DNA from: a phage
Reading direction: 5' to 3' (one strand)
Sequence record: PZ347775.1
DNA: 64,000 nucleotides
In this document: piece after piece, positions 1-64,000 of the stretch
Numbering within the stretch: position 1 is the first letter of the stretch
Layout: each line of letters begins with the position of its first letter
Notes under the pieces: generated by a model
Databases searched by the model: none
What the model was told of the DNA's origin: nothing
What the model saw: the letters and a program-made list of their open reading frames with translations, nothing else
Program-made: the position numbers and the translations under genes

Positions 1-273
1 CATACCATTAACGGAAATCAATTTGTCAATAGAAAAGCCTCGCCATGCACCAAGCTCAACATCAAATACTGGAATCATATCAATAGATTCTTTCCGAGTA
101 GATTCAGTCAATTTACCGGTTTGCATAGTTGGCATAAAGTCAGCATCACGAGTGCCTTTCATAGTACGAATAGTACCATCAGACTTTTCAAAAACCACGT
201 TTGAAATACCCATGGACAATTTAGTTTTCAAAATTTCACGAATTGCTTGCTTCTGCTTAGTTGTCAGTTTCAT
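1..273 (-). CDS. hypothetical protein, 3' end cut by window edge
   Basis: Hand-read minus-strand frame (MKLTTKQKQAIREIL...) whose ATG abuts the stop of the next ORF at 274; runs off the window start; not in ORF track. Confidence 0.35.
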   Translation of the reverse strand, partial: MKLTTKQKQAIREILKTKLSMGISNVVFEKSDGTIRTMKGTRDADFMPTMQTGKLTESTRKESIDMIPVFDVELGAWRGFSIDKLISVNGM

Positions 274-510
274 TTATTTACCTATTACAGTTTTAATATG
301 GGTTGTTCCACGTTCTTTAAGAGTGGAAAGCAATTTTTGGCATTTTTCTAAATCAGATTTCCAACTATATGGTCTATCAATACAAACCCATTCTGACTTA
401 TAATACTGCTTCCATTTAGAGAAAAAATGTTTCTTATACTCTACAGCAAATGAAATATTCTCATTAGAATAAGAACTAATTGCTGTGAGTTGTACCAAAC
501 GAAATTTCAT
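274..510 (-). CDS. hypothetical protein (78 aa)
   Basis: ORF track; ATG overlaps cd stop (TAATG); same strand as flanking operon. Confidence 0.5.
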   Translation of the reverse strand: MKFRLVQLTAISSYSNENISFAVEYKKHFFSKWKQYYKSEWVCIDRPYSWKSDLEKCQKLLSTLKERGTTHIKTVIGK

Positions 511-1091
511 TATTCACCACAGAATTCGTTGATATTTTCCCAATTTAACTTATTCAAGTTTTTCTTAGGAACATTGAACACTTCAATACCTGCATTTCGC
601 AGAATATCATCCCAACCAGGTTTATTTTTATCATATGTTTCGCAATAAACCAGCTTTTTAATTCCAGATTGAGCGATCGCTTTTGCACAATCTGGGCAAG
701 GAGAAAGTGTTACATACATAGTAGCACCTTCAATTGAAGAACCGTTTCGCGCAGCAAACAAAATTGCATTTAGCTCAGCATGAATTTCATTTTTAGACGA
801 CCATTCAGAGTGAGCGCTGCGATGTTCTTTCGCCAAAACAAAACGATCAGTTGAACCAAACGATACACATTCGGGCTTATGACCTTGAATGATAGTATGT
901 TTAGGCTTATTCAGCAACCAACCTTGCTCAGCAGCATAATCACAACAGTTCACACCACCTGCCGGAGAACCGTTATATCCGGTAGAAATAATACGCCCAT
1001 TCTTTTCAATTACTGCTCCTACCTTCCAGGAGCAACATTTGGATTCTTGTGATACTAAATATGCAATTTGAAGTACTGTACTCGCTTTCAT
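510..1091 (-). CDS. cd: dCMP deaminase
   Basis: 193 aa; zinc deaminase motifs HAE...PCPDC; size and position as T4 Cd. Confidence 0.9.
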   Translation of the reverse strand: MKASTVLQIAYLVSQESKCCSWKVGAVIEKNGRIISTGYNGSPAGGVNCCDYAAEQGWLLNKPKHTIIQGHKPECVSFGSTDRFVLAKEHRSAHSEWSSKNEIHAELNAILFAARNGSSIEGATMYVTLSPCPDCAKAIAQSGIKKLVYCETYDKNKPGWDDILRNAGIEVFNVPKKNLNKLNWENINEFCGE

Positions 1092-1426
1092 TTCATAATC
1101 ACCAGATAAGCAGATTTAGCAGTTTCAACACGATAAATTTCATGACGAAGTTTAGTTATACTTTTAATAACAGAACTAATTATATTCTGCCCATCTTTAA
1201 AGCGGTTTTTCTTATCAATGAAAATTGCACCAGCCATCTTTTTGTGAAGCTCAACCGGATACTTCGTCACAATAATAGCATCATACACAGAAGGATGAAT
1301 ACTATTCACTAGAGTATCATTCATTAAAGTTATTCTAATGAACTGTGCTGTTTCAGAATCAAGCGCTCTATGATCGCCAGTATCGTTTTCAAGACAATTA
1401 TCAATTATATCAGTTAAATTCATCAT
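1088..1426 (-). CDS. hypothetical protein (112 aa)
   Basis: ORF track; ATGA-type overlap with neighbours; cd-pseT interval. Confidence 0.55.
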   Translation of the reverse strand: MMNLTDIIDNCLENDTGDHRALDSETAQFIRITLMNDTLVNSIHPSVYDAIIVTKYPVELHKKMAGAIFIDKKNRFKDGQNIISSVIKSITKLRHEIYRVETAKSAYLVIMK

Positions 1427-1659
1427 AGTACGCCATACACCCTTTGTGCTTCAACTAATCCATCAAAATCCAATTTGAGATGTGTTATTTGGTCACCATC
1501 ACCCGGATTCACAATTACTAATACTGAACGAGGAGTTTCGGTAATAACACGAACCGATGTTTCAGGAAATCGTTCAGAAACCTTATTTACTAATTCCTGA
1601 GCAAATAGTTTAACTTTTTCTTGGAATTCTTTAACAGTAATTGGTTTTTCGCTTAGCAT
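1423..1659 (-). CDS. hypothetical protein (78 aa)
   Basis: ORF track; tightly packed in minus-strand operon. Confidence 0.55.
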   Translation of the reverse strand: MLSEKPITVKEFQEKVKLFAQELVNKVSERFPETSVRVITETPRSVLVIVNPGDGDQITHLKLDFDGLVEAQRVYGVL

Positions 1660-2180
1660 GTTGATCCCAGCTCCTTACTTTCAACGTTTTTAACTAATTT
1701 GACAGAAACTAATTCGGCATCTTGGGTAATCATTACCGGGCCTTCTTCATACTCTTCAAGATATTCTAGAGCTTTCTTTTTAGCTTCTTCCTTCGTATCA
1801 GTTTGAGCATAGATATAAAACATACAACCAGTAATACCTACTACTTTCCACTTAATTTCTTTATCAGTTTTAATTTCAAATTTACTGATAGAGTCATCTT
1901 TTTGAACTTCTTCGAAAAAATAATATTCTGACATATAAGTAATTGAAAATAGCGGGCTATCTTTATAAGATTCGCCCATTACATCAACAGCTTTATACCA
2001 GCAATCGTCAATTTCGCGTTTAATGCTAATAACATTTTTCGCAGGATCTATTTTTACTTTAAATGAATTTTCCCCAATAAACTGAGCAATTCGTTTATTA
2101 GCCCCACAAGTTTCATTAAAAATATCTTTATATCCAGCTTTAAAGCGATAAACCTTATCTTCTTCAAACCATTTGCTCAT
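1653..2180 (-). CDS. hypothetical protein (175 aa)
   Basis: ORF track; preceded by early-promoter-like element and GAGGA SD. Confidence 0.6.
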   Translation of the reverse strand: MSKWFEEDKVYRFKAGYKDIFNETCGANKRIAQFIGENSFKVKIDPAKNVISIKREIDDCWYKAVDVMGESYKDSPLFSITYMSEYYFFEEVQKDDSISKFEIKTDKEIKWKVVGITGCMFYIYAQTDTKEEAKKKALEYLEEYEEGPVMITQDAELVSVKLVKNVESKELGSTC

Positions 2181-2210
2181 TTCAATTTCCTCATTTGTTT
2201 TGGTAGAGCT

Positions 2211-2240
2211 ATAATATCACAACTCTACCGTAAAGTAAAC
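2211..2240 (-). promoter_or_regulatory. sigma70 early promoter (GTTTAC -35, 18-nt spacer, TATTAT -10) overlapping a stem-loop
   Basis: Reverse complement reads GTTTAC-18nt-TATTAT upstream of ORF starting 2180; 7-bp inverted repeat ggtagag/ctctacc spans the -10. Confidence 0.5.
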
Positions 2241-2242
2241 TA

Positions 2243-2518
2243 TTAAATTGCTTTGAATTCTGATGTCTGCGATTCAAAACGAATATCGCCTTTGATAACT
2301 AACTCAGCATCAAGACCAAACACAACAATAATATGAGCAGAACCTGGATACAGAGTAATTGCAATAGAATCCACTTGGTCTGGAAGCAAAGCGTTCAATA
2401 CATGAGTCACTTGAGCGTGGATTCGAAGTTCAGCTGCATTATCAAGCTTTTCAAACATGTTATTAGCGATAATTTGGCTAAATACTACTTCTACGATTTT
2501 AGAATAAGTCGGAAACAT
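2243..2518 (-). CDS. hypothetical protein (91 aa)
   Basis: ORF track. Confidence 0.55.
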   Translation of the reverse strand: MFPTYSKIVEVVFSQIIANNMFEKLDNAAELRIHAQVTHVLNALLPDQVDSIAITLYPGSAHIIVVFGLDAELVIKGDIRFESQTSEFKAI

Positions 2519-2520
2519 AT

Positions 2521-2721
2521 TTACCTCACATAATTTTCTTCAAGCCAATCAATAACATCCAACGCATTATCAAAAGTTGAACCATCTACTTTGTCTTCTG
2601 TTTCATAATCAAGAACATCTAAGCCTACTCTTCCATCAACAATAGGCCATAGACAAAATAGATATTTCTTTTCTTTTTCAATTTTATCACAAAGTCGATA
2701 AATCTTTTCTATGTTATTCAT
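2521..2721 (-). CDS. hypothetical protein (66 aa)
   Basis: ORF track. Confidence 0.5.
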   Translation of the reverse strand: MNNIEKIYRLCDKIEKEKKYLFCLWPIVDGRVGLDVLDYETEDKVDGSTFDNALDVIDWLEENYVR

Positions 2722-2910
2722 AAGTTTTCCATGGTAAAGGCAGTTTAGTTTTCTTTACTGTTAGTTCAATATCAGGATTCTTTTCTCTTAATTTAAGGCA
2801 TTCCTCCCAAGCTCTTATTTCACTAGTGAATACACAAAATTGCCCATTACTAGTACCAACTAAACCACTATTTACAATAACAATAGACCAAGTTTCATGA
2901 TGCCACGCCA

Positions 2911-2911
<1 letters not shown>
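2714..2911 (-). CDS. hypothetical protein (about 65 aa)
   Basis: Track ORF 2714..2941 trimmed to internal Met (MAWHH...) so start overlaps pseT stop by 1 nt. Confidence 0.4.
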
Positions 2912-4136
<1,225 letters not shown>

Positions 4137-4139
4137 TTA

Positions 4140-4370
4140 TTATTTCTCAACCAATGATTGAATATAATCATGCAAGTCTTTAGATGCTTTACCCCACTTA
4201 TTTTGGTATTCATTTTTAAGATTAGCCCGAGATTGAGCTAATAAAACATCATTAGTTGGAGGTAAAGATTCTAACCGTTGAATCTGGCGTCCATAAATCA
4301 TTGCAGCCATCTCGGATTCATAAATCAATCCTTTGAGATGTTCAAATTGATGCCATGAAATCATTTGCAT
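4140..4370 (-). CDS. hypothetical protein (76 aa)
   Basis: ORF track. Confidence 0.5.
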   Translation of the reverse strand: MQMISWHQFEHLKGLIYESEMAAMIYGRQIQRLESLPPTNDVLLAQSRANLKNEYQNKWGKASKDLHDYIQSLVEK

Positions 4371-4660
4371 TTATCCTCTTTTAACTCTTGACGATAATAA
4401 CATATCATAGTTTTCTGATCATGTACATATCGTTTTACATCATTAAGCCAAATGCGAAATTCCTGGGAATCTTCAAATGGCATACCGACCCAAGCTTTAC
4501 CATCAATAACTTTAACTTGCCAAGATAGTTTAGCTTCATCATATGACTTTATTTGTACAGGCCAATTAGGATGAACTGTTTCTTTCTTTACTTCTAGAGG
4601 CTTTGTCGAACAACCAACTAGAAGACCAATAGATAATATTACTGCTGATAGTTTAATCAT
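4361..4660 (-). CDS. predicted lipoprotein (99 aa)
   Basis: N-terminal signal peptide ending in lipobox LLVGC. Confidence 0.55.
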   Translation of the reverse strand: MIKLSAVILSIGLLVGCSTKPLEVKKETVHPNWPVQIKSYDEAKLSWQVKVIDGKAWVGMPFEDSQEFRIWLNDVKRYVHDQKTMICYYRQELKEDKCK

Positions 4661-5010
4661 TTAGAAAGGTCCTGGATGTCTTCTGCGAACTTGTTGAAGG
4701 AGTTGTTGATTTGTTTTTCAACCAATCCTGGCTTATGAGCCACCACATCCGCCTTCTTTGCGTCTTTGCGCAGTTTTTCATTTTCACGCTCAATAGCAGC
4801 AATTGCCTCACGATTTTTATTATTCATCGCATCAATATAATTATACTGAATTCGCAAATTATCTAATGCTAAAGCGTTTTCATTGGCCGTTTTTGTAATT
4901 TCTACAACAGACGTTTCTAATCTTTCAATTTTACTTTTTAAAATTAAAGAAGTTCCGCCCAATGCAATTACAATTAATAGCAAGCCTGCTGTCGTATTAC
5001 TTAATTGCAT
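4657..5010 (-). CDS. membrane-anchored coiled-coil protein (117 aa)
   Basis: N-terminal hydrophobic helix followed by charged helical region. Confidence 0.55.
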   Translation of the reverse strand: MQLSNTTAGLLLIVIALGGTSLILKSKIERLETSVVEITKTANENALALDNLRIQYNYIDAMNNKNREAIAAIERENEKLRKDAKKADVVAHKPGLVEKQINNSFNKFAEDIQDLSK

Positions 5011-5504
5011 AAAGTTTTAATAACCTCTATAATATCGTCTTGAGAAAGACCGTTAATTAAAATATGATGTTCAGCCGGAGATTTAGAAATTTTAAAGCAT
5101 GCCTCAACATCTTCTGCCATATCTGATGCGCTACGATTTGGATTACTAATTCCAAGACGATGTTTTCCCGTCAAAGGATTAACGATGATATAGCATTTAC
5201 AGTTGTTAATATGAACATTAGGTTGAGTCTGATTAATGAACACATCACAATCATATTTCGCAAGCTGATTTTCTAAAAAGACTTTCATCTCCTCAACTGC
5301 ATCAGGAAGCATATCACGGGCTTGCTCAAGACGACGATTTCGATATTCTTTAATGGTCGTTTTCCGCTTGACTTGCTTAGCTAAATCTTTCTTAAGATCG
5401 GTGATATATCCAACTCGACGATTTCCTTTAAATACAGAAATCCCATCTGTAGTATCACCGTATGCTTCAACGACCATTTCAGTAGTAATAAGCTGTAAAT
5501 CCAT
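5001..5504 (-). CDS. alc: probable Alc (inhibitor of host transcription on cytosine DNA)
   Basis: 167 aa from second ATG (GAGGA SD 6 nt upstream); position between rnlA and pseT as in T4; no sequence recall, assignment by size and synteny. Confidence 0.55.
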   Translation of the reverse strand: MDLQLITTEMVVEAYGDTTDGISVFKGNRRVGYITDLKKDLAKQVKRKTTIKEYRNRRLEQARDMLPDAVEEMKVFLENQLAKYDCDVFINQTQPNVHINNCKCYIIVNPLTGKHRLGISNPNRSASDMAEDVEACFKISKSPAEHHILINGLSQDDIIEVIKTLCN

Positions 5505-5568
5505 CATAAAGTCCTCATGTTATGTCAGTAAGACTACTGTAACACAACACGAGGGACTTGTAAACAGC

Positions 5569-7156
<1,588 letters not shown>

Positions 7157-7163
7157 AATAAAA

Positions 7164-7179
7164 TGGGCCTTGCGGCCCA
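7164..7179 (-). promoter_or_regulatory. GC stem-loop with GCAA tetraloop in nrdB-denA junction
   Basis: tgggcc-ttgc-ggccca inverted repeat; on the mRNA a 6-bp stem with GNRA loop just upstream of the denA start. Confidence 0.4.
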
Positions 7180-7183
7180 CTCC

Positions 7184-8362
7184 TTAAAAATATTTTTTAA
7201 AACTCATCATAACTTTATCATCAACGTCATTATCAATCTGTGCTACAAGATAAGATGACAGTTCTACTTCTTGTGGCGCGGATTGAACATTATCAGAATT
7301 AAGATATTCACGAATCCAAGGATACGGATGTTTAACCGGAGCATCAGTAATTGGGCATGGAAGACCACACTGTTTCATACGAGATACAGTTAAGTAATCA
7401 ATAAAGCTCCACATGCTATTTGTATTTAATCCAGGAACATCGCCATCTTTAAATAAATGAACTGCCCAATCTTTTTCTTGGCGGTTAACTTCCATGAAAA
7501 TATCAACTGCTTCTTGTTCACACTCTTGAGCAATTTTAACCCATTCATCGCCATCAGTACCGGATTGAAGTTGACGAATAATATATTGGGTGCCTTTAAG
7601 GTGAAGCTGCTCATCACGTGCAATGAACTTCATAATCTTGGCATTACCTTCCATGATTTCCATGTTCTTATGGAAGTTAAAGGTACATGCGAAAGATACA
7701 TAAAAACGAATAGCTTCCAATGCGTTGATTACATGCAGGCAGAGGTAAAGAGATTTCATTAGTGCTCGTTTAGCTTCGGCTTCTTGTTTAATAGCTCGAT
7801 TTAAACGAAAATCAGCATCAGGAGATTCTTTAGCTAGTTCTACGAATTCTTTAGCATTTTCCCATTCACGGGTCTTCTTAAGAACATCATCGTAGTAGCG
7901 ACCAATGGACTCGGCACGTTTCATAATATCTTCATCTAATACAATCTCATCAAATACCTTTGACGGATCAGTATAAAGATTTCGCATAATATGAGTATAT
8001 GAACGGCTGTGAATAGTTTCGCTAAAAGTCCATGTAGCAACCCATGTATCAAGACTTGGGTCTGAAATTAACGACATAAGTACAGCAGATGGCGCACGAC
8101 CCTGAATGCTATCTAGAAGTGATTGATACTTCAGATTATTAGTAAAAATATCTTGCTGATATTGAGGAAGCTTGTTAAATTGTGCAGCATCCATCATTAA
8201 GTTTACTTCTTCAGGACGCCAGAAAAATGATAATTGCTTTTCGGTTAAATCTTCAAAAACTTTATGGCGTTGAATATCATAACGTGCAATACCAAGACCT
8301 GAACCGAAGAACATAGGTTCTTTTAAAACATCAACTGGATTTGTATTAAAAACTGTGCTCAT
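7184..8362 (-). CDS. nrdB: ribonucleotide reductase small subunit (intron-less)
   Basis: 392 aa uninterrupted ORF; size and position as class Ia NrdB of T4. Confidence 0.9.
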   Translation of the reverse strand: MSTVFNTNPVDVLKEPMFFGSGLGIARYDIQRHKVFEDLTEKQLSFFWRPEEVNLMMDAAQFNKLPQYQQDIFTNNLKYQSLLDSIQGRAPSAVLMSLISDPSLDTWVATWTFSETIHSRSYTHIMRNLYTDPSKVFDEIVLDEDIMKRAESIGRYYDDVLKKTREWENAKEFVELAKESPDADFRLNRAIKQEAEAKRALMKSLYLCLHVINALEAIRFYVSFACTFNFHKNMEIMEGNAKIMKFIARDEQLHLKGTQYIIRQLQSGTDGDEWVKIAQECEQEAVDIFMEVNRQEKDWAVHLFKDGDVPGLNTNSMWSFIDYLTVSRMKQCGLPCPITDAPVKHPYPWIREYLNSDNVQSAPQEVELSSYLVAQIDNDVDDKVMMSFKKYF

Positions 8363-8413
8363 AAATTTTCCGCTTAGTTAATAGATAGTGACTCGTCCGT
8401 GAGTCAAATTATA

Positions 8414-10678
8414 TCATAATTTACAGGATGAACAATCTTCAGCTTTTGGAGTTTCTATTTCATAATCATCAGTACCAGAACCATCGCGGGTATTATGATA
8501 ATAGAAATTTTTTCCGCCAAAATACCAAAAGTACAAAAGGTCATCAATCATTACAGACATTGGAACCTTTCCTTTTGGAAAAATCTGCGGGTCATAATAT
8601 GTATTCGCTGAAGCTGATTGACACACCCATTTAAGCATAATAGCTACTTGCGTAAGATAAGGTTTATTACCTTTCTTAGCTAATTTCCACGTATAATCAT
8701 AGAGGTCTATGTTATGCTCAATATTGGGCACGACTTGATTAAAGGAACCCTCTTTTGATTCTTTAACAGAGACTGGTCCACGTGGAGGCTCGATACCGTT
8801 TGTACTGTTAGAAACTTGGGAAGATGACTCACATGGCATAAGTGCTGATAATGTGCTATTACGGATGCCAAAGAGCTTAAGGTCTTCCCGCAGCGACGAC
8901 CAGTCACAAACGTATTTTGGAGCTGCGATTTGGTCAATCTTTTTATTGTACCAGTCGATAGGTAATTCGCCTCGAGACCAACGAGTGTCTGAATAATACT
9001 CGCAAGGTCCTTTTTCTTTGGCGAGCTTAATGGATGCTTTAATGAGTCCATACTGTAATCTCTCAAATAGTTCATGTGTTAAATCGTTAGCATCTTCATA
9101 AGAAGCAAAGTTACTTGCCAGCCAAGCTGCATAGTTAGTAACACCTACACCAAGATTTCGACGCTTTTTAGCTTTTTCTGCTTCAGGAACTGGATATCCT
9201 TGGTAATCCAAAAGATTATCAAGAGCACGAACTTGAACTTCTGCCAATTCATTAATTTTATCTTGGTCTTGCCAATCAAAGTTATCTAACACAAATGCAG
9301 ATAACGTACACAATCCAATTTCAGCATCAGGACTATTCACGTCATTTGTTGGAATAGCAATTTCACAACACAAGTTACTCTGACGAATAGGTGCCTTTTC
9401 ACGAATAAATGGAGTATAGTTATTCGTATTATCAATGAACTGTACATAAATCCTTGCTGTTCCTGAGCGTTCAGTCATGAGTAATTCAAACAGTTCACGG
9501 GCTTTAATACGCTTTTTACGAATATTAGGGTCTTTTTCTGCGGCTTCATATAATTCACGGAAACGGTCTTGGTCTTTAAAATAAGAATAATAAAGCTCGC
9601 CACCTATTTCATGTGGACTGAACAAAGTAATGTAGTCGTTCTTTCCAAAACGTTCCATCATCAAATCATTCAGCTGGACGCCATAATCCATATGACGGAT
9701 ACGGTTTTCTTCTACGCCTTTGTTATTTTTCAAAACGAGAAGATTTTCAACTTCCAAATGCCAAATAGGATAATAAGCAGTAGCAGCGCCGCCACGAATT
9801 CCACCCTGTGAGCATGATTTAACAGCAGTCTGAAAATGTTTCCAAAAAGGAATAACACCAGTATGACGCACTTCACCTGTGCCAATCTTAGAACCTTCGG
9901 CACGAATCATACCAACGTTAATACCAATTCCAGCGCGTTTGGAGATATATTCAACAATTGAAGCGGAAGCCTTATTGATAGACTTTAATGAATCACCTGC
10001 CTCAATAACAACGCATGAACTAAACTGTCGAGTCGGAGTACGACATCCAGCCATAATAGGAGTTGGTAATGAAATCTGTCGAGTAGATACCGCTTCATAA
10101 AAACGAATAATGTGTTTTAATCTATCAACAGGTTCATCTTGATGCAATGCCATTCCAATAGTCATAAATGCAAACTGTGGAGTTTCATAAATTTGACCAG
10201 TGGTTTTATCTTTAACTAGATATTTTTCTTTTAATTGCATCGCCCCGGAATAAGTAAATTCCATATCCCGCTCATGCTTAATTTTTGATTCTAAAAATGT
10301 AATTTCTTCAGCAGAATATTTTGACAACAGTTCAGGGTCATATTTACCTTCATTTACACAGTAAGAAATATGATCAATAAATGAACGTGGTTCATATTGC
10401 CCATAAACATGCTTACGAAGAGCGAACATTAAACAGCGAGCGGCTACGTATTGATAATCAGGCTCTTCAACTGAAATAGAATTCGCAGCAGCCTTAATTA
10501 CAATGGTTTGAATGTCATCAGTGGTCATTCCATCACGGAGATATGATTTAATATTTTCATATAATTCATAAGGATCTACAGATGTTCCTTCAGCTGCCCA
10601 GGATAAAACTTTAATAATTTTTTGCGGGTCAAAGCTCTGAGAAACACCACTACTTTTGATAACATTAATTAATTGCAT
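8414..10678 (-). CDS. nrdA: ribonucleotide reductase large subunit
   Basis: 754 aa; active-site region NLCCEIA; C-terminal Cys pair CSSCKL. Confidence 0.95.
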   Translation of the reverse strand: MQLINVIKSSGVSQSFDPQKIIKVLSWAAEGTSVDPYELYENIKSYLRDGMTTDDIQTIVIKAAANSISVEEPDYQYVAARCLMFALRKHVYGQYEPRSFIDHISYCVNEGKYDPELLSKYSAEEITFLESKIKHERDMEFTYSGAMQLKEKYLVKDKTTGQIYETPQFAFMTIGMALHQDEPVDRLKHIIRFYEAVSTRQISLPTPIMAGCRTPTRQFSSCVVIEAGDSLKSINKASASIVEYISKRAGIGINVGMIRAEGSKIGTGEVRHTGVIPFWKHFQTAVKSCSQGGIRGGAATAYYPIWHLEVENLLVLKNNKGVEENRIRHMDYGVQLNDLMMERFGKNDYITLFSPHEIGGELYYSYFKDQDRFRELYEAAEKDPNIRKKRIKARELFELLMTERSGTARIYVQFIDNTNNYTPFIREKAPIRQSNLCCEIAIPTNDVNSPDAEIGLCTLSAFVLDNFDWQDQDKINELAEVQVRALDNLLDYQGYPVPEAEKAKKRRNLGVGVTNYAAWLASNFASYEDANDLTHELFERLQYGLIKASIKLAKEKGPCEYYSDTRWSRGELPIDWYNKKIDQIAAPKYVCDWSSLREDLKLFGIRNSTLSALMPCESSSQVSNSTNGIEPPRGPVSVKESKEGSFNQVVPNIEHNIDLYDYTWKLAKKGNKPYLTQVAIMLKWVCQSASANTYYDPQIFPKGKVPMSVMIDDLLYFWYFGGKNFYYHNTRDGSGTDDYEIETPKAEDCSSCKL

Positions 10679-10995
10679 AAGTCCTCAACTTGAAAATCGT
10701 CTTTAAACAATCGGTTAACTATATGAGCTATTATATCACCATGACACGGCTTTGGTTTACATGTGCATCCTAGCCTCATTCCACGTAAAGGCTCTAAATG
10801 TGCTTTAGTTATTTCTCCGGATTTAATTCGACGTATAAAATCTTTTTTGAATAATTCAATGGCAGCCTCCCGGCTGCCAGCATCTTTACCGACGTAATTT
10901 CCCCAAAATGTACCACGGTGAATATTAACATCAAAGTCGGATTTATATTTATTCACTACCCGACATAGACGGCCCGCGTGGTAATAATTCGTCAT
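10669..10995 (-). CDS. hypothetical protein (108 aa) with Cys/His cluster
   Basis: ORF track; motif [12 protein letters not shown]; overlaps nrdA start by 10 nt. Confidence 0.55.
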
Positions 10996-11212
10996 ATTGT
11001 TTTTCCGTTAAAACAGTAATATCATAATAACAATCAGAAGAAGTTTTAACTGTAGAAATTTTATTATCAAAATACTCACGAGTCATTTTATGAGTATAAT
11101 ATTTTTTGCCATAAATGATAATAGGCTGTTCTGGTCCTGGAACTTCTAACTCGCTTGGATTAGGAAGTGTAAAAAGAACGACACCAGAAGTATCCTTAAA
11201 TCGTAAAATCAT
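10949..11212 (-). CDS. hypothetical protein (about 87 aa)
   Basis: Track ORF 10949..11224 trimmed to first ATG (MILRFK...) with GAGAGGA SD; overlaps previous ORF in another frame. Confidence 0.45.
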
Positions 11213-11235
11213 ATATCCTCTCAATTAAATTAAAA

Positions 11236-12096
11236 TTACACCGCCATCTTTCCTTTCAATACACCGTGGGACTGATAATCTTTGAGAACGAAATCCCGTG
11301 CTGTCATATATTCAGTTAACCAATACATTTGAGTTTCAGTATCGCATTGACTGAATCCATTAGGCCAATTAATACTGAGTTTGCATAGATCCATAGGAGT
11401 TCTATTTAATATCTCTTTGCATTGCTCAATATGGTTAGAATAAATGTGTGTATTACCACCCGAGAATACCAAATCGCCCGGAACTAGTTCACACATATCA
11501 GCAACAATATGTAAAAGAGCAGCATAACTCGCGATGTTAAATGGAAGACCGAGGAAAACATCTACCGAACGTTGATACCATTGGAGGTCAAGGTATCCGT
11601 TACGCACATTAAACTGATAGAACATATGACAAGGTGGTAATGCCATCTGCTTGAGTTCAGCTGGATTCCATGCCGACACAATTTGGCGTCTATCATTGGG
11701 AAATGTTTTAATACGATTAACAACTTCTACAATTTGATCTACACCACCAAAATCACGCCACTGTTTTCCGTAAATTGGACCAAGTTCACCGCTATGATAA
11801 CCTAAGTCTTTGGCCTGGTTTTCGTAGTTTTCATCCCAAATTGTTTTTCCTGCAATTAAAGATCCATGAGTACGTTGACGTAAATCATTTACGTTAGTAC
11901 TTCCTGATAAGAACCACAATAACTCAGAAATACATGCATTCCAGGCGAGCTTCTTAGTTGTTACTGCAGGAAAACCTTTAGTTAAATCCCAGCGTAATTT
12001 AGTACCGAACAAAGCAATTGTTCCTGTGCCCGTTCGGTCATCGGTTTCATAGCCATTTTCAAAAATGTTTTTAATTAAATCTTGGTATTGTTTCAT
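11236..12096 (-). CDS. td: thymidylate synthase (intron-less)
   Basis: 286 aa continuous ORF; catalytic Cys motif PPCH; ThyA-like throughout. Confidence 0.95.
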   Translation of the reverse strand: MKQYQDLIKNIFENGYETDDRTGTGTIALFGTKLRWDLTKGFPAVTTKKLAWNACISELLWFLSGSTNVNDLRQRTHGSLIAGKTIWDENYENQAKDLGYHSGELGPIYGKQWRDFGGVDQIVEVVNRIKTFPNDRRQIVSAWNPAELKQMALPPCHMFYQFNVRNGYLDLQWYQRSVDVFLGLPFNIASYAALLHIVADMCELVPGDLVFSGGNTHIYSNHIEQCKEILNRTPMDLCKLSINWPNGFSQCDTETQMYWLTEYMTARDFVLKDYQSHGVLKGKMAV

Positions 12097-12141
12097 TTAG
12101 TACCTTATATAAATTATAATACATTTTATGAAGCTAAATAA

Positions 12142-12489
12142 TCAATACGGTTTAGCATCAAATTTTCTTTCAACTTCAGGTGTGAAATATAATTCTTTAC
12201 CACGTTTGGAAAAGCGACCAATAATATGATAATTATTCTCATCAAACGTAATATTGCCAATATCCATAGCTTTCAACCAAATATCGATATTTCTGTCAAG
12301 CTTTATATCAAAATTCCAATACGGAGAACTATTACCGAAAATACTGCAAGCGGATTCAGTGAAACAACTGCTATAAATCTTGTCTTTAGGAACTACTAAT
12401 TGATAGACGCCTTTAATAAACTGAGGACCCTGCCATTTTGGTTGTTTCGCGTCTTTTTCTAATAGAATAGGGTAATAATTAAAATTCAT
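12142..12489 (-). CDS. hypothetical protein (115 aa) between frd and td
   Basis: ORF track; ATG start; no recognisable motif. Confidence 0.6.
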   Translation of the reverse strand: MNFNYYPILLEKDAKQPKWQGPQFIKGVYQLVVPKDKIYSSCFTESACSIFGNSSPYWNFDIKLDRNIDIWLKAMDIGNITFDENNYHIIGRFSKRGKELYFTPEVERKFDAKPY

Positions 12490-12508
12490 ATTTTCCGCCA
12501 GTGTTATT

Positions 12509-13338
<830 letters not shown>

Positions 13339-13346
13339 TTTATCTC

Positions 13347-13682
13347 CTAATATAAAGGATCGGGAACATATCCACTAGCTTTAATCATTTTAATTAATGT
13401 TAACATTCCTTTATTAACTGCTCGTGAAATTTCATCAAAAACTTCATCACTAAAAAGTTCTAACACGCCCTTCTGAACTTTTAATTTACAACCAACAATT
13501 TCGTCATCGCCTATAGTAAATTCGTTTCCGCCAATTCCACCGAAAAACTTAATTACGCCAGTTAACTGTCTTCCACGAGAATATGGGTCGTGTGATAAAG
13601 TAATATGAGTCACCCCAGGTACAGTTTTAAATTGGCAGCGAATGTTTACTTGGGAAATTCCAGTTACATGAATGTCAGACAT
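13347..13682 (-). CDS. hypothetical protein (111 aa)
   Basis: ORF track. Confidence 0.55.
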   Translation of the reverse strand: MSDIHVTGISQVNIRCQFKTVPGVTHITLSHDPYSRGRQLTGVIKFFGGIGGNEFTIGDDEIVGCKLKVQKGVLELFSDEVFDEISRAVNKGMLTLIKMIKASGYVPDPLY

Positions 13683-13692
13683 AATATTTTCC

Positions 13693-13935
13693 TCAAACAG
13701 ACTTTTTCACAGTTTTCCAATCAGCTTTAAACTGATCGACGTCAGAATGGTAAATCCAGAATCCTGCGCTTTCTCCATCTTCATAAAGAGGACATCCATC
13801 GCATTCATCTTCCCATCCCATATCACGCAAAAGACGTTCAGCTTTTTCAACAAGTTCAGAATCTTTACCGATGATATTAAAATACCATTTACCCCTAACT
13901 TCTGAATCTTTAATGCTCTGACGTTGTAATCTCAT
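13693..13935 (-). CDS. hypothetical protein (80 aa)
   Basis: ORF track; AAGGAG SD; early promoter upstream. Confidence 0.55.
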   Translation of the reverse strand: MRLQRQSIKDSEVRGKWYFNIIGKDSELVEKAERLLRDMGWEDECDGCPLYEDGESAGFWIYHSDVDQFKADWKTVKKSV

Positions 13936-13960
13936 TTTATTCTCCTTAGTTGATAGGGTA

Positions 13961-13990
13961 ATAGTATCACACTACTACCCTACTGTAAAC
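13961..13990 (-). promoter_or_regulatory. sigma70 early promoter (GTTTAC -35, TACTAT -10) with stem-loop
   Basis: Reverse complement GTTTAC-18nt-TACTAT; inverted repeat agggta/taccct within spacer. Confidence 0.5.
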
Positions 13991-14352
13991 TACTTTTTGA
14001 AAGTTTTTCGCAAAAGTTCAATGATTTCATCTACATTGTTTTCGTCAACAATGCAGTGAATTTTTGTTACGCCAGAAACCTTGTCTTCGACTTCATCTTC
14101 AGAAGTCGGTTCTTTATACTCACGAAAACAATGAAATTCATCTTCGCAGACGTTGAAGTAAAAATGCTTTCCATTGGCGCATTCTACGTGTTTTACTACT
14201 TTAAATCCATCAGCAAAGAAAACTTCTTTAACTTCAAACCATCCGCCATTTTCTTGAATAGCTTTAACTATTAATGAATTAGAACGCGGGCGATAATTAA
14301 TAAATGTATCAATAAGTCTTGGAACAAGTTCGTACTTTTTATCAATATACAT
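13990..14352 (-). CDS. hypothetical protein (120 aa)
   Basis: ORF track. Confidence 0.55.
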   Translation of the reverse strand: MYIDKKYELVPRLIDTFINYRPRSNSLIVKAIQENGGWFEVKEVFFADGFKVVKHVECANGKHFYFNVCEDEFHCFREYKEPTSEDEVEDKVSGVTKIHCIVDENNVDEIIELLRKTFKK

Positions 14353-14396
14353 TATGTTTTCCTCATTTTAATAGGGGCTTGATAGCCCCTCGATAA

Positions 14397-14627
14397 TTAC
14401 TGTTCAATCAATCCCATGTAAAATTCTGCATCTTCAGCATCCATACCATCACAGTATTCATTAGCCATAAATCGTTCAAGAACTTCTAAAGGACCTTCAA
14501 TAACAATAGAAAAATTGCAATAATTGGGATCATCATGAATACTTGTGATACTAAGTTCAGGATAACGATTACGAATAATTTCTTCAATATATTCAAAATC
14601 AACGATGTCAATATCAACTTTAGCCAT
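14397..14627 (-). CDS. hypothetical protein (about 76 aa)
   Basis: Track ORF 14397..14699 trimmed to internal Met (MAKVDIDIV) with AGAGGA SD so it no longer overlaps gene 32. Confidence 0.45.
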
Positions 14628-14640
14628 ATTATTTTCCTCT

Positions 14641-15564
14641 TTAATCATCAGCAGTATTGCCGATAGTTGTATAGTACCATAGGTCCGTGTCATCAGCACT
14701 AGATGAACTGCCAGAGCTTGAGCTCATAAAATCATCTTCAGTTTTTGTTTTGAAGTCATCAACATTGAATGCATCCAAATCATCAGCAACTTTATCGGCT
14801 TTCTTAGCAGCAGTTGCTGCGGCACCACCCATAGCAGCAGTTCCCATAACTTGACTGAACTTAGTGCTCAGTTCTTCAAACGATTTGAATTTATCTTTAG
14901 AAGTCATTTCAGAAAGGTCAACCATTTGTTCGAACAGTTCTTTCTGGAAAGATTCATCATCAATGTTTGGAATCGCAGATTGATTCAGGAATTTAGATTC
15001 GTCGTAGTTACTAAAACCAGAAACTTGTTTAACTTTCAATACAAAGTTAGCACCTTCCCACGGACAAGTTACATCAACCGGAGTTTCACCCATTTCAACA
15101 TCAACTGCAATCATTGCATTGATTTTATCCCAGATTTTCTTACCGAAACGGTATTTAAATACTTTACCTTCATTTTCTGGAGCAGCTGGGTCTTTTACTA
15201 CAAGAATGTTAGCCCAGTAAGAAGTTTTACGTTTAACAAGACCGTACTCTTTATTGTCAGTGTTATACAAATCATTTTTACTGATGTACTGACATACTGG
15301 ACAAGAATCGTAATCACCGTGGGTGGATGAACAGTTTTCAATATACCATTTACCATTTTTCTTGAAACCGTGATTTACAAGAATTGCGAATGGTGCTTGT
15401 TCATCATTTTTAGACGGAAGAAAACGAATTACTGCTTGACCGTTACCCGCATTGTCGAGTTTCAGTTTCCACTCGCCTTTATCTTCAGAAGAAAAACCAC
15501 CTTTATTTCCAGCCAGTTTAGCCATTTGTGCAGCGAGTTCAGCAGTAGATTTACGTTTAAACAT
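14641..15564 (-). CDS. 32: single-stranded DNA-binding protein gp32
   Basis: 307 aa; zinc-binding motif H...C...C...C ([12 protein letters not shown]); acidic C-terminus. Confidence 0.95.
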
Positions 15565-15640
15565 TTTTATTTCCTTTTTAATTTAATTAACAGTTGGTGC
15601 TATGACGATGTATGACCTCATAGCTGGTCAGTGAGATAAT
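15565..15640 (-). promoter_or_regulatory. gene 32 translational operator (A/U-rich leader, autoregulation site)
   Basis: mRNA leader reads ...UUAAUUAAAUUAAAAAGGAAAUAAAAAUG, the unstructured A/U-rich gp32 binding region known from T4. Confidence 0.6.
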
Positions 15641-15647
15641 TATAATC

Positions 15648-15655
15648 TATTTATA
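15648..15655 (-). promoter_or_regulatory. late promoter -10 element TATAAATA upstream of gene 32
   Basis: Exact TATAAATA on minus strand about 85 nt upstream of gene 32 start. Confidence 0.5.
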
Positions 15656-15663
15656 ATAAGCAA

Positions 15664-16317
15664 TTAATACTTGCAAGATTTCACAGTTTCAATGAAAACA
15701 CTTTTAGCTTTCTGTGAATCAATATTTAAAATTTTTCTATAAGCCTTTAACTTTATAGAATAATTATTCCAGACTAAATTATCAGTCTGTTCATCATGTT
15801 TATCGATTATATTTAAAAACGAATCAAGCAAGATAAACGTCTCAAACGAAATTATATTCGATTGAAGTAGTTTAAAAATATAACTTGATTGAACTTTTGG
15901 ATTATATTCAAAAATTTCTTTAAAAGCAGAAACTTCAACTTTTTTACTAAAATAATAAATGTTGCGAATATCTTCTTCAAACTTAAATTTAATTTGCTTT
16001 AAGCGTCCGATATATTCACGATAAAACACAAGTGCATCAGCGTCAGAGATGTCACCAATCCAAGCATCTTGGTTAGCAACCAGATTGCTTATAAAGATTA
16101 AAGCAAGTTCCTTTAATTTATATTTTTCTGATAACTTCTGGAAAAAATACTTATCCCTTCGCTTTTGATAAGCGGCATCAGACACCCGCATGCACCAATT
16201 ATACTTAATTACATCATACTTTCCATTCATATGTTGTTTTATCATTAAGTATAATTTATAAACTGATTTACCATCAATATATCTTTCACCACCAGCAGGC
16301 ATGCGGAGTTTAATCAT
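15664..16317 (-). CDS. 59: helicase loader gp59
   Basis: 217 aa, the T4 gp59 length; position between 32 and 33. Confidence 0.8.
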   Translation of the reverse strand: MIKLRMPAGGERYIDGKSVYKLYLMIKQHMNGKYDVIKYNWCMRVSDAAYQKRRDKYFFQKLSEKYKLKELALIFISNLVANQDAWIGDISDADALVFYREYIGRLKQIKFKFEEDIRNIYYFSKKVEVSAFKEIFEYNPKVQSSYIFKLLQSNIISFETFILLDSFLNIIDKHDEQTDNLVWNNYSIKLKAYRKILNIDSQKAKSVFIETVKSCKY

Positions 16318-16652
16318 AGTAGAAAATCTAATGTATTAGTTTTTTCACAACGAACAACAGAAGGACGTAAAAGATTTTCGTCGATAGCTTCTGACTGAAT
16401 TTTTTCAATTATACCCGAAGGAATAAATTTAGCAAATTGAGTTTCAGGAATAGAATTTTCTTCTAAGAATGCTGTTGTAGCTTCAAGATAACTCATTCCA
16501 AACTCTTCTACCATTTTTTCAATAATAAATCCATTTTCTTGACGGTCAAGAAGCTTTGCTATTTCATCCTTTTCTTTCTTAATTGAAAGTTCTTTTTCTG
16601 AAAGACCGGTCTCATCGACCGGACGAATATCATTTAGAGAAAACTGTGTCAT
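16314..16652 (-). CDS. 33: late transcription co-activator gp33
   Basis: 112 aa from MTQFSL; track start is a non-ATG codon 3 codons upstream; position as in T4. Confidence 0.8.
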   Translation of the reverse strand: MTQFSLNDIRPVDETGLSEKELSIKKEKDEIAKLLDRQENGFIIEKMVEEFGMSYLEATTAFLEENSIPETQFAKFIPSGIIEKIQSEAIDENLLRPSVVRCEKTNTLDFLL

Positions 16653-16899
16653 AAAGTTCAACTACCTCTTCAGTTTCAGCTTCAAACACATCACGGTTAT
16701 CTTTATGATACAAAGCTAATAGACGATTAAACATCTTACCATCAACGCCAAGTTCATCTTTAGCACGAATTCGAATATCTTTAATCAATTCATTATAACC
16801 AGAAATTTTCAATTTATGGTCAGATGCTTCTTTGATAAATTTGGCCAAGTCTTCGCCATGGATAGCTTCATCAAATTCAACCATTTCTTTTTTAGCCAT
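16630..16899 (-). CDS. dsbA: dsDNA-binding protein DsbA
   Basis: 89 aa; basic/acidic small protein between rnh and 33 as in T4. Confidence 0.65.
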   Translation of the reverse strand: MAKKEMVEFDEAIHGEDLAKFIKEASDHKLKISGYNELIKDIRIRAKDELGVDGKMFNRLLALYHKDNRDVFEAETEEVVELYDTVFSK

Positions 16900-16907
16900 T
16901 ATTCACC

Positions 16908-17825
16908 TCAAAATTCATTAATGCTATTAGTTAATTTAGAAAGACCCGCTTTTACAAAATATGAATAAATTTTGCCACGCGGTGGTAATTTATATGAATT
17001 ATAGTAATTCACGATGTTTGAAGCAATATTATCAGGAATATAATCGAAATCAATTAGAACTAAATTTTCTTTATATCGATTATATTCAGATTCAGTGAGA
17101 AGCACCTTAGCTTGCTCACGGTCATTAGCAATAGCTTCAACGATTGAAGTTTTCATTGAAGGAGTTCGTTCACCTTCAACTCTAGTAAACCAAAAGTCAG
17201 ATCGTACTTTAACTGAAGCAACGTTATCCTTTTTGTCACCTTTAAGGATTTTAGTCATACAGTCAATTTCAGCAGAACCGCTTTTAATTTTAACCCATTT
17301 CTTGTGCATCGGTGACCATTGCTTAACATTTGGATATTTGTGAAGTTGAGTAAAGTCACCATCCGATGAAATGATTAAAATCTTATGTCCTTCTAAAGAA
17401 AACTTTTTAACAAGAACAGCAATATGGTCATCTGCTTCATACTTATCAATATCCATAACAATGTATGGCATATAAGCTTTCAATTCATCTATAACTTTAT
17501 GGCTGGATTCAAAATAACCTTCCCAGTCCCAAGTAGATTCTTCTCGTGCTTTTCCGCGGTTTTTCTTATAATAATAAGCGAAATCACGACGCCAGTATCC
17601 AGATTTCGCGTTATCAATACACAATACAATTTTAGTGTATCCAAGAGTTTTTGCTTTTTTGACATTAAACTTAATTGAGTTCAATATCAAATGACGAACC
17701 ATTGATAAATTAATTTTTTCTTTATCTGGGAAGTTTACTAGAGCAGTTGAAAGCGCAATTTGACTAAAGTCAATTAAGCAGATTCCTTCTTTGTAATCTT
17801 CATCCAGCATCATTTCTAAATCCAT
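16908..17825 (-). CDS. rnh: RNase H (5'-3' exonuclease, FEN family)
   Basis: 305 aa from MDLEMM (track ORF starts 5 codons earlier at a non-ATG codon); acidic FEN active-site clusters. Confidence 0.9.
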   Translation of the reverse strand: MDLEMMLDEDYKEGICLIDFSQIALSTALVNFPDKEKINLSMVRHLILNSIKFNVKKAKTLGYTKIVLCIDNAKSGYWRRDFAYYYKKNRGKAREESTWDWEGYFESSHKVIDELKAYMPYIVMDIDKYEADDHIAVLVKKFSLEGHKILIISSDGDFTQLHKYPNVKQWSPMHKKWVKIKSGSAEIDCMTKILKGDKKDNVASVKVRSDFWFTRVEGERTPSMKTSIVEAIANDREQAKVLLTESEYNRYKENLVLIDFDYIPDNIASNIVNYYNSYKLPPRGKIYSYFVKAGLSKLTNSINEF

Positions 17826-17854
17826 ATGAACCTCGTTCAATTAGTGAGATTTCT

Positions 17855-17884
17855 ATTATATACCATCCGAATCTTAAAGTAAAC
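17855..17884 (-). promoter_or_regulatory. sigma70 early promoter for rnh (GTTTAC -35, TATAAT -10)
   Basis: Reverse complement GTTTAC-18nt-TATAAT immediately upstream of rnh. Confidence 0.55.
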
Positions 17885-17887
17885 AAG

Positions 17888-17895
17888 TATAAATA
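17888..17895 (+). promoter_or_regulatory. late promoter TATAAATA for tail fiber gene 34
   Basis: Exact TATAAATA 34 nt upstream of gene 34 ATG; GGAG SD follows. Confidence 0.65.
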
Positions 17896-17928
17896 CTTAT
17901 TATTGAAAACACAATAGGAGCCGGGAGA

Positions 17929-20900
17929 ATGGCCGAGATTAAAAGAAAGTTCAGAGCAGAAGATGGTCTGGACGCAGGTGGCGATAAAATAATCAACGTA
18001 GCTTTAGCTGATCGTACCGTAGGAACTGACGGTGTTAACGTTGATTACCTAATTCAAGAAAACACAGTTCAACAATATGATCCAACTCGTGGATATTTAA
18101 AAGATTTTGTAATCATTTATGATAACCGCTTTTGGGCTGCTATAAATGATATTCCAAAACCGGCAGGAACTTTTAATAGTGGACGCTGGAGAGCATTGCG
18201 TACTGATGCTAACTGGATCACAGTTTCATCTGGTTCATATCAATTAAAATCTGGTGAAGCTATTTCAGTTAACACTGCAGCTGGTAATGATATCACATTT
18301 ACTTTACCATCTACTCCAATTGATGGTGATACTATCGTTCTCCAAGACATTGGAGGAAAACCTGGAGTTAACCAAGTTTTAATTGTAGCTCCAGTGCAAA
18401 GTATTGTAAACTTCAGAGGTCAGCAAGTACGTTCAGTACTAATGACTCATCCAAAGTCGCAGTTAGTTTTAATTTTTAGCAATCGTCTGTGGCAAATGTA
18501 TGTGGCTGATTATAGTAGAGAAGCTGTAGTTGTAACACCAGCGAATACTTATCAAGCGCAATCCAACGATTTTATCGTACGTAGATTTACTTCTGCTGCA
18601 CCGATTAATATTAAACTTCCGAGATTTGCTAATCACGGCGATATTATTAATTTCGTCGATTTGGATAAATTAAACCCTCTTTATCATACAATTGTTACTA
18701 CATACGATGAAACGACATCAGTACAAGAAGATGGAACTCATTCCATTGAAGGCCGTACATCTATTGATGGTTTCTTGATGTATGATGATAATGAAAAATT
18801 GTGGAGATTGTTTGACGGGGATAGTAAAGCACGTTTACGTATCATAACAACTAATTCAAACATTCGTCCAAATGAAGAAGTTATGGTATTTGGTGCGAAT
18901 AATGGAACAACCCAAACAATTGAACTTCAGCTTCCAACTAATATTTCTGTTGGTGATACTGTCAAAATTTCCATGAATTACATGCGAAAAGGACAAACAG
19001 TTAAAATCAAAGCTGCAGGTGAAGATAAAATTGCTTCTTCAGTTCAATTGCTGCAATTCCCAAAACGTTCAGAATATCCACCTGAAGCTGAATGGGTGAC
19101 TGTTCAAGAATTAGTTTTTAACGGTGAAACTAATTATGTTCCAGTTTTACAACTTGCTTATATAGAAGATTCTGACGGAAAATACTGGGTTGTACAGCAA
19201 AACGTTCCAACTGTTGAAAGAGTTGATTCTTTAAATGATTCTACTAGAGCAAGATTAGGCGTAATTGCTTTAGCTACACAAGCTCAAGCTAATGTCGATT
19301 TAGAAAATTCTCCACAAAAAGAATTAGCAATTACTCCAGAAACATTAGCTAACCGTACTGCTACAGAAACTCGTAGAGGTATCGCAAGAATAGCAACTAC
19401 TGCTCAAGTGAATCAGAACACTACATTCTCTTTTGCTGACGATATTATCATCACTCCTAAAAAGCTGAATGAAAGAACTGCTACAGAAACTCGTAGAGGT
19501 GTTGCTGAAATTGCTACGCAGCAGGAAACTAATGCAGGTACTGATGATACTACAATCATCACTCCTAAAAAGCTTCAAGCTCGTCAAGGTTCTGAATCAT
19601 TATCTGGTATTGTAACCTTTGTATCTACCGCAGGAGCTACTCCAGCTTCTAGCCGTGAATTAAATGGTACAAATGTTTACAATAAAAACACTAATAATTT
19701 AGTTGTTTCGCCTAAAGCTTTGGATCAGTATAAAGCTACTCCAACACAACAAGGTGCAGTAATTTTAGCAGTTGAAAGCGAAGTAATTGCTGGACAGAGT
19801 CAAGAAGGATGGGCAAATGCTGTTGTAACGCCAGAAACGTTACATAAAAAGACATCAACTGATGCAAGAATTGGTTTAATTGAAATTGCTACACAAAGTG
19901 AAGTTAATACAGGAACTGATTATACTCGTGCAGTCACTCCTAAAACTTTAAATGACCGTATAGCAACTGAAAGTTTAAGTGGTATAGCTGAAATTGCTAC
20001 GCAAGTTGAATTCGACGCAGGCGTCGACGATACTCGTATCTCTACACCATTAAAAATTAAAACCAGATTTAATAGTACTGATCGTACTTCTGTTGTTGCT
20101 CTATCTGGATTAGTTGAATCAGGAACTCTCTGGGACCATTATACCCTTAATATTCTTGAAGCAAATGAGACACAGCGTGGTACACTTCGTGTAGCTACAC
20201 AAGTTGAAGCTGCTGCAGGAACATTGGATAATGTTTTAATAACTCCTAAAAAGCTTTTAGGTACTAAATCTACCGAATCGCAGGAAGGTGTTATTAAAGT
20301 TGCAACTCAGTCTGAAACTGTAACTGGAACGTCAGCAAATACTGCTGTATCTCCAAAAAATTTAAAATGGATTGTGCAGAGTGAACCTACTTGGGCAGCT
20401 ACTACTGCGATAAGAGGTTTTGTTAAAACTTCATCCGGTTCAATTACATTCGTTGGTAATGATACAGCTGGTTCTACGCAGGACTTAGAGCTATACGAGA
20501 AAAATAGCTATGCAGTATCACCGTACGAATTAAACCGTGTATTAGCAAATTATTTGCCGTTAAAAGCAAAAGCCGCTGACGCGAATTTATTAGATGGTCT
20601 AGATTCATCTCAGTTCATTCGTAGGGATATTGCGCAGACGGTTAATGGTTCACTAACCTTAACCCAACAAACGAATCTGAGTGCCCCTCTTGTATCATCT
20701 AGTACTGCTACGTTTGGTGGATCAGTTTCGGCAAATAGTACATTAACTATTTCTAATACTGGAACGGCAACTCGTCTGATTTTTGAGAAAGGACCTCAAA
20801 CTGGAACTAACCCAGTACAGACGATGACTATCAGAGTTTGGGGAAATCAGTTTGGTGGCGGTTCAGATACAACACGTTCTACTGTATTTGAAGTTGGTGA

Positions 20901-21798
20901 TGAAACGTCTAATCACTTTTATTCTCAACGTAATAAAGCTGGGAATATAACGTTTAGTATCAATGGTACTGTGATGCCAATAAATGTTAATGCTTCGGGT
21001 TCTTTGAATGCGAACGGCGTTGCAACATTTGGTAGTTCAGTTACAGCCAATGGTGAATTCATCAGCAAGTCTGCAAATGCTTTCAGAGCAATAAATGGCG
21101 ACTATGGATTCTTTATTCGCAATGATGCTGCTAACACCTATTTTATGCTTACTGCATCGGGTGATCAGACTGGTGGATTTAATGGATTACGTCCTTTATC
21201 TATTAATAATGCATCTGGTCAAGTAACGATTGGTGAAAGCTTAATCATTGCCAAAGGTGCTACTATAAATTCAGGTGGTTTAACTGTTAACTCGAGAATT
21301 CGTTCTCAGGGCACTAAAACTGCTGACCTATACACCCGTGCGCCAACATCTGATACTGTAGGATTCTGGTCAATTGACATTAATGATTCAGCTACTTATA
21401 ACCAGTTCCCAGGTTATTTTAAAATGGTTGAAAAAACTAATGAAGTGACTGGACTTCCATACTTAGAACGTGGAGAAGAGGTTAAATCTCCTGGTACATT
21501 GACTCAATTTGGTAACACACTTGATTCGCTTTACCAAGATTGGATTACTTATCCAACGACTCCAGAAGCGCGTACCACTCGCTGGACACGTACATGGCAG
21601 AAAACCAAAAACTCTTGGTCAAGTTTTGTTCAGGTATTTGACGGAGGTAACCCTCCACAACCATCTGATATTGGTGCTTTACCATCTGATAATGCTACAA
21701 TGGGGAATCTTACTATTCGTGATTTCTTACGAATTGGTAATGTTCGCATTATTCCTGACCCAGTGAATAAAACGGTTAAATTTGAATGGGTTGAATAA
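17929..21798 (+). CDS. 34: long tail fiber proximal subunit gp34
   Basis: 1289 aa; repetitive beta-rich fiber sequence; first gene of late plus-strand fiber module. Confidence 0.9.
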   Translation: MAEIKRKFRAEDGLDAGGDKIINVALADRTVGTDGVNVDYLIQENTVQQYDPTRGYLKDFVIIYDNRFWAAINDIPKPAGTFNSGRWRALRTDANWITVSSGSYQLKSGEAISVNTAAGNDITFTLPSTPIDGDTIVLQDIGGKPGVNQVLIVAPVQSIVNFRGQQVRSVLMTHPKSQLVLIFSNRLWQMYVADYSREAVVVTPANTYQAQSNDFIVRRFTSAAPINIKLPRFANHGDIINFVDLDKLNPLYHTIVTTYDETTSVQEDGTHSIEGRTSIDGFLMYDDNEKLWRLFDGDSKARLRIITTNSNIRPNEEVMVFGANNGTTQTIELQLPTNISVGDTVKISMNYMRKGQTVKIKAAGEDKIASSVQLLQFPKRSEYPPEAEWVTVQELVFNGETNYVPVLQLAYIEDSDGKYWVVQQNVPTVERVDSLNDSTRARLGVIALATQAQANVDLENSPQKELAITPETLANRTATETRRGIARIATTAQVNQNTTFSFADDIIITPKKLNERTATETRRGVAEIATQQETNAGTDDTTIITPKKLQARQGSESLSGIVTFVSTAGATPASSRELNGTNVYNKNTNNLVVSPKALDQYKATPTQQGAVILAVESEVIAGQSQEGWANAVVTPETLHKKTSTDARIGLIEIATQSEVNTGTDYTRAVTPKTLNDRIATESLSGIAEIATQVEFDAGVDDTRISTPLKIKTRFNSTDRTSVVALSGLVESGTLWDHYTLNILEANETQRGTLRVATQVEAAAGTLDNVLITPKKLLGTKSTESQEGVIKVATQSETVTGTSANTAVSPKNLKWIVQSEPTWAATTAIRGFVKTSSGSITFVGNDTAGSTQDLELYEKNSYAVSPYELNRVLANYLPLKAKAADANLLDGLDSSQFIRRDIAQTVNGSLTLTQQTNLSAPLVSSSTATFGGSVSANSTLTISNTGTATRLIFEKGPQTGTNPVQTMTIRVWGNQFGGGSDTTRSTVFEVGDETSNHFYSQRNKAGNITFSINGTVMPINVNASGSLNANGVATFGSSVTANGEFISKSANAFRAINGDYGFFIRNDAANTYFMLTASGDQTGGFNGLRPLSINNASGQVTIGESLIIAKGATINSGGLTVNSRIRSQGTKTADLYTRAPTSDTVGFWSIDINDSATYNQFPGYFKMVEKTNEVTGLPYLERGEEVKSPGTLTQFGNTLDSLYQDWITYPTTPEARTTRWTRTWQKTKNSWSSFVQVFDGGNPPQPSDIGALPSDNATMGNLTIRDFLRIGNVRIIPDPVNKTVKFEWVE
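19351..20260 (+). repeat. in-frame periodic repeats inside gene 34
   Basis: Exact 24-nt actgctacagaaactcgtagaggt at about 19357 and 19477; exact 20-nt atcatcactcctaaaaagct at about 19446 and 19556; protein motif TP.KL..R.ATE..RG.A.IATQ recurs about 7 times. Confidence 0.7.
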
Positions 21799-21806
21799 GA
21801 GGTATT

Positions 21807-22922
21807 ATGGAAAAATTTATGGCAGAGTTTGGACAAGGATATGTCCAAACGCCATTTTTATCGGAAAGTAATTCAGTAAGATACAAAATAAGTATAGCGG
21901 GTTCTTGCCCGCTTTCTACTGCAGGACCACACGTTAAATTTCAGGATAATCCTGTCGGAAATCAAACATTTAATGCAGGTCTTCATCTAAGAGTTTTTGA
22001 CCCTTCCACAGGAGCATTAGTTGATAGTAAGTCATATGCTTTTTCTACTTCAAACGATACTACATCGGCTGCTTTTGTTAGTTTCATGAATTCTTTGACG
22101 AATAACAGACTTGTTGCTATATTAACTAGCGGAAAGGTTAATTTTCCTCCTGAAGTAGTATCTTGGTTAAGAACCGCAGGAACGTCTGCTTTTCCATCTG
22201 ATTCTATATTGTCAAGATTTGACGTATCATATGCTGCCTTTTATACTTCTTCTAAAAGAGCTATTGCATTAGAGCATGTTAAACTGAGTAACAGAAAAAG
22301 CACAGATGACTATCAAACTATTTTAGATGTTGTATTTGACAGTTTAGAAGACGTTGGAGCTACGGGATTTCCTAAAAGAACATACGAAAGCGTTGAGCAA
22401 TTTATGTCAGCAGTCGGTGGAACTAATAACGAAATTGCACGTCTACCAACTTCAGCTGCCATAAGTAAATTATCTGACTATAATTTAATTCCTGGCGATG
22501 TTCTTTATCTCAAAGCACAGTTATATGCTGATGCCGATTTACTTGCGCTTGGAACCACAAATATATCCATCCGTTTTTATAATGCATCTAATGGATATAT
22601 TTCTTCAACACAAGCTGAGTTCACCGGACAAGCTGGGTCTTGGGAATTAAAGGAAGATTATGTAGTTGTTCCAGAAAACGCTGTGGGATTTACGATATAC
22701 GCACAAAGAACTGCACAAGCTGGTCAAGGTGGCATGAGAAATTTAAGCTTTTCTGAAGTGTCAAGAAATGGAGGTATTTCGAAACCTGCTGAATTTGGCG
22801 TCAATGGCATTCGTGTTAATTATATCTGTGAATCTGCTTCACCTCCGGATATAATGGTACTTCCTACGCAAGCATCGTCTAAAACTGGTAAAGTGTTTGG
22901 GCAAGAATTTAGAGAAGTTTAA
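21807..22922 (+). CDS. 35: long tail fiber hinge protein gp35
   Basis: 371 aa; GAGG SD; position between 34 and 36. Confidence 0.85.
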   Translation: MEKFMAEFGQGYVQTPFLSESNSVRYKISIAGSCPLSTAGPHVKFQDNPVGNQTFNAGLHLRVFDPSTGALVDSKSYAFSTSNDTTSAAFVSFMNSLTNNRLVAILTSGKVNFPPEVVSWLRTAGTSAFPSDSILSRFDVSYAAFYTSSKRAIALEHVKLSNRKSTDDYQTILDVVFDSLEDVGATGFPKRTYESVEQFMSAVGGTNNEIARLPTSAAISKLSDYNLIPGDVLYLKAQLYADADLLALGTTNISIRFYNASNGYISSTQAEFTGQAGSWELKEDYVVVPENAVGFTIYAQRTAQAGQGGMRNLSFSEVSRNGGISKPAEFGVNGIRVNYICESASPPDIMVLPTQASSKTGKVFGQEFREV

Positions 22923-22927
22923 ACTGA

Positions 22928-22950
22928 GGGAGCCTTCGGGTTCCCCTTTT
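22928..22950 (+). terminator. rho-independent terminator after gene 35
   Basis: gggagcc-UUCG-gguuccc hairpin followed by cttttcttt. Confidence 0.6.
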
Positions 22951-22953
22951 CTT

Positions 22954-22961
22954 TATAAATA
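22954..22961 (+). promoter_or_regulatory. late promoter TATAAATA for gene 36
   Basis: Exact TATAAATA 24 nt upstream of gene 36 ATG. Confidence 0.6.
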
Positions 22962-22984
22962 CTATTAAAATAAAGGGGCATACA

Positions 22985-23650
22985 ATGGCTGATTTAAAAG
23001 TAGGTTCAACAACTGGAGGCTCTGTTATTTGGCATCAAGGAAATTTTCCATTGAATCCAGCCGGTGACGATGTACTCTATAAATCATTTAAAATATATTC
23101 AGAATATAATAAACCACAAGCTGCAGATAACGATTTCGTTTCTAAAGCTAATGGTGGTACTTATGCATCAAAGGTAACATTTAACGGCGGTGTTCAAGTC
23201 CCATATGCTGTAAACAACACAAACCCATGCGGTATTTATCCAGGTAATGGTGATAATGCTACTTTTGCTGTAACAAATATCGATATTGTTTCGTGGAATG
23301 GTATTGGTTTTAAATCATCACAAGGTTCAGCAGACCGAACTGTTGTAATTAATGCACGTAATGGTGATATTAGTACAAAAGGCATTGTGATAGCAGTAGG
23401 TCAAGTAAAAAGTAACGCAGCTGCTCCTATAGAAGCTCGTGATCTTACTAGAAAGGACTACGTCGATGGAGCAATAAATACTGTTACGGCAAATGCGAAC
23501 TCTAGAGTGTTACGATCTGGTGACACTATGATAGGTAACTTAACCGCACCAAACTTTTTCTCACAGAATCCCGCATCTCAACCTTCACATGTTCCACGAT
23601 TTGACCAAATCGTAATTAAGGATTCTGTTCAAGATTTCGGCTATTATTAA
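22985..23650 (+). CDS. 36: long tail fiber distal connector gp36
   Basis: 221 aa as T4 gp36; between 35 and 37. Confidence 0.85.
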
Positions 23651-23658
23651 GAGGACTT

Positions 23659-26600
23659 ATGGCTACTTTAAAACAAATACAATTTAAAAGAAGCAAAACC
23701 GCAGGTGCTCGTCCTGCTGCTTCAGTATTAGCCGAAGGTGAATTGGCTATAAACTTAAAAGATAGAACAATTTTTACTAAAGACGATTTAGGAAATATCA
23801 TTGATCTGGGTTTTGCTAAAGGCGGGCAAGTTGATGGAAATGTGACTATCAATGGTCTTTTGAAATTAAACGGCGATTATGTACAAACTGGTGGAATGAC
23901 CGTAAATGGACCTATTGGTTCTACTGAAGGCATAACTGCAAAAGTTTTCAGATCTACACAAGGTTCATTTTATACAAGAGCCTCAAATGATACTTCCAAT
24001 GCCCATCTTTGGTTTGAAAATGCCGATGGCATTGAACGAGGCGTTATATATGCTCGTCCTCAAACTACAACTGACGGTGAAATACGTCTTAGAGTTAGAC
24101 AAGGAACCGGAAGCACTATTAATAGCGAATTCTATTTCCGTTCTATAAACGGCGGTGAATTTCAAGCTAACCGTATTTTAGCATCAGATTCGTTAGTAAC
24201 TAAACGCATTGCGGTTGATACTGTTATTCACGATGCCAAAGCCTTTGGGCAATATGATTCTCAATCTTTGGTTAACTATGTTTATCCTGGAACCGGTGAA
24301 ACAAACGGTATAAACTATCTTCGTAAAGTTCGCGCTAAAGCTGCCGGAACCATGTGGCATGAAATCTGTACAGCTCAGACTGGCCAAGCAGATGAAATGT
24401 CTTGGTGGACGGGTAATACTCCATCATCTAAACAATATGGTATTCGTAACGACGGCCGAATGGCTGGGCGTAATAGCCTTGCATTAGGTACATTCACTGC
24501 AGATTTCCCGTCTAGTGATTATGGTAACGTCGGTGTAATGGGCGATAAGTATCTTGTTCTCGGTGACACTGTAACTGGCTTGTCATACAAAAAAACCGGT
24601 GTATTTGATCTAGTTGGCGGTGGATATTCTGTTGCTTCTATTACTCCTGACAGTTTCCGCAGTACACGTAAAGCATTATTTGGACGCTCAGAAGATCAAG
24701 GCACAACATGGATTATGCCTGGAACCAACGTTGCCTTTTTATCGGTTCAAACACAAGCTGATGGAAACACTGCTGGAGACGGCCAGACACATATTGGCTA
24801 TAACTCAGGCGGTAAAATGAACCACTATTTCCGTGGTAAAGGCAAAACTAATATTAATACTCAAGAAGGCATGGAAGTTAACCCGGGTATTCTTAAACTA
24901 GTAACCGGTGCTAACAGTATTAGCTTTAACGCTGCAACAGGTAATATTGATTCTACATTAGCTTTTCGTCTTAATAAAGGTATAATTATTGATGGACCTG
25001 ATAATCAGGGATTCCAATTTAATGCTCCGACGGCTGTAGATGGTACTAGAAGCATATACTGGAATAGTGGCACACGCTCAGGTCAAAACAAAAGCCCTGT
25101 TACAGTTAAAGTGTGGGGTAATTCATTTAACGCATCTGGTGATCGTAGTCGTGAAACCGTTTTTGAAGTAGCTGATGGGCAAGGTTATTATTTTTACGCT
25201 CAACGTACTAATCCTGCATCAGGTCAAACGGTAGGTCCGGTTAACTTTAAATTTAACGGAACTGTCGAAACAGGTCATATCATAGGCCTTGGAAATATAA
25301 GTGCCTCCGGTACAGGTTCTTTCGGTGGCAATGTTACTATGTCTAACGGTTTGTTTGTCCAAGGTGGTTCTTCTATTACCGGCCAAGTAAAAATTGGTGG
25401 AACTGCTAATGCATTAAGAATTTGGAATTCCGAATATGGCGCTATTTTCCGTCGTTCAGAAGCCAACTTCTATATTATTCCAACCAATCAAAATGAAGGC
25501 GAAAGCGGAGACATTCACAGCTCTTTGAGACCTGTGAGAATAGGATTAAACGATGGCATGGTTGGGTTAGGAAGAGATTCTTTTATAGTAGATCAAAATA
25601 ATGCTTTAACTACTATAAATAGTAACTCTCGCATTAATGCCAACTTTAGAATGCAATTAGGACAAAATGCTTATATAGATATTGAGGCTTCTGATGGAGT
25701 TCGCCCAACGGGTTGTGGTTCCTTTGCATCTCAGAACGATGTAAACGTAAGAGCTCCAATTTATATGAATATAGAGCGTACTGCTACTTCTGAATACATT
25801 CCTATTGTTAAACAACGGTATGTAAAGGGTGATAGTACTTATTCTATTGGTACCTTAATTGCCCAAGGAGACTTCCGTGTCCATTATCACCAAGGTACTA
25901 GTACTACCGGAACCGATATAAGTTGGGAATTCCGTCGTACCGGTGACTTCCGCACACCTGGTAAAATTATTGCCGGTGCTGCTACTCTTGGTACTGATGG
26001 TAATATTACTGGTGGTTCTGGTAATTTTGCTAACTTAAACAGTACGATTGAATCACTTAAAACTGATATTGTTTCAAGTTATCCTATTGGAGCTCCGATT
26101 CCTTGGCCTACTGATACACCTCCTGAAGGTTATGCCATAATGGAAGGTCAAACATTTGATGTTGGCTTGTATCCTAAGTTAGCTGCGGTGTATCCTTCCG
26201 GCTCTCTGCCTGATATGCGCGGGCAAACTATCAAGGGTAAACCAAGTGGTCGTGATGTTTTGAGCGCAGAAGAAGATGGTGTTAAGGCTCATAGCCATAG
26301 TGCATCGGCTTCAAGTACTGACTTAGGTACTAAAACCACATCAAGTTTTGATTACGGTAGCAAAACGACTTCAAGCTTTGATTATGGTACTAAGACCAGT
26401 AATAATACTGGTGCTCATACGCATAGTTTGAGCGGTTCCACAAACACCGCCGGTGCGCACAGCCACACAAGCGCTCTTTATGCGGGCGATAGAGACTCTC
26501 CTGGTGGTAGTTCTGCAAGAGGATCCGCCGGTGGTGGTAATACGCTTGGAACTTCTTCTTCTGGGGCACATTCGCACTCTATATCTGGTACTGCTGCAAG

Positions 26601-26781
26601 CGCAGGCGCTCACGCACATACTGTTGGTATTGGTGCTCATACCCATACAGTTGGTATTGGTGCTCACACCCATTCAGTAGCAATTGGTTCACATGGGCAT
26701 ACAATAACTGTAAATAGTACAGGTAATACAGAAAACACGGTTAAAAACATTGCTTTTAACTATATCGTTCGTTTAGCATAA
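23659..26781 (+). CDS. 37: long tail fiber distal subunit gp37 (receptor-binding tip at C-terminus)
   Basis: 1040 aa; C-terminal His-rich HxH repeats and ...[11 protein letters not shown] end typical of T4-type gp37. Confidence 0.9.
26326..26403 (+). repeat. 30-nt in-frame tandem repeat (about 2.6 copies) in gp37 tip
   Basis: Period-30 repeat encoding [10 protein letters not shown] / [10 protein letters not shown] / GTKTSN. Confidence 0.7.
26620..26700 (+). repeat. 27-nt in-frame tandem repeat x3 (His-rich) in gp37 tip
   Basis: Encodes TVGIGAHTH / TVGIGAHTH / SVAIGSHGH. Confidence 0.7.
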
Positions 26782-26802
26782 GGAGAGGGGCTTCGGCCCC
26801 TT
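26781..26802 (+). promoter_or_regulatory. gene 38 split ribosome-binding site (SD + UUCG hairpin)
   Basis: AGGAG at 26781 then aggggc-UUCG-gcccct hairpin, AUG at 26809 (23-nt SD-AUG distance shortened by folding). Confidence 0.55.
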
Positions 26803-26808
26803 CTAAAT

Positions 26809-27360
26809 ATGAAAATATATCATTATTATTTTGACACTAAAGAATTTTACAAAGAAGAAAATTACAAACCGGTTAAAGGCCTCGGTCTTCCTGCTCATTC
26901 AACAATTAAAAAACCTTTAGAACCTAAAGAAGGATACGCAGTTGTATTTGATGAACGTATTCAGGATTGGATTTATGAAGAAGACCATCGCGGTAAACGG
27001 GCTTGGACTTTTAATAAAGAAGAAATCTTAATAACTGACATAGGAAGCCCGGTTGGTATAACTTTTGATGAACCCGGCGAATTTGATATATGGACTGATG
27101 ATGGTTGGAAAGAAGACGAAACATATAAACGCGTTTTAATTCGTAATAGAAAAATTGAAGAATTATATAAAGAATTCCAAGTATTGAATAATATGATCGA
27201 AGCTTCAGTTGCAAATAAAAAGGAAAAATTCTATTATCAAAACCTTAAACGGTTCTTTGCTCTTTTAGAAAAGCATGAGCATTTAGGTGGTGAATTTCCT
27301 AAATGGCCTGAAAAAGAATGGAAGCCTTGGTATAAGCGTTTATTCAGGAATTACGTATAA
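26809..27360 (+). CDS. 38: tail fiber assembly chaperone gp38
   Basis: 183 aa; immediately downstream of gp37. Confidence 0.8.
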   Translation: MKIYHYYFDTKEFYKEENYKPVKGLGLPAHSTIKKPLEPKEGYAVVFDERIQDWIYEEDHRGKRAWTFNKEEILITDIGSPVGITFDEPGEFDIWTDDGWKEDETYKRVLIRNRKIEELYKEFQVLNNMIEASVANKKEKFYYQNLKRFFALLEKHEHLGGEFPKWPEKEWKPWYKRLFRNYV

Positions 27361-27363
27361 ATA
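27356..27363 (+). promoter_or_regulatory. late promoter TATAAATA for holin t
   Basis: Exact TATAAATA overlapping gene 38 stop, 19 nt upstream of t ATG with AAGGAGG SD. Confidence 0.6.
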
Positions 27364-27381
27364 TCCTTAAAAGGAGGGTCT

Positions 27382-28038
27382 ATGGCAGCACCTAGAATAT
27401 CATTTTCGCCCTCTGATATTCTGTTGGGTGTTCTAGATCGCTTGTTCAAAGATAACGCTACCGGGAAAGTTCTTGCTTCCCGGGTAGCTGTCGTAATTCT
27501 TTTGTTTATAATGGCGATTGTTTGGTATAGGGGAGATAGTTTCTTTGAGTACTATAAGCAATCAAAGTATGAAACATACAGTGAAATTATTGAAAAGGAA
27601 AGAAATGCACGCTTTGAATCTGTCGCCCTGGAACAACTCCAGATAGTTCATATATCATCTGAGGCAGACTTTAGTGCGGTGTATTCTTTCCGCCCTAAAA
27701 ACTTAAACTATTTTGTTGATATTATAGCATATGAAGGAAAATTACCTTCAACAATAAGTGAAAAATCACTTGGAGGATATCCTGTTGATAAAACTATGGA
27801 TGAATACACAGTTCATTTAAATGGACGTCATTATTATTCCAACTCAAAATTTGCTTTTTTACCAACTAAAAAGCCTACTCCCGAAATAAATTACATGTAC
27901 AGTTGTCCATATTTTAATTTGGATAATATCTATGCTGGAACAATAACCATGTACTGGTATAGAAATGATCATATAAGTAATGACCGCCTTGAATCAATAT
28001 GTTCTCAGGCGGCCAGAATATTAGGAAGGGCTAAATAA
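27382..28038 (+). CDS. t: holin
   Basis: 218 aa; single N-terminal TM segment (VAVVILLFIMAIVWY) plus large periplasmic domain, T4 T-holin architecture. Confidence 0.85.
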   Translation: MAAPRISFSPSDILLGVLDRLFKDNATGKVLASRVAVVILLFIMAIVWYRGDSFFEYYKQSKYETYSEIIEKERNARFESVALEQLQIVHISSEADFSAVYSFRPKNLNYFVDIIAYEGKLPSTISEKSLGGYPVDKTMDEYTVHLNGRHYYSNSKFAFLPTKKPTPEINYMYSCPYFNLDNIYAGTITMYWYRNDHISNDRLESICSQAARILGRAK

Positions 28039-28311
28039 TTATTTGTTTGTATACATCTCTAGATATCGATATACACCCTCAAAACCCTCGTTGAATTCGT
28101 CGATGAGGGTTTTCTTATCTTCTTGAGTTAATTCAGAAACAATTTTACGGAATGAATTCTGATTTAACTTTCTACCTTCATGCGTTACTCCAATCTCATT
28201 CAGAAATGCAATAAAATTAGCACGATTCTCAACAATATCTTCTCTGGAAAATTTAATCAAAATAGACGCAACAGTAATAATTTCACGAACTGTATCAATG
28301 TTTTTATTCAT
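28039..28311 (-). CDS. asiA: anti-sigma70 factor AsiA
   Basis: 90 aa; position convergent with t and upstream of motA as in T4. Confidence 0.8.
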   Translation of the reverse strand: MNKNIDTVREIITVASILIKFSREDIVENRANFIAFLNEIGVTHEGRKLNQNSFRKIVSELTQEDKKTLIDEFNEGFEGVYRYLEMYTNK

Positions 28312-28472
28312 TAACTATACCACTCAATTAGTTGACTTTATTATAATATCATCAGACACTTGATTTGTAAACTGGTCTGTGTTATTTTCTTCAAAAATTT
28401 TTTCTACGAATTCTTTGAACGACTCACGTTCCTGAGCTACATTATGCTCGATTACCTTTTCAAGATTATGAC

Positions 28473-28751
28473 TCATTCGAAATAATCTTCAATTTCGTAA
28501 TCATGGACGTAAATCATTATAGTTTTTAATACATCATCAATACTTTTTCCTGGAGCTGGAATTACGTAAAAATATCCCGCCTTTGAGTTATCTTTATAAG
28601 TTCCAACCAAGAAATCATTATTCTCAAGATGTAGTTCTTCAACTAATTCATCGACAATTGAGTGGTATAAATTTGGTAGAAACTTATATAGCTTTTCTAG
28701 AATATCAATTTTGATTGTATATTGAACCACAGATTGAGAATCAATAATCAT
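28473..28751 (-). CDS. arn: probable Arn (anti-restriction, McrBC inhibitor)
   Basis: 92 aa acidic protein next to asiA as in T4; assignment by size and synteny. Confidence 0.55.
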   Translation of the reverse strand: MIIDSQSVVQYTIKIDILEKLYKFLPNLYHSIVDELVEELHLENNDFLVGTYKDNSKAGYFYVIPAPGKSIDDVLKTIMIYVHDYEIEDYFE

Positions 28752-28834
28752 AGACCTTCCCCTTATGTTTCTGTTTGCGATTAGATTCTTTAAACGCTTT
28801 CTTCTTATCCTTATGGACAGAAGCTCTATTAAAA

Positions 28835-29053
28835 TTATGTTTTGCGACTAAATTGTTCATAATGCTGAATTACCTCTCTTAAACATTTGCATGTGAATGA
28901 AAACTTTTTAGCTACACCACATTCAAATATATGTTCTCTTAAATCACGTGTGTCAGTATATCCCATCTCAACAATAAAATGCCGTATTAGATTTTTATCT
29001 TTATCATTGAGAGAATTAAAATAATCGGATTTTGAATTAATTTCCCTGGCCAA
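28835..29053 (-). CDS. hypothetical protein (72 aa)
   Basis: ORF track; apparent non-ATG start with AAGGTGA SD; Cys motif CGVAKKFSFTCKC. Confidence 0.4.
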   Translation of the reverse strand: MAREINSKSDYFNSLNDKDKNLIRHFIVEMGYTDTRDLREHIFECGVAKKFSFTCKCLREVIQHYEQFSRKT

Positions 29054-29333
29054 ATTGAATCACCTTCAGTTGACGTTTTAGTTCTTTTATCATTTCTTCG
29101 TTCATCGCAATATAAAGATCGCGTAAAGCGGGTTTTAGCATGTCATTTATTATAGAACTAAATGGACATACATAATCTTTTCCTACAAGCTTTTTAGTGA
29201 ATTCCATATCGCAGAACTTAAATCCCGGTTCATTGGCATAAATTCCCCATTTGGTTGACATCATTTTATTGGCATATTCCAATGCCTGGATTTGATTCAT
29301 AATTCCATCAATTTGAAACTTTTTAATATTCAT
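29037..29333 (-). CDS. hypothetical protein (98 aa)
   Basis: ORF track. Confidence 0.5.
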   Translation of the reverse strand: MNIKKFQIDGIMNQIQALEYANKMMSTKWGIYANEPGFKFCDMEFTKKLVGKDYVCPFSSIINDMLKPALRDLYIAMNEEMIKELKRQLKVIQFGQGN

Positions 29334-29794
29334 TAGTAAAGGTCCTCAGAGTAAAGTTCTTTTTCACTACCACCACGTTCAATACGTACTTGTCCAGCGT
29401 AAGTTGCAATAATCATTGCTTCTTCACGTGTCCAATAATTACTATATTGGTCAATAAATCCTTGGTCATCATCACAAACTTGCTGAGTAACTAATTGAGG
29501 TTTAACTACATCTAAAACTGCTGCCATATCTTTAGAATAATGACGAGCACCTGGAATAACAAGAGTTCGTCCATCTTTTAATTTAAAACGGTTGGCTGCA
29601 CAAACAATTCGTCGTTGATACTTTTGGTTTTCATCCCAGTATGCAGACTGCCAACAGATTTCAGGAACTTCTTTTAGAATATCTTCTTCTGCGCATTTAT
29701 AACCATGCGCTTTAAATTTTTCAGCAAGACTTTCTGGAGTTTCACGAGATAAAGGAACATTTAGCATTTTTAAACGATTAATAAATGGGTTCAT
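29333..29794 (-). CDS. hypothetical protein (153 aa)
   Basis: ORF track. Confidence 0.55.
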
Positions 29795-30120
29795 TTAAAC
29801 CATCCTTTAATACGCTGCCATAAAGTTTTCTGCTGAGCTTTGTTAACACCAATTGAGCGAATAACTGGTTGAGATTCTTGGAATTCTTTATAATCAGCCA
29901 GGTAAATTTCGTAAGCTGAATCTGTGAAGGAACTTATCGCTGCCATGAAATTATTGCGAATACCTACTGGAGCATCTTTACTTTCACGAATAATCATGTA
30001 TTTGCCAGTCTTAATCTTTACGATAGTTCCAAGATAAGCCCCGTGGTACCAGATGTCCCAACCCTCTTGAGTGGGTTCTGCGCAACGACGAAGTTCATTG
30101 ATAATTTCTAACTTGTTCAT
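29791..30120 (-). CDS. hypothetical protein (109 aa)
   Basis: ORF track. Confidence 0.55.
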
Positions 30121-30130
30121 TATTTATTCC

Positions 30131-30766
30131 TCACAGTTCAGATGCCACGATGATTACAGCTTCAATGTTTTCTGCCGAGCGTTTAATGTCAAGATACACA
30201 TTACCGTTTTTAGCGATTTTACATGACATTCCAATATCAGTAAATTTCTGAATATGATGTTCCATCATTTTGTATCCAAAAATTCGCATATTTCCATTGT
30301 TGTTAATTTCAAAATTACGAATTCCGTGAGTGCGTTTTTCTAAAATAGCGAGATAGTTACTACGATAAGTTTCAACCTTTTTAAGAACAAATCCATTTTC
30401 ATCTAAAAGTTTTAACATGAAGTCTTTATCTTCTTCCATATCAGAAGTAATCTCGCGAGCTTTACGAGTTGCTCGTTTTTTCAGTAGTTCCGGAGCATTT
30501 TCCTGTGCGTATAAAGTTGCTGCATTTGAAATAATATCCTGAGCTTCACCTGTAATGATTAATCCATCACCAGATTTCTCCACCAGGCCTTTTTTAATCA
30601 ATACCCCAATATTACTATTAACTACTGCATTACCTAAATCTGTATGCACCTCACGAACTTCTGCAGCTGTAATGAAATCTTTCTTAGCAATGGTAATTAA
30701 AATCGCAGCAGTTTTTTCATTCAGAACATCGTTAGAAGCTTTGATGATGTAAGTTACTTTAGACAT
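30131..30766 (-). CDS. motA: middle-transcription activator MotA
   Basis: 211 aa as T4 MotA; between asiA block and gene 52. Confidence 0.85.
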   Translation of the reverse strand: MSKVTYIIKASNDVLNEKTAAILITIAKKDFITAAEVREVHTDLGNAVVNSNIGVLIKKGLVEKSGDGLIITGEAQDIISNAATLYAQENAPELLKKRATRKAREITSDMEEDKDFMLKLLDENGFVLKKVETYRSNYLAILEKRTHGIRNFEINNNGNMRIFGYKMMEHHIQKFTDIGMSCKIAKNGNVYLDIKRSAENIEAVIIVASEL

Positions 30767-30854
30767 TTTCTAATCTCCGTAATTCTGTATCAGTAGTTGA
30801 TAGTTGTATAATACCACAGTATGCTTTGGGGGAGAGCCTCGGCTCTCCCTAAAA

Positions 30855-31004
30855 TTACTGCATGACTGTGATAACTGTCATGATAACACGTTGAATGCCG
30901 AACGCAAGAAGACCTCCTGCTACGGCTGGAACAACACCTAAACCCGCCAGTAAAATGCTACCAGATACTAATGCCGCGCTTGTAATACCTATAAATGGAC
31001 TCAT
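30855..31004 (-). CDS. small hydrophobic protein (49 aa)
   Basis: Hand-read ORF MSPFIGITSAALVSGSILLAGLGVVPAVAGG...; start overlaps gene 52 stop; below ORF-track size cutoff. Confidence 0.4.
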   Translation of the reverse strand: MSPFIGITSAALVSGSILLAGLGVVPAVAGGLLAFGIQRVIMTVITVMQ

Positions 31005-32329
31005 TTGATTTCCTCTAAATCTTTGGTGTATTCTGTAACTACATCAGTAGTTTTCCAATATTCGTTTTCTTCTTTCTTAGCTTTAGCTTCTTCAGCAAGT
31101 TTCTTTGCTTCATCAGAAGTCATATGAAAAATATTCATTCCGACTAGTTTATCAACATAAGAAGAATACATATCAATTTTAGAAAGTTCTTCGGTCAGTT
31201 CTTTGCGAGTTTTACCTTGCACAACAATTTCACCTGAAATTACTTTCTTAATGAAATGTGCCTTGGCAAAGGCTAAACGAAATGCTGATTCAGTTTCTTT
31301 GATTTTGTTATCAATTCGCTTTTGGACATAAGTTTTACGAACTTCAACAAAGTCTTTAATTAAATCAACTACGTTATCGTAAACTTGTAGCTTTCCTTTC
31401 TCATTAATAACAGTAATATTCTGGGAACGACGCTCAATCAACCCGAAGTCTTTCATGATTTTTGCATGGCGTTCTTCTTCGTTATCGCTCAAAGAATATT
31501 CTTTACGGAATTTAACTTTAAAGCCAAAGCCATGCTCACCACAAGCATCATCCCATGTAATGAAGCCTTTATCTTCAAGCGGGTCTAAGATTTTACTCAC
31601 ATAAGTTTCACGATCATACTTATACGGAATCTCAGTGATATTCATTTGAGTTCGTGAAGTAAACTTGTACGTTCCACGAATTTCATATTGACCGTCAATT
31701 TCAACGACTTCACCACGAAATTCTGGGAATTCTACCTTCGGTTTAGTTACTTTCTTTCCTTGAAGAGCTTGTAATACAGCTTTCTTAACAGAAGAAACGC
31801 TATGAGGAAGAATGTAAGTTGCATAACCAGTTGCAATACCGGAAACACCATTAAGAAGAACAGTAGGAATAATAGGCAAATAGAAAGCAGGAGGAATGTG
31901 TTCTTTATCTTGATGTACCGGAGCATATTCAGTATCTTTATATACACTATAGAAATTTTTACTTACACGAGCAAAAATATAACGACTTGCTGCTGCTTTT
32001 TGGACAGTACGAGAACCAAAGTTTCCTTGACCATCTAACAAAGGAAAGTTATTATTCCAAGTATTAGCCATCAAAGCCCCCGCGTCTTGCGCAGAGTTTT
32101 CACCATGATGATATCCAAGGTCAGCTACACCACCTGCAATAGAAGCGAGTTTGTGAAACTTATCTTTATTTCCTCGCGCCAAATCAAGAGCTCGAGCAAT
32201 AACAAATCGTTGGACTGGCTTAAATCCATCAATCATATTTGGAATAGCACGATTTTCAACCGTGTACATAGCATAAGCCAATGCTTCATTATCAATGATA
32301 CTTTTTAAATCGCGATTATTCAGTTGCAT
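31001..32329 (-). CDS. 52: DNA topoisomerase II medium subunit gp52 (GyrA-like cleavage domain)
   Basis: 442 aa; GyrA/ParC-like N-terminal cleavage core. Confidence 0.95.
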   Translation of the reverse strand: MQLNNRDLKSIIDNEALAYAMYTVENRAIPNMIDGFKPVQRFVIARALDLARGNKDKFHKLASIAGGVADLGYHHGENSAQDAGALMANTWNNNFPLLDGQGNFGSRTVQKAAASRYIFARVSKNFYSVYKDTEYAPVHQDKEHIPPAFYLPIIPTVLLNGVSGIATGYATYILPHSVSSVKKAVLQALQGKKVTKPKVEFPEFRGEVVEIDGQYEIRGTYKFTSRTQMNITEIPYKYDRETYVSKILDPLEDKGFITWDDACGEHGFGFKVKFRKEYSLSDNEEERHAKIMKDFGLIERRSQNITVINEKGKLQVYDNVVDLIKDFVEVRKTYVQKRIDNKIKETESAFRLAFAKAHFIKKVISGEIVVQGKTRKELTEELSKIDMYSSYVDKLVGMNIFHMTSDEAKKLAEEAKAKKEENEYWKTTDVVTEYTKDLEEIK

Positions 32330-32333
32330 AAAT

Positions 32334-32474
32334 TTACCATACTAGTGAATGTAGTGCCATAATAACATCAGAAATGAAAAGCACGACTTGAATTAATCCG
32401 AACATTACTCCATAATATAGTGCTACCAATAAAGCAGCAAGGGCTACTGAGTAGCCCAAGATTTTCTTAATCAT
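32334..32474 (-). CDS. small membrane protein (46 aa)
   Basis: Hand-read ORF MIKKILGYSVALAALLVALYYGV...; stop 5 nt from gene 52 start. Confidence 0.4.
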   Translation of the reverse strand: MIKKILGYSVALAALLVALYYGVMFGLIQVVLFISDVIMALHSLVW

Positions 32475-32625
32475 TAGTAGATAACAACACAAATGTTAAA
32501 TATGCACACATACCCTGAGCTAAAGCTTGCGAAAACACACTGCTGGCATCAATACAGATAGTTAAAACGCATGCTACTATCCAACAAATAAATGAAATAA
32601 CTCCTAATAATTTTGCAATATTCAT
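32467..32625 (-). CDS. ac: probable Ac (acridine sensitivity membrane protein)
   Basis: Hand-read 52-aa hydrophobic ORF MNIAKLLGVISFICWIVACVL...; between stp and 52 as in T4. Confidence 0.5.
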   Translation of the reverse strand: MNIAKLLGVISFICWIVACVLTICIDASSVFSQALAQGMCAYLTFVLLSTND

Positions 32626-32632
32626 ATTTTCC

Positions 32633-32713
32633 TCACTGGCGTCCGAAGACGCCTTTAGTTTTAAGATTGTTACGATAGAACTGCATCACGTGTTCGTTAT
32701 GGAAATTACTCAT
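32633..32713 (-). CDS. stp: Stp peptide (activator of host PrrC anticodon nuclease)
   Basis: Hand-read 26-aa [29 protein letters not shown]; start overlaps ndd stop; matches T4 Stp as I recall it. Confidence 0.7.
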
Positions 32714-33168
32714 TAATATGCCTGCAAAACAAATTTAAAGTTATCAGCCAACATACGGTTCATTTCTTCAAGTGTTTGATACTCAGAATGATGATTACGA
32801 GTAAACGCCAAAGCTAACTGACCCTTTCCAAATCCCGTCGTCAGAGGTTTCATCTTAGAAGCAGGCAAATAAAATACTGTATATGGAACATTGTTATTTG
32901 CAATAGTACGCGCAAGCTGAGATCGACGCTGGCGAATATGACTTAGAACTGCACTGAATCCTTGCTTAGAACGCTGATTACCTACATAAAATCGTGCAGA
33001 TACACACGGATTATCAAATGGACCGCCAAATTTGCTCACTAAAAAGTAAAATCCAGGTTTAGATAAAATATCTTTATGTGGAACTCCCAAAAACCATTCA
33101 CCGTTCTTGATTGTACCAATAACGGTAGCGCCTGCATTGTTCAGATCAGTAACAGTCATATATTTCAT
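32713..33168 (-). CDS. ndd: nucleoid disruption protein Ndd
   Basis: 151 aa from [11 protein letters not shown] (track ORF trimmed); AGAGGA SD. Confidence 0.8.
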
Positions 33169-33228
33169 ATTAATTTCCTCTAAATTATTTTCTACTCCAA
33201 GGCCGCATGAATACACACGGCCATTAAA

Positions 33229-33444
33229 TTAATCATCGCAGTCGACGCTTAATTCCCAGAACTCTTCTACAGTATAAGTTTCAGTATCATTTTCAATACA
33301 GAAACGTTCATTGCTGTTATTTGCTAAAGTAGCGTTAACTGTCATTTTCTCGCTAGTGCTTTTAAGAGGCGAAATACGAATTAACTGATCACCATTATCT
33401 AAGCAAAAAATTTCACCAACTTTTACATCTTTAAAGATTTTCAT
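33229..33444 (-). CDS. hypothetical protein (71 aa)
   Basis: ORF track. Confidence 0.5.
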   Translation of the reverse strand: MKIFKDVKVGEIFCLDNGDQLIRISPLKSTSEKMTVNATLANNSNERFCIENDTETYTVEEFWELSVDCDD

Positions 33445-33559
33445 AATTCACCTCAAGGAGTATAAAATCCAAATGCAGTTGTTGACCATCCCATCCAATA
33501 TGGGAAATTTGCACCAATGTAAAACATAAGAATATAAAACCAAATGCTTAGTAAATTCA

Positions 33560-33757
33560 TTATTTTACACCATTCCAAATTGTTTCAACCACAGATTTTA
33601 AGCCATTTTGGTGAATATCCATTCCGACAACTGCCATCAAATAGATTCCAACTACAACTGAACCTAAGGCAAAAATCAGCATGAAAATGAATAAAGCTGG
33701 AAAAATATTATCGAAAAACCATTCAATAAATGTAAAAGCACTGCGTTTACGCTTCAT
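33560..33757 (-). CDS. small membrane protein (about 65 aa)
   Basis: Track ORF trimmed to MKRKRSAF with GAGGA SD; two hydrophobic segments. Confidence 0.45.
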   Translation of the reverse strand: MKRKRSAFTFIEWFFDNIFPALFIFMLIFALGSVVVGIYLMAVVGMDIHQNGLKSVVETIWNGVK

Positions 33758-33764
33758 ATTTTCC

Positions 33765-33878
33765 TCACATAAATCCAAAGTAAGCGTTTAATACATCAAT
33801 CATTAAAACGATTGGGAATATACTCAAAACTACTAGTATTATAACTACATTCCATATAGCTTTAACAATATTTTTCAT
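33765..33878 (-). CDS. small membrane peptide (about 37 aa)
   Basis: MKNIVKAIWNVVIILVVLSIFPIVLMIDVLNAYFGFM; track ORF extends spuriously through promoter. Confidence 0.35.
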   Translation of the reverse strand: MKNIVKAIWNVVIILVVLSIFPIVLMIDVLNAYFGFM

Positions 33879-33906
33879 TTTCTGTTCCTCCGTAGTTGAT
33901 AAGATA

Positions 33907-33936
33907 ATAATACCACAGAGGAACAGTCTTGTAAAC
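33907..33936 (-). promoter_or_regulatory. sigma70 early promoter (GTTTAC -35, TATTAT -10)
   Basis: Reverse complement GTTTAC-18nt-TATTAT; conserved cassette-like downstream leader. Confidence 0.5.
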
Positions 33937-34121
33937 AACTTTTTTAAAAATATTCGTAATAAATGTGAATGCCAATCACTACTGCCGAAACTTGCGCAAC
34001 CCACCACGCACACGCAATAAGTACAGAATTCAAAATTTTCATAATAACCTCATCACAAAAGTAAATGTTAAACAAATTAATGGAATACTAATTAACCAAA
34101 TAAAACACCACCATAATGAAC

Positions 34122-34394
34122 TCATAGTTCAATCTCAGCGATTTTCATTTCATTACTACTAATAGACGCTTTAAGACTATCTGAAAGAATTACATTCCAG
34201 TGGTCATTCATATGACCATTAACTAAGCGTGTAATTTCTTCGGGAGTTGAAAAATAAGGCGTATCAGACTCCCAGTGCGATAGTCCCAAGCGAGTATAAA
34301 TCATACCTTCATCATCGCTAGAATATTCAACTGACACAAACTCATCAGTTATTTTATGCTTAGCGTAATAAAATTTAAATTTCATTTTACTCAA
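34122..34394 (-). CDS. hypothetical protein (90 aa)
   Basis: ORF track. Confidence 0.5.
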   Translation of the reverse strand: MSKMKFKFYYAKHKITDEFVSVEYSSDDEGMIYTRLGLSHWESDTPYFSTPEEITRLVNGHMNDHWNVILSDSLKASISSNEMKIAEIEL

Positions 34395-34597
34395 TAATCC
34401 GCTAAAAGATCGACGATTGCATCACGAAGACACTTATTCGCAATACGCTTAAGAGCAATTTCAGTTTCTGGAGCATTTTGAATAATCATTGAATTCAATT
34501 CAGCCTCAGCAAACTGAAGTTCTTTGACTAATTCAGCTTTATATTTTCCTTGCCCTTTCTTAGCTTTTGCTCGTTTTAATTCAGCTGTAGTAAACAT
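34391..34597 (-). CDS. hypothetical protein (about 68 aa)
   Basis: Track ORF trimmed to MFTTAELK; upstream part of track ORF is the promoter cassette. Confidence 0.5.
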   Translation of the reverse strand: MFTTAELKRAKAKKGQGKYKAELVKELQFAEAELNSMIIQNAPETEIALKRIANKCLRDAIVDLLADY

Positions 34598-34631
34598 TTT
34601 ATTCTCCAAATCCGCATCAGTTGATAGTTGT

Positions 34632-34661
34632 ATAGTACCACAGTCCTTGTGGTTTGTAAAC
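34632..34661 (-). promoter_or_regulatory. sigma70 early promoter (GTTTAC -35, TACTAT -10), cassette copy B
   Basis: Reverse complement GTTTAC-18nt-TACTAT; 43-nt downstream leader nearly identical to copy at 61964-62006. Confidence 0.55.
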
Positions 34662-34677
34662 CGTTTTGTGAAAATTT

Positions 34678-35235
34678 TTAAATGGAAAGATACCATCCGT
34701 TGTAGTTGCTTTTTCTTACAACTTTACGAAGGTCTTCTCTATCACCGATGAACTTCGGAGTGTACTGGATGACACCTGGATGAATTTCTTTAGTGTTGAA
34801 TATAATTATACAGTCAGCGACTTGGTGATTCAGAATGGGCCCTAGATTTATTCCAGAACCGTATGGATACTCTCCGCTGCATCCGGTTGTTACCGAAATC
34901 CAACGTGAGTCAGTTTGGTGTGTCTTAACTTCTACACGAAGCCCGCAATATCTTGGATGCGCCAATACATCCCATGCGTATGTATACGGGTCATTAACAT
35001 CCTCTTGGCCTTTGTTAACATACCCGCTCAGCCAATCTGCTACAAAAAACTCTGCATACACAGCGATACGGCATCTTTCGATAACTTCTGCTTTATCCTG
35101 ATTAGGATTTTGTTTTAAAGAGTATCTTGCTGTATCAGCAATTTTGACCTTCATTTCACTAGTCAAATCATTGTTCGATAGGGTAAATGTTGGAATCTGA
35201 AATAGTCTCTGTAAACCCGGATTCGTTTTCTGCAT
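34678..35235 (-). CDS. denB: endonuclease IV
   Basis: 185 aa as T4 DenB; adjacent to rIIB. Confidence 0.75.
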   Translation of the reverse strand: MQKTNPGLQRLFQIPTFTLSNNDLTSEMKVKIADTARYSLKQNPNQDKAEVIERCRIAVYAEFFVADWLSGYVNKGQEDVNDPYTYAWDVLAHPRYCGLRVEVKTHQTDSRWISVTTGCSGEYPYGSGINLGPILNHQVADCIIIFNTKEIHPGVIQYTPKFIGDREDLRKVVRKSNYNGWYLSI

Positions 35236-35300
35236 TAAACTTTCCTTTTACGTCGGAATCACTGATATTCATATAATAAATCATAGTTTCTCTTAAAACA

Positions 35301-35317
35301 AAAGGGCCGAAGCCCTT
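35301..35317 (-). terminator. UUCG-loop hairpin followed by U-rich tract
   Basis: mRNA aaagggc-UUCG-gcccuuu then uguuuu; lies 4 nt past stop of the 64-aa ORF. Confidence 0.5.
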
Positions 35318-35321
35318 TATT

Positions 35322-35516
35322 TTATTTGAATTGTGCAATTCTTTTCTCTAAACAATCTGCATAAGATTTCATTGAGATAAACTGCGAAAGCAGTAATTCT
35401 TGCTCGACTTCATTAATCGTTAGAAACTTTGTGCTTTCTAAAAATTTGCTTAGTGCATTAATTTTGAGCATTAATTGATCGTATTCTTCTTTTACTCGTG
35501 CTTGATAACCTAACAT
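35322..35516 (-). CDS. hypothetical protein (64 aa)
   Basis: ORF track; AAGGA SD; C-terminus ...IAQFK mirrors rIIB C-terminus ...TEQFK. Confidence 0.5.
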   Translation of the reverse strand: MLGYQARVKEEYDQLMLKINALSKFLESTKFLTINEVEQELLLSQFISMKSYADCLEKRIAQFK

Positions 35517-35530
35517 AATTTTCCTTAGTT

Positions 35531-35546
35531 AAGGGCCGAAGCCCTT
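35531..35546 (-). promoter_or_regulatory. UUCG-loop hairpin at rIIB 3' end (copy of the 35301 hairpin)
   Basis: Identical 16-nt aagggccgaagccctt; overlaps rIIB stop; precedes SD of the 64-aa ORF. Confidence 0.45.
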
Positions 35547-36483
35547 ATTTAAATTGTTCAGTAACGTCTTCAACTACTTCGTATTGGCAGGTACGCATTT
35601 TAGCATCGTTGTAATCAATCGGAATTGATACTACATCGCGAGGATGTACTTTAACTTTTACAACTCGGCTGGTTGAACTGCCAAAGTGACGAATATAAGA
35701 TTTAGAACACACATGCAGACCACGAGAACAAGTTTGTGTATCATCGTCATTCACACGAGTACGTGGCATTTTAACTACTTTACCAGGACTGTTATCAAAA
35801 GTATTTGAATGACAGTCAAAGTAATTACTGCGAACTACTTTCCAAGCATAGAAGTAACCGTCTTCTGTAATTTCAATATCGTTTGCTACCAAGAAATCAA
35901 AGAGTCGAGATACCGCTTTTTGGCTCGGGTTTTCTAACAGATTTTCCAAGAACGGAAAATAAAATTCAAAGTTTTCGCCTTTTTCCATCGAATCGAGAAT
36001 ACGATCAACTAAACCAGACCGCAATTCAATATTTTGATAGAACAAGCTTCCACCTTCAATTCGAACATCACCGGAAATATATTTTTCAACAGCGCGACGA
36101 ACGTTAATTTTTTGCGCCGCTTCTTCCAATTTATCTGCAACAAGCAGATTAAGAATTTCCTGGAAGTTTGAATGAGTATTAGGAGTTGCGTTATAAGTTA
36201 CACCGTCAACAGTAATTGAAATGAATTTTTTAGATGCATTCCAAATAATGTCAGATTTAGCAACTGGAGCAATAGCTGCATCGCTCTTAACTGTAACTGT
36301 AATGTCACCGCTAATGGTAACTTTGGAGCGCTCAGCTTCTTCAGCATTTTTCAAAACACGACGGATTGTGTCCACCGATACACCTTGCCAATCAGCCAAT
36401 TCCTGTTGGGTGTAATTACCACTTGAATACAGTTTGACAATTTCAGCTTGTTCGTTTTTGGTCAGGCATTTAATATTGTACAT
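35545..36483 (-). CDS. rIIB: rIIB membrane-associated protein
   Basis: 312 aa as T4 rIIB; immediately downstream of rIIA. Confidence 0.9.
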   Translation of the reverse strand: MYNIKCLTKNEQAEIVKLYSSGNYTQQELADWQGVSVDTIRRVLKNAEEAERSKVTISGDITVTVKSDAAIAPVAKSDIIWNASKKFISITVDGVTYNATPNTHSNFQEILNLLVADKLEEAAQKINVRRAVEKYISGDVRIEGGSLFYQNIELRSGLVDRILDSMEKGENFEFYFPFLENLLENPSQKAVSRLFDFLVANDIEITEDGYFYAWKVVRSNYFDCHSNTFDNSPGKVVKMPRTRVNDDDTQTCSRGLHVCSKSYIRHFGSSTSRVVKVKVHPRDVVSIPIDYNDAKMRTCQYEVVEDVTEQFK

Positions 36484-36494
36484 AATTTTCCTTA

Positions 36495-38672
36495 TTAGGC
36501 CGCAAGGGCCTTCATAGTTTTAGCGATTTGGGAAACTTCATCATCACTTAAAGAATTGCGATAACCGATGAAGTCGGAAACAATACGGAATTTCTTGGTA
36601 AACTCAGCAACCATTTTATCACTGTTTTTTAAAGCATTACGTGATAATTCATCAAAAAGATTAGTTACGGTCCAGATGTCATGACCGATGGTATCTTTTC
36701 CACCATTGAAATATACACCCCGCAATGAACTAACCATATTACCAAGGCGAGTATATTCTTCGGAAACTTCATCTGTACTGAAATATTTCATCATAAAATT
36801 AAGTTCAGGATACTTAATAATTTTATCAATATATCGCTGAGCTGAACTTGAATAACCTACATACTTATCATAATCTACATCGTCAAAAGCATCTACATAT
36901 AAATCACGCAGAGTTTCAAAAATACATTGGCACTGACCAAGTTCTTTTACCTTTTTCTGCAAAAGTGGACGAATAACATAAAATTCATTAATGCCAATAA
37001 GATTAGCCATACGGGTCAAAATACTCGTAGATGGATTACAAAGCGATGTAGTACCATCCATAGAGAAAATATCAGAACGATGCATATATGCTACATAACC
37101 AGTAATTTCATCTGCTTCTGATGTGAGCGTAAACAGTTCCTCTTTTTCCCAGCGCCCGTCTTTAATTTCAAACTTAAATGCAGTAGCAGTTTTAGGACGA
37201 GGAGCTGCGCTTTTTACTACCTTTGGAATATAACTTTTAACTAAAGCTTCGATTTCTGACAAATAATGAATGTTAACTTCATCACTTTCAAACATTGCCA
37301 TAATGTCAGGAAGCAAATCAATCTGCGATTCTACTTCTGGATTAATAAACAGAAGCCGCTCATTGTGATGAATATTTAAGGTGTTATTAAATTCGCTATC
37401 ATCTAATGCACGTGCTAATCCACGGACAATATTAACACGATTTTTAGTATTATCAATAACAATATTAATTTTTGACGTATTAATACCAAACAGACGATAG
37501 CTTGACGCAACGGCTGAAGTTTCATGGCTTTGCTTAATGCGTTTCAGTCGAGGGTCAAGATTTACTTCATACACAACCCCTGCATTGCATAACTTACTGT
37601 CAGGTTCAAACATACTCTGCATCTTTTTATATGACAGATTTTTAGTCGTGAATTTGACTGAATTGCTAATCATATAATCTCGGGCAGAATATCCCATCTT
37701 CATCAATTCACGGTATGTATGACGAGGAGATGTAGATTCTTTAAATCGTTTTACATCTTCATTAAACGCCTGCTCACTGAGCTCTTTAACACGCTCAATA
37801 ATATTTTTACGAGTACGATCATCTAGTGAAAGAGCCTCACGCGATGGGGCAATATCAAGTGAACCCATTGGAAACTTAATGTAATTCACTTCATTGCGGA
37901 TGCTTAACCAGTTACGATCTCTAATAACACCTTCGATAGGATAAACAATGCCGCCATAGATAGCATACAATCCACCGCGATCTGGCCAGTATCTTTCTGG
38001 ATTTACGCCGTAATAATCATCAAAATCCGGAAAATAATCAATTTCGCGGTCAAGACCGTTAATGATAGCCAAATCTTTGAATGGTCGCATAATATAAGAA
38101 ACTTCATAAGCAAAGTTTCTAAAGTCTTTTTCTTCAACTGGAACTACGATTTCAATACCAGTTTTATCATCTGGACCCATTTCTTTTACGAATGTAGGTT
38201 TAATCTGTGGACCATCACCATCCATGTAAGCTACATAACCACGAATTTCACCTTTATGATATGAAGTAATACTAAATGTATCAGTATAACTAAACGGAGA
38301 TTTAGAACCTAAACCAAATCCACCAATGAAATCATTAGATTCAGCCTTAGATGAACTAAAGTATGAATTATACAACCCAGGAGAATTATCATCACCCTGA
38401 ATATCAAAATCGCTCATACCTGGACCAAAATCTCGGCAAACAAATCGCGGATCTAATCGTCCTGGAACTTGAATGATAAATTTTTCAGGATTTCCATTAA
38501 GAGCATGGGCATCAATCATGTTGGTAATCAATTCACGGACTACTGCGCGAATCTTGTTTGTATACAAATCAGATGACAGAATTTTAAATACTTTAGGAGA
38601 CGCTGTGATGCTAAATGCTTTTGATTTAGAACCATTACCAAGAATTGTTTCTTTTTCAGTGGTGATAATCAT
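36495..38672 (-). CDS. rIIA: rIIA protein
   Basis: 725 aa as T4 rIIA; N-terminal GHKL-like region. Confidence 0.9.
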
Positions 38673-38682
38673 AATTTCCTCA

Positions 38683-38886
38683 TTAATTCATATTGCGTTT
38701 AATAACTTCAGCAACTTCTAGTAGTTCATCTTTAGTTGCGGTGTCGGATTGAATTTTATCTCTAATATCCTTAAAGCGGTTTTTAAACTCTTCGGCTTCT
38801 CCCATATCGAAAAAGCGTTGAATGATTCTATATTCTCGATGAACTGCTTTATCAAAAAGTTCTAAATTTACTTTATATGATTTCAT
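38683..38886 (-). CDS. hypothetical protein (67 aa), rIIA.1-like
   Basis: ORF track; between gene 39 and rIIA. Confidence 0.55.
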
Positions 38887-38911
38887 TTCAATATCCTCAT
38901 TTGCCCAATTA

Positions 38912-38941
38912 ATTATACCACATCCTTGTGGTAAAGTAAAC
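38912..38941 (-). promoter_or_regulatory. sigma70 early promoter (GTTTAC -35, TATAAT -10)
   Basis: Reverse complement GTTTAC-18nt-TATAAT; -35 overlaps gene 39 stop; ccaca/tgtgg stem in spacer. Confidence 0.55.
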
Positions 38942-40758
38942 TATTGGCTCATCCATTCTTTACGAAGGTCAGCATTATCTCCCATAAGCATTTCAAAAAG
39001 CTCTTTCCAGTTCTCAGGAAGTTTAACAACATCATATACTGGATTTTGAATCATCTCACGATATTCAGATTTTTCCAAAGAGCCAAGTCCTTTAATATAA
39101 CGGATGCTATGTTTAGGTAGAGCATCTTTGGCACTCTCATATTCAGCGACTGTATAAAACCATTCTTGTTTTTTACCGACCTGAGCGATGATTACAGGAG
39201 TTTTGACAAAGCGAATTCTTCCTTGTTCAAACAGTTCTGGCCAATTACTAAAAAATCCGAGCAGAGAAGGATAAATGCTTCCTAGACCATCATGGTCAGC
39301 GTCAGTCATAATGGCAATATTGTGATAATTCAAGTTTTCGGCTTTTTCACCAAGAACTAATCCAGTGATTGCGCAAATATCAAACAGTTCTTTGTTTTTA
39401 AGCATATCAGCATAAGACATACCCCAACTGTTGAGAACTTTACCACGCAATGGATAACCACCATGAAGTTCTTTATCACGAACATCAATAAGATATCCGA
39501 TAGCAGAATCACCCTCAGTCAAGAAAAGAGTAGTATCAGCATCTTTACCGCAAAGATTCGCTTTAATATGTTTATGAACCTTAGCTTTAGAAGCCTTTTT
39601 AGCTGCTTTAGTTTCTGCTGCTTTTTCTGCCGCCAATTTACGAGCCAAAGCAGCTTCAATAATTGGCATTAAAATTGCTTCATTATTTAAAATAGCACGT
39701 GAAATCTTTTTAGCATCAAGCTGAATATGACTACGAATTTCACCAAATGGAGAAGTCAAACGCTCTTTAGTTTGAGAATCAAATCGCATGTTTTTCATAT
39801 CACGAACAAACATAACGATAGTCAAACATTCTTTAACACGTGCTTTAGTTACATCAATTTTGAACTTACGTTTGATTTGTGGAATAAGGTCTTCACAAAT
39901 ATCATCCATAACACAGTCAATGTGATGGCCACCATTCTTAGTATGAATGTTATTAACGTATGTTAATTGACGAAAACCGTCGGGTGAACGACCGACCGCA
40001 ATAGAACAGTTTTCCTGTTCTTGAACGATAGCATGCTCATCATATTGGCGTGCATATTTCTTAAAATTACCCTGAACCTTTTTACCGTTAAAGGTAAATT
40101 GAATATCAGGATAAACTACTGCAAGTGTCTGGAGACGATCTAGTGTAATGTCAAGATAAACTTGAGATAGCTCATTAGTTTCAAATGACATAAAATCAGG
40201 AATGAAAGTAACGCGAGTTCCTTTCCATTTTCCAGGAATATCTTCCCATGATTTATTTTCCATGCCATTTGAACAACGAACTACAATATTATTTTGACCA
40301 TCGCCAGTTTCACCGACAAACATCACAGAAAAAATGTTAGTTAAACTAGAACCAACACCGTTCATACCGCCAGTGACGCGTTCTTTGTCATCACCGAAGT
40401 TACCACCTGCTTTTGGAATAGTCCAGGCAGCAACAGGACCAGGAATTTCTTCACCAGTAGGTGTTTTAACCATCGCTTGTGGAATACCACGACCGTTATC
40501 TTCAACTGTTACTTGATTGTTTTTAATAGTAACATTAATTTTATTCGCGAATTTAAACTTAGTACGAATACCTTCATCTACTGAGTTATCGATAATTTCA
40601 TCAATAAGCTTAACAAGACCAGGTACATACTGAACACTTTCCCATTTACCAAACAGAAAGCGCTCATGCATTTCATTAGCAGAAGAACCAATGTACATGC
40701 CGCTACGCTTTTTGATATGTTCAATATCGCTCAGAATTTTAATTTCATTCTTAATCAT
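38941..40758 (-). CDS. 39: DNA topoisomerase II large subunit, uninterrupted (gp39 with gp60-equivalent C-terminus)
   Basis: 605 aa from MIKNEIK; GHKL ATPase motif VEDNGRGIP; C-terminal about 115 aa (IAIMTDADHDGLGSIYPSLL...) is the segment encoded by the separate gene 60 in T4. Confidence 0.95.
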   Translation of the reverse strand: MIKNEIKILSDIEHIKKRSGMYIGSSANEMHERFLFGKWESVQYVPGLVKLIDEIIDNSVDEGIRTKFKFANKINVTIKNNQVTVEDNGRGIPQAMVKTPTGEEIPGPVAAWTIPKAGGNFGDDKERVTGGMNGVGSSLTNIFSVMFVGETGDGQNNIVVRCSNGMENKSWEDIPGKWKGTRVTFIPDFMSFETNELSQVYLDITLDRLQTLAVVYPDIQFTFNGKKVQGNFKKYARQYDEHAIVQEQENCSIAVGRSPDGFRQLTYVNNIHTKNGGHHIDCVMDDICEDLIPQIKRKFKIDVTKARVKECLTIVMFVRDMKNMRFDSQTKERLTSPFGEIRSHIQLDAKKISRAILNNEAILMPIIEAALARKLAAEKAAETKAAKKASKAKVHKHIKANLCGKDADTTLFLTEGDSAIGYLIDVRDKELHGGYPLRGKVLNSWGMSYADMLKNKELFDICAITGLVLGEKAENLNYHNIAIMTDADHDGLGSIYPSLLGFFSNWPELFEQGRIRFVKTPVIIAQVGKKQEWFYTVAEYESAKDALPKHSIRYIKGLGSLEKSEYREMIQNPVYDVVKLPENWKELFEMLMGDNADLRKEWMSQ

Positions 40759-40785
40759 CACTTATCCTCGTTTGATTTCGGGAAT

Positions 40786-40812
40786 ATTATACTCCGGTAA
40801 TCATAAAGCTAA
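40786..40812 (-). promoter_or_regulatory. candidate MotA-dependent middle promoter upstream of gene 39
   Basis: Minus strand reads aGCTTTA (MotA-box-like, one mismatch) - 12 nt - TATAAT, then GAGGA SD and gene 39 ATG. Confidence 0.3.
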
Positions 40813-40827
40813 AGGCCCGAAGGCCTT

Positions 40828-41088
40828 TTATTTAAAACGGATAGTCGAATCCTTGAAGAATAGACCAGAACATACGGTTCCTTCTACTTTCTGCCCTGTA
40901 GGTCCAATAGCACGAAATCCAGTATGCTGGAAATCATTTTCAGAGCAACCGAACCAATTATATCCAGTGATTTCAATATTAGTAAAACCACTTGAAGACA
41001 AAACTTTGGTTGCATTATCAGCATCAGTACATCCTACTAAAGATACTGCTAATACTAATGCCGCGATAGAACGATTAACATATTTCAT
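40828..41088 (-). CDS. predicted lipoprotein (about 86 aa)
   Basis: Track ORF trimmed to first ATG MKYVNRSIAALVLAVSLVGCTD (signal peptide + lipobox). Confidence 0.5.
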   Translation of the reverse strand: MKYVNRSIAALVLAVSLVGCTDADNATKVLSSSGFTNIEITGYNWFGCSENDFQHTGFRAIGPTGQKVEGTVCSGLFFKDSTIRFK

Positions 41089-41092
41089 AATT

Positions 41093-41464
41093 TCACTCAA
41101 ATTTAATGGCTTGAAGGAGACTAATAATTCTTAAGCGACTTCTTTCATCTTTAACTGTAAAAGAAAGAGGGTCACCAGATTTCATAGTGATGGTGCATCC
41201 AAAATCAAAATCTTCTGTAACTTCTTCGAAGAAGTCAAATTCTTCATCATAAATTAGAACATTACTCTGAAAACTGTGAAGAATTTTTCCATCATTTCCA
41301 GATGCTGTACTAATCATTGTAACATTATGGCCTTTCATATCTTCAACGATAAATTCGCTTGTAGATATTACGGCATTAATAGAACCATTCCTATAAATAG
41401 AAGAAAGCAGATATTTCTTTTCTTCACCTTCGCGAACACGATATTTCTTACCGATTTTAAACAT
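41093..41464 (-). CDS. hypothetical protein (about 123 aa)
   Basis: ORF track trimmed to first ATG (MFKIGKKYRV). Confidence 0.5.
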   Translation of the reverse strand: MFKIGKKYRVREGEEKKYLLSSIYRNGSINAVISTSEFIVEDMKGHNVTMISTASGNDGKILHSFQSNVLIYDEEFDFFEEVTEDFDFGCTITMKSGDPLSFTVKDERSRLRIISLLQAIKFE

Positions 41465-41466
41465 AA

Positions 41467-41643
41467 TCACCCTTTAAGTAAGTCGTAAAATCCACCATTC
41501 ACATGCTTAGGAGCAGAAGGCAGACGAGTAGACAAACGATGACATTTAGGGCAAACATCATTTTCTCGTTCAGAAATCTTTTTAATTTTTTCATATTCAT
41601 GCCCACAATCTTCGGATTGGCATTTATAATCATACAATGGCAT
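41467..41643 (-). CDS. zinc-ribbon protein (58 aa)
   Basis: Hand-read ORF MPLYDYKCQSEDCGHEYEKIKKISERENDVCPKCHRL...; CxxC-17-CxxC. Confidence 0.45.
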   Translation of the reverse strand: MPLYDYKCQSEDCGHEYEKIKKISERENDVCPKCHRLSTRLPSAPKHVNGGFYDLLKG

Positions 41644-41645
41644 AA

Positions 41646-42065
41646 TTATTCCTTAAAGTGTGCTTTCAACATCTGATACAAGGACCATGCCTGTTCATTA
41701 TTTTCAATAGTAACTTTCATGACTGGGAATTCTGTGAAATCTTCTATTTGTTCTTGCTCTTCCTGCTCTTGTTCTTCAGATGCCTGGTATGGATTTTCCA
41801 CTTCATCAAAGAACCCAGCTTCGTTAGTAGAAAGCCAGATAAAGTTTTCGTCAAGGATATCACCATGTGTTGCATATCCAACTGTGCCAGTAGATGTCAC
41901 AATTTTAGTAGGACGCCCGTAATAGTCCACATCTAAAATTTTAAAAGGTTCCATACCTAAACGTCGTGCATAGATTCCGTTATCAGTATGGTCTTTAATA
42001 AAATTTTCTTGAGCTTGTTTATTTTTAAATTGATACCATTTATTAACTTCAAATCTAATAGCCAT
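41646..42065 (-). CDS. hypothetical protein (139 aa) with acidic EQEQEEQEQ tract
   Basis: ORF track. Confidence 0.55.
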
Positions 42066-42280
42066 TAATAAATTTCCTTCCAGTAAGTTGTGCCATCTTC
42101 AGTAATTTCACGGAATACACCGTAAATTGGTTGTTTATCGCCGACTTTCTCATACACATAAACCGAAGTCAAGTGAGTAAACTTAACAGTATGTTCCTTT
42201 TGAACCACTACCAAATCTGGATCAAATAATACATCTTCAAATTCGTCATTAGTGCAGTTCTGAACAATTTTACGTTTCAT
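42065..42280 (-). CDS. hypothetical protein (71 aa)
   Basis: ORF track. Confidence 0.5.
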
Positions 42281-42293
42281 TACAATTTCCTCA

Positions 42294-42563
42294 TTAATTG
42301 AACAGTGGAGCGATGCGTTTCAGAAGAGTAGCAGCACCTTTGGCAAATTTTACATCATGAAAAACAGTTTCTTCTTCCGTTACAACACGAACTTTAATGT
42401 TTTCACAATCCCAATTTTTACGAACAATCTTCAAAAGCTGCAGTAAATCTTTACATTCAGCAATATCGATAACACATCCACGAGAATCTTCCATTATCGC
42501 ACGATAACCATAAGCCATACCATAATCGTTGAAAGATTGTTCGATGATAATTAAGTTTTCCAT
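42294..42563 (-). CDS. hypothetical protein (about 89 aa)
   Basis: Track ORF trimmed to first ATG MENLIIIEQ. Confidence 0.5.
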   Translation of the reverse strand: MENLIIIEQSFNDYGMAYGYRAIMEDSRGCVIDIAECKDLLQLLKIVRKNWDCENIKVRVVTEEETVFHDVKFAKGAATLLKRIAPLFN

Positions 42564-42591
42564 TTTATTCTCCAAGTTGTTTTCTGTATCA

Positions 42592-42660
42592 GTAGTTGAT
42601 ATTGATATAGTACCATAATCAACTACTGATGTATATAGTTTTATGAAAAAATTTTAAACT
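42592..42660 (-). promoter_or_regulatory. promoter/stem-loop cassette with 11-bp inverted repeat
   Basis: cagtagttgat...atcaactactg inverted repeat enclosing TACTAT; GTTTAA and TATATA motifs upstream; same leader family as other cassettes. Confidence 0.4.
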
Positions 42661-42670
42661 TTATGCAAAT

Positions 42671-43090
42671 TTATGCTAAAGCTGCTTCGCACCATTTTTT
42701 AATTTGGAATTCAGGAACTACCATGAACTGGCCTGCAAAAACAATATTGTAGAGCTTGACGCCATCTTCTACCCAACGGTCCGAAATAAAACCAGCGACT
42801 TGATTCGTTGTCCACGGAGTTCCATCTGTTGCCGCCGCAATTGTGAATTTATGGTCTTTTACAACTAAAACTGAAGAACAAAGTTTCCATTTAAATGCGC
42901 TTTCTTCTGGCTCAATGAATTGGCTTGAGACATAACCAATGTTACCATCAGCGTCACGAACTTTAACCTCGTTACGACCAAAAACTGGATCACTTACAGA
43001 AAGAACTTCAACCAGCTTTCCTGCAACTTTAGAACGAGAAGCAACGGATACATATACGTAATCACCAGTAGAGAGATTTACAATATTCAT
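42671..43090 (-). CDS. MotB-like paralog (139 aa)
   Basis: Shares blocks with next ORF: GKLVE, EVKVR, WVEDGVKLYN.VF.G...V.PE. Confidence 0.6.
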   Translation of the reverse strand: MNIVNLSTGDYVYVSVASRSKVAGKLVEVLSVSDPVFGRNEVKVRDADGNIGYVSSQFIEPEESAFKWKLCSSVLVVKDHKFTIAAATDGTPWTTNQVAGFISDRWVEDGVKLYNIVFAGQFMVVPEFQIKKWCEAALA

Positions 43091-43106
43091 AATAATTCCT
43101 TAAACT

Positions 43107-43595
43107 TTATGCATAGAGAGCTTTGCTATAGTGTTTAATCCAGCTTTCAGGAATGACTTTGTATGTTCCTAAAAATACCACATTATACAGCTTAACACCG
43201 TCTTCTACCCACTGATCGGTAATGTATGCGCACATAGCACGAGTATAAACAGCCACACCATCATCTTTGATAAATTTAAATTCACAAGGAGCAATGAACT
43301 TAATAGCCTGACCGAGTTTCCACTTAAAGTCTACACCTACATGCGAAGTATCAATCGTTTCAATTCCTTTAGCAGGAACAGCTTTCAAAAACGCAGACTC
43401 AAGAAATTTCGCACGAACATAGCCAAACTGAGGTTTAGACTTTCCATCTTTAGGAATGATACGCACTTTTACTTCAGAATCTTCATCTTTAACACCATGT
43501 TTAAGCTGAATGCTTACAATTTCGACCAATTTTCCTGCTGCTTTAGAACGTGATTTATCAGATACACGAGCAATTTCACCAATATTAATAATCAT
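43107..43595 (-). CDS. motB: probable MotB (modifier of transcription)
   Basis: 162 aa as T4 MotB; early promoter upstream; paralogous to 42671..43090. Confidence 0.55.
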   Translation of the reverse strand: MIINIGEIARVSDKSRSKAAGKLVEIVSIQLKHGVKDEDSEVKVRIIPKDGKSKPQFGYVRAKFLESAFLKAVPAKGIETIDTSHVGVDFKWKLGQAIKFIAPCEFKFIKDDGVAVYTRAMCAYITDQWVEDGVKLYNVVFLGTYKVIPESWIKHYSKALYA

Positions 43596-43639
43596 AGTTA
43601 TCTCTCACTTGTTAAAAAGATTTTATACTCCACAGGACC

Positions 43640-43669
43640 ATTATACTCTGGTCCCAAGAGTTTGTAAAC
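43640..43669 (-). promoter_or_regulatory. sigma70 early promoter (GTTTAC -35, TATAAT -10)
   Basis: Reverse complement GTTTAC-18nt-TATAAT upstream of 43595. Confidence 0.55.
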
Positions 43670-43827
43670 TATTAATTCAAAATAGCTACCACTGCACTAC
43701 GAGGTACTACGCTAAAATCACCTGCATGAACAACGTTCAGAAGTTCAACACGATAAATTTTCATTTTATTATCCTCAGTAGCTATGGTGTTATAATACCA
43801 TAACTAACCGAGGAAGTAAACAACTTT

Positions 43828-44511
43828 TTATCGTTTTGTTGGAAGGGATAGAGGATCGCAATCTTCCTCTGACGGAGCATCTTCAAGACCCATAGCATAT
43901 CGCAAAGCATACTTCATCATCAGGATGTCTTTCGCACAGTCATGAATAGAATCATGTGCAACGAATCCATCTAAAGTTCCCTTTGGAAGAGGACATGTGG
44001 TCATATCACGAACAAGCAAAAGTGCTTCAATTCTAGTACGAATATCACGTTGATTCCAGAATTTACATGGTTCTAACTTAAATGTATCAAGCTCATTCTC
44101 AGAAACGCCATTAAGACGTTGAATATCGCGAATGAGATCGACTAAAATTGGAAAATCAAACGACATTCCACGGCACCAGCCTTGAGATTTCCAAGGATCG
44201 ATGTTATGTGCATTGATGTAATCATTAAATTTTGCAATACCATCGATAGTGCTTACATCTTCATCTGATGGCGCAATATTTTTTCGAGCTTCAGGAGACT
44301 GATTTTTCCACCATTCGATAGTGCTTTTAGTAAAAAGACGATGTCCTTTTTGGCTTTTTAAATCAAACTTGATTTTAATGCCGCGTGAAACTAATTCATC
44401 AAAGGATTCAACTACTTCTGGGTTAGGGTCAAAGGCAATAACAGCTAAGTCAATAACAGCTGCTTTTTCACCGCTTCCCATTGTTTCAAAATCTATAATA
44501 AAATCAAACAT
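43828..44511 (-). CDS. dexA: exonuclease A (DnaQ-like 3'-5' exonuclease)
   Basis: 227 aa as T4 DexA; DEDDh-like N-terminal motif DFETMG. Confidence 0.8.
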   Translation of the reverse strand: MFDFIIDFETMGSGEKAAVIDLAVIAFDPNPEVVESFDELVSRGIKIKFDLKSQKGHRLFTKSTIEWWKNQSPEARKNIAPSDEDVSTIDGIAKFNDYINAHNIDPWKSQGWCRGMSFDFPILVDLIRDIQRLNGVSENELDTFKLEPCKFWNQRDIRTRIEALLLVRDMTTCPLPKGTLDGFVAHDSIHDCAKDILMMKYALRYAMGLEDAPSEEDCDPLSLPTKR

Positions 44512-44753
44512 TAAATTTTCCTCGCTAAATCGCGAATTTGACCTACAGTATAATCTTGGATATAAACTTTATTAATGGGCTCATCAATAAATTTTGCCAT
44601 AGATTCAATATCTTTTTGTATCTCTTCAAGACTGTATACTATCTTTAAAGCTTTTTCGCGAATAGTAACATTATCAGGTCCTGAATTTTCTTGAATGACA
44701 GCTTTAACATTTGTCATAAGAGATTTAAACTGCTGCAAACTTAATTCAATCAT
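44511..44753 (-). CDS. hypothetical protein (about 80 aa)
   Basis: Track ORF trimmed to first ATG (MIELSLQQF). Confidence 0.45.
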   Translation of the reverse strand: MIELSLQQFKSLMTNVKAVIQENSGPDNVTIREKALKIVYSLEEIQKDIESMAKFIDEPINKVYIQDYTVGQIRDLARKI

Positions 44754-45006
44754 TAATAACCGCCTTATAAAGATGGCTAATTTCACCTAAAACATAATCA
44801 CTGATTGTAACAGTTTTCACTTCACCACAAAAGAATTCTAACGCAATCAAATCTCGTTCAATTTCTTCCAATTGAAGCATTAACTTGCCTGATTCAATTT
44901 TCACGTTTTTGCGATTTTTACTATAAGCTATTTCATATATTTCGCTCACTTTATCTTGAAGTAGATAAAACTGGTCTTTAGTTATTTCCACGAATAGCTT
45001 CCTCAA
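44746..45006 (-). CDS. hypothetical protein (86 aa), start uncertain
   Basis: ORF track; apparent non-ATG start. Confidence 0.4.
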   Translation of the reverse strand: MRKLFVEITKDQFYLLQDKVSEIYEIAYSKNRKNVKIESGKLMLQLEEIERDLIALEFFCGEVKTVTISDYVLGEISHLYKAVIND

Positions 45007-45012
45007 ATTTAA

Positions 45013-46332
45013 TCATACATAAAACACATCATAACGACCACGTGTTACACCAACATAAAGAAGCTGCTGAGCCAATTCAGCATCTGCATAATGGATACAA
45101 GGCGTATAGATAAAAGCACGGTCTACAGACATGCCCTGAGCTTTGTGGAATGTTGATGCAGGAAGTGCTTTCACTTTACTAAACTGTGATTTAGCATCCC
45201 AAAAATCACTCCATGGAGCTTTTCCACCTTTATTCCAATTTTTATAAGTTTCTGCCGTTTTACCTAAAAATAAGTTAAACTTATACAGCTCTTCATCAGA
45301 TGAAATTATTTTAATCTTTTCACGATAATATTCATCATCGCCGTAAGTTTCTACTGTTAAATCCCAATGACGAATTAGATATTCTCCAGGAACACCACGA
45401 GCTTTAACAAATGTTGATGTATACTCTGCTTCTATAATACGAACTAATTGTCCGTTATTAAAAATAATTTCTGACACAGGCTTTCCATCAATTTTATATG
45501 TTTTAATTAGTGGTTCCTGCATTACAATAATTTCACCAACGATAAAATCTTTATCAGTTTCAAAAATCTTTTTACGAATAATGCTATTTAACTTGTCAAC
45601 AGATTTATTCGTAAATGCCATTACACGATTTTCAAACAAATCATCTAGTGATTTTACGATTGAAAAATAATTTACCATAAAATCGCGTAAAGCGGTATCA
45701 CCAGTAAATCCACGTACTCCATGTCCGTCAACAATTTTATCATAAATCCACTTACCATTACGAACATCAGTAGCTACATCAATAATAGGAGCATTACTGC
45801 GTTTAACTTCAGTGAGTTCACACTGATAAAAATCTTTATGTGTAAAGAATGGACTGATATAAGCAGTGTTTTCTCCTGGGTCAACAGGTCTAATTTGCTT
45901 ATTATCGCCTATTCCAATTATAGTACACCATGGCGGGATAGTTGAAAGCAAAATTTTAAATAGCTTTCTATCATACATTGACACTTCGTCGCAGATTAAT
46001 ACCCTGCATTTAGCCAAATCCGGTACTTCTTTTTGCTCAAAAAGAACGTTTTCTTCGTATGTTACTGGGTTAATTTTGAGAATACTGTGAATAGTACTCG
46101 CTTCTTTCCCTGACAGTTTTGAAAGAATCTTTTTAGCTGCATGAGTAGGAGCTGCTAAAATAATGCCAGTTTCGCCTGTAGATATTAAGGCTTCAATGAT
46201 GAACTTAGTAAGAGTAGTCTTACCAGTACCAGCAGGTCCATTAATAGTTACATGATGTTTCTTTTCTTTAATAGCCCTCATAACGATGTTAAAGGCATTT
46301 TTCTGGCCTTCTGTCAAATCATCAAATGTCAT
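45013..46332 (-). CDS. dda: DNA helicase Dda (SF1B)
   Basis: 439 aa; Walker A GPAGTGKTT; T4 Dda size. Confidence 0.9.
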   Translation of the reverse strand: MTFDDLTEGQKNAFNIVMRAIKEKKHHVTINGPAGTGKTTLTKFIIEALISTGETGIILAAPTHAAKKILSKLSGKEASTIHSILKINPVTYEENVLFEQKEVPDLAKCRVLICDEVSMYDRKLFKILLSTIPPWCTIIGIGDNKQIRPVDPGENTAYISPFFTHKDFYQCELTEVKRSNAPIIDVATDVRNGKWIYDKIVDGHGVRGFTGDTALRDFMVNYFSIVKSLDDLFENRVMAFTNKSVDKLNSIIRKKIFETDKDFIVGEIIVMQEPLIKTYKIDGKPVSEIIFNNGQLVRIIEAEYTSTFVKARGVPGEYLIRHWDLTVETYGDDEYYREKIKIISSDEELYKFNLFLGKTAETYKNWNKGGKAPWSDFWDAKSQFSKVKALPASTFHKAQGMSVDRAFIYTPCIHYADAELAQQLLYVGVTRGRYDVFYV

Positions 46333-46640
46333 CGTAAATTCCCTGCAATTGGTATACTAACAATACGCCCAGTATCTAAAATTCGCCGATATAATCTTTG
46401 TGTGTCTACATCAGGCTTAACATGTTTAACTTCTATTTTATTAAACCAAAACTTGCGTGGAGTCTCAACTAATCTCGGAATTCCCATACCTAAAGCTAGT
46501 CGATACTGCTCTTTAAGAGTTGTAAAAACTTTATCGGCAATCTCCCTTTCAAAAAATACAGCAGGACGATGTTCATCAAGAGGAACAGGCACCGCAAATC
46601 CATCTTTATCTCTATACACTATCGCATATACATAAAACAT
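46329..46640 (-). CDS. hypothetical protein (103 aa)
   Basis: ORF track; ATGA overlap with dda. Confidence 0.55.
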   Translation of the reverse strand: MFYVYAIVYRDKDGFAVPVPLDEHRPAVFFEREIADKVFTTLKEQYRLALGMGIPRLVETPRKFWFNKIEVKHVKPDVDTQRLYRRILDTGRIVSIPIAGNLR

Positions 46641-46641
46641 A

Positions 46642-47388
46642 TTATCCTCGGATAAGTTTAAAAATTGAACAATTTAGCGGGTATCCTCTTTTCAGTTTAA
46701 GTTTATCAATAAAAGACAAGTTTTGATACCGCTCTACACCTTGAATAATTTTATCACACATATCATATTGCATTTCTGCTTCTGACAACTTTTTCACAGT
46801 TTTCCAATCCGAGCCTTTAAGAAGAACGTTCAATTTAACAACTTCAGCGCCTTCTGCTATACGAGAACCATCAATACGAGCTTTGAGTGCTACAATCGTT
46901 AGCTTAATGTCAGAGGTTTGTTTTGATTTAGAAAGCTGAGAAATGTGTTCAATTCGGTTTTCGCGTTTTTTCTGTATAGCTTTAATTTGATTATAAGTCT
47001 TTTTGATTTTAGCCCATTTCTTTTCATCTAAATTTAGTTTATGAACTTTTTTCGCAGATGAACGACCAATTCGTAAAGCAAACAAATCACGCTTTTCAAT
47101 CAACTCTTCTAAAGTATAATCAGAACGAAATGTATTGTACTTTTTCTTTACTGCAATAACATTCCCTTTAATGTATCCAACGTTATTATCAAAACGTTCT
47201 AATGATAATTTCTCTCCTTCAATACGATTATCAAAAGGTTCTCCCGAGTAAGCGCAAACTTTCTGATCTAAAATGTTCTTAATGTAATTGAAGTCTAAGT
47301 TAAAATCTTTAGAACGTCTTTTGGCAGATGCCTGAGTATGCTCTAAACGACGTGTAATTTTACGAATTTGATTTTTAGACAGTTTCAT
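46642..47388 (-). CDS. srd: probable Srd (sigma-like regulator)
   Basis: 248 aa basic protein between dda block and modA as in T4; assignment by synteny. Confidence 0.55.
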   Translation of the reverse strand: MKLSKNQIRKITRRLEHTQASAKRRSKDFNLDFNYIKNILDQKVCAYSGEPFDNRIEGEKLSLERFDNNVGYIKGNVIAVKKKYNTFRSDYTLEELIEKRDLFALRIGRSSAKKVHKLNLDEKKWAKIKKTYNQIKAIQKKRENRIEHISQLSKSKQTSDIKLTIVALKARIDGSRIAEGAEVVKLNVLLKGSDWKTVKKLSEAEMQYDMCDKIIQGVERYQNLSFIDKLKLKRGYPLNCSIFKLIRG

Positions 47389-47418
47389 ATTTTTCTCACG
47401 GACGGGTTAACTACTTAT

Positions 47419-47448
47419 ACTATAACATTTTTACTTCAGCTTGTAAAC
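47419..47448 (-). promoter_or_regulatory. sigma70 early promoter (GTTTAC -35, TATAGT -10)
   Basis: Reverse complement GTTTAC-18nt-TATAGT upstream of srd. Confidence 0.5.
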
Positions 47449-47504
47449 AACTTTATGAAAAATGCTTTAAAACTTTCATGGTATAATGAATCTAAGTCCT
47501 TCCA

Positions 47505-48107
47505 TTATAGATTAAATCCTTCAAAATCAAGAGTATAGATAGTGTATGTTGAATACTTTTTATACTCGTATCTATCCGCAATTCTAAATACACTTCCAGC
47601 TGGTATCATTACTTCCTGTTCATCTGAAACTAATTCCATATTACGATAACGATGGCTATCCGGAAATTTAAAACTCGGACTATATTCTTTACAACGTAGA
47701 GCTTTTATAGCATACTCCTGAAAATTAAATACCATAGGAGCTTTGAATTCAAAAATAACTTGTGTGTTGTATTCTAATCCAGAAGCAAAATGCAGAGCTA
47801 TATTTTTATCATATGAAGCTGATACTACTTTATCGAATGTAATAATATCAATTCCTTGATTTAACACCTGTTTAGTCTCAACTGGAACACCTCTCCAAAG
47901 AGGTTTATCGTTTGGAACCAAACGAGATTTGATTATTTCATTTAACCAAGAATGATCGTCTGGCTTATTAGTAATACAATGAATTAAAAGTTCAATTTCA
48001 GATAAATTAAATCCTTCAGAAAGTAATTCTTCACGAATAGAAGCACGCACCGATGCATCCATTGATTTTATTTTAAAATCTTTTAATTGCATTGCTGAAT
48101 ATTTCAT
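47505..48107 (-). CDS. modA: ADP-ribosyltransferase ModA
   Basis: 200 aa; paired with adjacent 211-aa paralog sharing ...E.....IP.G... C-terminal core; T4 modA-modB arrangement. Confidence 0.7.
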   Translation of the reverse strand: MKYSAMQLKDFKIKSMDASVRASIREELLSEGFNLSEIELLIHCITNKPDDHSWLNEIIKSRLVPNDKPLWRGVPVETKQVLNQGIDIITFDKVVSASYDKNIALHFASGLEYNTQVIFEFKAPMVFNFQEYAIKALRCKEYSPSFKFPDSHRYRNMELVSDEQEVMIPAGSVFRIADRYEYKKYSTYTIYTLDFEGFNL

Positions 48108-48739
48108 TCAACTACCTCAATATCATACACTTTAAATGTTCCAAACGAATCATGTAATTTTTCTTTTGAAATAGAAGTTATTTTATACTTTCCAATTGGA
48201 ATCATCCATTCTTGTTCACGTACAATCATCATTAAGTTATCAGTACGTTCTGAATCTAATCCATCAGTATCTTCATATGTATACTTAAACTCAGTATTAG
48301 GAGAAGAAAGTATAATATCGCTGATATGGTCAGAGTAATTAAAAGCTTTATCAGTTTTTAAGCGAAGTACTATTTCAGTGAAATATTCAGCATAGGAAAA
48401 AGAACACGCTGTATGCAAACTAGTAGTAAATGAATCTACTCTGTTCGTTGAAAACACTTCTCCAACTTGTAAATCTTTAATGAGTTCTTTTGTCGATTTT
48501 GATATACCACGATATAACTGATAAGGTGATTCAGTTAAATGCTTTTTAATGATTTTATTCAACTGCCGATGAAGAGCTTCATTCTTTTTGGCTTCCATAC
48601 ATTGCCAAAGAATTGACTGTTCAAAGTCAGTAAATTTTTCACAGACCTTTTTATACATATCATATTGAAAATCGACACTTTCAGCTTTTATAGATAACTG
48701 TTCAACATCTGCGAGATTAATAATCATGATAGCCTCCAT
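48104..48739 (-). CDS. modB: ADP-ribosyltransferase ModB
   Basis: 211 aa; ATGA overlap with modA. Confidence 0.7.
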   Translation of the reverse strand: MEAIMIINLADVEQLSIKAESVDFQYDMYKKVCEKFTDFEQSILWQCMEAKKNEALHRQLNKIIKKHLTESPYQLYRGISKSTKELIKDLQVGEVFSTNRVDSFTTSLHTACSFSYAEYFTEIVLRLKTDKAFNYSDHISDIILSSPNTEFKYTYEDTDGLDSERTDNLMMIVREQEWMIPIGKYKITSISKEKLHDSFGTFKVYDIEVVE

Positions 48740-48753
48740 ATACTTCAGAAGCT

Positions 48754-48783
48754 ATCATATCATTGTTAGGAAGGAAAGTAAAC
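48754..48783 (-). promoter_or_regulatory. sigma70 early promoter (GTTTAC -35, TATGAT -10)
   Basis: Reverse complement GTTTAC-18nt-TATGAT upstream of modB. Confidence 0.45.
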
Positions 48784-48794
48784 AACTTTTTGAA

Positions 48795-48977
48795 TTATTT
48801 TGCCCAGGGAGCCCAGGGCGGAGGGTCAAGATGGTATGAAGCTAGTTCTTCTAGAAGAGCATCTGGGGCTTCAATTCCATAATTCTGTAATACTATACGG
48901 TACTCTTTCTTATAATCACTAGAATCATTCTGGATATTCGTAGAATGATTATCTTCTAACATCTCAAATAAATCCAT
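48795..48977 (-). CDS. hypothetical protein (60 aa)
   Basis: ORF track. Confidence 0.45.
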   Translation of the reverse strand: MDLFEMLEDNHSTNIQNDSSDYKKEYRIVLQNYGIEAPDALLEELASYHLDPPPWAPWAK

Positions 48978-48985
48978 ATTAATTC

Positions 48986-49456
48986 CTAGCGATAAAAACC
49001 AAAATAACGATTAGTTTCAATAATCTTTCTTTCTTCTTCGGACATTCTCCAGCGTAGTCCAACATCAAAATGAGCCCAGACCATCTTAACAAATGCATTT
49101 ATATCTTTAATATCTTCAATAATGAATGTTTTACTTTTAGAAGGTTGACTCGCTAATTTAACTTTATCGTCTTCAAACAGGTCAAAAAGACCATATTCAT
49201 GAGCTCTTTTATAGCCTTTAATAGTTAAAGCTTCAGAAGAAGAAAATGGTGAATCAGTATTCTGCAAAATATCTTCAGTATGCTTTATAATTAGAATAAC
49301 ATTTTCTGGATATTTTCTTTCTTTTATATCTTTAATTAAAAGATCCGGATTTTCTGCTAAAGGAATAATTAATGAGCACTTTTTATCAAGTGTATTTACT
49401 GATTTACCTTCTTTGGACATAAATTCTATTGAATAATGTTTTGCTACTTCAATCAT
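48986..49456 (-). CDS. hypothetical protein (156 aa)
   Basis: ORF track. Confidence 0.55.
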
Positions 49457-49609
49457 GTGATTTCCTCTTGCCTACTAATGGGCCGTCAGGAATTTTGTTT
49501 TCCTGGATATATTTCTCATTTTCTTCCATCATTTTACTGCCAATTTTAAGAAGCAAATCCAATGCTTCATTTGCTTTAGCCTTGGCCTCTTCTAGCGTCA
49601 TATCTCTGT

Positions 49610-49813
49610 TCACGATTTATCCCCATAGATGTCTCTCATCAATTTAAGCGCTGAGCGTTCTAATTTCTTTTCTTTCTCAACGCTAATCATTGATTTCATC
49701 CATTCTTCTGATTCGTTCTGCATTTCTTTATTTGCTTGTTCAACCCAACCATCATCAATGTACATTGAGTTTGGTCTATTGAACCATTCAAACATTTTCT
49801 TCAGAACTTTCAT
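49610..49813 (-). CDS. hypothetical protein (61-67 aa)
   Basis: ORF track; alternative start at internal Met would remove overlap with upstream gene. Confidence 0.45.
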
Positions 49814-50285
49814 TTGTTTTACCTAAAACAACAGTAGGAGCATCATCAAATTCATGAATTTTTAGCAAATTTGGATGTAAACTATTCCACACAGAAGAAA
49901 TAAAGTATGATAAAGCATCTTCGTCCACAATTATAAATTTATTTCCTTTATCTATTTTCCAACTATATACTGAATCGTACGAATAAAAAGATAAAGGTTC
50001 ATCATTATATTTTTCTGTGTTAACATTAATGTATTCTGATTTAGTAAATGCTTCAATTGCTCTAAACGGAATATTTGGTACAGTTTCAATAATACCAATC
50101 TTTTTAAGTTTTATTTCAGCATCTTCTGGAACTGGCATTGAAACAAAATTTTCTACGAGATACATTGGGTCACAATAACCCTTATCAATCATTACTGCTA
50201 CTGTAATTGGAATATCTTTAGCAAACGCCATGCTATCACTGCTAATATACATTTCAAACAAAATCGCTTCCATAATTTTCCTCAA
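49788..50285 (-). CDS. hypothetical protein (165 aa)
   Basis: ORF track. Confidence 0.5.
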
Positions 50286-50623
50286 TCACAAGATGTAGAT
50301 GAACAACTAGAATCACAAGAACTTCCACACGAATCGCCCGTCCATACATGAACAGGAACATTAGTGTCATATGAATCAGAACTAGACTGCGTATTCTGCG
50401 TATTAGATGATGTAGTAGGTGTTGACCAGCGCCAAGGATTTTTATAATATTCTTGGGCTTCTTCATAAGTCATAGTAACTGCTTCTACTGTTCCATCTCC
50501 CATATAAACATATTCAACTACAGTTAAAGGAAGGTAGTCATTTGAAATAGGAACTACACCTTCCCCAGGAGTCGTAGAGAAAAAATCCGTAAAGAAGCTT
50601 TTAAACCAATTAAAGATAAACAT
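50282..50623 (-). CDS. hypothetical protein (113 aa) with Cys/Ser-rich C-terminus
   Basis: ORF track; C-terminus [18 protein letters not shown]. Confidence 0.5.
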
Positions 50624-50829
50624 TACAAAAAGCCTCTCTTGAATTCGACTTGCTTCTCGCCATAATCATATCGAATCTCTGCATTAAATTCGACAGAACC
50701 ATCTGCGTACATCATAAATGAATGCACAACAACTTCTGTAGACCATGGCTGTAGTTCATATTTCTTCATTACATGCCGTGAAATGATAATATCTAAATCT
50801 TCATTTGGTTTAATCCAGCGATTTAACAT
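50623..50829 (-). CDS. hypothetical protein (68 aa)
   Basis: ORF track; early promoter upstream. Confidence 0.5.
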   Translation of the reverse strand: MLNRWIKPNEDLDIIISRHVMKKYELQPWSTEVVVHSFMMYADGSVEFNAEIRYDYGEKQVEFKRGFL

Positions 50830-50855
50830 AGTGCTCTCCTCTATAAGATAATTTT

Positions 50856-50885
50856 ATTATACCATACTCATTTTGGAAAGTAAAC
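50856..50885 (-). promoter_or_regulatory. sigma70 early promoter (GTTTAC -35, TATAAT -10)
   Basis: Reverse complement GTTTAC-18nt-TATAAT. Confidence 0.55.
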
Positions 50886-50894
50886 CGGTAAAAT

Positions 50895-50920
50895 GAAAAA
50901 AGGACTCCCGGAGGAGTCCT
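50895..50920 (-). terminator. rho-independent terminator after soc
   Basis: mRNA aggacucc-UCCG-ggaguccu hairpin followed by UUUUUU. Confidence 0.65.
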
Positions 50921-50925
50921 TGAAA

Positions 50926-51171
50926 TTATTCACCAGTTACTTTCCACAAATCTTCGTTTGCAGTAATCCATTCAGTACGTTGATTTTCTTCATATACTGT
51001 AGAATATGCTGCTTTTTCTGAAGGGAATGTCTGGTAATGAGAGCCAGAAATTTTGTGAACGTCAGAATAAAGAGGGAAAGCTACAGAAATTTCCTTTCCT
51101 TCAATTTTCTTATTTCCATCTAATTTTTGCTCAAATGTTTTGATATTAACATAACCGCGAGTACTAGCCAT
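50926..51171 (-). CDS. soc: small outer capsid protein Soc
   Basis: 81 aa; followed by strong terminator; position as T4 soc. Confidence 0.75.
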   Translation of the reverse strand: MASTRGYVNIKTFEQKLDGNKKIEGKEISVAFPLYSDVHKISGSHYQTFPSEKAAYSTVYEENQRTEWITANEDLWKVTGE

Positions 51172-51187
51172 GTAATTCTCCTTTTAT

Positions 51188-51397
51188 TTAAATTACATGA
51201 CTATTTATAATAAATTCTTGCGGAACGCTAAAATATCCAATTTTAGTTAATATAACAACATCACCGTTAATAACTACCGGAGAATAATCGGCTGGAGCAT
51301 TAAACTTCCAATGAGCTCTAATATTATATCCATCAGAACCAAATGCTCGACTAGCCGGTCTCCCGGCTTTTTGCCATGCATAAAAATCAAATTTCAT
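51188..51397 (-). CDS. hypothetical protein (69 aa)
   Basis: ORF track. Confidence 0.45.
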   Translation of the reverse strand: MKFDFYAWQKAGRPASRAFGSDGYNIRAHWKFNAPADYSPVVINGDVVILTKIGYFSVPQEFIINSHVI

Positions 51398-51594
51398 TTT
51401 GAATGCTCTATAATTAATTTTAAGGCTTCTTCATGCACCTTACCTAATTGTATATGTCCAGTTTTAATTGTGTAAGCTTTGTGGAGCTGATTAGATAAGA
51501 GCTCACATACGAGCTCCTTGTCATAATTTTTAAATAGCTGGTCAATACGTTTCTTGTGGGCTTTCTTAAGCTGGCGTTTATTTAAACGAGCCAT
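51394..51594 (-). CDS. hypothetical protein (66 aa)
   Basis: ORF track. Confidence 0.45.
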   Translation of the reverse strand: MARLNKRQLKKAHKKRIDQLFKNYDKELVCELLSNQLHKAYTIKTGHIQLGKVHEEALKLIIEHSK

Positions 51595-52112
51595 TAATAA
51601 CCTCGGTCTTGACGAGCGAAGTTTTCAGCATTTTTCAGATAATAAAGTTTAAAGATTTCTTCAGCCGTAAGACCAAGACCTTGGAACATGTTCAGAACGA
51701 AATGAAGAATATCAATCATTTCGAATTTAATTTCCAACTGGTCTTGTGGAGACAAATCAGTAATTAGAGTTTCACGGCGTTCACCATGTTGAGCTTTCCA
51801 AGGCTTCCATACAGCAGATGCATCTTTTTCGCCATTGCTCATACCGCCAAGAGATGTCAGAAGTTCACGGAATTCATCGTCAATATAATCTTTCTGATTA
51901 CGTAGCCAATCAACAACTTCACCAGCAGTAGCCAAATCATCAGGATGACGATTATATTCAGGTTTATCTTTAGCTAAACGAACTTGCAGAGATTTCTGCA
52001 TATCAAGCATAACCTGCAGCGGGTCTTTTTCATCACAGAGAATATCCCAGTATTCATTTTGAGCTTTATCAGCGCCTTCGATCAGATGACTACATTCGTT
52101 GAAATGTGGCAT
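51594..52112 (-). CDS. 56: dCTP pyrophosphatase (dCTPase-dUTPase)
   Basis: 172 aa; MazG-like all-alpha NTP pyrophosphatase features; position as T4 gene 56. Confidence 0.8.
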   Translation of the reverse strand: MPHFNECSHLIEGADKAQNEYWDILCDEKDPLQVMLDMQKSLQVRLAKDKPEYNRHPDDLATAGEVVDWLRNQKDYIDDEFRELLTSLGGMSNGEKDASAVWKPWKAQHGERRETLITDLSPQDQLEIKFEMIDILHFVLNMFQGLGLTAEEIFKLYYLKNAENFARQDRGY

Positions 52113-52113
52113 G

Positions 52114-52764
52114 TTATTTTTCCTTTCTTATGAAGTTTTCTATCATATGTCTATAGCAGATATTAGGATAACCTGCCTTGACAGCTATTTTATTAAATTT
52201 TGTGCGCTTAGGTCTATTATTATAAACCCATAATTCATAAAGCGCATCATAACTATTCCATATTTCTCCTCGCCTAGGATTTGGTAAACCGTATCGAGGC
52301 GAATTTTTACCGCTAAATCTTCCTTTTCGGGCTTTACTCATATTAGCCTTGGCTTCATCGGATATAATTTTACCTTTATGAGCTAGACGCATTTTGGCTT
52401 TAGTTTCTTCTGGGGTCTTTTTGCCTTTAATCCATGACGGCTTGCCATATCTAGGATTATTTTCACCCGAGAAAAGAACAGAGTTTTGGATTTTAAGAGT
52501 TTCTATTAATCTACTTGTTAATTTAACACCTTTATTATATCGCATTAAATTTACAGCATAATGCAATCCTCTCACATCTGGATATATTTTAGTTAATAAT
52601 CTATGAGCTATAAAATGCTCACGCGCAGTTAACTCAACAAGATTGTTTTTGTCATCTGCTCCTCCTATACATCTAGGAATTATATGATGGCGTTCTTTAT
52701 ATCCGCCAAGATGCCGGCATTTAGCTTTTGTAATTAAAGCCGAGTAAATTTTTTGGTAATTCAC
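52114..52764 (-). CDS. HNH homing-endonuclease-like protein
   Basis: 216 aa; HNH motif ERHHIIPRCIGGADDKNNLVELTAREHFIAH; basic repeats NPRYG...GKK; apparent GTG start with AAGGA SD. Confidence 0.7.
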   Translation of the reverse strand: MNYQKIYSALITKAKCRHLGGYKERHHIIPRCIGGADDKNNLVELTAREHFIAHRLLTKIYPDVRGLHYAVNLMRYNKGVKLTSRLIETLKIQNSVLFSGENNPRYGKPSWIKGKKTPEETKAKMRLAHKGKIISDEAKANMSKARKGRFSGKNSPRYGLPNPRRGEIWNSYDALYELWVYNNRPKRTKFNKIAVKAGYPNICYRHMIENFIRKEK

Positions 52765-52834
52765 ATATATCCTTTCAATTCATTGGTTAGTAGATTAATT
52801 ATACAATAAATATATAAAGCAATAAGGAGGATAT

Positions 52835-53035
52835 ATGGTACAAAAATTAATGGCACTTGTTAATGCCATCAAAGGTAATAAAAAACGTATAGCTTTTACT
52901 ATTTCTGCTATGATAGGAATTTTACTTTGGAATTTTGTTTTATCGCCAGTTGCTATTGCTCATGGCGTTAGTATTCCAGTAATTACTCTTGATACATTCG
53001 TAGATTTAGCATTTGCTTTAGTTGGGTTAATTTAA
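52835..53035 (+). CDS. small hydrophobic protein (66 aa), opposite strand to neighbours
   Basis: ATG preceded by AAGGAGG 7 nt upstream; two hydrophobic segments; convergent with gene 61; no clear promoter. Confidence 0.35.
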   Translation: MVQKLMALVNAIKGNKKRIAFTISAMIGILLWNFVLSPVAIAHGVSIPVITLDTFVDLAFALVGLI

Positions 53036-54060
53036 ATCTTAGCATATTTAGATAGCCGCATTTTAGCCATCAACCCTTGGGCAATATTATTTTTCATATA
53101 TTCCATAATTTGTTCAGGGGTTGCACCTTCCTTTCTAATCATATCATTAACATCTTTTGATTTCCAGGGAGATTTGTCCCAAAACATAACCCTTTCTCCT
53201 GCATCAACTAATTTAGTCATTCGTTTAATAGTGTCAGGATGACGAGGTTCATTATCTAAAACCCATACACGTCTATCTTTAAATGGAACAATTTCTAGGT
53301 CTAATTGACCACCCGTAATAGCTATACCATTTTCAATAAAAAGCGAATCTATAGGTCCTTCTAGAACATATACATCACCATCTTTAACCCGTTCAACACC
53401 ATAGATTTTTGTTGCCTCAGGATAAGCTTTGATGGTGATATATTTTTGGGGAGCATCTTTCTTTAATGCACGCCCTTGAAAAGACTCAGCTTTTCCATTA
53501 GCATTATAAATTGGAATAACAAGACGAGGCTCAGGTATTTCCTTTTTGTATGTTCCTGGTGCTATACTATTAACTAATTTAGGCCATTCGGTTGTAAACC
53601 AAAGATATTTCCATTTGTCCTTTGGAATACAACGAGCTTTTACGTATTTTATAATTGGATGGTCTTCCGCCAGTTTATCTAATCTAACACATGACGGAAG
53701 AGATTTAATTATTTTCTTCTCAGGTTGTTTAGGAAGTTCTTTAGGTTTTTCTACTGGACGACTTTTACCTTTTTCTTTTCTTATTTCAAAGATATACTCA
53801 CGATATAAATCGGGTTCAAACTCCTTTAAATATATTCCGATTGGTGCATGATAGTTGCAGTTATAACAATGAATATTTCCTTCATTATTATCGCCATAAT
53901 ACCATCCACGGGCTTTATTTTGGTCGGTTTTTGAATCTCCACAAACAGGGCATCTAAACCGCAATTTAAAAGTTGAACTATTATTTACTTGTGTGAATTT
54001 AGGTAAATGAGCTAATGCACGATATGCAAACTCATTATCAATCCAAGGTATTGATGACAT
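53032..54060 (-). CDS. 61: DNA primase gp61
   Basis: 342 aa; N-terminal zinc ribbon CPVCGDS...CYNC; T4 primase size. Confidence 0.9.
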   Translation of the reverse strand: MSSIPWIDNEFAYRALAHLPKFTQVNNSSTFKLRFRCPVCGDSKTDQNKARGWYYGDNNEGNIHCYNCNYHAPIGIYLKEFEPDLYREYIFEIRKEKGKSRPVEKPKELPKQPEKKIIKSLPSCVRLDKLAEDHPIIKYVKARCIPKDKWKYLWFTTEWPKLVNSIAPGTYKKEIPEPRLVIPIYNANGKAESFQGRALKKDAPQKYITIKAYPEATKIYGVERVKDGDVYVLEGPIDSLFIENGIAITGGQLDLEIVPFKDRRVWVLDNEPRHPDTIKRMTKLVDAGERVMFWDKSPWKSKDVNDMIRKEGATPEQIMEYMKNNIAQGLMAKMRLSKYAKI

Positions 54061-54228
54061 TTTTACTCTTCTTTTTCTTTAGATTCCTCTTTTTTCTTTT
54101 TAGGAATCTGTTCAGGACCTTTATTTACTACAGCGCCTGATGTTGTTCCAGTGGAGATATTTTCAGGATTACCACCTGAATCTCCAGCTACCATATCTTC
54201 TTTGATAAATTCTTTATATGTTTTCATA

Positions 54229-54855
54229 TTAACCTCTATTCATAAAAGCATTAAAAATTTGGTCATCAATAGAAACATTCACTTTAGACTGTTTTTCTGA
54301 TGGTAATTCATATCCACATATTACAATTTTGTGATCAATATCAAAATACACAGAAGCAATATGATTAATGATGTTTTCAGTAAAGTCTAAATCAACATCA
54401 ATATCTTTTTGACCACAGCCCAAAGGATAAATAATGCGAGTAATTCGATTATCTTTAACAAAGATTCCACCGACATACTCTGTGCTGCGTTTAAAGTCTA
54501 CACGCCGACGAAATGAAAAATATTCAGGCTCTTTATGAGCTCGGCTCATAGGACACAACGAGTAACTAGAATAAGAAATGTCAAATCCTACGCCTTCAAT
54601 ATGAGCCAAATTATCATGATTAAACCAATTATAATCGTACGCCAAGTCCATTAGATTATAATATGTAAAAGGCACCGGATTAACGTCATTAGTCACAAGC
54701 ATGTAATTAGCAACTGCTATAATTTCATTGTTTTTAACGAATACAAACCGTGATTGATGCGAATGACCTGGACCCGCGTTTTCACGATTAATGATATAAC
54801 ACTGGGCACCTTTATATTTGTATGTATCTTTGCACTTGTGCATTTGGTAAAGCAT
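54229..54855 (-). CDS. hypothetical protein (208 aa)
   Basis: ORF track; 61.x region. Confidence 0.55.
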   Translation of the reverse strand: MLYQMHKCKDTYKYKGAQCYIINRENAGPGHSHQSRFVFVKNNEIIAVANYMLVTNDVNPVPFTYYNLMDLAYDYNWFNHDNLAHIEGVGFDISYSSYSLCPMSRAHKEPEYFSFRRRVDFKRSTEYVGGIFVKDNRITRIIYPLGCGQKDIDVDLDFTENIINHIASVYFDIDHKIVICGYELPSEKQSKVNVSIDDQIFNAFMNRG

Positions 54856-55148
54856 TATTCACCTACCACTTCAGCGACGATATTTTTATTATTAAAGTTT
54901 TTATCGCAATATAGAACATAATTATACTGCATTACACCACCAGACTTAAGCTGTTTTTGCACTTCAGCTTTCATTTCAGGACGATCACGCTCAACGATAT
55001 TCATAATATCTGCTTCAATTTGAGTTTCAACTTCAGTCTGATCTGCAGTCATAGACCACTCACACAAATCTTTATCATATCCTGCCATAGCAGGCTGAGC
55101 AGCGCAAGAAGATAAAGCAAAAATTGCAGCAAAGATAAATTTTTTCAT
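54855..55148 (-). CDS. sp: probable Spackle (periplasmic superinfection-exclusion protein)
   Basis: 97 aa with cleavable signal peptide (MKKFIFAAIFALSSCAAQPAMA); size and locus as T4 Sp. Confidence 0.6.
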   Translation of the reverse strand: MKKFIFAAIFALSSCAAQPAMAGYDKDLCEWSMTADQTEVETQIEADIMNIVERDRPEMKAEVQKQLKSGGVMQYNYVLYCDKNFNNKNIVAEVVGE

Positions 55149-55251
55149 GATAATCTCCTCAGTAGTTTATGTTTATAGTATCTCAATTTTCAACAAAAGT
55201 AAACACTAGTAGAAGCAAACAGACAAATTACAATAATTGGTGATTTCAGTT

Positions 55252-55443
55252 TCATTCTTCTCCTCCATGTTGATGAACATATTCTTTTTCAAGTCTAGAG
55301 CACAAGTTTTCATATTCAACTAATAAAAATGAATCAAGTGCGTTATTTCTATGCTGACACCGTTCTTGTAAAGAATCCATCTCTGAACGTTGTTCTTGTG
55401 TTAATAATTGATAACCTGATACTTTAGACATTTTGTTCTCCAT
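55252..55443 (-). CDS. hypothetical protein (63 aa)
   Basis: ORF track. Confidence 0.45.
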   Translation of the reverse strand: MENKMSKVSGYQLLTQEQRSEMDSLQERCQHRNNALDSFLLVEYENLCSRLEKEYVHQHGGEE

Positions 55444-55495
55444 TTACTCGTTTGTTTTGATAGGTCTATAATAACATGTTTAAAACAAAAGTAAA

Positions 55496-55750
55496 CTATT
55501 TTATTTCCTCAAGTTCGTTAATCAATAAAAGTTCTCTGACGCTAAAAATAAAGAAAAATGTGTTCCCATCAACCAGAGCATGACCGCTAATAGAACACCC
55601 TCTGCGGAATTTAGAAACTTCACAATCTAGAACTGTAAAGGGTTTTAATCCTATGACTTTAGCTGTGCGTCTATTCAGTTCACAACCACTCGCGAATTTT
55701 TCCAAATCTTCTTCTGATTTAAACTGATATTCTCTATTAACTAGCATCAT
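55496..55750 (-). CDS. hypothetical protein (84 aa)
   Basis: ORF track; promoter cassette upstream. Confidence 0.5.
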   Translation of the reverse strand: MMLVNREYQFKSEEDLEKFASGCELNRRTAKVIGLKPFTVLDCEVSKFRRGCSISGHALVDGNTFFFIFSVRELLLINELEEIK

Positions 55751-55781
55751 TTTCTTTTCTCCGCGATTAGCTGATAGAATT

Positions 55782-55811
55782 ACTATAACACAACTCTATC
55801 AGCTTGTAAAC
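55782..55811 (-). promoter_or_regulatory. sigma70 early promoter (GTTTAC -35, TATAGT -10) within 9-bp-stem hairpin
   Basis: Reverse complement GTTTAC-18nt-TATAGT; inverted repeat agctgatag/ctatcagct. Confidence 0.5.
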
Positions 55812-55813
55812 TA

Positions 55814-56071
55814 CTATTTTAAAACTTCTGTATAATCACATGTTACAAACTGTTTCTCTAACTTGACGATTTTACGAAAGTATCTTTTGCATTGGCGAAT
55901 CTGCCGCTTTGTAGGGCGCACAGCAAACTTAATAAATTCCACTCGACCAAATGGAGGGCTTTCTTCTGCTGGAATATCTAATACCAATTCCCACGTATCT
56001 GCGATAAGTGCTTTGAATTGAGTATTTTTCCTGACGTTATACGGAGTAGGTTTAAATAAAACAATATGCAT
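55814..56071 (-). CDS. hypothetical protein (about 85 aa)
   Basis: Track ORF 55814..56113 trimmed to internal Met (MHIVLF) to avoid 41-nt overlap. Confidence 0.45.
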   Translation of the reverse strand: MHIVLFKPTPYNVRKNTQFKALIADTWELVLDIPAEESPPFGRVEFIKFAVRPTKRQIRQCKRYFRKIVKLEKQFVTCDYTEVLK

Positions 56072-56072
56072 A

Positions 56073-56255
56073 TTATCCTCGGCAATCCACTTCACATACT
56101 TTCTTGTCATCAATGAAAGCTTTAACTAATGCTTTATTAACTTCAGCATATTGAGTAGTAGCCCATTGAACGTCATCTTTCATCATTGTGATTTCTTTAG
56201 TAAACATGCTTTCATTCTTAAACCACCCCATAAAAACTACTTTTACCAATTCCAT
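56073..56255 (-). CDS. dmd: possible Dmd (antitoxin against host RnlA/LsoA)
   Basis: 60-aa ORF directly downstream of gene 41 with its own early promoter, matching size and locus of T4 61.5/dmd; sequence not verified. Confidence 0.45.
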   Translation of the reverse strand: MELVKVVFMGWFKNESMFTKEITMMKDDVQWATTQYAEVNKALVKAFIDDKKVCEVDCRG

Positions 56256-56284
56256 AAAAATCTCCTCATTTAACCAACAAGACT

Positions 56285-56314
56285 ACTATACCATAGTCTT
56301 GTCGGCTTGTAAAC
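56285..56314 (-). promoter_or_regulatory. sigma70 early promoter (GTTTAC -35, TATAGT -10)
   Basis: Reverse complement GTTTAC-18nt-TATAGT; agacta/tagtct stem. Confidence 0.5.
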
Positions 56315-57741
56315 TAAAATTTTAATTCATTTGCCAAAGCATCTAACTGAGCTCGAGCGGATTCGTTTCTTTGATAGCGATTCTGTTCAGCCTGAATCTG
56401 CTGTGAACCTGCTACTTCGTTCACTTCAGTTGGAGTAGAATCTTGTTCAATTTCTACCCATTTCTGATTTCCTTTTTGAACACCCATCAAAAACTTATTC
56501 CATTTATTCTTATCACCGTATCGTGATTTGATTTGCTTAATGAGTTGTTGTTCAGCAGCTGCTAACTCCTCGGTTTCAATGACCGCAAGCATAAAATCGG
56601 CTGTTGCTGGAAGACCGGCAGATTCTGCAATATCGCTCATGTTAACATCAGAAGAATCCCAAGCTTGTTTACCAACCTGTGCTGCAGTCCAAAGAACAGT
56701 TTCGGTTTCAACAGCCAGAGCACGCAATTCCTCTGCGATAGCTTTAACAGTTGTGTAACTATTTTCTGAATAAACTCTAATGCGGCAAGATTTACAAATA
56801 CCTAGATAGTCGACAATAATGATTGTTGGAACAAAATTCTTCTTGAGCTTCAATTCGTTTAAAAGCGATCGAAATGTATTAGCGTCTGCTCCACCAGTAG
56901 GATATTGCTTAACGATTAAACGACCGAGAGTAGATTTCTCACGCCATTTTTCCATCTTTCCTTTATACTCAGCGTAAGAAATATGCCCATCATCAATGTC
57001 ATCAAGAGAAACATCAAGCATATTAGCATCAATACGTTTAGCACAGACTTCTTCAGCCATTTCCATGGAAATGTAAAGAACATTATGTCCGAGCTGCAAA
57101 TAATCTGCTGCCAATGAACACAGACCTAATGACTTACCAACGTTAACACCAGCCATTAAAACGTTCAGTGTTCCAGTTTCAGCTCCGCCTTTAGTAATTT
57201 TATTTAGAATTTTGAGTTTAAATGGAACCTTACGAGCTTTATTCATATAAGATAGCCAACGTGCTTCGTAGTCATCCATCCAATCATGACCAACGTAACT
57301 ATCAAATGAAATTGATAATGCTTGGCGCATGATGTCAGGAATAGCACCTACATCCGGCATTTTCTTATTGCGTTTTTCCGGAGGAAGCTCAGCATTGGTT
57401 TGAATTTCAATTATTTTAGATGTGGCGTTAAACATCGCCCTTTGCTGAACATATTTTTCTGTTTCTTTTACTAACCAGCTGTGGTCTTCCGGAGAATCGG
57501 CCAGTTTTGAAATAAGTGTTTTTATACCAGAATATTCTGTTTCAGTAAATGAACTATTTTCTAACGCAACATTTAACGCATTAATAGATGGAACGCTATG
57601 ATACTCGTTAACATGAGATTTAATTAATTTGAATGTATTTTTAGCTGGACCACTTTCAAAATATTCTGAATCCATATATGGCCAAACTTTTGAAAAATAA
57701 GCTTGATCAAATATGAGATGAGAAAGAATAATTTCTACCAC
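56314..57741 (-). CDS. 41: replicative DNA helicase gp41 (DnaB family)
   Basis: 475 aa; Walker A GVNVGKS; DnaB-like. Confidence 0.95.
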   Translation of the reverse strand: MVEIILSHLIFDQAYFSKVWPYMDSEYFESGPAKNTFKLIKSHVNEYHSVPSINALNVALENSSFTETEYSGIKTLISKLADSPEDHSWLVKETEKYVQQRAMFNATSKIIEIQTNAELPPEKRNKKMPDVGAIPDIMRQALSISFDSYVGHDWMDDYEARWLSYMNKARKVPFKLKILNKITKGGAETGTLNVLMAGVNVGKSLGLCSLAADYLQLGHNVLYISMEMAEEVCAKRIDANMLDVSLDDIDDGHISYAEYKGKMEKWREKSTLGRLIVKQYPTGGADANTFRSLLNELKLKKNFVPTIIIVDYLGICKSCRIRVYSENSYTTVKAIAEELRALAVETETVLWTAAQVGKQAWDSSDVNMSDIAESAGLPATADFMLAVIETEELAAAEQQLIKQIKSRYGDKNKWNKFLMGVQKGNQKWVEIEQDSTPTEVNEVAGSQQIQAEQNRYQRNESARAQLDALANELKF

Positions 57742-57750
57742 ACTTACTCC

Positions 57751-58113
57751 TTAAAAGAATTTAAATTTTTTCTTTGACCTTTTATTAAATGCATCTTGTA
57801 GTTGCATTGTAATACATTTTTCTACATGAGGAGCTAACTCAGCTTTTCTTTCTTGGTCAAGAACAGCAAAGTCCATTACGACTTTTCCATCAACCCAATC
57901 TAATTTTGTCACATACACAATGTGTGTAGAACCGTCTTCTAGTTTAATGACAATCTCCTGGATAACATTTTCCATGGCAGATTTAATTATCTTAAGAGAT
58001 TCATTAAAAAGACGTTCTTTTCTTTCTTCTTCCCCCTCCGAAGAGGGGGATTCATCGATAATTTCTAGATCTAAATCTAAATCATCTTTATTCATTAAAT
58101 TCTTCCATATCAC
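57751..58113 (-). CDS. 40: probable gp40 (head vertex assembly chaperone)
   Basis: 120-aa ORF (start uncertain, overlaps uvsX 3' end) between uvsX and 41 as T4 gene 40. Confidence 0.55.
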   Translation of the reverse strand: MIWKNLMNKDDLDLDLEIIDESPSSEGEEERKERLFNESLKIIKSAMENVIQEIVIKLEDGSTHIVYVTKLDWVDGKVVMDFAVLDQERKAELAPHVEKCITMQLQDAFNKRSKKKFKFF

Positions 58114-59269
58114 TTAACTGATCTAGGTCAGTTTCTAAATCAGCTGCTGATTTACTTTTACTTTCTGGAGATTTAAATTTTTCAACCTTTGAGTTAATCA
58201 ATTCATCAACTTCAGCTTCAACAATTTCATTACTATCAATAGCACCTAACTGATAAGCGCGTTTAATAGCATCTCGGAATGGTTGATGCTTAAATAAAGG
58301 ACCCCAGAATGTAGTGCAATTGGTATCTTTTGCACGCCAAGATTTTTCTTCGCGAATCATCTCGCCGGTTTCTTCATCAAGAAATTCACGAGCATACCAA
58401 CCATTTTTAGGTTTTACTACAAATCCTAGTTCAAGAGCCATATCTAACAATCCAGAATAAGGATCGATACCACCGTCAAATTTAACATCAATAAAGAATT
58501 TACTTTTTTCTTTGACGGTACGAGATTTTTCTACATTTAGAACAAATTGATACCCCTGAAGATCAGAACCATCTTTAATCTGACGCTTACCGATAATGAA
58601 TACAGTATCAGCTGAATACATTACGCCTGTACCACCTGTCATCACGGTTTTACTAAACATTTCAATTGTTTCAATTGTGTGGTTAACCGCAACACATGGA
58701 ATATTTTTAATGCTAAAATAAGGAGTAACAATACGGAATAATGACTTCAGTGATTTAGCACGAGTCATATCTGCCACAGATTTTTCATTCAAGGCATCTT
58801 CCGTTTCTTTCTTAGAAGCCATATTACCGATTGAGTCGATGAATACAATAACTTTTTCACCGCGCTCAATAGCTTCAAGCTGATTCACCATATCAATTTT
58901 CAGTTGTTCAACTGACTGGATTGGTGTATGAATTACTCGTTCCGGGTCAACTCCCATGGATCGCAAATAAGCTGGAGTAATACCAAATTCACTATCATAA
59001 AATAGACAAACCGCGTCAGGATATTTGTTCAAATACGCCGCAACCATAGTCAAAGACATATTTGATTTAAAGTGTTTAGAAGGACCTGCAAAAATGGTTA
59101 AACCAGACTGCATACCACCATCAATCGCGCCGGAAATAGCGATATTGAGCATTGGGATTTTTGTACGGATTACATCCTTTTCATTAAAGAATTTAGATGT
59201 AGTCAGTTCAGCAGTCATTTTAGAAGTGGAAGCTTTAATCAAACGGGATTTTAAATCTGCAATAGACAT
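58088..59269 (-). CDS. uvsX: recombinase UvsX (RecA/Rad51 family)
   Basis: 393 aa; Walker A GPSKHFKS; RecA core. Confidence 0.95.
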   Translation of the reverse strand: MSIADLKSRLIKASTSKMTAELTTSKFFNEKDVIRTKIPMLNIAISGAIDGGMQSGLTIFAGPSKHFKSNMSLTMVAAYLNKYPDAVCLFYDSEFGITPAYLRSMGVDPERVIHTPIQSVEQLKIDMVNQLEAIERGEKVIVFIDSIGNMASKKETEDALNEKSVADMTRAKSLKSLFRIVTPYFSIKNIPCVAVNHTIETIEMFSKTVMTGGTGVMYSADTVFIIGKRQIKDGSDLQGYQFVLNVEKSRTVKEKSKFFIDVKFDGGIDPYSGLLDMALELGFVVKPKNGWYAREFLDEETGEMIREEKSWRAKDTNCTTFWGPLFKHQPFRDAIKRAYQLGAIDSNEIVEAEVDELINSKVEKFKSPESKSKSAADLETDLDQLSDMEEFNE

Positions 59270-59346
59270 TCATTTTTTCCATAGGCATCATTATATTTTC
59301 CTCACTGGTTAAAGATAGAGTAATTATAACACAATAAATTTAGGCA

Positions 59347-60195
59347 TTAATCAACCGCTATTGGATGAATAGCATTAAACTTATGAAACGCTTCTGATTT
59401 TTCTTTGCGTGAAACACACATGCGAAGAACCTTTAATGGCTCGTCTTCTTCACCTAATGATTTTCGTTTTTCAATATTAGAAGTTTTCCAACGAGCTTGC
59501 TCTGGAAACTCTCTATTGATTTGCTCAAGAGCTCTATTATGTTTTGAATTACTACGAATTGAACTACATCCACCGGGGGCTTGTGCTTTTCCAGATACAA
59601 CTAGATATTTGAACAAGGCCAAATGCGGATAACCTTGATTAATTAAATTGAGAAATGCATACATATCTTCGCATAAATCAATTTTTCCATACCCAATTTG
59701 TTCTGTTGTAAGTTTTCCTAAATCATACCAGGTATTCGTGAATCCGTATGAATTTTCACGATAATTACCCCAAGATGAAGTAATTTTAAAAATAGGTAGA
59801 CGAGCATGACCATGATAATACCCGCAATCCATGGCATCTTCAACGTATTGAATCAATTCATAGAACTGTTCACGAGTTAACTGATTAATTTTATCTACGC
59901 AGCGACGATCATCTTTCTTTCGCATTGAACTCATACGAATAGTAGTATCATCATCAATCATCCAAATTCGTTGACCTGCATACATATCAGTAATTGCTTT
60001 ACGAGTTCCAGCAATTCCATTAACATCATCAGGAATAGTTATAATTTTAGCCCTAGACCCGTAAGCGTCATAATAAGCTTTTTCTTCATGTTCACGTACT
60101 ACAATATGAGGTTCATAATCAGTCGGAAACATATCAAGGGCAGAAACTGCCCCTACGCGTTGATAGCTTGGAATTACGAATTGAATCATTTCCAC
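59347..60195 (-). CDS. glycosyltransferase (GT-A fold, DxD)
   Basis: 282 aa; N-terminal FVIPSYQR and DxD motif WMIDDD; sits where T4 carries beta-gt but looks unrelated to it. Confidence 0.55.
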   Translation of the reverse strand: MEMIQFVIPSYQRVGAVSALDMFPTDYEPHIVVREHEEKAYYDAYGSRAKIITIPDDVNGIAGTRKAITDMYAGQRIWMIDDDTTIRMSSMRKKDDRRCVDKINQLTREQFYELIQYVEDAMDCGYYHGHARLPIFKITSSWGNYRENSYGFTNTWYDLGKLTTEQIGYGKIDLCEDMYAFLNLINQGYPHLALFKYLVVSGKAQAPGGCSSIRSNSKHNRALEQINREFPEQARWKTSNIEKRKSLGEEDEPLKVLRMCVSRKEKSEAFHKFNAIHPIAVD

Positions 60196-60926
60196 TCACC
60201 GTTATAATCTTTTTTCGCAATATGGGTTTCGCCAGTTTTCCACCAATGGTCAACCAAATAAAAATGACGGGAATACACATGAAGGCTCCCGACATTCCAT
60301 ATAATGGAACCTGCTTTATACTGACGAGTTGAATCACCTGCATTCAAATCAGATACTAATTTATCTAGTACGTATTTTTGCCATGCATAATCATTACGGA
60401 ATCCGAAGACCACGTCATTTGAACGCATGTTAACCACTGCATTAATTTTCTTATCACGAATCAGGTACTGTACTGTATTAGTACACATGAAATCTGACAT
60501 GCCATCTTTATTGTAGTCAAATTGCATGGATGGACGAGTATAAATCATGATACCACGTCGAGAATCAGGATTTTGACCAAGTTCAGCTAAACACATATCA
60601 TATTGGGCATAGTTATCTTCTGACCAGATGGCCCAACCATAATTCGAGTTAATTTCGCCTTTAGAAGATGCTACCTGCTGCCAAATCTTTGGTGTTTCAC
60701 CTGGAATATCTTTAACAAACAGACTTTGAGACTTATACCATTCAAGTTCACGCTGAATGTATTCATCATTAAGAGCGCCAAAAATAAAAGGTTCATCTGC
60801 TACAAATGATGCACCAATAATTTCAATAGTTTTAACCCCGGTTTTATCAATTACGAAATCTTTTTCCTTTAATGCAAGACCCAAATCAAGACGGATTTCT
60901 TCAACTGTCATATAATCGTTAATCAT
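60186..60926 (-). CDS. 42: dCMP hydroxymethylase
   Basis: 246 aa as T4 gp42; thymidylate-synthase-like fold. Confidence 0.9.
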   Translation of the reverse strand: MINDYMTVEEIRLDLGLALKEKDFVIDKTGVKTIEIIGASFVADEPFIFGALNDEYIQRELEWYKSQSLFVKDIPGETPKIWQQVASSKGEINSNYGWAIWSEDNYAQYDMCLAELGQNPDSRRGIMIYTRPSMQFDYNKDGMSDFMCTNTVQYLIRDKKINAVVNMRSNDVVFGFRNDYAWQKYVLDKLVSDLNAGDSTRQYKAGSIIWNVGSLHVYSRHFYLVDHWWKTGETHIAKKDYNGEWK

Positions 60927-60933
60927 TTAAACC

Positions 60934-61083
60934 TCAATTGATGCATTCATATTTAATTTGTAACAGTAATAAACTCCAACCTATAATAAGTGGCGGAATC
61001 ATAAGAGGAACTGTTACGCTATAGTATATACTTATTATAATCATTAAGATTAAAAGCAATACTGCTAAAATTTTGCTTTTCAT
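60934..61083 (-). CDS. small membrane protein (49 aa)
   Basis: Hand-read ORF MKSKILAVLLLILMIIISIYYSV...; ATGA overlap with imm stop. Confidence 0.35.
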   Translation of the reverse strand: MKSKILAVLLLILMIIISIYYSVTVPLMIPPLIIGWSLLLLQIKYECIN

Positions 61084-61331
61084 TCCTTCTCTCTGATGAT
61101 AATTACTTGATTTGGCTGTGTTGACTTTTTAGTTTCACCGGCAATTGACCAAATAAATGTAATAAACCAACCAATGATTGACCAGTTAAACAGTAAAGAT
61201 GTGAAAAAGATTCCTACTGTCGATTTTGACCCACGCATCAAGGCGATGAACCAAGGAAGCATGTATATAATAATAGCCAACACGCCTGAAACTAAAACCA
61301 TAAAAATTGAACCTGCTACTAAAGTTTCCAT
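61080..61331 (-). CDS. imm: immunity (superinfection exclusion) membrane protein Imm
   Basis: 83 aa, two TM helices; between 42 and 43 as T4 imm. Confidence 0.7.
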   Translation of the reverse strand: METLVAGSIFMVLVSGVLAIIIYMLPWFIALMRGSKSTVGIFFTSLLFNWSIIGWFITFIWSIAGETKKSTQPNQVIIIREKE

Positions 61332-61338
61332 GTTTTCC

Positions 61339-61719
61339 TTACTTAGTCAAATTTTTTACACATGAATTATAAGAATTTACTACATACTCCATCGGAGCAT
61401 TTTTACCGGTACGCCATTGGTAATTATTAGCCCAATTTGCCCAAAGTTCAGCACAGTAGTTTTCAATTTTTTCTTCACGCGTAATCACATCTGAATTACG
61501 ATATGCTTGTGCAGATTCATCTGGACGAATAGCTTCGTCAAAATTCGCCTGCATTTGTTCTACTGTCTGTTTTGGAGCCTCTTTATAACACTTGACGTTA
61601 GGATTATAAAATTTGCTTGAACAGTTTACAATTTTTCCTACATCAGACTGATTTACTACTGGTCCTTGAGCTACACATCCAGTAAGACCCAATGCAATAA
61701 CCAAAATAGCGATTTTCAT
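61339..61719 (-). CDS. predicted lipoprotein (126 aa)
   Basis: Signal peptide + lipobox ALGLTGC. Confidence 0.55.
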   Translation of the reverse strand: MKIAILVIALGLTGCVAQGPVVNQSDVGKIVNCSSKFYNPNVKCYKEAPKQTVEQMQANFDEAIRPDESAQAYRNSDVITREEKIENYCAELWANWANNYQWRTGKNAPMEYVVNSYNSCVKNLTK

Positions 61720-61729
61720 AATAATTTCC

Positions 61730-61966
61730 TCAAATACAAGTAGTAATTACTCCAGTAGTGCTTACACAGGTATTACCTAATTGAACACCCAGCGTTCCAT
61801 TAGTATTCATATGAAGATTATCATCAATTTTTGTTGATACTTTACCATTCATGTGAATAATAGTATTAGATTCAATCACATTCTGAGTGTCATTTTCAAT
61901 ATCAATAAATGGAACAGTTGCTAATGCAACTAAACACACTGCTAAACAACCATAAACAATTTTCAT
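61730..61966 (-). CDS. secreted/membrane protein (about 78 aa)
   Basis: Track ORF trimmed to MKIVYGCLAVCLVALATVPF (signal-like N-terminus); upstream track residues are promoter cassette. Confidence 0.45.
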   Translation of the reverse strand: MKIVYGCLAVCLVALATVPFIDIENDTQNVIESNTIIHMNGKVSTKIDDNLHMNTNGTLGVQLGNTCVSTTGVITTCI

Positions 61967-62000
61967 TTTATTCTCCAAATCCGTATCAGTTGATAGTTGT

Positions 62001-62030
62001 ATAGTATCATGGAAGAACGGGAATGTAAAC
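62001..62030 (-). promoter_or_regulatory. sigma70 early promoter (GTTTAC -35, TACTAT -10), cassette copy C
   Basis: Reverse complement GTTTAC-18nt-TACTAT; leader nearly identical to copy B at 34595-34637. Confidence 0.55.
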
Positions 62031-62112
62031 AGTTTTGTGAAAAAATTTTTAATGAATTTACAGGACCTAGAATCATCTATTTTTCCTAAGTATAGATTTA
62101 TATTACTTGTAT

Positions 62113-62135
62113 GAAAAAGGGACCCGGAGGTCCCT
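62113..62135 (-). terminator. rho-independent terminator after gene 43
   Basis: mRNA agggacc-UCCG-ggucccu hairpin followed by UUUUU. Confidence 0.65.
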
Positions 62136-62147
62136 AGATTTATTCTA

Positions 62148-64000
62148 TCAGCCAAACAGGAAGTCTAACGAAGCTTTTTCCTCATAGTCCATACCTGCCG
62201 ATTCACACATACCCGCAAGCGGTTTAACAAACGATTTTTGGAACAAAGTTGAGTAGTCAATCCAAGACAGCACGTCAGAACGAATTTCTTTTGGAAGTTC
62301 CGTACCCGATGGCCAAGCAATGCACTTGTCACCAAATGGATTTCCTTCACGTAATGGAAGAACCATTACCTTATTTCCATCCAAAATTGGAGCTACACCT
62401 AAACCGCTAACAGCTCGACGATAAGTTAGCACACCACGAATATGGAACGGACATTTAAATCCTGGCCAACCTTTATCATCATATTTCGCTATATCGTTCG
62501 CAGTTTTTACTTCAGCAATAACTTTATAGTCAAGTTGACGATATTCTTTCTCAAAGTTCTTGTAGTATTCTTGGACAGACTCTTCGCCTTCCTGAAGAAT
62601 ACGACGAATACTTTCTTCGAGAGCTTCTTGTACTGCTTTTGGTGTTGAGCTCTGCTGAGTTTCCATACCCATGATTTTTAGATGCGGTTCGGCAAATCGC
62701 TTATCTTCCATATCATAAACGTTCAGAGCATAACGTTTTTTCGCTTTCCAAAATCCACCAACGCCCTTTGAACCAAGCGGAGGGCAAGAAATAGCTTCAC
62801 GGTCCATATGCATCAGATGCTCGCGGTTATTCATATAATCACATAACTCACGATATGCAACATCAATCATAGGTTCCATCTTTTTCTTACCAAACTGATT
62901 CATGAATTCAACTAAATCATTTTGTTCTTTAAAGCGATCAAGACCTACTTTTTCAATAACTTTATCTACACAAACATATACCGAATCAGTATCACCTGCT
63001 GCGATGAAATCTTCACCATTAGTTCCACATACTTTATTCAGATATTCATTAATTTTGCGAGCAATCCACTGAATACCAACTTGTCCAAAAATCGTGATAG
63101 CAGTAGCATTTCGCAAATCATAGTAGCGGAAATGAATATTACCAAGAGCACCATAAAGACTGTTGATAAGAATTTTACGGTTCAGCTGATTTGTGTTAGC
63201 AAGTGTAGCTGCTTTTTCACATTCTTCAATCAAACTATTGAGAACAGATTCAGTATAATTCGATAGTTCATTTAAGAAATCATCACTGAACTTAACATAT
63301 CGTTCAACTTCAGGTTTAGTTGAACAGGACCCTGCACCTTTCATAATAATCTTTTTAATAGCTTCGGCATTCATTTCTTCGGCGAACATTTTCTTTTTCC
63401 AATCTTTACGCTGGAAAAATACTTTAGCGATTTCCTTTGGAATGATACCTTCTTGATGCTTATCATACATCCATCCATTCGGAGAACATGAATACTCATC
63501 ACTTGGCTTAGGAGCTGTTCCTGCGATATATTCATGAATTGGATGAACTTTAAACTGTCCACGAATAGTCTCAGGACTAATGTTAACCTGACGAATAATG
63601 CTAGGATACAGAGACGTCAAGTCAAAACTCATAATGTATCGACGAGCAATTGGTTTAGGTTCAAACACAAATGCACCCGGAAAACTCTGTTTAACGTGTG
63701 AACCTTGTTGAGGAATAACCTTATGTTCACTTTTCAACGAGTTAAAAATAATAGCATCCCAAGTTTTAATAGGACTCATTACACCAGAAAAAGGCATTTT
63801 AGCATAATAAGACATACTTAAAACTAGATCGATAAACCCACGAATTTTATCAATTGCTTGAACTGATTCTACGTCAATAATGTTATAACTAATGTATCGT
63901 TGATGATTAGTCTCACGAAGTTTATTAATAGGACCATCGTACGGCAATTTACCTTTTTTGGTTTCATGTTGAGCAACTGATTCCAAAGAGAATGATGGCA
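62148..64000 (-). CDS. 43: DNA polymerase gp43, C-terminal part (5' end beyond window)
   Basis: Family B polymerase motifs DLTSLYPSII (motif A) and AGDTDSVYV (motif C); frame continues to window edge. Confidence 0.95.
   Translation of the reverse strand, partial: PSFSLESVAQHETKKGKLPYDGPINKLRETNHQRYISYNIIDVESVQAIDKIRGFIDLVLSMSYYAKMPFSGVMSPIKTWDAIIFNSLKSEHKVIPQQGSHVKQSFPGAFVFEPKPIARRYIMSFDLTSLYPSIIRQVNISPETIRGQFKVHPIHEYIAGTAPKPSDEYSCSPNGWMYDKHQEGIIPKEIAKVFFQRKDWKKKMFAEEMNAEAIKKIIMKGAGSCSTKPEVERYVKFSDDFLNELSNYTESVLNSLIEECEKAATLANTNQLNRKILINSLYGALGNIHFRYYDLRNATAITIFGQVGIQWIARKINEYLNKVCGTNGEDFIAAGDTDSVYVCVDKVIEKVGLDRFKEQNDLVEFMNQFGKKKMEPMIDVAYRELCDYMNNREHLMHMDREAISCPPLGSKGVGGFWKAKKRYALNVYDMEDKRFAEPHLKIMGMETQQSSTPKAVQEALEESIRRILQEGEESVQEYYKNFEKEYRQLDYKVIAEVKTANDIAKYDDKGWPGFKCPFHIRGVLTYRRAVSGLGVAPILDGNKVMVLPLREGNPFGDKCIAWPSGTELPKEIRSDVLSWIDYSTLFQKSFVKPLAGMCESAGMDYEEKASLDFLFG

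Follow-up and report, generated by a model that had tools for sequence, protein, structure and literature searches.

A second UUCG hairpin was probably added after denB.1 in the T4 genus by recombination at a gene end

The window, a 64,000-nucleotide stretch of phage DNA, comes from a T4-like phage (Tequatrovirus), and its closest record is phage BYEP01, at 98.7%. The segment described here is rIIB-denB.1-denB, in which every gene lies on the minus strand (Table 1). The rIIB protein matched PHROG 609 RIIB with an E-value of 3.8e-111. The ATG of denB.1 is at 35514-35516, 3' of its Shine-Dalgarno (SD) sequence, AAGGAAAA. An Rfam search of 34500-36600 at a permissive threshold matched no family.

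Table 1. Features of the rIIB-denB.1-denB segment, in window coordinates
Feature	Position	Strand	Basis
rIIA	36495-38672	minus	ORF list
rIIB, 312 aa, end ...TEQFK-TAA	35545..36483	minus	ORF list; PHROG 609 RIIB; annotated in T4 and relatives
Mirrored coding end, copy A, TGAACAATTTAAATAA, ...EQFK-stop	35545..35560	minus	repeat search; 88% identity to copy B
Hairpin 1, between rIIB and denB.1	35530..35547	minus	sequence; predicted fold; covariation
SD region of denB.1, AAGGAAAA	35519..35526	minus	read from sequence
denB.1, 64 aa	35322..35516	minus	T4 annotation "orf denB.1"; PF21825; phrog_774
Mirrored coding end, copy B, TGCACAATTCAAATAA, ...AQFK-stop	35322..35337	minus	repeat search
Hairpin 2 and U-run	35295..35318 (hairpin 35301-35318; UUUUGUUUU 35295-35303)	minus	terminator-like site; fold; annotations elsewhere
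38-codon relic of a ~109-aa ORF	35168..35284	minus	alignment to FL23; translations; sb3 sequence
denB (endonuclease IV), 185-aa reading as in T4	34678..35235	minus	phrog_1360, E 1.8e-97; annotations; sequence

As the first-pass annotation had reported, the small ORF between rIIB and denB is flanked by two copies of a 16-nt hairpin. The window contains exactly two copies of the 16-mer AAGGGCTTCGGCCCTT, on the minus strand at 35302-35317 and 35531-35546, with 0.00 copies expected (100 shuffles). Each copy has a 7-bp stem, in which four of the seven pairs are G-C, and a UUCG loop, (U/A)AAGGGC-UUCG-GCCCUU(A/U). Predicted energies of 26-nt segments were -10.9 kcal/mol for hairpin 1 and -10.2 kcal/mol for hairpin 2 (z about -2.7).

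The likeness extends beyond the hairpins; flanks that failed to align there were what the first-pass annotation had named as evidence against its own reading. Upstream, TTATTTGAATTGTGCA (35322-35337) and TTATTTAAATTGTTCA (35545-35560) are identical at 14 of 16 positions, each being the QFK-TAA end of its gene, so the mirroring of the rIIB end by that of denB.1 is confirmed. These coding-end repeats are spaced 223 nt apart, compared to 229 nt for the hairpins, an offset of 6 nt due to an indel. Downstream, both hairpins are followed by a similar SD/ATG stretch, TAAG(A)GAAA(A/C)(T)TATG. For the SD and start codon, AAGGAAAATTATG comes after hairpin 1 and AAGAGAAACTATG after hairpin 2 (AAGGAAAAATTATG in Sf24 and FL23), and the next ATG lies 13 nt and 16-17 nt from the hairpin, respectively. 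A copy-against-copy alignment of the whole stop-hairpin-SD-ATG module gave 40 identical positions out of 50 for the window and 45 out of 50 for Sf24.

Since copies of the 16-mer and its core are spread over the T4 genome, the 16-nt identity, which had been taken as a sign of local duplication, is no evidence of it. A census of T4 found 23 perfect UUCG-loop hairpins, mostly just 3' of stop codons, with five exact copies of AAGGGCTTCGGCCCTT and the 12-nt core GGGCUUCGGCCC in 10 of the 23. Among the 253 pairs of these hairpins, the pair of hairpins 1 and 2 ranks fifth overall and first by its upstream flank; other T4 pairs at unrelated sites are equally similar in their flanks. Without the hairpin, the flank similarity is moderate and was equalled in 58 of 5000 composition-preserving shuffles. 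The first 50 kb of JS98 contain five hairpins, every one with a different stem, and the hairpin at its gp39.1 is itself AAGGGCTTCGGCCCTT. This stretch of JS98 was used because a scan of the collection for the JS98-type hairpin GGAGGCTTCGGCCTCC, as a measure of within-genome homogenisation, was uninformative, the motif being common in unrelated viral contigs.

The mirrored coding end had also been read as a trace of duplication, and most of it turned out to be native to each gene. TEQF is also found at, or very near, the end of rIIB in the JS98 group and in loci L021-L023. The last Phe of denB.1 is invariant (RIARF, RIQRF, RISYF), while its Gln-62 is found in Tequatrovirus only, the outgroups having Arg or Tyr. 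By these alignments, the Q-F codons go back a long way in the rIIB and denB.1 families alike, firmly so in denB.1 for the final Phe only. More T4 ORFs end in Lys than in any other residue (54 of 341), and Lys-TAA is the most frequent type of gene end. A third gene, the gp39.1 homologue, ends in RFK-TAA ahead of a UUCG hairpin. A QFK end is found in just 2 of the 341 T4 ORFs, namely these adjacent two, and only 14 of 57,970 T4 ORF pairs agree at 11 or more of their last 12 nucleotides (match probability 2.4e-4).

The 64-aa ORF is the T4 gene denB.1, a conserved and old resident of this position. It scored 69.7 bits against Pfam PF21825 (crAss001_48-related), above the curated gathering cut-off of 24.8, with an E-value of 1.9e-19 over residues 4-61 of 64, and all 18 of its close homologues carry the same domain. 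It also matched phrog_774 (E 5.6e-23). A tblastn search matched 667 phage records, including 497 of about 498 Tequatrovirus records, and the gene is thus fixed within the genus. Its AF2 model is a predicted two-helix hairpin (pLDDT 95). No sequence relatives were found in the PDB (best E 0.45), Foldseek with the model returned generic helical hairpins only (E >0.3), and a large protein search returned near-identical T4-like sequences only. In the literature searched, the name denB.1 was found only as a mention in a genome description. We rejected, by eye, the idea that denB.1 is a duplicate of the rIIB C-terminus, as the translations are alike in their last three residues only.

The first-pass annotation proposed that this gene had been inserted at a terminator, and gene order across relatives does not bear that out. 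The order rIIB-hairpin-denB.1 is syntenic in JS98-type (Dhakavirus), PEi20-type (Kanagawavirus), and Klebsiella T4-like phages and in one further lineage. Because these four other sampled lineages have rIIB-hairpin-denB.1-ORF, denB.1 at this site is older than Tequatrovirus. Its GC3 (0.26, compared to 0.25-0.28 for rIIA and rIIB) shows no compositional anomaly. In RB69, denB.1 is missing, and a single hairpin separates rIIB from the next ORF. The PF21825 family has a patchy distribution across unrelated phages, such as Schitoviridae and crAss-like phages, and the gene has therefore moved over long time scales. A linkage of the family to rII outside Tevenvirinae was considered and rejected, since the N4-like phages KP8 and ort11 place a homologous domain near or inside a gene of the N4 gp49/Sf6 gp66 family, away from rII.

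Hairpin 1 is UAAGGGC-UUCG-GCCCUUA with a C(UUCG)G tetraloop, and the rIIB stop codon (35545-35547) makes up its outer three pairs. It was found at all 20 IMG/VR loci and in RB69 with differing stems, those of the sampled lineages and RB69 being GGGC, GGAGGC, GGGGC, and GGGGAC. Five of its seven pairs are altered on both sides, and 88% of cells are paired, compared to 32-67% in slid controls; none of 500 shuffles reached the covariation score. On this comparison hairpin 1 is ancient, and its stem appears to have been kept through compensatory changes. It has no sense-strand U-run, its tail being UUAACUAAGG, and efficient termination by it seems unlikely. From its form, it would most likely be a stable structural barrier on early polycistronic mRNA, where it would shield the rIIB message, upstream, against decay from the 3' end and also keep it insulated from the ribosome-binding site of denB.1.

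Hairpin 2, AAAGGGC-UUCG-GCCCUUU, begins 3 nt past the denB.1 stop codon. It has an A-tract on its 5' side and the U-run UUUUGUUUU on its 3' side, the first three U of which lie within the stem, which together make a terminator-like site on the minus strand. The extended fold has a predicted energy of -13.7 kcal/mol. This hairpin is annotated as a stem_loop in T4 record X75802 and as a "putative terminator" in phage G29, and it would most likely act as an intrinsic terminator or attenuator after denB.1. Both hairpins are also terminator-like on the plus strand, where they have T-rich tails. No transcript ends at either hairpin were found in the literature searched, and the database records are predictions; we therefore infer RNA-level functions from form only.

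The distribution of hairpin 2 is much narrower. It was present at all five Tequatrovirus loci and in FL23, Sf24, T4, Ozark, and WilhelmHis, and absent from all 15 non-Tequatrovirus loci, where the denB.1 stop codon abuts or overlaps the next ATG. It is nearly invariant inside Tequatrovirus and too young for a test of compensatory change. Across this sample of 15 loci plus RB69, hairpin 2 is by its distribution a derived, Tequatrovirus-specific addition. The comparison of the rIIB-denB junction across relatives, which had been suggested as a check, therefore separates the two features: hairpin 2 is restricted to one lineage and RB69 has a single hairpin, but denB.1 is not recent.

The junction is also a site of recombination in other phages. 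In two other genera, a mosaic breakpoint lies just past denB.1 (L016 compared to L019, and L021 compared to L023), with 99% identity in rIIB, 92-94% in denB.1, and 34-42% in the next ORF. In Sf24, a tandem duplication spans the junction. Of 31 evenly sampled Tequatrovirus records, about 13 retain the ORF located after hairpin 2 and the others have lost it by deletion; its full length of about 109 aa is found in FL23, Sf24, sb3, and RB32-type phages. In the window and in T4, the relic of this ORF results from an in-frame internal deletion between the 7-nt repeats GTAAAAG and GTAAAAAG, and its SD and ATG are the right end of the hairpin-2 module. On a point of annotation, the start of the 185-aa denB of T4 falls inside this relic of a deleted gene; the JS98, RB69, and WilhelmHis annotations share a denB start (MKVKI...) that corresponds to the ATG at 35152-35154. 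A chimeric query, made of the rIIB end, the hairpin, and the hairpin-2 tail, was used to look for a deletion recombinant between the two hairpins. None was found in the best 25 of 498 matching records, all 25 of which matched as two pieces about 229 nt apart and therefore have denB.1. No intermediates, such as a tandem duplication of denB.1, were found either.

By this comparison of loci, Tequatrovirus gained a second hairpin module, which comprises a Lys codon, TAA, the hairpin, the U-run, and a new SD, and did not gain the gene itself. The second hairpin was probably added in the T4 genus by recombination at the gene end, in an ordinary reshuffling of this junction. The recombination footprint proposed at first pass thus holds in part: the duplicated flank is real, the junction is a breakpoint, Sf24 has its duplication, and RB69 has an empty site, but a recent insertion of the gene is not supported.

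Our explanation is as follows. In other genera, denB.1 is translationally coupled to the next ORF. In Tequatrovirus, this coupled junction would have been replaced by the module, which closely resembles the one distal to rIIB and has the same short homologies at its borders. The left homology is (A)CAATTY, from the Q-F codons that end both genes, and the right one ATTATG. Most likely, the 3' end of denB.1 would have received a copy of the intergenic module distal to rIIB through gene conversion or an illegitimate crossover at these microhomologies, either by unequal exchange in one genome or by a cross between a denB.1-carrying phage and a denB.1-less, RB69-like relative. Hairpin 1 need not be the donor, because AAGGGCTTCGGCCCTT is also found at unrelated T4 sites. 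What weighs against copying, as far as the alignments go, is that most of the mirrored coding end is otherwise explained by a native TEQF, a native Phe, and a common Lys-TAA. Taken as a whole, the explanation that denB.1 is old and not an insert, that its 3' end acquired a copied stop-hairpin-SD module, and that the junction concerned is a recombination breakpoint in other genera seems to us somewhat better than an even proposition.

The strongest alternative, which we consider possible but rather unlikely, is that nothing was copied: hairpin 2 arose alone or was seeded from any member of the T4 family, and the shared Q-F is a coincidence. T4 would favor one optimal minimal hairpin, GGGC-UUCG-GCCC with A/U extensions, and its ribosome-binding sites are all like AAGGAAAnnATG. 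An A-rich 5' flank (Lys AAA plus TAA) would be favored because a two-way terminator results. In agreement with this, the core 12-mer is found 10 times and the 16-mer five times at unrelated T4 sites, AAATAA-like ends precede four of the seven GGGC/GGCC-type hairpins that come after genes, and hairpins 1 and 2 are also terminator-like on the plus strand. The drift of orthologous hairpins through compensatory changes can lead to the same 16-mer, as it did for the JS98 gp39.1 hairpin. The ancestral TEQF of rIIB and final Phe of denB.1, the frequency of Lys as the last residue, and the modest significance of the flanks alone also fit independent origins. However, the rarity of QFK, at the ends of two adjacent genes, would then have to be fortuitous, as would the top-ranking upstream flank among the 253 pairs and a likeness that runs in the same order through four segments (coding end, hairpin, tail, and SD-ATG) and reaches 45 of 50 positions in Sf24. 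The junction is, independently, a recombination breakpoint.

We find it improbable that denB.1 entered as a cassette at the rIIB terminator of an RB69-like genome that lacked it, duplicating QFK-stop-hairpin, with hairpin 2, whose U-run directly precedes the next ORF, as the terminator that rIIB originally had and hairpin 1 as part of the donor DNA. RB69 has the exact empty-site layout (rIIB, GGGGACUUCGGUCCCC plus a U-run, then ORF272c), and the U-run and AAGG tail of hairpin 2 are nearer to the rIIB-distal hairpins of RB69, L025, and Klebsiella phages than the tail of T4 hairpin 1 is. The scattering of PF21825 also indicates a gene that is mobile over long time scales. However, the synteny in four other lineages puts denB.1 at this site before Tequatrovirus, so its insertion would need a loss and then a re-gain in the T4 lineage. 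The near-universal presence of the gene in the genus and its GC3, which matches that of rIIA and rIIB, also argue against insertion. The RB69 junction (…UUUAGGGGUAAUUAUG) resembles the SD region of the outgroups, and a simple deletion of denB.1 fits it.

A gene-60-like bypass (for its features, see PMC3014915), with take-off at the last Lys codon of rIIB (AAA, 35548-35550) and landing on an AAA 25 nt downstream in frame with the denB.1 ATG to give some RIIB-DenB.1 fusion, is very hard to credit: UAA does lie in the hairpin stem, an SD-like AAGG precedes the in-frame AAA (35520-35522) and AUU AUG follows it, and the T4 gene-60 bypass hairpin is in the same census (2837-2854), but the in-frame AAA...AAA is found in Tequatrovirus only, with mismatches in JS98 (UAC), PEi20 (UAC), and RB69 (GAA), a nascent-peptide signal is not evident, and the layout follows trivially from an ordinary stop, hairpin, and SD. 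Programmed -1/+1 frameshifting at UUUAAAUAA was rejected from the sequence because the tRNAs on zero-frame CAA-UUU-AAA-UAA cannot re-pair once shifted.

The twin-hairpin locus can be set beside several known systems. Tuerk et al. reportedly described the C(UUCG)G tetraloop hairpins of T4 intercistronic regions in 1988. The twin copies are 2 of the 23 T4 hairpins, with the commonest stem, and do not differ from the others in structure: they share the UUCG loop, the C-G closing pair, the short G+C-rich stem, and a position just 3' of a stop codon on early polycistronic mRNA. What is particular here is the arrangement, in which a single small gene lies between two identical copies that have similar flanks, and the confinement of the second copy, among the sampled loci, to Tequatrovirus. 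UUCG tetraloops were first found in T4 mRNA (PMC4371310).

Compared to intrinsic terminators, hairpin 2 has the G+C-rich stem, UUUUGUUUU, and the A-tract, whereas hairpin 1 lacks a sense U-run. Two-way terminators have been predicted in T4-like genomes, including a conserved bidirectional one downstream of uvsW.1 (Nolan et al. 2006, PMC1524935). In T4, one exact copy of AAGGGCTTCGGCCCTT (114184-114199) lies just 3' of uvsW, before the oppositely oriented uvsY genes, and this may be the same site. Also comparable are the morons of lambdoid phages, which are ORFs with their own promoter and terminator inserted between genes: denB.1 is likewise a small ORF that lies between two larger genes and has a terminator-like hairpin after it. 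However, denB.1 has no promoter of its own and no compositional anomaly, on which grounds the moron reading was rejected, and it occupies an ancient, syntenic position. Nolan et al. also described the novel ORFs of T4-like phages as unlike morons (PMC1524935).

A further parallel is with the PeSL (promoter-early stem-loop) cassettes of T4-type phages (Arbiol et al. 2010, PMC2839356; Comeau et al. 2014, PMC4122927), repeated intergenic modules in which a stem-loop is combined with an SD and a start codon. PeSL copies flank small variable ORFs in hyperplastic regions, and recombination between the copies has been proposed as the route of insertion, deletion, and exchange (PMC2839356, PMC4122927). 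The region rIIB-ndd is one of these hyperplastic regions, and the PeSL authors discuss an exchange of ndd.4/.5. Here too, each module ends, on its 3' side, with an SD and a start codon. PeSLs are defined by a stem-loop followed by a sigma-70-like early promoter (-35/-10) (PMC4122927), and no such promoter was found between either hairpin and the next ATG. In addition, the flanked gene, denB.1, is invariable within the genus (497 of about 498 records), and no excision product was seen at it. With regard to gain and loss, denB.1 is absent in RB69 and fixed in Tequatrovirus, while the ORF after hairpin 2 varies, its deletion being at the GTAAAAG repeats and not at the hairpins.

The locus adds a small, clean, and datable case in which a stop-hairpin-SD module replaces a coupled junction in one genus and other genera have a recombination breakpoint at the same site; its significance beyond T4 genome evolution is slight. 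If the copying is true, it extends the PeSL idea to promoter-less hairpin modules and helps explain the frequent reuse of one hairpin by T4. A bolder and doubtful generalization is that the UUCG modules of T4 (stop, hairpin, SD, and ATG) are promoter-less mobile punctuation cassettes, which would spread between junctions by microhomology-mediated conversion, uncouple genes, and leave direct repeats for later gene gain, loss, or exchange. Hairpin 2 would then be a datable copy in the Tequatrovirus ancestor, and the excess of one stem in T4 would be the genome-wide signature. The gene, the hairpin type, and the idea of stem-loop-driven shuffling are already known, and the twin-hairpin locus is a promoter-less analogue of the PeSL cassettes.

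The window is from a T4-like phage that belongs to Tequatrovirus. With 2 kb around the locus as query, 625 phage records matched, and phage BYEP01 came out on top (98.7% identity). The minus strand carries every gene of the rIIA-rIIB-denB.1-denB stretch, in which the 64-aa ORF is the one named denB.1 in the T4 record. It scored 69.7 bits for Pfam PF21825 ('crAss001_48-related protein'), where the cut-off is 24.8, and also matched PHROG 774. Its AlphaFold model is a confident two-helix hairpin (pLDDT 95), for which a structure search returned generic matches only. At 80% identity or higher, denB.1 was found by tblastn in 497 Tequatrovirus records, and a junction query found its region in 498; the gene is essentially fixed within the genus. 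A DenB.1-like domain forms a stand-alone 67-aa ORF in the N4-like Klebsiella phage KP8 (locus L158), two genes after a gene of the N4 gp49/Sf6 gp66 family. In the N4-like Sinorhizobium phage ort11 (locus L159), it is the C-terminal part of a protein of that family, and it is C-terminal in longer proteins in several PHROG profiles too.

Coordinates of the features in the window
Feature	Coordinates	Strand
Plus-strand UUCG hairpin AGGGGCTTCGGCCCCT	26786-26801	+
denB	34678-35235	-
ATG of the conserved MKVKI start of denB	35152-35154	
Relic of the next ORF	35168-35284	-
U-run of hairpin 2	35295-35303	
Hairpin 2 (3' of denB.1)	35301-35318	-
16-mer, copy in hairpin 2	35302-35317	
denB.1 (64-aa ORF)	35322-35516	-
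Hairpin 1 (between rIIB and denB.1)	35530-35547	-
16-mer, copy in hairpin 1	35531-35546	
rIIB	35545-36483	-
rIIA	36495-38672	-
Gene 39	38941-40761	-
UUCG hairpin at the gp39.1 homologue	40811-40828	-
gp39.1 homologue	40828-41100	
Coding-region UUCG hairpin TCCCCCTCTTCGGAGGGGGA	58031-58050	-

The 16-mer AAGGGCTTCGGCCCTT occurs exactly twice in the window, with 0 copies expected by chance. Both copies are predicted to form a stem of 7 bp, capped by a UUCG loop with a C-G closing pair (about -10 to -11 kcal/mol). Their 5' flanks in the mRNA, ...ACAATTTAAATAA and ...ACAATTCAAATAA, are the ends of rIIB and denB.1 (QFK-stop in each); 14 of 16 positions agree, and a 6-nt indel adjoins the hairpin. 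On the other side, TAAG(A)GAAA(A/C)(T)TATG stands 3' of both hairpins. The first-pass annotation had described a small ORF bracketed by a duplicated hairpin and mirrored coding ends, and both elements were recovered; because the flanks align past the hairpin on both sides, the likeness is not confined to its 16 nt. When the stop-hairpin-SD-ATG modules are aligned over their full length, 50 positions yield 40 identities in the window and 45 in phage Sf24. The flanks give a signal of moderate strength: similarity this high was reached by 58 of 5000 composition-preserving flank shuffles. Among 253 pairs of T4 UUCG hairpins, this pair ranked fifth overall and first for the upstream flank. At least 11 of the last 12 nt are shared by just 14 of 57,970 T4 ORF pairs, and the QFK end is found in rIIB and denB.1 only (2 of 341 T4 ORFs).

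The UUCG tetraloop was discovered in the classical C(UUCG)G intercistronic hairpins of T4 (PMC4371310), and the hairpins flanking denB.1 are full members of this family. The whole T4 genome (MT984581, loci L031-L034) was assembled, and a count gave 23 perfect hairpins with a UUCG loop and 4 or more pairs, mostly right behind a stop codon. Exact copies of the 16-mer number five, after uvsW, a-gt and gene 55.3 and as both copies at denB.1; the 12-nt core GGGCTTCGGCCC has 10 copies. Since the hairpin belongs to a genome-wide family, its 16-nt identity is no evidence of local duplication, the argument for which can rest on the flanks only. Shared flanks are also seen in other T4 pairs, e.g., 58799/15305 and 36609/5384, in which early-promoter-like sequence follows the hairpin, resembling published PeSL cassettes (PMC2839356, PMC4122927). 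The GGGCTTCGGCCC stem is common to 10 of the 23 T4 hairpins, whereas the five hairpins in JS98 1-50000 (locus L157) have five different stems, several of them at sites orthologous to those of T4 (after 39.1, regA region, soc, nrdC.11). Homogenisation of hairpins inside the T4 genome could be the cause. A strong 8-bp UUCG hairpin, TCCCCCTCTTCGGAGGGGGA (T4 22315-22334), is not intergenic and lies in coding sequence near the start of gene 40, about 40 nt past the uvsX stop. The plus-strand hairpin AGGGGCTTCGGCCCCT stands 3' of a 1053-codon ORF ending in ...YIVRLA*, and in the window an ATG comes 9 nt later. At T4 gene 37 this end and this hairpin are found again, at 159629.

The rIIB-denB junction was compared in 20 IMG/VR contigs and in annotated genomes, as proposed in the first pass, and three arrangements were found among T-even relatives. 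In the first, rIIB, a hairpin and denB.1 are followed without spacer by a further ORF (about 90-106 aa) and denB, and the stop codon of denB.1 adjoins or overlaps the ATG that follows. This arrangement occurs in JS98-type (Dhakavirus), PEi20-type (Kanagawavirus) and Klebsiella T4-like phages and in the lineage of loci L021-L023. The second, confined to Tequatrovirus among the loci examined, runs rIIB, hairpin 1, denB.1, hairpin 2, next ORF or its relic, and denB. The third, that of RB69 (Mosigvirus), has rIIB, a single hairpin with a U-run, the next ORF and denB, with no denB.1. Given these arrangements across lineages, hairpin 1 is ancient. Its stem varies by lineage (GGGC, GGAGGC, GGGGC, GGGGAC) with pairing kept; both sides changed in 5 of 7 pairs, pairing holds in 88% of cells and the covariation score was attained by none of the shuffles. 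The structure is therefore under selection. Three features are derived in Tequatrovirus: hairpin 2, the Lys codon ahead of the denB.1 stop, and an SD of its own for the next ORF. The mirrored coding end is for the most part native to each gene: rIIB ends in TEQF* (L021-L023), TEQFANEYKY* (JS98), TEQFKSDLR* (locus L017) and TEQFK* (T4), and denB.1 in RIARF*, RIQRF*, RISYFGE* and, in T4, RIAQFK*. The final Phe of denB.1 is invariant, and Gln precedes it in Tequatrovirus only.

Evidence of recombination at this junction comes from several genomes. Within two other genera (locus L016 vs L019, L021 vs L023), the last 150 residues of RIIB are 99% identical and DenB.1 92-94%. The next ORFs diverge beside them (34-42% identical), which places a mosaic breakpoint right at the denB.1 3' end. 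The ORF after denB.1 has at least two divergent allelic types, RB69/Klebsiella and JS98/PEi20/T4, distributed discordantly with rIIB and denB.1. In Shigella phage Sf24 (locus L008, about 1100-1650), a tandem duplication of ~270 nt covers the denB.1 3' part, hairpin 2 and the next ORF 5' part; it has given rise to a fusion ORF (gp122) and to a third copy of the hairpin. In the window and T4, the next ORF is reduced to an in-frame relic of 37-38 codons, which arose by deletion between GTAAAAG and GTAAAAAG repeats. FL23, Sf24, sb3 and RB32-type phages retain the full ORF (~109 aa), as do about 13 of 31 Tequatrovirus records sampled evenly; JS98, PEi20, Klebsiella phages and RB69 have orthologues. 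The T4-style start of the 185-aa denB (35235) falls inside the relic in another frame; denB is annotated from the conserved MKVKI start in JS98, RB69 and WilhelmHis.

Most likely, denB.1 was not inserted, and a module replaced the junction instead. The first-pass reading of a recombination footprint is partly supported: the flank match and the recombination at the junction speak for it, the presence of denB.1 at this position in other genera against an insertion. In the Tequatrovirus ancestor, the coupled denB.1/next-ORF junction would have been replaced by a Lys codon, TAA, hairpin, U-run and SD. The hairpin-2 module is collinear with that 3' of rIIB, and the two have the same microhomologies as boundaries: (A)CAATTY, which the Q-F codons supply, and ATTATG, located at the start of the following gene. 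The simplest origin of the module, and the one we lean towards, is an illegitimate crossover or conversion at these short homologies. The route may have been unequal exchange between sister genomes with later loss of the second denB.1 copy, or a cross of a denB.1-carrying phage with an RB69-like phage without it. A small recombination footprint at denB.1 is plausible but unproven.

Convergence is a serious rival to module copying, possible rather than probable. The same hairpin is reused at many T4 sites, Lys-TAA is the commonest T4 gene end (Lys is last in 54 of 341 ORFs) and an A-rich 5' flank would give a two-way terminator. The gp39.1 homologue (90 aa, lipoprotein-like N-terminus LVGC) is a third gene ending in ...RFK-TAA directly 5' of a UUCG hairpin (AAAGGCCUUCGGGCCUUU). 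Its JS98 orthologue ends in RFD* before AAGGGCUUCGGCCCUU, the very same 16-mer as at denB.1, and the two stems are thus related by a compensatory swap. Insertion of denB.1 at a terminator, which would require loss and then re-gain in the T4 lineage, is improbable.

Hairpin 2 has the A-tract, G+C stem and UUUUGUUUU of an intrinsic terminator and, judged by this form, is probably one; it is annotated as a stem-loop in T4 record X75802 and as a putative terminator in the phage G29 record. Hairpin 1 holds the rIIB stop codon within its stem and has no U-run. Its form makes it more likely a stable barrier, which would guard the upstream message and keep the denB.1 ribosome-binding site free.

A gene-60-like bypass would take off at AAA, with UAA in the stem, and land on an in-frame AAA 25 nt further on; it was rejected, as JS98, PEi20 and RB69 do not conserve this codon match. 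Gene 39 of the window is a single unbroken 606-aa ORF (...MTDADHDGLGSIYPSLL...); therefore, this phage is without the gene 39/60 split, mobA and the 50-nt translational-bypass gap of T4. The T4 bypass hairpin GATAGCCTTCGGGCTATC (T4 2837-2854) is absent from the window. At both denB.1 hairpins, the ATG follows at 13-17 nt, and no promoter-like site was found between hairpins and ATGs. Since the early promoter that defines PeSLs is missing, these hairpins do not belong to that class, but they could act as PeSL-like recombination substrates. Both the gene at this locus and the type of element on either side of it are already known.

Follow-up and report, generated by a model that had tools for sequence, protein, structure and literature searches.

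An uninterrupted topoisomerase gene 39 in a probable T-even phage other than T4

In phage T4 the large subunit of topoisomerase II is encoded in two pieces, genes 39 and 60, and the locus described here raises the question of what an undivided gene 39 represents: a gene that never was interrupted, or one that was interrupted and later rejoined. The enzyme has two subunit types in T2 and T6 and three in T4 (PMC11461880). Manning and Atkins (bioRxiv 10.1101/2022.08.31.505936) describe the interrupting unit as a MobA element of ~1.1 kb, which inserts at nt 1399-1419 of Topo2L, removes ~64 nt of the parental gene and brings its own diverged copy (HomR, 67-81% identical) followed by a gap; in the T4 clade (clade 1) there are 9 more HomR nt after the gap. 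They term uninterrupted genes "parental" Topo2L, and they report secondary fusion after element loss in a Campylobacter-phage clade. For the present window (the whole stretch of phage DNA that was analysed, 64,000 nucleotides of PZ347775.1), the reading set out below is that it almost certainly carries a gene 39 that is intact and was never invaded, from a Tequatrovirus other than T4, and that is conventionally translated to one 605-aa chain.

The initial annotation had reported one uninterrupted 605-codon ORF at 38941-40758 without giving a strand. The ORF is there, on the minus strand and with no internal stop; translation gives 605 sense codons followed by a stop:

38941..40758, minus strand: gene 39 ("60plus39"), complete large (GyrB-like) subunit of the T4-type type IIA DNA topoisomerase, 605 aa
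40765..40769, minus strand: Shine-Dalgarno sequence GAGGA, 6 nt upstream of the gene 39 ATG, read from the sequence

The plus strand of this interval is full of stops, so the gene lies on the minus strand and a plus-strand reading was rejected. The ATG start is at 40758-40756 and the stop codon at 38941-38943. An automatic ORF list places the start one codon upstream, at a GTG at 40761, which was dropped because both homology and the spacing from the Shine-Dalgarno sequence favour ATG 40758; from there the N-terminus reads MIKNEIK..., as in gp39 of T4, T2, T6 and RB14. The peptide IAIMTDADHDGLGSIYPSLLGFF, quoted in the initial annotation, is found at residues 481-503. No hidden frameshift or gap was detected: residues 1-605 align gap-free with gp39 of T2, T6, RB14 and ime09 and with PDB chain 8ylu_C.

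By its domains and motifs, gene 39 encodes a complete GyrB-like type IIA topoisomerase subunit. The product matches phrog_543 ("DNA topoisomerase II large subunit", E = 2.4e-295), unbroken over residues 1-605, and contains the Pfam domains HATPase_c, DNA_gyraseB and TOPRIM_C. The parts on which this assignment draws, and the gene for its partner, are as follows:

40312..40620, minus strand: GHKL ATPase core, residues 47-149 (Pfam PF02518 HATPase_c, E = 2e-09)
39502..39516, minus strand: Toprim catalytic Glu motif EGDSA, residues 415-419, from a motif search
39286..39303, minus strand: Toprim DxDxD motif DADHDG, residues 486-491, from a motif search
31001..32329, minus strand: gene 52, GyrA-like DNA breakage-reunion subunit, 442 aa (phrog_551 and Pfam)

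The ATPase motifs are DNGRGIP at residue 87 and GGMNGVG at 130 (N-box and G-box both found). The transducer domain is present (DNA_gyraseB, E = 1.4e-13, residues 250-384), with the QTK loop at residue 329 in FDSQTKERL. The Pfam Toprim core model gave no match in the product at E <= 0.001, and only TOPRIM_C scored (E = 4.2e-07); the Toprim region is covered by the EGDSA and DADHDG motifs and by full-length alignments to solved Topo II and ParE chains in the PDB. Both halves of the Toprim site (EGDSA at 415, DADHDG at 486) thus lie on one chain in the window ORF; EGDSA is kept in 6/6 aligned phage proteins, and T4 retains this half of the metal site on gp39. The GyrA/ParC-like partner, gp52, is encoded within the same genome (phrog_551 "DNA topoisomerase II", E = 1.7e-220; Pfam DNA_topoisoIV, E = 1.7e-76).

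Comparison with T4 (RefSeq NC_000866 region) shows where the two arrangements part. The initial annotation had proposed an alignment with T4 gp39 plus gp60 and with gp39 of T2, T6 and the RB phages; the alignment proves seamless to both, and gap-free to T2, T6 and RB14. By BLASTP, window residues 1-473 correspond to T4 gp39 1-473 (466/473 identical, 98.5%, no gaps) and residues 472-605 to T4 gp60 27-160 (128/134, 95.5%, no gaps), so that the C-terminal segment is homologous to gp60, as had been supposed, and is joined in frame. The parts of T4 without a counterpart in the window ORF are gp39 residues 474-516 and gp60 residues 1-30. By BLASTN there are two blocks, window 41090-39341 with T4 5661-3911 (95.8%) and window 39276-38602 with T4 2793-2119 (98.2%), and the stretch between them measures 1,117 nt in T4 and 64 nt in the window:

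39277..39340, minus strand: 64-nt "parental" junction between the BLASTN blocks, ORF nt 1419-1482, codons 473-494

At base level, homology to T4 stops after ...GGTGAAAAAGC, inside codon 473. The published features of the element are reproduced (break at ORF nt 1418/1419, parental segment of 64 nt), and the right-hand homology restarts 9 nt past the gap, at T4 2793, which fits the published description of HomR. At the junction T4 reads GAC GCA GAT CAC GAT GGA (50-nt gap) TTA GGT TCT, whereas the window reads GAC GCT GAC CAT GAT GGT CTA GGA AGC; the window therefore has no gap, no adjacent stop codon and no GGA take-off codon. The T4 gap would fall just past codon 491, at the boundary of window positions 39286 and 39285, where the window runs uninterrupted from GGT to CTA. 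Folding of the junction RNA in the window is unremarkable against shuffled sequences (z = -0.66), compared with z = -2.18 for the T4 bypass region with its known take-off hairpin.

The absence of mobA and of the 50-nt bypass, also claimed at the outset, extends from the locus to the whole window. T4 insert DNA gave chance-level matches only, at the locus and elsewhere in the 64 kb window; the 50-nt gap shares no 14-mer with any part of the 64 kb; the CTE, NTE and gp60.1 peptides gave no significant tblastn match in it; and no mobA or remnant of it lies between the topoisomerase halves in the window. T4 and the window thus have in common orthologous coding on both sides (gp39 1-473 and gp60 ~31-160) and the flanking genes rIIA.1 and 39.1. 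Only T4 has a 43-aa C-terminal extension on gp39 (CTE), a 30-aa N-terminal extension on gp60 (NTE), the mobA pseudogene/60.1, a diverged HomR copy (68% identity) and the 50-nt gap with GGA take-off and landing codons, UAG stop and take-off stem-loop; there the ~1.1 kb MobA element (CTE, mobA, NTE/HomR, 50-nt gap) takes the place of the 64-nt junction. In the proposed mechanism this homing-endonuclease element replaced the 64 nt inside the Toprim domain of an intact gene, and its insertion produced the split into 39 and 60 together with the bypass gap, making the three-subunit T4 enzyme the derived form.

An open reading frame can look intact without being so, either as a pseudogene or through an assembly artefact that collapsed an insert or a frameshift. 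Only the general possibility of assembly error speaks for this reading, which is scarcely credible here. The protein is matched over its full length by the independently sequenced RB14, HP3, UGKSEcP1 and Maryam (100%) and by T2, T6 and ime09 (at least 99.7%); 508 phage records have the 2.6-kb locus in contiguous form, with a single stretch covering at least 80% of it; and all catalytic motifs are intact. The protein is identical to RB14 "gp60plus39" at 606/606 positions (stop included) and differs from T2 at one residue (F70L, 99.8%), from ime09 at one (A407V, 99.8%) and from T6 at two (D173T and Q526H, 99.7%); gp39 of T2, T6, RB14 and ime09 is 605 aa in every case and aligns to it without gaps. 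At the nucleotide level the gene is 95.8-98.2% identical to that of these four phages, with only synonymous or near-synonymous differences, and it likewise lies between rIIA.1 and 39.1. In the more distant RB69 (Mosigvirus) gp39 is also uninterrupted, ~605 aa long (within 1 aa) and collinear (607 columns) at 80% identity; in RB69 an additional ORF of 366 aa separates rIIA.1 from gene 39.

Given an intact gene, conventional translation would yield one full-length gp39 chain containing ...GEKAENLNYHNIAIMTDADHDGLGS..., a single 605-aa polypeptide with GHKL ATPase, transducer and complete Toprim for which recoding would not be needed. Two gp39 and two gp52 would then form an ATP-dependent type IIA topoisomerase of the two-subunit type, as in T2 and T6, so that the enzyme would have two subunit types where that of T4 has three. 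The gp39(2)-gp52(2) topoisomerase serves phage DNA replication. Six PDB entries (8ylu and others) hold a 611-aa chain; 8ylu_C aligns over residues 1-605 with 603/605 identical, and its two mismatches to the window protein are precisely those of T6. The T6 two-subunit enzyme has been purified, is active, and its structure was solved by cryo-EM (PMC11461880). With a gp39 that differs from that of T6 at 2/605 residues, the window enzyme would be expected to carry out ATP-dependent relaxation and strand passage as the T6 enzyme does. The insertion of ~70 aa in the T4 enzyme lies outside the Toprim domain and leaves activity unchanged (PMC11461880).

Could the window come from T4, or from an engineered derivative of T4 with the cassette removed? 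Fused gp39-gp60 expression constructs of T4 do exist, as in PDB 8yo3, but that artificial fusion keeps the ~70-aa insertion in a 682-aa chain and the window ORF is without it. The cassette is present in all T4 records of the collection and missing from the window; the left flank of the locus is 95.8% identical to T4 (BLASTN). The best matches over the surrounding 24 kb are phages other than T4, namely Salmonella phage F13076, ECO07P1 and KFS-EC3, at ~97% identity and with 95-97% of the query covered; the collection has no record that reaches 99% identity over those 24 kb. The genes beside gene 39 differ from T4 as well:

35545..36483, minus strand: rIIB
36495..38672, minus strand: rIIA
38683..38886, minus strand: rIIA.1
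40828..41100, minus strand: 39.1, 90 aa (65 aa in T4)
41093..41470, minus strand: RB69ORF005c-like ORF, 125 aa (phrog_622; weak similarity to goF-type proteins)
42671..43090 and 43107..43595, minus strand: two adjacent MotB-like genes, 139 and 162 aa (both phrog_1671)

This neighbourhood is a classical T-even early region, with the same-strand order beyond 39.1 running RB69ORF005c-like ORF, 39.2, goF, cef, two motB-like genes and dexA. The 125-aa ORF between 39.1 and 39.2 occurs in RB14, T6 and ime09 and not in T4. At the site of the two MotB-like genes T4 has one motB, then motB.1 and motB.2, and the neighbourhood is therefore mosaic relative to T4; both MotB-like proteins share a C-terminal ...QWVEDGVKLYN(I/V)VF... 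motif. A T4 origin, natural or engineered, is accordingly close to inconceivable, and the evidence supports what the initial annotation had said, that the phage is not T4: it is most plausibly another Tequatrovirus.

The same annotation had called the arrangement ancestral, and the comparison bears this out on three grounds: contiguous outgroups, no element-derived extensions, and a junction of the parental type. First, the gene is one piece far beyond the T-even phages. At least 80% of the protein is covered in one place in 2,020/2,210 matching phage records; among the sampled matches the gene is undivided in Klebsiella, Acinetobacter, Aeromonas, Sinorhizobium, Campylobacter and jumbo phages, and in Sinorhizobium and Salmonella phages this holds down to ~30% identity. 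Records with the T4 insert number 43 and include all T4 isolates, RB55, RB59 and HY01. Human and yeast Topo II and ParE are collinear with the protein across the T4 split point over residues ~10-603 (PDB chains: human TOP2B, E = 1.2e-59 over residues 10-603; ParE, E = 1.6e-47 over residues 6-603). These cellular type IIA B modules have low sequence identity to the window protein, yet ParE, GyrB and the N-terminal half of eukaryotic Topo II show the same order of ATPase, transducer and Toprim; unlike eukaryotic Topo II, the phage enzyme has its breakage-reunion part on a subunit of its own, the short gp52 (442 aa). Contiguity in relatives, distant phages and cellular enzymes argues that the uninterrupted state is ancestral and the T4 state derived, in agreement with the literature.

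Second, and more specific to this allele, the junction is of the parental type and not of the T4 HomR type. It is 58-61/64 identical to T2, T6, RB14 and ime09, and over its last 57 nt it matches these uninserted phages at 52-55/57 positions against 39/57 (68%) for T4 HomR, although the 300-nt flanks on either side match T4 at 292/300 and 294/300. This bears on the possibility of a secondary fusion or "hit and run", in which an ancestor carried the MobA element, lost it, and had its 39 and 60 re-fused. Element loss followed by secondary fusion is known in other clades (Manning and Atkins), and a clean parental allele could be regained without trace by recombination with a relative that lacks the insert. 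The window shows none of the marks of a re-fused gene: there are no CTE or NTE residues, the length equals that of T2, T6 and RB14 and is within 1 aa of RB69, the junction has no HomR-type polymorphisms, and no insert-derived DNA or peptide occurs in the window. A clean recombinational replacement would be indistinguishable from a never-invaded gene, and the allele would be the same anyway. We consider secondary fusion extremely unlikely. Since there is no CTE or NTE remnant and the junction is parental, the locus reads, as far as its sequence goes, as a parental allele that was never invaded.

A never-invaded gene 39 that keeps the 64-nt stretch is by the same token an empty MobA homing site. 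Manning and Atkins (10.1101/2022.08.31.505936), citing Bonocora et al. 2011, describe movement of the cassette into T2 by MobA and nicking of T2, and they present the gap as a guard against self-nicking. On this model the 64-nt segment is presumably cleavable, and upon co-infection with a MobA-positive relative the empty site would be predicted to be nicked and converted. The sensitivity predicted here is carried over from T2, whose junction differs from that of the window at 4/64 nt, all synonymous and 3 of them among the last 57; ime09 and the window agree throughout the ~40 nt surrounding the predicted nick site. It is very unlikely that the junction variants give this empty site a natural resistance to MobA, or that the allele is that of a cleanly reverted former element host. 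Resistance, if true, would be immunity by target drift and not by a bypass gap, and a resistant or reverted allele would bear on why the cassette is present in only ~8% of sequenced Tequatroviruses.

The description of gene 39 as unsplit is correct but already known, and it is the majority state among sequenced relatives. Split versus unsplit is textbook T-even biology, and the structure of the element, its mobility into T2 and the two-subunit structure of T6 have all been published; with the arrangement already in the literature, the finding is of low interest as novelty. Its value lies in annotation, where full-length topoisomerase II large subunit (gp39, "60plus39") is the proper label for the gene and Tequatrovirus other than T4 that for the phage. 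The locus also adds one further unoccupied MobA homing site to the roughly 500 already sequenced.

Upstream of the gene 39 ATG lie two elements that may bear on its expression:

40786..40811, minus strand: probable T4 middle-type promoter, a MotA-box-like TAGCTTTA, 12 nt spacer and TATAAT
40811-40828, minus strand: GGCC-UUCG-GGCC hairpin at the end of 39.1, overlapping the start of the MotA-box-like element

We take TAGCTTTA to be MotA-box-like from the T4 middle-promoter consensus, and gene 39 may thus be expressed from a MotA-type middle promoter. A scan of 38600..41200 for sigma-70 promoters and terminators gave counts not above the shuffled expectation and did not list this promoter, so its assignment stays putative. 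Directly after the gene 39 stop and upstream of rIIA.1 and rIIA, at 38912..38940 on the minus strand, is a strong early-promoter-like site in which a 17 nt spacer separates TTTACT from a TG-extended TATAAT (10/12 matches); a similar one is found at 40986..40957, within 39.1. Rfam at gathering thresholds found no family on either strand of the whole 1..64000 window.

A search with the MobA pseudogene peptide gave one match above chance, at ~52.6 kb:

52114..52764, minus strand: free-standing HNH homing-endonuclease ORF, 216 aa, with an HHIIPR...NLVELT..EH motif and NUMOD3

This ORF sits between gene 56 (dCTPase, 51594..52112) and gene 61 (primase, 53032..54060). It was rejected as MobA: it is a different Mob-family HNH endonuclease, elsewhere than the gene 39 locus, whose N-terminal 92 aa are 49% identical to the intact MobA of HY01 (the catalytic module) and whose remainder is unrelated. 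Of 590 records matching the region, only 30 have 80% or more of the query covered, and the ORF accordingly looks like a sporadically distributed mobile gene; T4 presumably has no such HNH gene between 56 and 61.

Two oddities concern the T4 reference. At gene 39 codons ~325-328, NC_000866 encodes NMR-LIR-QTKE, whereas the window (~39775-39790, minus strand) and T2 encode NMR-FDS-QTKE; the T6, RB14, ime09 and RB69 proteins are the same as the window here. In the DNA of the T4 record this corresponds to a compensating -1/+1 indel pair (CGATTGATTCGTCAA versus CGATTTGATTCTCAA) adjoining the conserved QTK loop, and NMR-LIR is probably a legacy sequencing error. The insert of the T4 reference, finally, is 1,117 nt long, against 1,106 nt in all other T4 records (98.7% identity).

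What the first reader, a model, noticed from the sequence alone, without database searches (positions are those of the whole stretch)
42671..43595. Tandem paralogous MotB-like genes
The adjacent 139-aa and 162-aa ORFs share conserved blocks (GKLVE..S, EVKVR, WVEDGVKLYN.VF.G...V.PE) but have divergent central regions. This looks like a tandem duplication followed by divergence, possibly two DNA-binding host-takeover factors with different targets.
Basis: seen in the sequence. Interest (0 to 1): 0.45.

Follow-up and report, generated by a model that had tools for sequence, protein, structure and literature searches.

The report
Known tandem MotB paralogues of T4-like phage

Summary
The 162-aa ORF (43107-43595, minus) and the 139-aa ORF (42671-43090, minus) are homologous over their full length: BLASTP 37% identity, E=2e-24, and z=35 against shuffles. 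The window is a Tequatrovirus, about 99.5% identical to CrRp10 and KFS-EC3. The 162-aa protein is MotB, 96% identical to T4 MotB. The 139-aa protein is a second full-length MotB-family member, not T4 MotB.1. It is the RB69 ORF010c / RB51 ORF010 type, already counted as a second MotB copy in nine phages by Patterson-West et al. 2021 and annotated 'MotB-like transcriptional regulator' in RefSeq. Both AlphaFold models show two five-stranded SH3-like barrels of the KOW/Tudor class. The short copy lacks MotB's disordered interdomain linker and one hairpin extension. The duplication is old: synonymous sites between the paralogues are saturated. The short copy is under purifying selection (dN/dS 0.08-0.2) and is 139 aa in 22 of 23 cluster representatives. 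About 208 of 774 MotB-carrying phage records have it. Side findings are a swapped-in T4-type motB allele, a 30-aa motB.2/motB.1 deletion remnant, a 14-nt direct repeat bracketing the short gene, and natural hybrid genes. The function of the short copy is untested.

The parts
43107..43595 (-). motB, 162 aa, T4-type allele. It has a KOW-like N-terminal barrel, a disordered linker (~68-96) and a C-terminal barrel.
   Evidence: Pfam PF17613 E=1e-108 over 1-162. 96% identical to T4 MotB, with dS 0.165 against T4. AF2 model pLDDT 80.5, with residues 70-83 below 50.
42671..43090 (-). Short MotB paralogue, 139 aa, of the RB69 ORF010c / RB51 ORF010 / PP01_010 type. It has the same two barrels with no linker. 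It has its own AAGGA ribosome-binding site and starts 16 nt after the motB stop.
   Evidence: PF17613 72.1 bits and PHROG 1671 E=1e-50. AF2 pLDDT 83.8, with ten strands matching MotB one to one. Ortholog dN/dS 0.08-0.2 for most pairs. 100% identical to the PP01 protein annotated 'MotB-like transcriptional regulator'.
43672..43764 (-). 30-aa ORF MKIYRVELLNVVHAGDFSVVPRSAVVAILN. It is a deletion remnant: the first codons of motB.2 fused in frame to the last ~27 codons of a PP01-type motB.1, which encode the C-terminal-domain (CTD) core motif. It is the counterpart of the 29-aa 'Category 3' peptide of RB69.
   Evidence: ORF list. blastn break points against PP01 and T4 lie at window 43744-43754. 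The CTD profile hits it at E=8e-4, making it the only third hit in the six-frame window. RB69p012 translates to LKTVVELLNVVHAGDFSVVPRSAVVNILN.
43640..43668 (-). Promoter-like site (G)TTTACA-17-TATAAT immediately upstream of motB. It is the likely early promoter for a motB / short-paralogue transcript.
   Evidence: 11 of 12 consensus matches, the best site in the region; sequence. Function is inferred, not shown. Region-wide, the number of promoter-like sites equals the shuffle expectation.
43100..43113 (-). Copy 1 of the 14-nt direct repeat TGCATAAAGTTTAA. It covers the last codons and stop of motB.
   Evidence: Sequence. T4 has a single copy, and its alignment to the window breaks exactly here.
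42654..42667 (-). Copy 2 of the 14-nt direct repeat TGCATAAAGTTTAA, 4 nt after the stop of the short paralogue. The 446 nt between the repeats (plus one repeat copy) are exactly what T4 lacks.
   Evidence: Sequence. blastn against T4: window 43749-43100 matches T4 locus 2796-2147 and window 42667-42556 matches T4 locus 2160-2051, a 14-nt overlap in T4.

Best explanation
The locus is the early, non-essential dexA-cef region of a T4-like phage. It carries motB and, 16 nt downstream, a second full-length MotB-family gene. The two genes descend from an ancient tandem duplication. This is shown by full-length homology, adjacency in every genome examined that carries the short copy, and saturated synonymous divergence.

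Both proteins are predicted to be two small five-stranded SH3-like beta-barrels. The N-terminal barrel is KOW-like and carries the SRSK.AGK motif. The C-terminal barrel carries the near-invariant D.WVEDGVKLYN.VF.G motif. MotB joins the barrels by a ~25-residue disordered linker. The short copy joins them directly and also lacks a 6-residue hairpin extension.

The following steps are inferred. Both genes are probably transcribed together from the early-type promoter upstream of motB. MotB acts as published for T4: it is an abundant, sequence-nonspecific DNA-coating protein that remodels H-NS-bound DNA. The short copy keeps the shared basic and aromatic residues (R19, K21, K43, R45, K67, W68, K69, K112). 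It therefore most likely also binds nucleic acid, or the same partner surface, as a compact and rigid variant with a non-redundant role in host takeover. The role is taken as non-redundant because the gene is held under stronger purifying selection than motB and at constant length.

The identity and evolutionary parts are near certain (about 0.95). The functional part (nucleic-acid binding and a distinct role) is an inference at about 0.5. The overall confidence of 0.7 blends the two.
For: - **Homology:** (E=2e-24, z=35).
- **Family membership:**
- **Gene order:** T4, PP01, RB69, CrRp10, KAW3E185, phi25-307, CCU7, F2, JS98 and CIP9 were examined. Seven of these carry the short copy, as does the window. 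In all of them it directly follows motB.
- **Selection:** one search gives ortholog dN/dS of 0.08-0.2 for most short-copy pairs (two lower, one at 0.38) and paralogue dS of 1.2-3.3.
- **Conservation:** one search finds 42 positions conserved and identical in both groups and 12 fixed differences. Length is 139 aa in 22 of 23 short-copy clusters, against 160-191 aa for MotB.
- **Distribution:** one search finds 208 of 774 records with an ortholog at 80% identity or more, and none at 60-80%.
- **Published MotB function:** PMC6070864 and PMC7827196. Two MotB copies are listed for nine phages in Table S6 of PMC7827196.
Against: - There is no experimental datum on the short copy.
- In this window it is acidic (pI 5.4, net charge -2) while MotB is basic (pI 9.3, net +7). 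That argues against equally strong electrostatic DNA coating. Net charge is not diagnostic, however, because it ranges from -14 to +7 across MotB-type proteins.
- Co-transcription rests on a consensus match only. The number of promoter-like sites in the region equals the shuffle expectation.
- The placement of the short copy as sister to the MotB clade has only 24% bootstrap support.
Confidence: 0.7

Rival explanations
1. The 139-aa gene is the ortholog of T4 motB.1, the gene next to motB in T4. In that case the pair would simply be the known motB / motB.1 pair.
For: T4 does have a MotB relative adjacent to motB. MotB.1 shares the C-terminal core motif with MotB (PMC7827196; alignment).
Against: T4 motB.1 lies upstream of motB, whereas this gene lies downstream. 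PP01 and RB69 carry both motB.1 and the 139-aa gene. The N-terminal profile matches only MotB and the 139-aa protein. MotB.1 proteins are only 12-24% identical to MotB in the joint alignment and have a different, LSm-like N-terminal domain (PMC12152347). In this window motB.1 survives only as the 30-aa remnant.
Confidence: 0.02
2. The short copy does not bind DNA. It acts as a partner or modulator: it either forms a hetero-oligomer with MotB or competes for a shared host partner such as H-NS/StpA-DNA complexes. It would do so through the conserved C-terminal surface, tuning MotB activity or toxicity.
For: In this phage the short copy has net charge -2 and MotB +7, and most of the difference lies in the N-terminal domain (-1 versus +5). 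The C-terminal core motif is near-invariant across paralogues and is even kept as stand-alone 29-30-aa ORFs, which suggests an interaction module. The two genes are tightly linked. MotB is toxic when over-expressed (PMC6070864).
Against: The KOW-like SRSK.AGK motif and seven conserved basic residues are retained. Some orthologs of the short copy are basic (pI 8.4-8.9). Many MotB-type proteins are themselves acidic. No interaction data exist, and no complex prediction could be run.
Confidence: 0.2
3. The short copy is a redundant or decaying duplicate with no function of its own.
For: It lies in a region dispensable in the laboratory and is absent from T4, T2, JS98 and about 73% of MotB-carrying phage records.
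Against: dN/dS is 0.08-0.2 for most ortholog pairs, over dS up to 0.65. Length is 139 aa in 22 of 23 cluster representatives. The reading frame is intact and the gene has its own ribosome-binding site. It is conserved across Mosigvirus and Tequatrovirus.
Confidence: 0.04
4. The adjacency did not arise by duplication in this lineage. The two genes were brought together by recombination between different phages (cassette exchange), and the paralogy dates to a much older event elsewhere.
For: The body of motB (43555-43118) is T4-like, while everything around it, including the short gene, is PP01-like. Only 5 records (4 phages) carry this particular motB / short-copy junction. The short gene is bracketed by a 14-nt direct repeat.
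Against: This explains only the allele combination. In all seven other genomes examined that carry the short copy it also sits directly after a motB allele. The tandem arrangement itself is therefore ancestral, and the swap replaced one motB allele with another.
Confidence: 0.1

Closest known systems
T4 MotB (NP_049626; Pfam PF17613), an early DNA-binding 'phage nucleoid-associated protein'
   Same: The 162-aa protein is this protein, at 96% identity with the same length and locus. The 139-aa protein shares both domains, 42 family-conserved positions and the Pfam/PHROG family.
   Different: The 139-aa protein lacks the ~18-residue disordered linker and a 6-residue hairpin. It carries 12 fixed substitutions, for example M123 in place of K146, Q57 in place of K63 and F128 in place of S151. 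In this phage it is acidic rather than basic.
RB69 ORF010c 'similar to motB' (NP_861700) / RB51 ORF010 / PP01_010, the second 'Category 1' MotB copy of Patterson-West et al. 2021
   Same: It is the direct ortholog. It is 139 aa, 100% identical to the PP01 protein (dN 0.09 against the RB69 protein), and sits in the same place immediately downstream of motB.
   Different: Here it is paired with a T4-type motB allele rather than the RB69/PP01-type allele, and motB.1 and motB.2 are deleted upstream. Only 5 phage records (4 phages) show this junction.
T4 MotB.1 (LSm-like N-terminal domain family with GoF and Frd.2; Kim et al. 2025)
   Same: It shares the C-terminal core motif (WV.DQW.EDG..L.NVV..G.F.VVP) in full-length versions such as PP01 MotB.1. 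The 30-aa ORF at 43672-43764 is a remnant of its 3' end.
   Different: It has a different N-terminal domain and a different position, upstream of motB. It is not the 139-aa gene.
KOW / Tudor / PWWP SH3-like barrels (NusG, Spt5 KOW6-7, 53BP1 tandem Tudor)
   Different: There is no sequence-level membership. No Pfam KOW hit appears at E<=1, and no PDB sequence relative appears at E<=1. The resemblance is at fold level only.

Membership tests
Pfam PF17613 motB / PHROG 1671 (MotB-like transcriptional regulator) | Profile score above the curated cut-off (25 bits) | tested here: met
   The 162-aa protein scores 360.6 bits. The 139-aa protein scores 72.1 bits in two stretches, the best covering residues 65-137. 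PHROG 1671 gives E=6e-77 and 1e-50.
Pfam PF17613 motB / PHROG 1671 | Two-domain build: a KOW-like N-terminal barrel with SRSK.AGK plus a C-terminal barrel with D.WVEDGVKLYN.VF.G | tested here: met
   The AF2 models have ten strands in the same order. Separate NTD and CTD profiles each hit both ORFs, at E 1e-25 to 1e-44. 42 conserved positions are shared.
Pfam PF17613 motB / PHROG 1671 | Position in the early dexA-cef block of Tevenvirinae, on the minus-strand early transcription unit | tested here: met
   Gene order in the window and in ten related phages.
T4 MotB as characterised (functional definition) | Sequence-nonspecific DNA binding, co-purification with H-NS/StpA, toxicity in E. coli and a 2-fold burst-size benefit | not testable with these tools
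   These are known only for T4 MotB (PMC6070864, PMC7827196). They can reasonably be transferred to the 96%-identical 162-aa protein. They are untested for the 139-aa protein.
T4 MotB as characterised | Flexible interdomain linker (~residues 68-96) | tested here: not met
   This applies to the 139-aa protein. The linker is absent: the barrels are joined by about 10 residues, and no segment has pLDDT below 50.
T4 MotB.1 / GoF / Frd.2 LSm-like family | N-terminal LSm-like domain homologous to the MotB.1 N-terminal domain | tested here: not met
   The N-terminal domain of the 139-aa protein aligns with MotB, not with MotB.1. Its position is downstream rather than upstream of motB.
OB-fold cold-shock DNA-binding domain (proposed for the MotB C-terminal domain by HHpred, 77% probability, in PMC7827196) | C-terminal domain structurally closest to OB-fold / eIF5A C-terminal domains | tested here: inconclusive
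KOW motif family (NusG/Spt5/L24) | Sequence match to the KOW profile | tested here: not met
   No Pfam KOW hit appears at E<=1. Only fold-level similarity is seen.

The most novel reading that the evidence does not exclude
The MotB family may be a small combinatorial toolkit in which barrels are exchanged by recombination at short conserved stretches. Under this reading, the linker-less 139-aa copy is a distinct functional class rather than a spare DNA binder. It would be a rigid, non-coating partner or antagonist that tunes MotB or H-NS nucleoprotein. Three observations are compatible with it. First, natural hybrid genes (MotB N-terminal domain plus linker fused to the short copy's C-terminal domain) formed by crossover in the 14-nt FKWKL microhomology occur in several independent samples. 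Second, 29-30-aa stand-alone core-motif ORFs recur. Third, the motB allele has been swapped in this window.
Probability: 0.2. Interest if true: 0.45.

Novelty: already known. Interest (0 to 1): 0.15.

Why it matters
MotB is one of the few characterised phage-encoded nucleoid-associated proteins. Knowing that about a quarter of MotB-carrying phages keep a second, constrained, linker-less version gives a natural structure-function contrast for testing what the linker and the basic N-terminal domain contribute. The naturally occurring hybrid genes add to that contrast. The paralogue pair itself is already annotated and tabulated in the literature, so the finding adds no new kind of system.

Tried and rejected
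1. **Internal duplication within MotB.** I tested whether the N- and C-terminal barrels are related to each other by profile-profile comparison. hhalign gave probability 1%, so there is no evidence for it.
2. **Solved structures related by sequence.** A profile search of the PDB found none at E<=1.
3. **Dating the duplication by phylogeny.** The NJ tree places the short copy as sister to the MotB clade, but with only 24% bootstrap support. The timing relative to more distant relatives stays unresolved.
4. **Net charge as a predictor of lost DNA binding.** I rejected it as diagnostic because MotB-type proteins range from -14 to +7.
5. **Intrinsic terminators around the pair.** None were found.
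6. **The first tree script** timed out and was rewritten.
7. **The NAR 2021 MotB paper** (Son et al., PMC8450097) is not held. Only its title is cited, from a reference list.

Full report
**What is there**

The window is a T4-like phage. The stretch 42294-44511 is 99.5-99.6% identical to Escherichia virus KFS-EC3 and Citrobacter phage CrRp10, both Tequatrovirus. All genes in this stretch lie on the minus strand. In order of transcription they are:

- dda (45013-46332)
- two small ORFs homologous to dexA.2 and dexA.1
- dexA (43828-44511)
- the 162-aa ORF (43107-43595)
- the 139-aa ORF (42671-43090)
- a 93-aa ORF (42294-42575)
- cef (42065-42280)
- goF (41646-42065)

**Check of the observation**

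The two ORFs align end to end with 37% identity and BLASTP E=2e-24. The Smith-Waterman score is 204, against 29.3 +/- 4.9 for 2000 shuffles, which gives z=35. Identity is 28/59 in the N-terminal half and 31/76 in the C-terminal half. The 'divergent centre' is mainly a deletion or insertion difference. The short protein lacks six residues of a hairpin and about 18 residues between the two halves.

**Identity**

The 162-aa protein is MotB. It scores E=1e-108 against Pfam PF17613 over its whole length and is 96% identical to T4 MotB. The 139-aa protein also passes PF17613 (72 bits, cut-off 25) and PHROG 1671 (E=1e-50).

It is not T4 motB.1. The gene orders compare as follows:

| Phage | Order between dexA and cef |
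|---|---|
| T4 | motB.2, motB.1, motB |
| PP01 | motB.2, motB.1, motB, 139-aa gene, 89-aa gene |
| RB69 | motB.1, 29-aa ORF, motB, 139-aa gene, motB.2 |
| This window | 30-aa ORF, motB, 139-aa gene, 93-aa gene |

The N-terminal domain of the 139-aa protein matches MotB, not the different N-terminal domain of MotB.1. Kim et al. 2025 classify the MotB.1 N-terminal domain as LSm-like, together with GoF and Frd.2 (PMC12152347).

The 139-aa protein is the ortholog of RB69 ORF010c 'similar to motB', RB51 ORF010 and PP01_010. Patterson-West et al. 2021 list these proteins directly after the MotB proteins in their tree-ordered table, where the first 51 rows match the stated size of 'Category 1'. They count two MotB copies in nine phages (PMC7827196, Tables S4 and S6). 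RefSeq annotates both genes of CrRp10 as 'MotB-like transcriptional regulator'. The pair is therefore already known.

**Structure**

Each protein was modelled with AlphaFold2 on a 67-sequence alignment.

| | 139-aa protein | MotB |
|---|---|---|
| Mean pLDDT / pTM | 83.8 / 0.59 | 80.5 / 0.45 |
| N-terminal strands | 11-14, 26-32, 41-45, 51-55, 59-61 | 8-11, 23-30, 41-46, 56-61, 65-67 |
| C-terminal strands | 73-85, 92-108, 111-118, 121-126, 130-133 | 97-109, 115-131, 134-141, 144-149, 153-156 |
| Interdomain region | about 10 residues, no low-confidence segment | residues 68-96 without secondary structure; 70-83 with pLDDT below 50 |

The two proteins thus have the same two five-stranded barrels, and MotB adds a flexible linker.

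No solved structure is related by sequence. In BFVD the nearest models are MotB-family proteins of T4-like phages. The two barrels show no detectable sequence relationship to each other.

**Evolution**

An exhaustive profile search of 1.84 billion representative proteins finds only 34 clusters at E<=0.001. Every named or located relative seen in the other searches comes from a T4-like phage, so this is a very small family that appears confined to T4-like phages.

In the phage collection, 774 records carry a MotB-family match. Of these, 208 have an ortholog of the short copy at 80% identity or more, always alongside a second place. None falls between 60% and 80%. The two genes are therefore cleanly separate orthologous groups.

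- **Selection on the short copy.** dN/dS among its orthologs is 0.08-0.2 for most pairs, with dS up to 0.65.
- **Selection on MotB.** Its orthologs show dN/dS of 0.13-0.39.
- **Age of the duplication.** Between the paralogues within a genome, dS is saturated at 1.2-3.3.
- **Length.** The short copy is 139 aa in 22 of 23 cluster representatives, whereas MotB ranges from 160 to 191 aa.
- **Conserved positions.** 42 positions are conserved and identical in both groups. These include R19, K21, K43, R45, K67, W68, K69 and K112. Twelve positions are fixed differences.
- **Tree.** The short copies form a clade with 100% bootstrap support, outside a 70%-supported MotB clade. Their exact sister relationship is unresolved, at 24%.

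The duplication is old and both copies are functional.

**Mosaic structure of this locus**

1. Against PP01 the window is 95-100% identical everywhere except 43555-43118, the body of motB. Identity there drops to 35-72%, and that segment is T4-like (dS 0.165 against T4 and 1.3 against PP01). A T4-type motB allele has therefore been swapped into a PP01-like backbone. Only five records, representing four phages, carry this motB / short-copy junction.
2. Upstream, a deletion of about 946 bp removed motB.2 and most of motB.1. It fused the first codons of motB.2 in frame to the last ~27 codons of motB.1. The result is a 30-aa ORF (43672-43764) that carries the C-terminal core motif and has a GAGGA ribosome-binding site. 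RB69 has a near-identical 29-aa ORF in the same place, the 'Category 3' peptide of the 2021 paper.
3. The short gene is bracketed by a 14-nt direct repeat, TGCATAAAGTTTAA (43113-43100 and 42667-42654). T4 has one copy of the repeat and lacks exactly the intervening 446 nt.
4. Metagenome assemblies from several independent runs contain single hybrid genes. In these, the MotB N-terminal domain and linker are joined to the short copy's C-terminal domain. The crossover lies in the 14-nt microhomology encoding FKWKL, and the flanking genes are the expected ones.

**Mechanism**

For the 162-aa protein the T4 data can be transferred. T4 MotB is an abundant early protein that is toxic on over-expression and gives a two-fold burst-size benefit. 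It binds host DNA and glucosyl-hmC DNA without detectable specificity. It co-purifies with H-NS and StpA, changes the H-NS footprint, and de-represses part of the H-NS regulon (PMC6070864; PMC7827196). The title of Son et al. 2021, seen in a reference list, says that it compacts host and phage DNA.

The best promoter-like site in the region is (G)TTTACA-17-TATAAT at 43668-43640, just upstream of motB. The short gene starts 16 nt after the motB stop and has its own AAGGA ribosome-binding site. Co-transcription is therefore likely but not shown.

For the short copy I infer a compact, rigid MotB variant that keeps the conserved KOW-like motif and basic and aromatic residues. It probably binds nucleic acid or the same partner surface, and purifying selection suggests a role that MotB does not cover. 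Confidence in this functional inference is about 0.5.

The main rival, at about 0.2, is a non-DNA-binding partner or modulator. In this phage the short copy has pI 5.4 and net charge -2, against pI 9.3 and +7 for MotB. Net charge varies from -14 to +7 across MotB-type proteins, however, so it is not decisive. A decaying duplicate and a motB.1 ortholog are both effectively excluded.

**Verdict**

The pair is an already annotated and published feature of RB69-like and RB51-like phages. 'Different targets' has no support. The allele swap, the deletion remnant, the flanking repeat and the natural hybrid genes are minor new details. Novelty is 'already known', and interest is low.

Noticed in passing
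window 43672-43764 (-): A 30-aa ORF, MKIYRVELLNVVHAGDFSVVPRSAVVAILN, with a GAGGA ribosome-binding site and an upstream promoter-like site (43820-43792). It is an in-frame fusion of the motB.2 start to the motB.1 3' end, left by a deletion of about 946 bp. It is near-identical to the 29-aa RB69p012 peptide. Recurrence of this mini-ORF in two genera, keeping exactly the conserved core motif, may mean that it is expressed.
   Followed up: partly
window 43118-43555 (motB body) versus flanks: There is a sharp mosaic. The window is 95-100% identical to PP01 on both sides, but only 35-72% identical inside motB, which is T4-type. This is an allele (cassette) swap whose junctions lie in the conserved first ~40 nt and at the stop codon of motB. 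Only 4 phages in the collection share the resulting junction.
   Followed up: yes
window 43100-43113 and 42654-42667: A 14-nt direct repeat, TGCATAAAGTTTAA, brackets the short paralogue. T4 has one copy and lacks exactly the intervening segment. This suggests gain or loss of the gene by recombination between the repeats.
   Followed up: yes
L011-L014 (P0028) and L015 (P0029), Logan assemblies: These assemblies carry single hybrid genes in place of the tandem pair. The MotB N-terminal domain and linker are fused to the short paralogue's C-terminal domain, with the crossover in a 14-nt microhomology encoding FKWKL. P0028 occurs in at least four sequencing runs with the expected flanking genes. 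An assembly artefact is not fully excluded.
   Followed up: partly
window 42588-42630 (-): A 13-bp perfect stem (AUCAGUAGUUGAU...AUCAACUACUGAU) lies downstream of the short paralogue. The 96-nt intergenic RNA folds at -20.7 kcal/mol, z=-4.8 against shuffles. No U-tract follows, so it is not a classical terminator. The same sequence lies downstream of motB in T4 at 98% identity.
   Followed up: partly
window 42294-42575 (-): A 93-aa ORF (PHROG 3720, function unknown, no Pfam hit) sits between the short paralogue and cef. T4 lacks most of it (window 42355-42556 is absent from T4), and RB69 has motB.2 in that position instead.
   Followed up: no
L003 (T4) 2643-3151: T4's own motB.1 (119 aa) ends just after ...WVTDQWIGRWR. 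DNA matching the rest of the C-terminal core of PP01-type MotB.1 continues downstream of its stop codon. T4 MotB.1 therefore looks truncated relative to the 141-aa PP01 version.
   Followed up: partly
A4 alignment (P0112-P0120, P0127; L006 CIP9 'motB'): More distant T4-like phages have proteins that combine a MotB-type N-terminal domain (VYVS..SRSKVAGE..EVKV) with a MotB.1-type C-terminal domain (DPTDLL...EDGVELLNVV...VPRS). The N-terminal and C-terminal types therefore assort independently across the family.
   Followed up: no

Follow-up and report, generated by a model that had tools for sequence, protein, structure and literature searches.

A candidate Mob-type HNH homing endonuclease gene and a conserved gene for a small, probably membrane-located protein between genes 56 and 61 of a T4-like phage

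Organisation of the locus

The stretch of DNA analysed here (64,000 nucleotides of sequence record PZ347775.1, referred to below as the window) derives from a T4-like phage (genus Tequatrovirus), and its closest records are 96-98% identical over 24 kb. The locus lies between two genes that are transcribed from the minus strand. Gene 56, which encodes dCTPase, occupies positions 51594-52112 and matches PHROG 173 at 5.6e-47, in agreement with the annotations in related records. Gene 61, which encodes primase, occupies 53032-54060, matches PHROG 47 at 9e-107, and its product is 98.8% identical to T4 gp61. The identities of both genes are backed by PHROG and Pfam matches.

Two ORFs are found in the interval. 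The first has a GTG start, encodes 216 amino acids, and lies on the minus strand at 52114-52764, as seen in the ORF listing and by reading of the sequence. This HNH gene is located directly upstream of gene 56, its presumed homing target. The second ORF, of 66 amino acids, is found on the plus strand at 52835-53035 and is preceded by a Shine-Dalgarno sequence (AAGGAGG, 52824-52830). The two ORFs are divergent and share a control region of 70 bp, while the small ORF and gene 61 are convergent and overlap by 4 nt at their stops. The features described in an initial annotation are all present where it placed them, as the ORF listing and the sequence itself confirm.

The possibility that either ORF arose by chance was considered and rejected: the product of the longer one belongs to PHROG 655 ('homing endonuclease', 1.3e-59) and that of the shorter one to PHROG 2024 ('unknown function', 1.9e-30). 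A further minus-strand ORF of 31 amino acids (52761-52856) was dismissed, being conserved in T4 only where it is antisense to the small ORF.

The HNH protein

The longer ORF had been described at the outset as a free-standing homing-type endonuclease with an HNH motif and NPRYG repeats. Reading of the sequence confirms the motif (HHIIPRC...NN...EHFIAH) and shows two NPRYG-type repeats, and the assignment is borne out by the PHROG 655 match and by an HMM search, in which Pfam NUMOD3 is found in two stretches of the protein at 8e-7, above the gathering score. The Pfam HNH family (PF01844) scores 18.8 bits (E 0.0019), marginally below its gathering score of 21.4, so that membership of the HNH group rests on the similarity to MobE and on the motif. 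T4 MobE is 63% identical to the protein over the first 80 amino acids (E 6e-33), and in tblastn searches the identity is approximately 45% for T6 MobE and approximately 35% for MobD. The motif consists of H26-H27...N40/N41...H50...H54, and in an alignment of 50 homologues E24, H26, H27, P30, G35, N41, E49, H50 and H54 are invariant.

In the AF2 model, the first 70 or so residues are predicted with a pLDDT above 90, and strands 23-26 and 41-44 followed by helix 46-59 give the beta-beta-alpha layout of an HNH domain. The C-terminal part is modelled as helices 118-128, 135-145 and 166-214, with the NUMOD3 repeats lying among the helices. This arrangement suggests a separate, putative DNA-binding module at the C-terminus. 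The same order of HNH domain, NUMOD3-type helices and C-terminal helical DNA-binding unit is found in I-HmuI. The latter is an extended two-domain HNH enzyme (PMC2790892). A sequence search of the PDB with the HNH protein gave no match below E 0.15, fold searches recovered no solved homing endonuclease, and NCBIfam has no match for this protein or for the small-ORF protein.

By sequence criteria, this protein belongs to the free-standing HNH homing endonucleases of the Mob type, with predicted nuclease activity. Pairwise pN/pS values among copies of the gene are 0.10-0.28, which indicates that the protein is maintained by purifying selection. Dozens of GenBank records already name the gene 'homing endonuclease' or 'MobE', and a literature search for an HNH gene at gene 56 found no study.

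Boundaries of the insertion and the control region

The interval was aligned between the window, RPN226 (which has the same arrangement), ime09 (neither HNH gene nor dam), T4 (dam only), and ELT1 and IME537 (both). The expectation that the HNH gene is a mobile insertion absent from T4 is supported by this comparison. The insertion measures 649 bp and, together with two flanking repeats, covers 52121-52776 on the minus strand, as defined by alignment with the HNH-less ime09, T4 and Sf23. At each border is a copy of the 7-nt direct repeat TCCTTTC, which reads GAAAGGA in the coding direction; the copies lie at 52121-52127 and 52770-52776. GAAAGGA is the Shine-Dalgarno sequence of gene 56. The HNH gene uses the upstream copy of the repeat and gene 56 the downstream one, and the native leader of gene 56, with its Shine-Dalgarno region, holds the last four HNH codons and the stop (AGAAAGGAAAAATAAcATG).

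The cassette is positioned after the MotA-type middle promoter of gene 56 and before the gene 56 start codon. On the early (minus) strand, the control region reads ATTGCTTTA, then 11 nt, then TATAAT (52821-52798), which from its consensus we take to be a MotA-box middle promoter. This putative promoter of the HNH gene and gene 56 (52798-52821, minus strand) has the MotA box TGCTTTA at 52821-52815, an 11-nt spacer, and the -10 element TATAAT at 52803-52798. T4 has a homologous element, P(M) 16.53, whose mot-box and -10 are marked upstream of gene 56/69 in record X01416 from 1984. Given that the cassette lies between this promoter and gene 56, it should be co-transcribed with gene 56.

A hairpin resembling an intrinsic terminator is present on the minus strand at 52837-52872, with an 11-bp stem, a 4-nt loop and a following UUUUUGU. 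It follows gene 61, closely precedes the middle promoter, and is encoded on the strand opposite to codons 5-13 of the small ORF. The folding energy is -12.4 kcal/mol (z -4.16; none of 200 shuffles is as stable). The hairpin is kept in T4 and is not evident in other genera, and it looks like a terminator after gene 61. A folding check found no structure masking the HNH ribosome-binding site, and a scan for sigma-70 promoters gave 15 hits, which is not above the expectation from shuffles (11.3).

Distribution and lateral movement of the HNH gene

The HNH protein is encoded at 80% identity or more in 58 phage records, and the junction between the HNH gene and gene 56 is present in 57. There are thus approximately 57-58 carriers against approximately 690 relatives, with T4, ime09 and Sf23 as examples of empty sites. 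The carriers span four genera. In Tequatrovirus they come from Escherichia, Yersinia and Salmonella hosts; many Klebsiella Jiaodaviruses carry the gene (93% amino acid identity); the Dhakaviruses VR5 and IME08 have a variant of 79% identity; and the Mosigvirus-type carriers amount to two records. In every carrier genus the HNH gene is found directly 5' of gene 56. Even a more distant homologue on a metagenome contig, 55% identical, immediately precedes a counterpart of gene 56.

The window and Klebsiella phage 15882-6-1 offer a direct comparison between the gene and its surroundings. The HNH genes are 90.5% identical at the DNA level, with a pS of 0.31, whereas the flanking genes are 66-75% identical, with a pS of 0.65 for gene 56 and 0.74 for gene 61, and the small-ORF proteins share about 26% identity. 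This indicates horizontal transfer of the HNH gene that is far more recent than the divergence of the two lineages.

Haplotypes at the 5' end of gene 56

Where gene 56 begins (52098-52114, minus strand), the window reads ..ATAAC ATGCCACATTTCAAC, and so do all sequenced carriers of the 93-100% HNH allele. Most HNH-less genomes have a different haplotype, ..AAATA ATGGCyyACTTTAAy. Within gene 56 the two differ by fixed substitutions at nt 4 (Ala2 to Pro), 7, 9 and 12, against a background in which the other variable sites are shuffled. A synthetic query joining the HNH 3' end to the other haplotype reached only 91.9% in the best of the 57 HNH-carrying records, and no carrier with the alternative haplotype was found.

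Both haplotypes also occur in Klebsiella Jiaodaviruses, where the HNH-type one is identical to that of Tequatrovirus and the remainder of gene 56 is native Klebsiella-phage sequence. The patchy presence of the gene, its precise empty sites, the transfer across genera and the linked haplotype have the signature of an active or recently active selfish element, as judged from these sequence comparisons.

A strict two-way association between haplotype and HNH gene was considered and rejected, since at least 23 records, Sf23 and KpV477 (Jiaodavirus) among them, combine the HNH-type haplotype with an empty site. The sequence of these sites is precisely the one that a deletion between the two GAAAGGA repeats would produce. 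The linkage is therefore one-way, and the HNH-type haplotype could be the ancestral allele into which the insertion took place rather than an immunity allele.

The HNH-linked haplotype is a candidate for a target or immunity site, or for a co-conversion tract. By analogy with MobE and nrdB, the cluster at nt 4-12 is most likely the site of discrimination between self and target. Counting against this target model, the Dhakavirus variant adjoins a gene-56 start that resembles the other haplotype.

A proposed homing cycle

The haplotype pattern fits the usual homing cycle, and we infer an invasion with co-conversion of short flanks followed by occasional loss. In such a cycle, the cassette would duplicate the Shine-Dalgarno sequence and so provide a ribosome-binding site for both the HNH ORF and gene 56, and the HNH gene would be transcribed together with gene 56 from the MotA-dependent middle promoter. 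By analogy with T4 MobE, the enzyme may act during a mixed infection on the allele of a related phage that lacks the HNH gene, nicking or cutting it within or close to the 5' end of gene 56. Recombinational repair off the HNH-carrying genome would then copy the cassette and a short tract of flanking DNA. What spares the carrier itself may be its gene-56 substitutions at nt 4-12, the splitting of the site, or both. HNH-less genomes that have the HNH-type haplotype would represent later precise deletions between the GAAAGGA repeats.

It could be argued that the HNH protein has been domesticated and is no longer homing, and that it now serves to exclude competitor phages, to trigger recombination, or to modulate the expression of gene 56 or oriA. 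The purifying selection on the gene would be expected in that case, as would its placement between the promoter and gene 56, which leads to co-expression with an essential gene. Homing endonucleases that benefit the host phage have also been reported (SegB, PMC13096335). However, the gene is patchy in its presence (about 57 of about 690 records) and leaves precise empty sites, it has crossed between genera in company with a linked flanking haplotype, and marker exclusion is itself a result of homing. A domesticated role thus appears rather unlikely, and an element that homes, or did so recently, is the preferred reading of the HNH gene.

Conservation and expression signals of the 66-aa ORF

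T4 has an intact copy of the small ORF between dam and gene 61 (L005 3239-3439, corresponding to NC_000866 17738-17938), in which 61 of the 66 residues are identical. In tblastn searches the ORF is found in 693 records, with or without the HNH gene, and is nearly always convergent on the primase gene. The identity is approximately 90% in Tequatrovirus, approximately 52% in Mosigvirus (the RB69ORF029w type) and 46% in VR7, and the positional orthologues in Dhakavirus and Jiaodavirus keep W32, N33, P38, A40, G44 and P48. The ORF is unannotated in NC_000866 and X01416 and is called in an automatically annotated T4 assembly.

Signals for expression are also present on the plus strand. A putative late-promoter-like element, AATAAATA, with A at -13, is located at 52805-52812, 22 nt upstream of the start codon of the small ORF, and overlaps the spacer of the middle promoter on the opposite strand. 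An xATAAATA sequence 16-27 nt before the start codon, together with a GGAGG Shine-Dalgarno sequence, is kept in Tequatrovirus, Gaprivervirus, Dhakavirus and Jiaodavirus. The T4 late promoter has the sequence TATAAATA, 9 of the 50 sites listed for T4 are of the A(-13) type, and late transcripts may run on either strand (PMC2988020). The small ORF is thus probably read from a putative late promoter. Literature searches on T4 Ribo-seq and on unannotated small proteins found no transcript, ribosome or proteome evidence for the small ORF.

Could the conservation of this stretch be due to the terminator, the promoters and other early-strand signals, and the ORF not be a gene at all? The ORF is missing from the curated T4 record, and the strong antisense terminator hairpin lies over codons 5-13. 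However, the hairpin covers only 26 of the 198 nt and is not conserved outside Tequatrovirus. Among 12 Tequatrovirus copies, the pN/pS of 0.17 in the small-ORF frame is the lowest of the six frames and points to purifying selection on the protein, and 14 of the 26 variable sites fall at third codon positions. The ORF, its strong Shine-Dalgarno sequence and xATAAATA have been kept in four genera at 20-50% amino acid identity with six internal residues invariant, and automatic annotation calls the ORF in T4 as well as in hundreds of its relatives. That it is no gene is thus very improbable. The conservation pattern indicates that the 66-aa ORF is a real resident gene that is distinct from the HNH cassette.

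Topology and possible role of the 66-aa protein

The initial annotation had the 66-aa product as a hydrophobic protein of two helices, which agrees with Kyte-Doolittle windows that give two hydrophobic segments, residues 19-41 and 45-66. AF2 predicts two hydrophobic helices joined by a short loop, a long one at 16-42 and a short C-terminal one at 52-63. The N-terminal helix is basic, with a net charge of +5. These features suggest that the protein is probably located in the membrane, with a transmembrane helix at about residues 16-42.

Searches for relatives lead back to the same family. No Pfam or NCBIfam family matches the protein, a BFVD fold search returned only its own orthologues, and a profile of the small ORF run against 1.84 billion representative proteins found six clusters, all of them orthologues or fragments.

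One UniProt orthologue has been automatically named 'Holin', and is the sole one with such a label. The 66-aa protein is similar to class II holins and pinholins in its size, its one or two hydrophobic helices, its basic cytoplasmic N-terminus and its probable late expression. Unlike holins, it lacks a charged C-terminal tail and matches none of the described holin families, and its gene is found outside the lysis cassette, between dCTPase and primase in every genome examined. The T4 holin, T, is already encoded elsewhere. The best guess is a late inner-membrane protein that acts on the cell envelope or on lysis.

It is tempting to go further on both genes. The small protein might be a late T4 inner-membrane protein with a role at the envelope, for example in the timing or inhibition of lysis or in superinfection exclusion. 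The HNH enzyme, for its part, might recognise the translation-initiation region of gene 56, the three substitutions at nt 4, 9 and 12 being sufficient for immunity. As a combined proposal this is speculative and unlikely. If true, the enzyme would offer a simple example, open to testing, of homing in nature between phages of Escherichia and of Klebsiella.

Independence of the HNH gene, the small ORF and dam

The HNH gene and the 66-aa ORF had been suspected to form one functional module, that is, a two-gene mobile insertion or a nuclease with a membrane partner. The two are adjacent and divergent and share the 70-bp control region. Nevertheless, the small ORF is intact in T4 and in approximately 690 records, of which roughly 90% lack the HNH gene, and it lies outside the 649-bp insertion. 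The small ORF is thus neither cargo of the insertion nor a dedicated partner of the endonuclease. In ELT1 and IME537 the two are separated by dam, and in IME537 by one further gene as well. Between genera, the HNH gene is 93% identical and the small ORF approximately 26% identical, which argues for different histories. The idea of a pair was therefore abandoned, and a common module is regarded as highly improbable.

The remaining variable component of the interval is dam. The statement in the initial annotation that T4 has dam at this locus was accurate, dam being located between T4 genes 56 and 61. It was equally right that the window has no Dam-like ORF: in a tblastn search of the 64-kb window with T4 Dam the best E-value was 1.6, and no DPPY-type motif was found in a long ORF. 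T4-type Dam (at least 90% identity) is present in 182 records, as compared with approximately 503 that have the T4-type small ORF, so the absence of dam at the locus is common, and is the majority state among the close relatives of T4. Where dam is present, it is found beyond (upstream of) the middle promoter, while the HNH gene is found between the promoter and gene 56. All four combinations of the two genes have been seen (HNH+/dam-, HNH+/dam+, HNH-/dam+ and HNH-/dam-), and the two polymorphisms are thus independent. A replacement of dam by the HNH cassette, as a swap of cargo at a single site, would account for the window (HNH gene without dam) and T4 (dam without HNH gene), yet it is next to impossible given that ELT1 and IME537 have both, that ime09 and Sf23 have neither, and that the two genes occupy different points of the interval.

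The interval is therefore read as two independent things, a selfish Mob-type HNH homing endonuclease gene and a resident, conserved gene for a 66-aa membrane protein, with a probability of about 0.8.

Comparison with MobE and SegF

The closest parallel to the HNH gene is T4 mobE, located between nrdA and nrdB. MobE is encoded directly upstream of nrdB, relies on upstream transcription, and nicks the 5' region of nrdB, while its host genome is spared through polymorphisms in that region (PMC2790892). Both enzymes are free-standing, and the similarity at the sequence level lies in the N-terminal HNH domain. Each gene immediately precedes a conserved gene of nucleotide metabolism and depends on transcription shared with it, and in both cases the polymorphisms of the carrier genome cluster in the 5' part of the downstream gene (PMC2790892).

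There are also several differences. Firstly, MobE has 141 amino acids, whereas the HNH protein has 216, with two NUMOD3 motifs and an extra helical C-terminal region, and the two can be aligned over only the first 80 or so residues. The added NUMOD3 and helical region suggest that the DNA-binding part and the target differ from those of MobE. Secondly, the insertion is at gene 56 and not at nrdB. Thirdly, unlike at mobE, no internal terminator and no hairpin sequestering the ribosome-binding site was found at the HNH gene. The 5' site of gene 56 is not among the 15 homing-endonuclease sites listed for T4 (PMC2988022).

A second parallel is provided by SegF, which is associated with the same host gene: its gene follows gene 56 on the 3' side in T4 and VR7, and in T4 it separates gene 56 from soc. 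In the work of Belle et al. from 2002, SegF is said to cut gene 56 of T2 and to drive local marker exclusion. SegF is a GIY-YIG enzyme and so belongs to a catalytic family unrelated to that of the HNH protein, and it is found on the opposite side of gene 56; it is absent from the window. In the T-even gene pool, gene 56 is flanked on both sides by homing-endonuclease sites, those of the HNH gene and SegF, and this bracketing helps to explain the strong mosaicism of gene 56.

Implications

The HNH gene adds a Mob-family endonuclease at a site outside the 15 of T4 itself, together with a concrete hypothesis for its target, although the practical value is modest. It also provides clear evidence that such a gene has been transferred between phage genera with different hosts. 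The small ORF represents a conserved, apparently late membrane-protein gene that is missing from NC_000866, and it is thus overlooked in transcriptomic and proteomic studies that use that record.

The small open reading frame in the T4 reference

In the curated reference record of T4 (NC_000866), dam and gene 61, encoding primase, are separated by a 310-bp gap that is apparently 'empty'. This gap contains an intact, conserved copy of the small plus-strand membrane-protein ORF of 66 aa, located at NC_000866 17738-17938 (+; 3239-3439 of the extracted T4 locus) and preceded by AAGGAGG and GATAAATA. Many relatives carry an annotation for this ORF, as does the automatically annotated T4 assembly OZ209023.1, but NC_000866 and X01416 do not.

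A strong terminator-like hairpin of the early strand (window 52837-52872, -) lies within the small ORF, antisense to its codons 5-13. The mRNA of the small ORF itself would carry the same palindrome just 3' of the start codon. On the same minus strand, a GTG-initiated ORF of 31 aa (window 52761-52856) overlaps the starts of both the HNH homing endonuclease gene and the small ORF. Its conservation in T4 is confined to the portion that lies antisense to the small ORF, and this candidate was therefore dismissed as almost certainly spurious.

Two alleles of gene 56

Gene 56, encoding dCTPase, was compared between the window (51594-52112), the T4 locus (1771-2286) and locus L011 (3162-3683). The window gp56 is 74% identical to that of T4, versus 98.8% for the adjoining gp61, and 85% identical to gp56 of Dhakavirus VR5. 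Within Tequatrovirus, gene 56 exists as two deeply diverged alleles, with about 71-74% and 97-99% identity to the window, respectively. A history of recurrent conversion by the flanking endonuclease genes (the HNH gene and SegF) would be consistent with this two-allele pattern.

One record of the locus has an odd host attribution. 'Pseudomonas phage PsgM02F' (OR584013.1; H5) is 96.7% identical to the Escherichia-type Tequatrovirus of the window across the locus, HNH gene included, and its recorded host is Pseudomonas coronafaciens, which is odd for a T4-like coliphage.

Cargo between genes 56 and 61

In Escherichia phage IME537, gp144 (186 aa; L001 2713-3273, -) is encoded directly upstream of dam, with a 1-nt overlap. 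Its Pfam match to DpnII, a restriction endonuclease, is weak (E 0.0045) and falls below threshold. Because DpnII cuts unmethylated GATC, the site methylated by Dam, gp144 and dam may form a phage-borne restriction-modification-like pair. Klebsiella phage KpV477 (Jiaodavirus) has three other genes upstream of gene 56 (L014 1588-2825), one of them annotated as a DNA methyltransferase, on a site that lacks the HNH gene and carries the HNH-type gene-56 haplotype. The 56-61 interval is a general hot spot for cargo.

Follow-up and report, generated by a model that had tools for sequence, protein, structure and literature searches.

Between uvsX and gene 42, phage T4 carries segA and the gene for beta-glucosyltransferase (beta-gt, 351 aa), and the question raised by the phage studied here (sequence record PZ347775.1, analysed as a stretch of 64,000 nt, hereafter the window) is which enzyme takes up this position and how the hmC of the phage would be glucosylated. 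We assign the gene, with a probability of about 0.95, to the T2/T6-type beta-glucosyl-HMC-alpha-glucosyltransferase (ba-gt, also ggt; Pfam TAGT).

The gene and its locus

The following features were placed on the window (1-based coordinates):

58088–59269, minus strand: uvsX, downstream boundary of the locus (product 90% identical to T4 UvsX)
59258–60203, no strand assigned: block of 946 bp without similarity to T4 DNA (blastn of the window against T4)
59347–60189, minus strand: ba-gt (ggt, TAGT), beta-glucosyl-HMC-alpha-glucosyltransferase, 280 aa (ORF, orthology, PF20691, PHROG 842, predicted GT-A fold)
59347–59349, minus strand: stop codon of ba-gt (ORF reading)
59665–59670, minus strand: E174-D175; D175 is invariant and a candidate catalytic base
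59947–59955, minus strand: DDD, residues 79–81 within MIDDD (77–81), the DxD metal and nucleotide-sugar binding motif of GT-A enzymes, aligning with DDDD of the GT2 glucosyltransferase 9jma
60157–60180, minus strand: FVIPSYQR, residues 4–11, a GT2-like nucleotide-binding start aligning with IPTYNR of 9jma
60186–60926, minus strand: gene 42, dCMP hydroxymethylase (product 96% identical to T4 gp42)

The original prediction had described a 282-aa protein at this locus with an FVIPSYQR N-terminus and a DxD motif, MIDDD. Both motifs were found, and the ORF is real; its length needs correction. The minus-strand ORF in the ORF list (59347–60195) has 282 codons if counted from a GTG, and the likely start, as read from the sequence, is the ATG at 60189–60187, which gives a protein of 280 aa (N-terminus MIQFVIPSYQR) and a CDS of 843 bp. 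We prefer 280 aa because this ATG overlaps the TGA stop of gene 42 (60188–60186) by four bases, as ATGA, and because the annotated start in T2, REP4, PP01 and Solly is at the same ATG, with the same 843-bp CDS and the same 4-base overlap. The overlap probably couples translation of ba-gt to that of gene 42. A promoter and terminator scan around the locus was uninformative on expression, since promoter-like sites were no more frequent than in shuffled sequence.

The neighbours listed above place the gene between uvsX and 42 as predicted, in the slot of T4 beta-gt, although segA had been left out of that description of T4. In the blastn comparison with T4, similarity stopped 12 nt inside uvsX, at 59257, and restarted at 60204, which is 18 nt short of the gene 42 stop; the 946-bp block of the window stands in the place of 1941 bp in T4 that comprise segA and beta-gt. 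The spacer between uvsX and the glycosyltransferase gene is just 77 bp (59270–59346), and the segA homing endonuclease of T4 is missing from it. The G+C content of ba-gt is 35.9%, against 35.5% for the window, 30.9% for T4 beta-gt and 30.3% for T4 segA; a more recent acquisition of the T4 segA and beta-gt block would fit its G+C content, about 5 points lower, and would be in line with its rarity (PMC13216743).

Several further observations concern the neighbouring DNA. The interval from gene 42 to imm contains a very hydrophobic ORF of 49 aa (60934–61083, minus strand); this ORF is annotated in Solly (SOLLY_046) and not in T4, T2 or PP01. Between imm.1 and gene 43, a 239-bp stretch with no T4 counterpart (61720–61958) carries a small ORF (61730–62155, minus strand) that probably encodes a 78-aa protein starting at an internal ATG and hydrophobic at its N-terminus. 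This ORF gave no NCBIfam match; its equivalent in PP01 is the hypothetical CDS PP01_048, and in REP4 and T2 (RB51ORF048) the slot is filled by CDSs that differ from it in length. A perfect palindromic GC-rich hairpin (AGGGACC-CGGA-GGTCCCT, 62118–62135), terminator-like on the minus strand, was found immediately past the stop of gene 43. A stop splitting gene 43 near the end of the window, considered on account of a listed 612-aa ORF, was ruled out by translation, in which the frame runs off the window.

Family assignment and predicted fold

Direct alignment of the window protein over 280 aa gave 99% identity to the T2 protein (AP018813) and 98% to the T6 protein (AP018814), both encoded at the same locus. 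A megablast search with 59000–60500 returned 599 phage records, nearly all of Tequatrovirus, in which the gene is annotated as beta-glucosyl-HMC-alpha-glucosyltransferase, and tblastn with the protein matched 690 phage records, with 100% identical proteins in ime09, phiC600P9 and ZCEC15 and 63–66% identity in Klebsiella and Enterobacter T4-like phages. The protein matched PHROG 842 ('beta-glucosyl-HMC-alpha-glucosyltransferase', 5.6e-89) and Pfam PF20691 (TAGT, TET-associated glycosyltransferase; 38.8 bits, E = 1.2e-9, gathering score 27.5; residues 3–207 on profile positions 2–205); no NCBIfam model matched it. The suggestion in the original prediction of a T2/T6-type beta-glucosyl-HMC-alpha-glucosyltransferase is thus borne out by the identities, the PHROG match and a Pfam score above the gathering score. 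The gene is the already-known ba-gt, the usual occupant of the uvsX-42 position, and as such an ordinary finding.

Sequence searches of solved structures, by the single protein and by the family profile, found no relative, the only match being a marginal, N-terminal one to 9jma (E = 0.23). The fold predicted by a moderately confident structure model (mean pLDDT 70.7; three loops below 50) is GT-A, that of nucleotide-diphospho-sugar transferases, with a DxD motif; the two-Rossmann-domain arrangement of GT-B was not found in the model. The GT-A hallmarks read earlier from the sequence are consistent with this prediction.

When 1.84 billion representative proteins were searched with a profile (threshold E ≤ 0.001), 2146 representative clusters of the TAGT family were recovered. 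Across 153 aligned full-length members, R11, R63, D79, D80, D81, D175, G186, G206, G207 and R212 were conserved at 93–100%, and the window protein retains every one of them. D79, D80 and D81 were conserved at 99%, 100% and 95%, respectively, D175 in all 153 sequences, and residue 11 was Arg in 151 of 151 ungapped sequences. Since a beta linkage arises from UDP-alpha-glucose, the mechanism would be inverting, and ba-gt is a GT2-like glycosyltransferase, presumably of this kind; by analogy with GT2-type enzymes, D175 is a plausible catalytic base.

The position of the gene, the same as that of T4 beta-gt, could also suggest a diverged homologue of that enzyme. Homology to T4 beta-gt was ruled out by BLASTP (E = 3.4, no meaningful alignment), by the predicted GT-A fold as against the GT-B fold of T4 beta-gt (PMC13216743), and by the blastn result for the block, which has no DNA similarity to T4; a tblastn search of the whole window with T4 beta-gt was likewise negative. 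The protein is therefore unrelated to T4 beta-gt, as originally proposed, while it aligns closely with the T2 and T6 proteins.

Glucosylation pathway and DNA composition

Orthology, family membership, predicted fold, synteny and the retention of family-invariant residues were obtained in the present analysis; activity and DNA composition are assigned by analogy, from literature on near-identical enzymes. In the proposed pathway, gp42 would make hm-dCMP, the source of the hmC glucosylated later; after replication, a phage alpha-glucosyltransferase encoded outside the window would place alpha-glucose on hmC in DNA; and the ba-gt enzyme would then add a second glucose from UDP-glucose, beta-1,6 to the alpha-glucose, yielding gentiobiosyl-hmC. 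T2 and T6 are without beta-gt and encode alpha-gt together with the beta-1,6 second-glucose enzyme that forms gentiobiosyl-hmC, which amounts to about 5% in T2 and 72% in T6 (PMC6024577; bioRxiv 10.64898/2026.02.25.707755).

No match to alpha-gt was found in the window by tblastn with the T2, T6 and REP4 proteins. The window ends inside gene 43, and the expected alpha-gt position, beyond genes 43–47, falls outside it; in the close relative REP4, alpha-gt is found a further 11.6 kb on, a location shared by T2 and T6. The presence of alpha-gt in this phage would accordingly be expected from its relatives. The pair alpha-gt and TAGT is the majority arrangement in Tequatrovirus, and only 6 of 753 genomes have the T4 pair alpha-gt and beta-gt (PMC13216743); ba-gt is also present in most RB phages (PMC6024577). 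The earlier description of the locus as a variant does not hold, since it is the T4 arrangement that is the exception.

An enzyme acting directly on hmC, as the primary DNA glycosyltransferase, has been proposed for solitary TAGT homologues, and 288 of the 753 phages have a TAGT homologue with neither alpha-gt nor beta-gt (PMC13216743). The large size of the TAGT family and the lack of alpha-gt within the window would agree with such a role here. We regard it as highly improbable for the window protein: the identity of 98–99% is to second-step enzymes, alpha-gt is present in close relatives that share the locus, and T6 deletion mutants of ba-gt retain alpha-glucosyl-hmC and lose only the second glucose (PMC11078745; bioRxiv 10.64898/2026.02.25.707755).

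With ba-gt as the second-step enzyme, the extent of the second step is a separate matter. DNA of the Solly group contains about two-thirds gentiobiosyl-hmC, and the second step there has been assigned to a TAGT gene syntenic with T4 beta-gt (PMC13390438); the Solly protein is 99.3% identical to the window protein. By analogy, we infer that the DNA of the window's phage would be T6- or Solly-like, with mostly gentiobiosyl-hmC and unglucosylated hmC. A weak enzyme, leaving the DNA T2-like with mostly mono-alpha-glucosyl-hmC and a few per cent gentiobiosyl-hmC, appears unlikely. The T2 gene is 99% identical, yet T2 has little gentiobiosyl-hmC (PMC6024577, PMC13390438), and the ratio in the Durham phages EL, BGP and Geo, 1:2:2, is intermediate (PMC13390438); against this, the enzymes of the Solly group, with their high gentiobiosyl-hmC content, are near-identical, and the window protein matches the consensus at all family-invariant positions, among them R11, which is His in both T2 records.

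The window protein differs from T2 ba-gt by four substitutions (R11, K92, I101 and P251) and from T6 record AP018814 by five substitutions plus an additional Asp in DDD. Where these differences fall at conserved positions, the window allele carries the consensus of the family; K92 and I101, which differ from T2, T6 and Solly and are both common to REP4, are at variable positions. Residue 11 (window 60157–60159) is His in both T2 records (AP018813, record segment 4283–5125; MH751506, record segment 2286–3128) and Arg in the window, T6, Solly and REP4. T2 His11 may, on sequence grounds, be a hypomorphic allele that explains the low gentiobiosyl-hmC content of T2 relative to T6. Tentatively, and with the odds against it, single-residue differences in ba-gt, not regulation, would determine the balance between mono- and di-glucosyl hmC, T2 being a hypomorph and phages like that of the window making mostly gentiobiosyl, T6-like DNA. 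The T6 records themselves differ: in AP018814 (record segment 4135–4974) one Asp of the invariant DDD is missing (MIDDTT), and in MH550421 (record segment 2138–2986) there is a stop at codon 10, with the CDS annotated from Met20 (261 aa). These are either laboratory-stock lesions or sequencing errors.

Host defence and comparison with known systems

With gentiobiosyl-hmC in its DNA, a phage is open to a different set of host defences. In vitro, gentiobiosyl-hmC protects T6 DNA against the Brig1 glycosylase, and deletion of ba-gt increases the Brig1 sensitivity of T6 (PMC11078745); the BapA glucosidase is unable to take glucose off gentiobiosyl-hmC (bioRxiv 10.64898/2026.02.25.707755), and GmrSD-type enzymes, BrxU among them, remain able to cut gentiobiosyl-hmC DNA (PMC13390438, PMC13216743). 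The expectation that the type of glucosylation would change susceptibility to host attack accordingly has documented support for T6 in the first two of these sources. For the window's phage, ba-gt shows only that it belongs to the majority type of Tequatrovirus, the T2/T6 type, and points to no new biology.

The closest known systems are the ba-gt genes of T2 and T6 (ggt, g-gt; UniProt Q06717 and Q06718, respectively, as cited in PMC6024577), with which the window gene shares the uvsX-42 locus, the 280-aa length and the ATGA overlap with gene 42. With the PF20691 TAGT family (GT-A fold, sister to GT2) the protein shares R11, DDD, D175, GG, R212 and a full-length profile match. Unlike the TET association in the family name, there is no TET/JBP dioxygenase here, gp42 supplying the hydroxymethyl group at the nucleotide level, and the acceptor would, by analogy, be the sugar already on hmC and not the base. 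T4 beta-glucosyltransferase (GT63, PF09198, GT-B) occupies the same slot, and in both cases the donor is UDP-glucose and a beta linkage is made on phage hmC DNA; the T4 block also holds segA, which the window block does not. The two enzymes are unrelated in sequence and fold, and T4 beta-gt acts on hmC directly, whereas the window enzyme would act on alpha-glucosyl-hmC.
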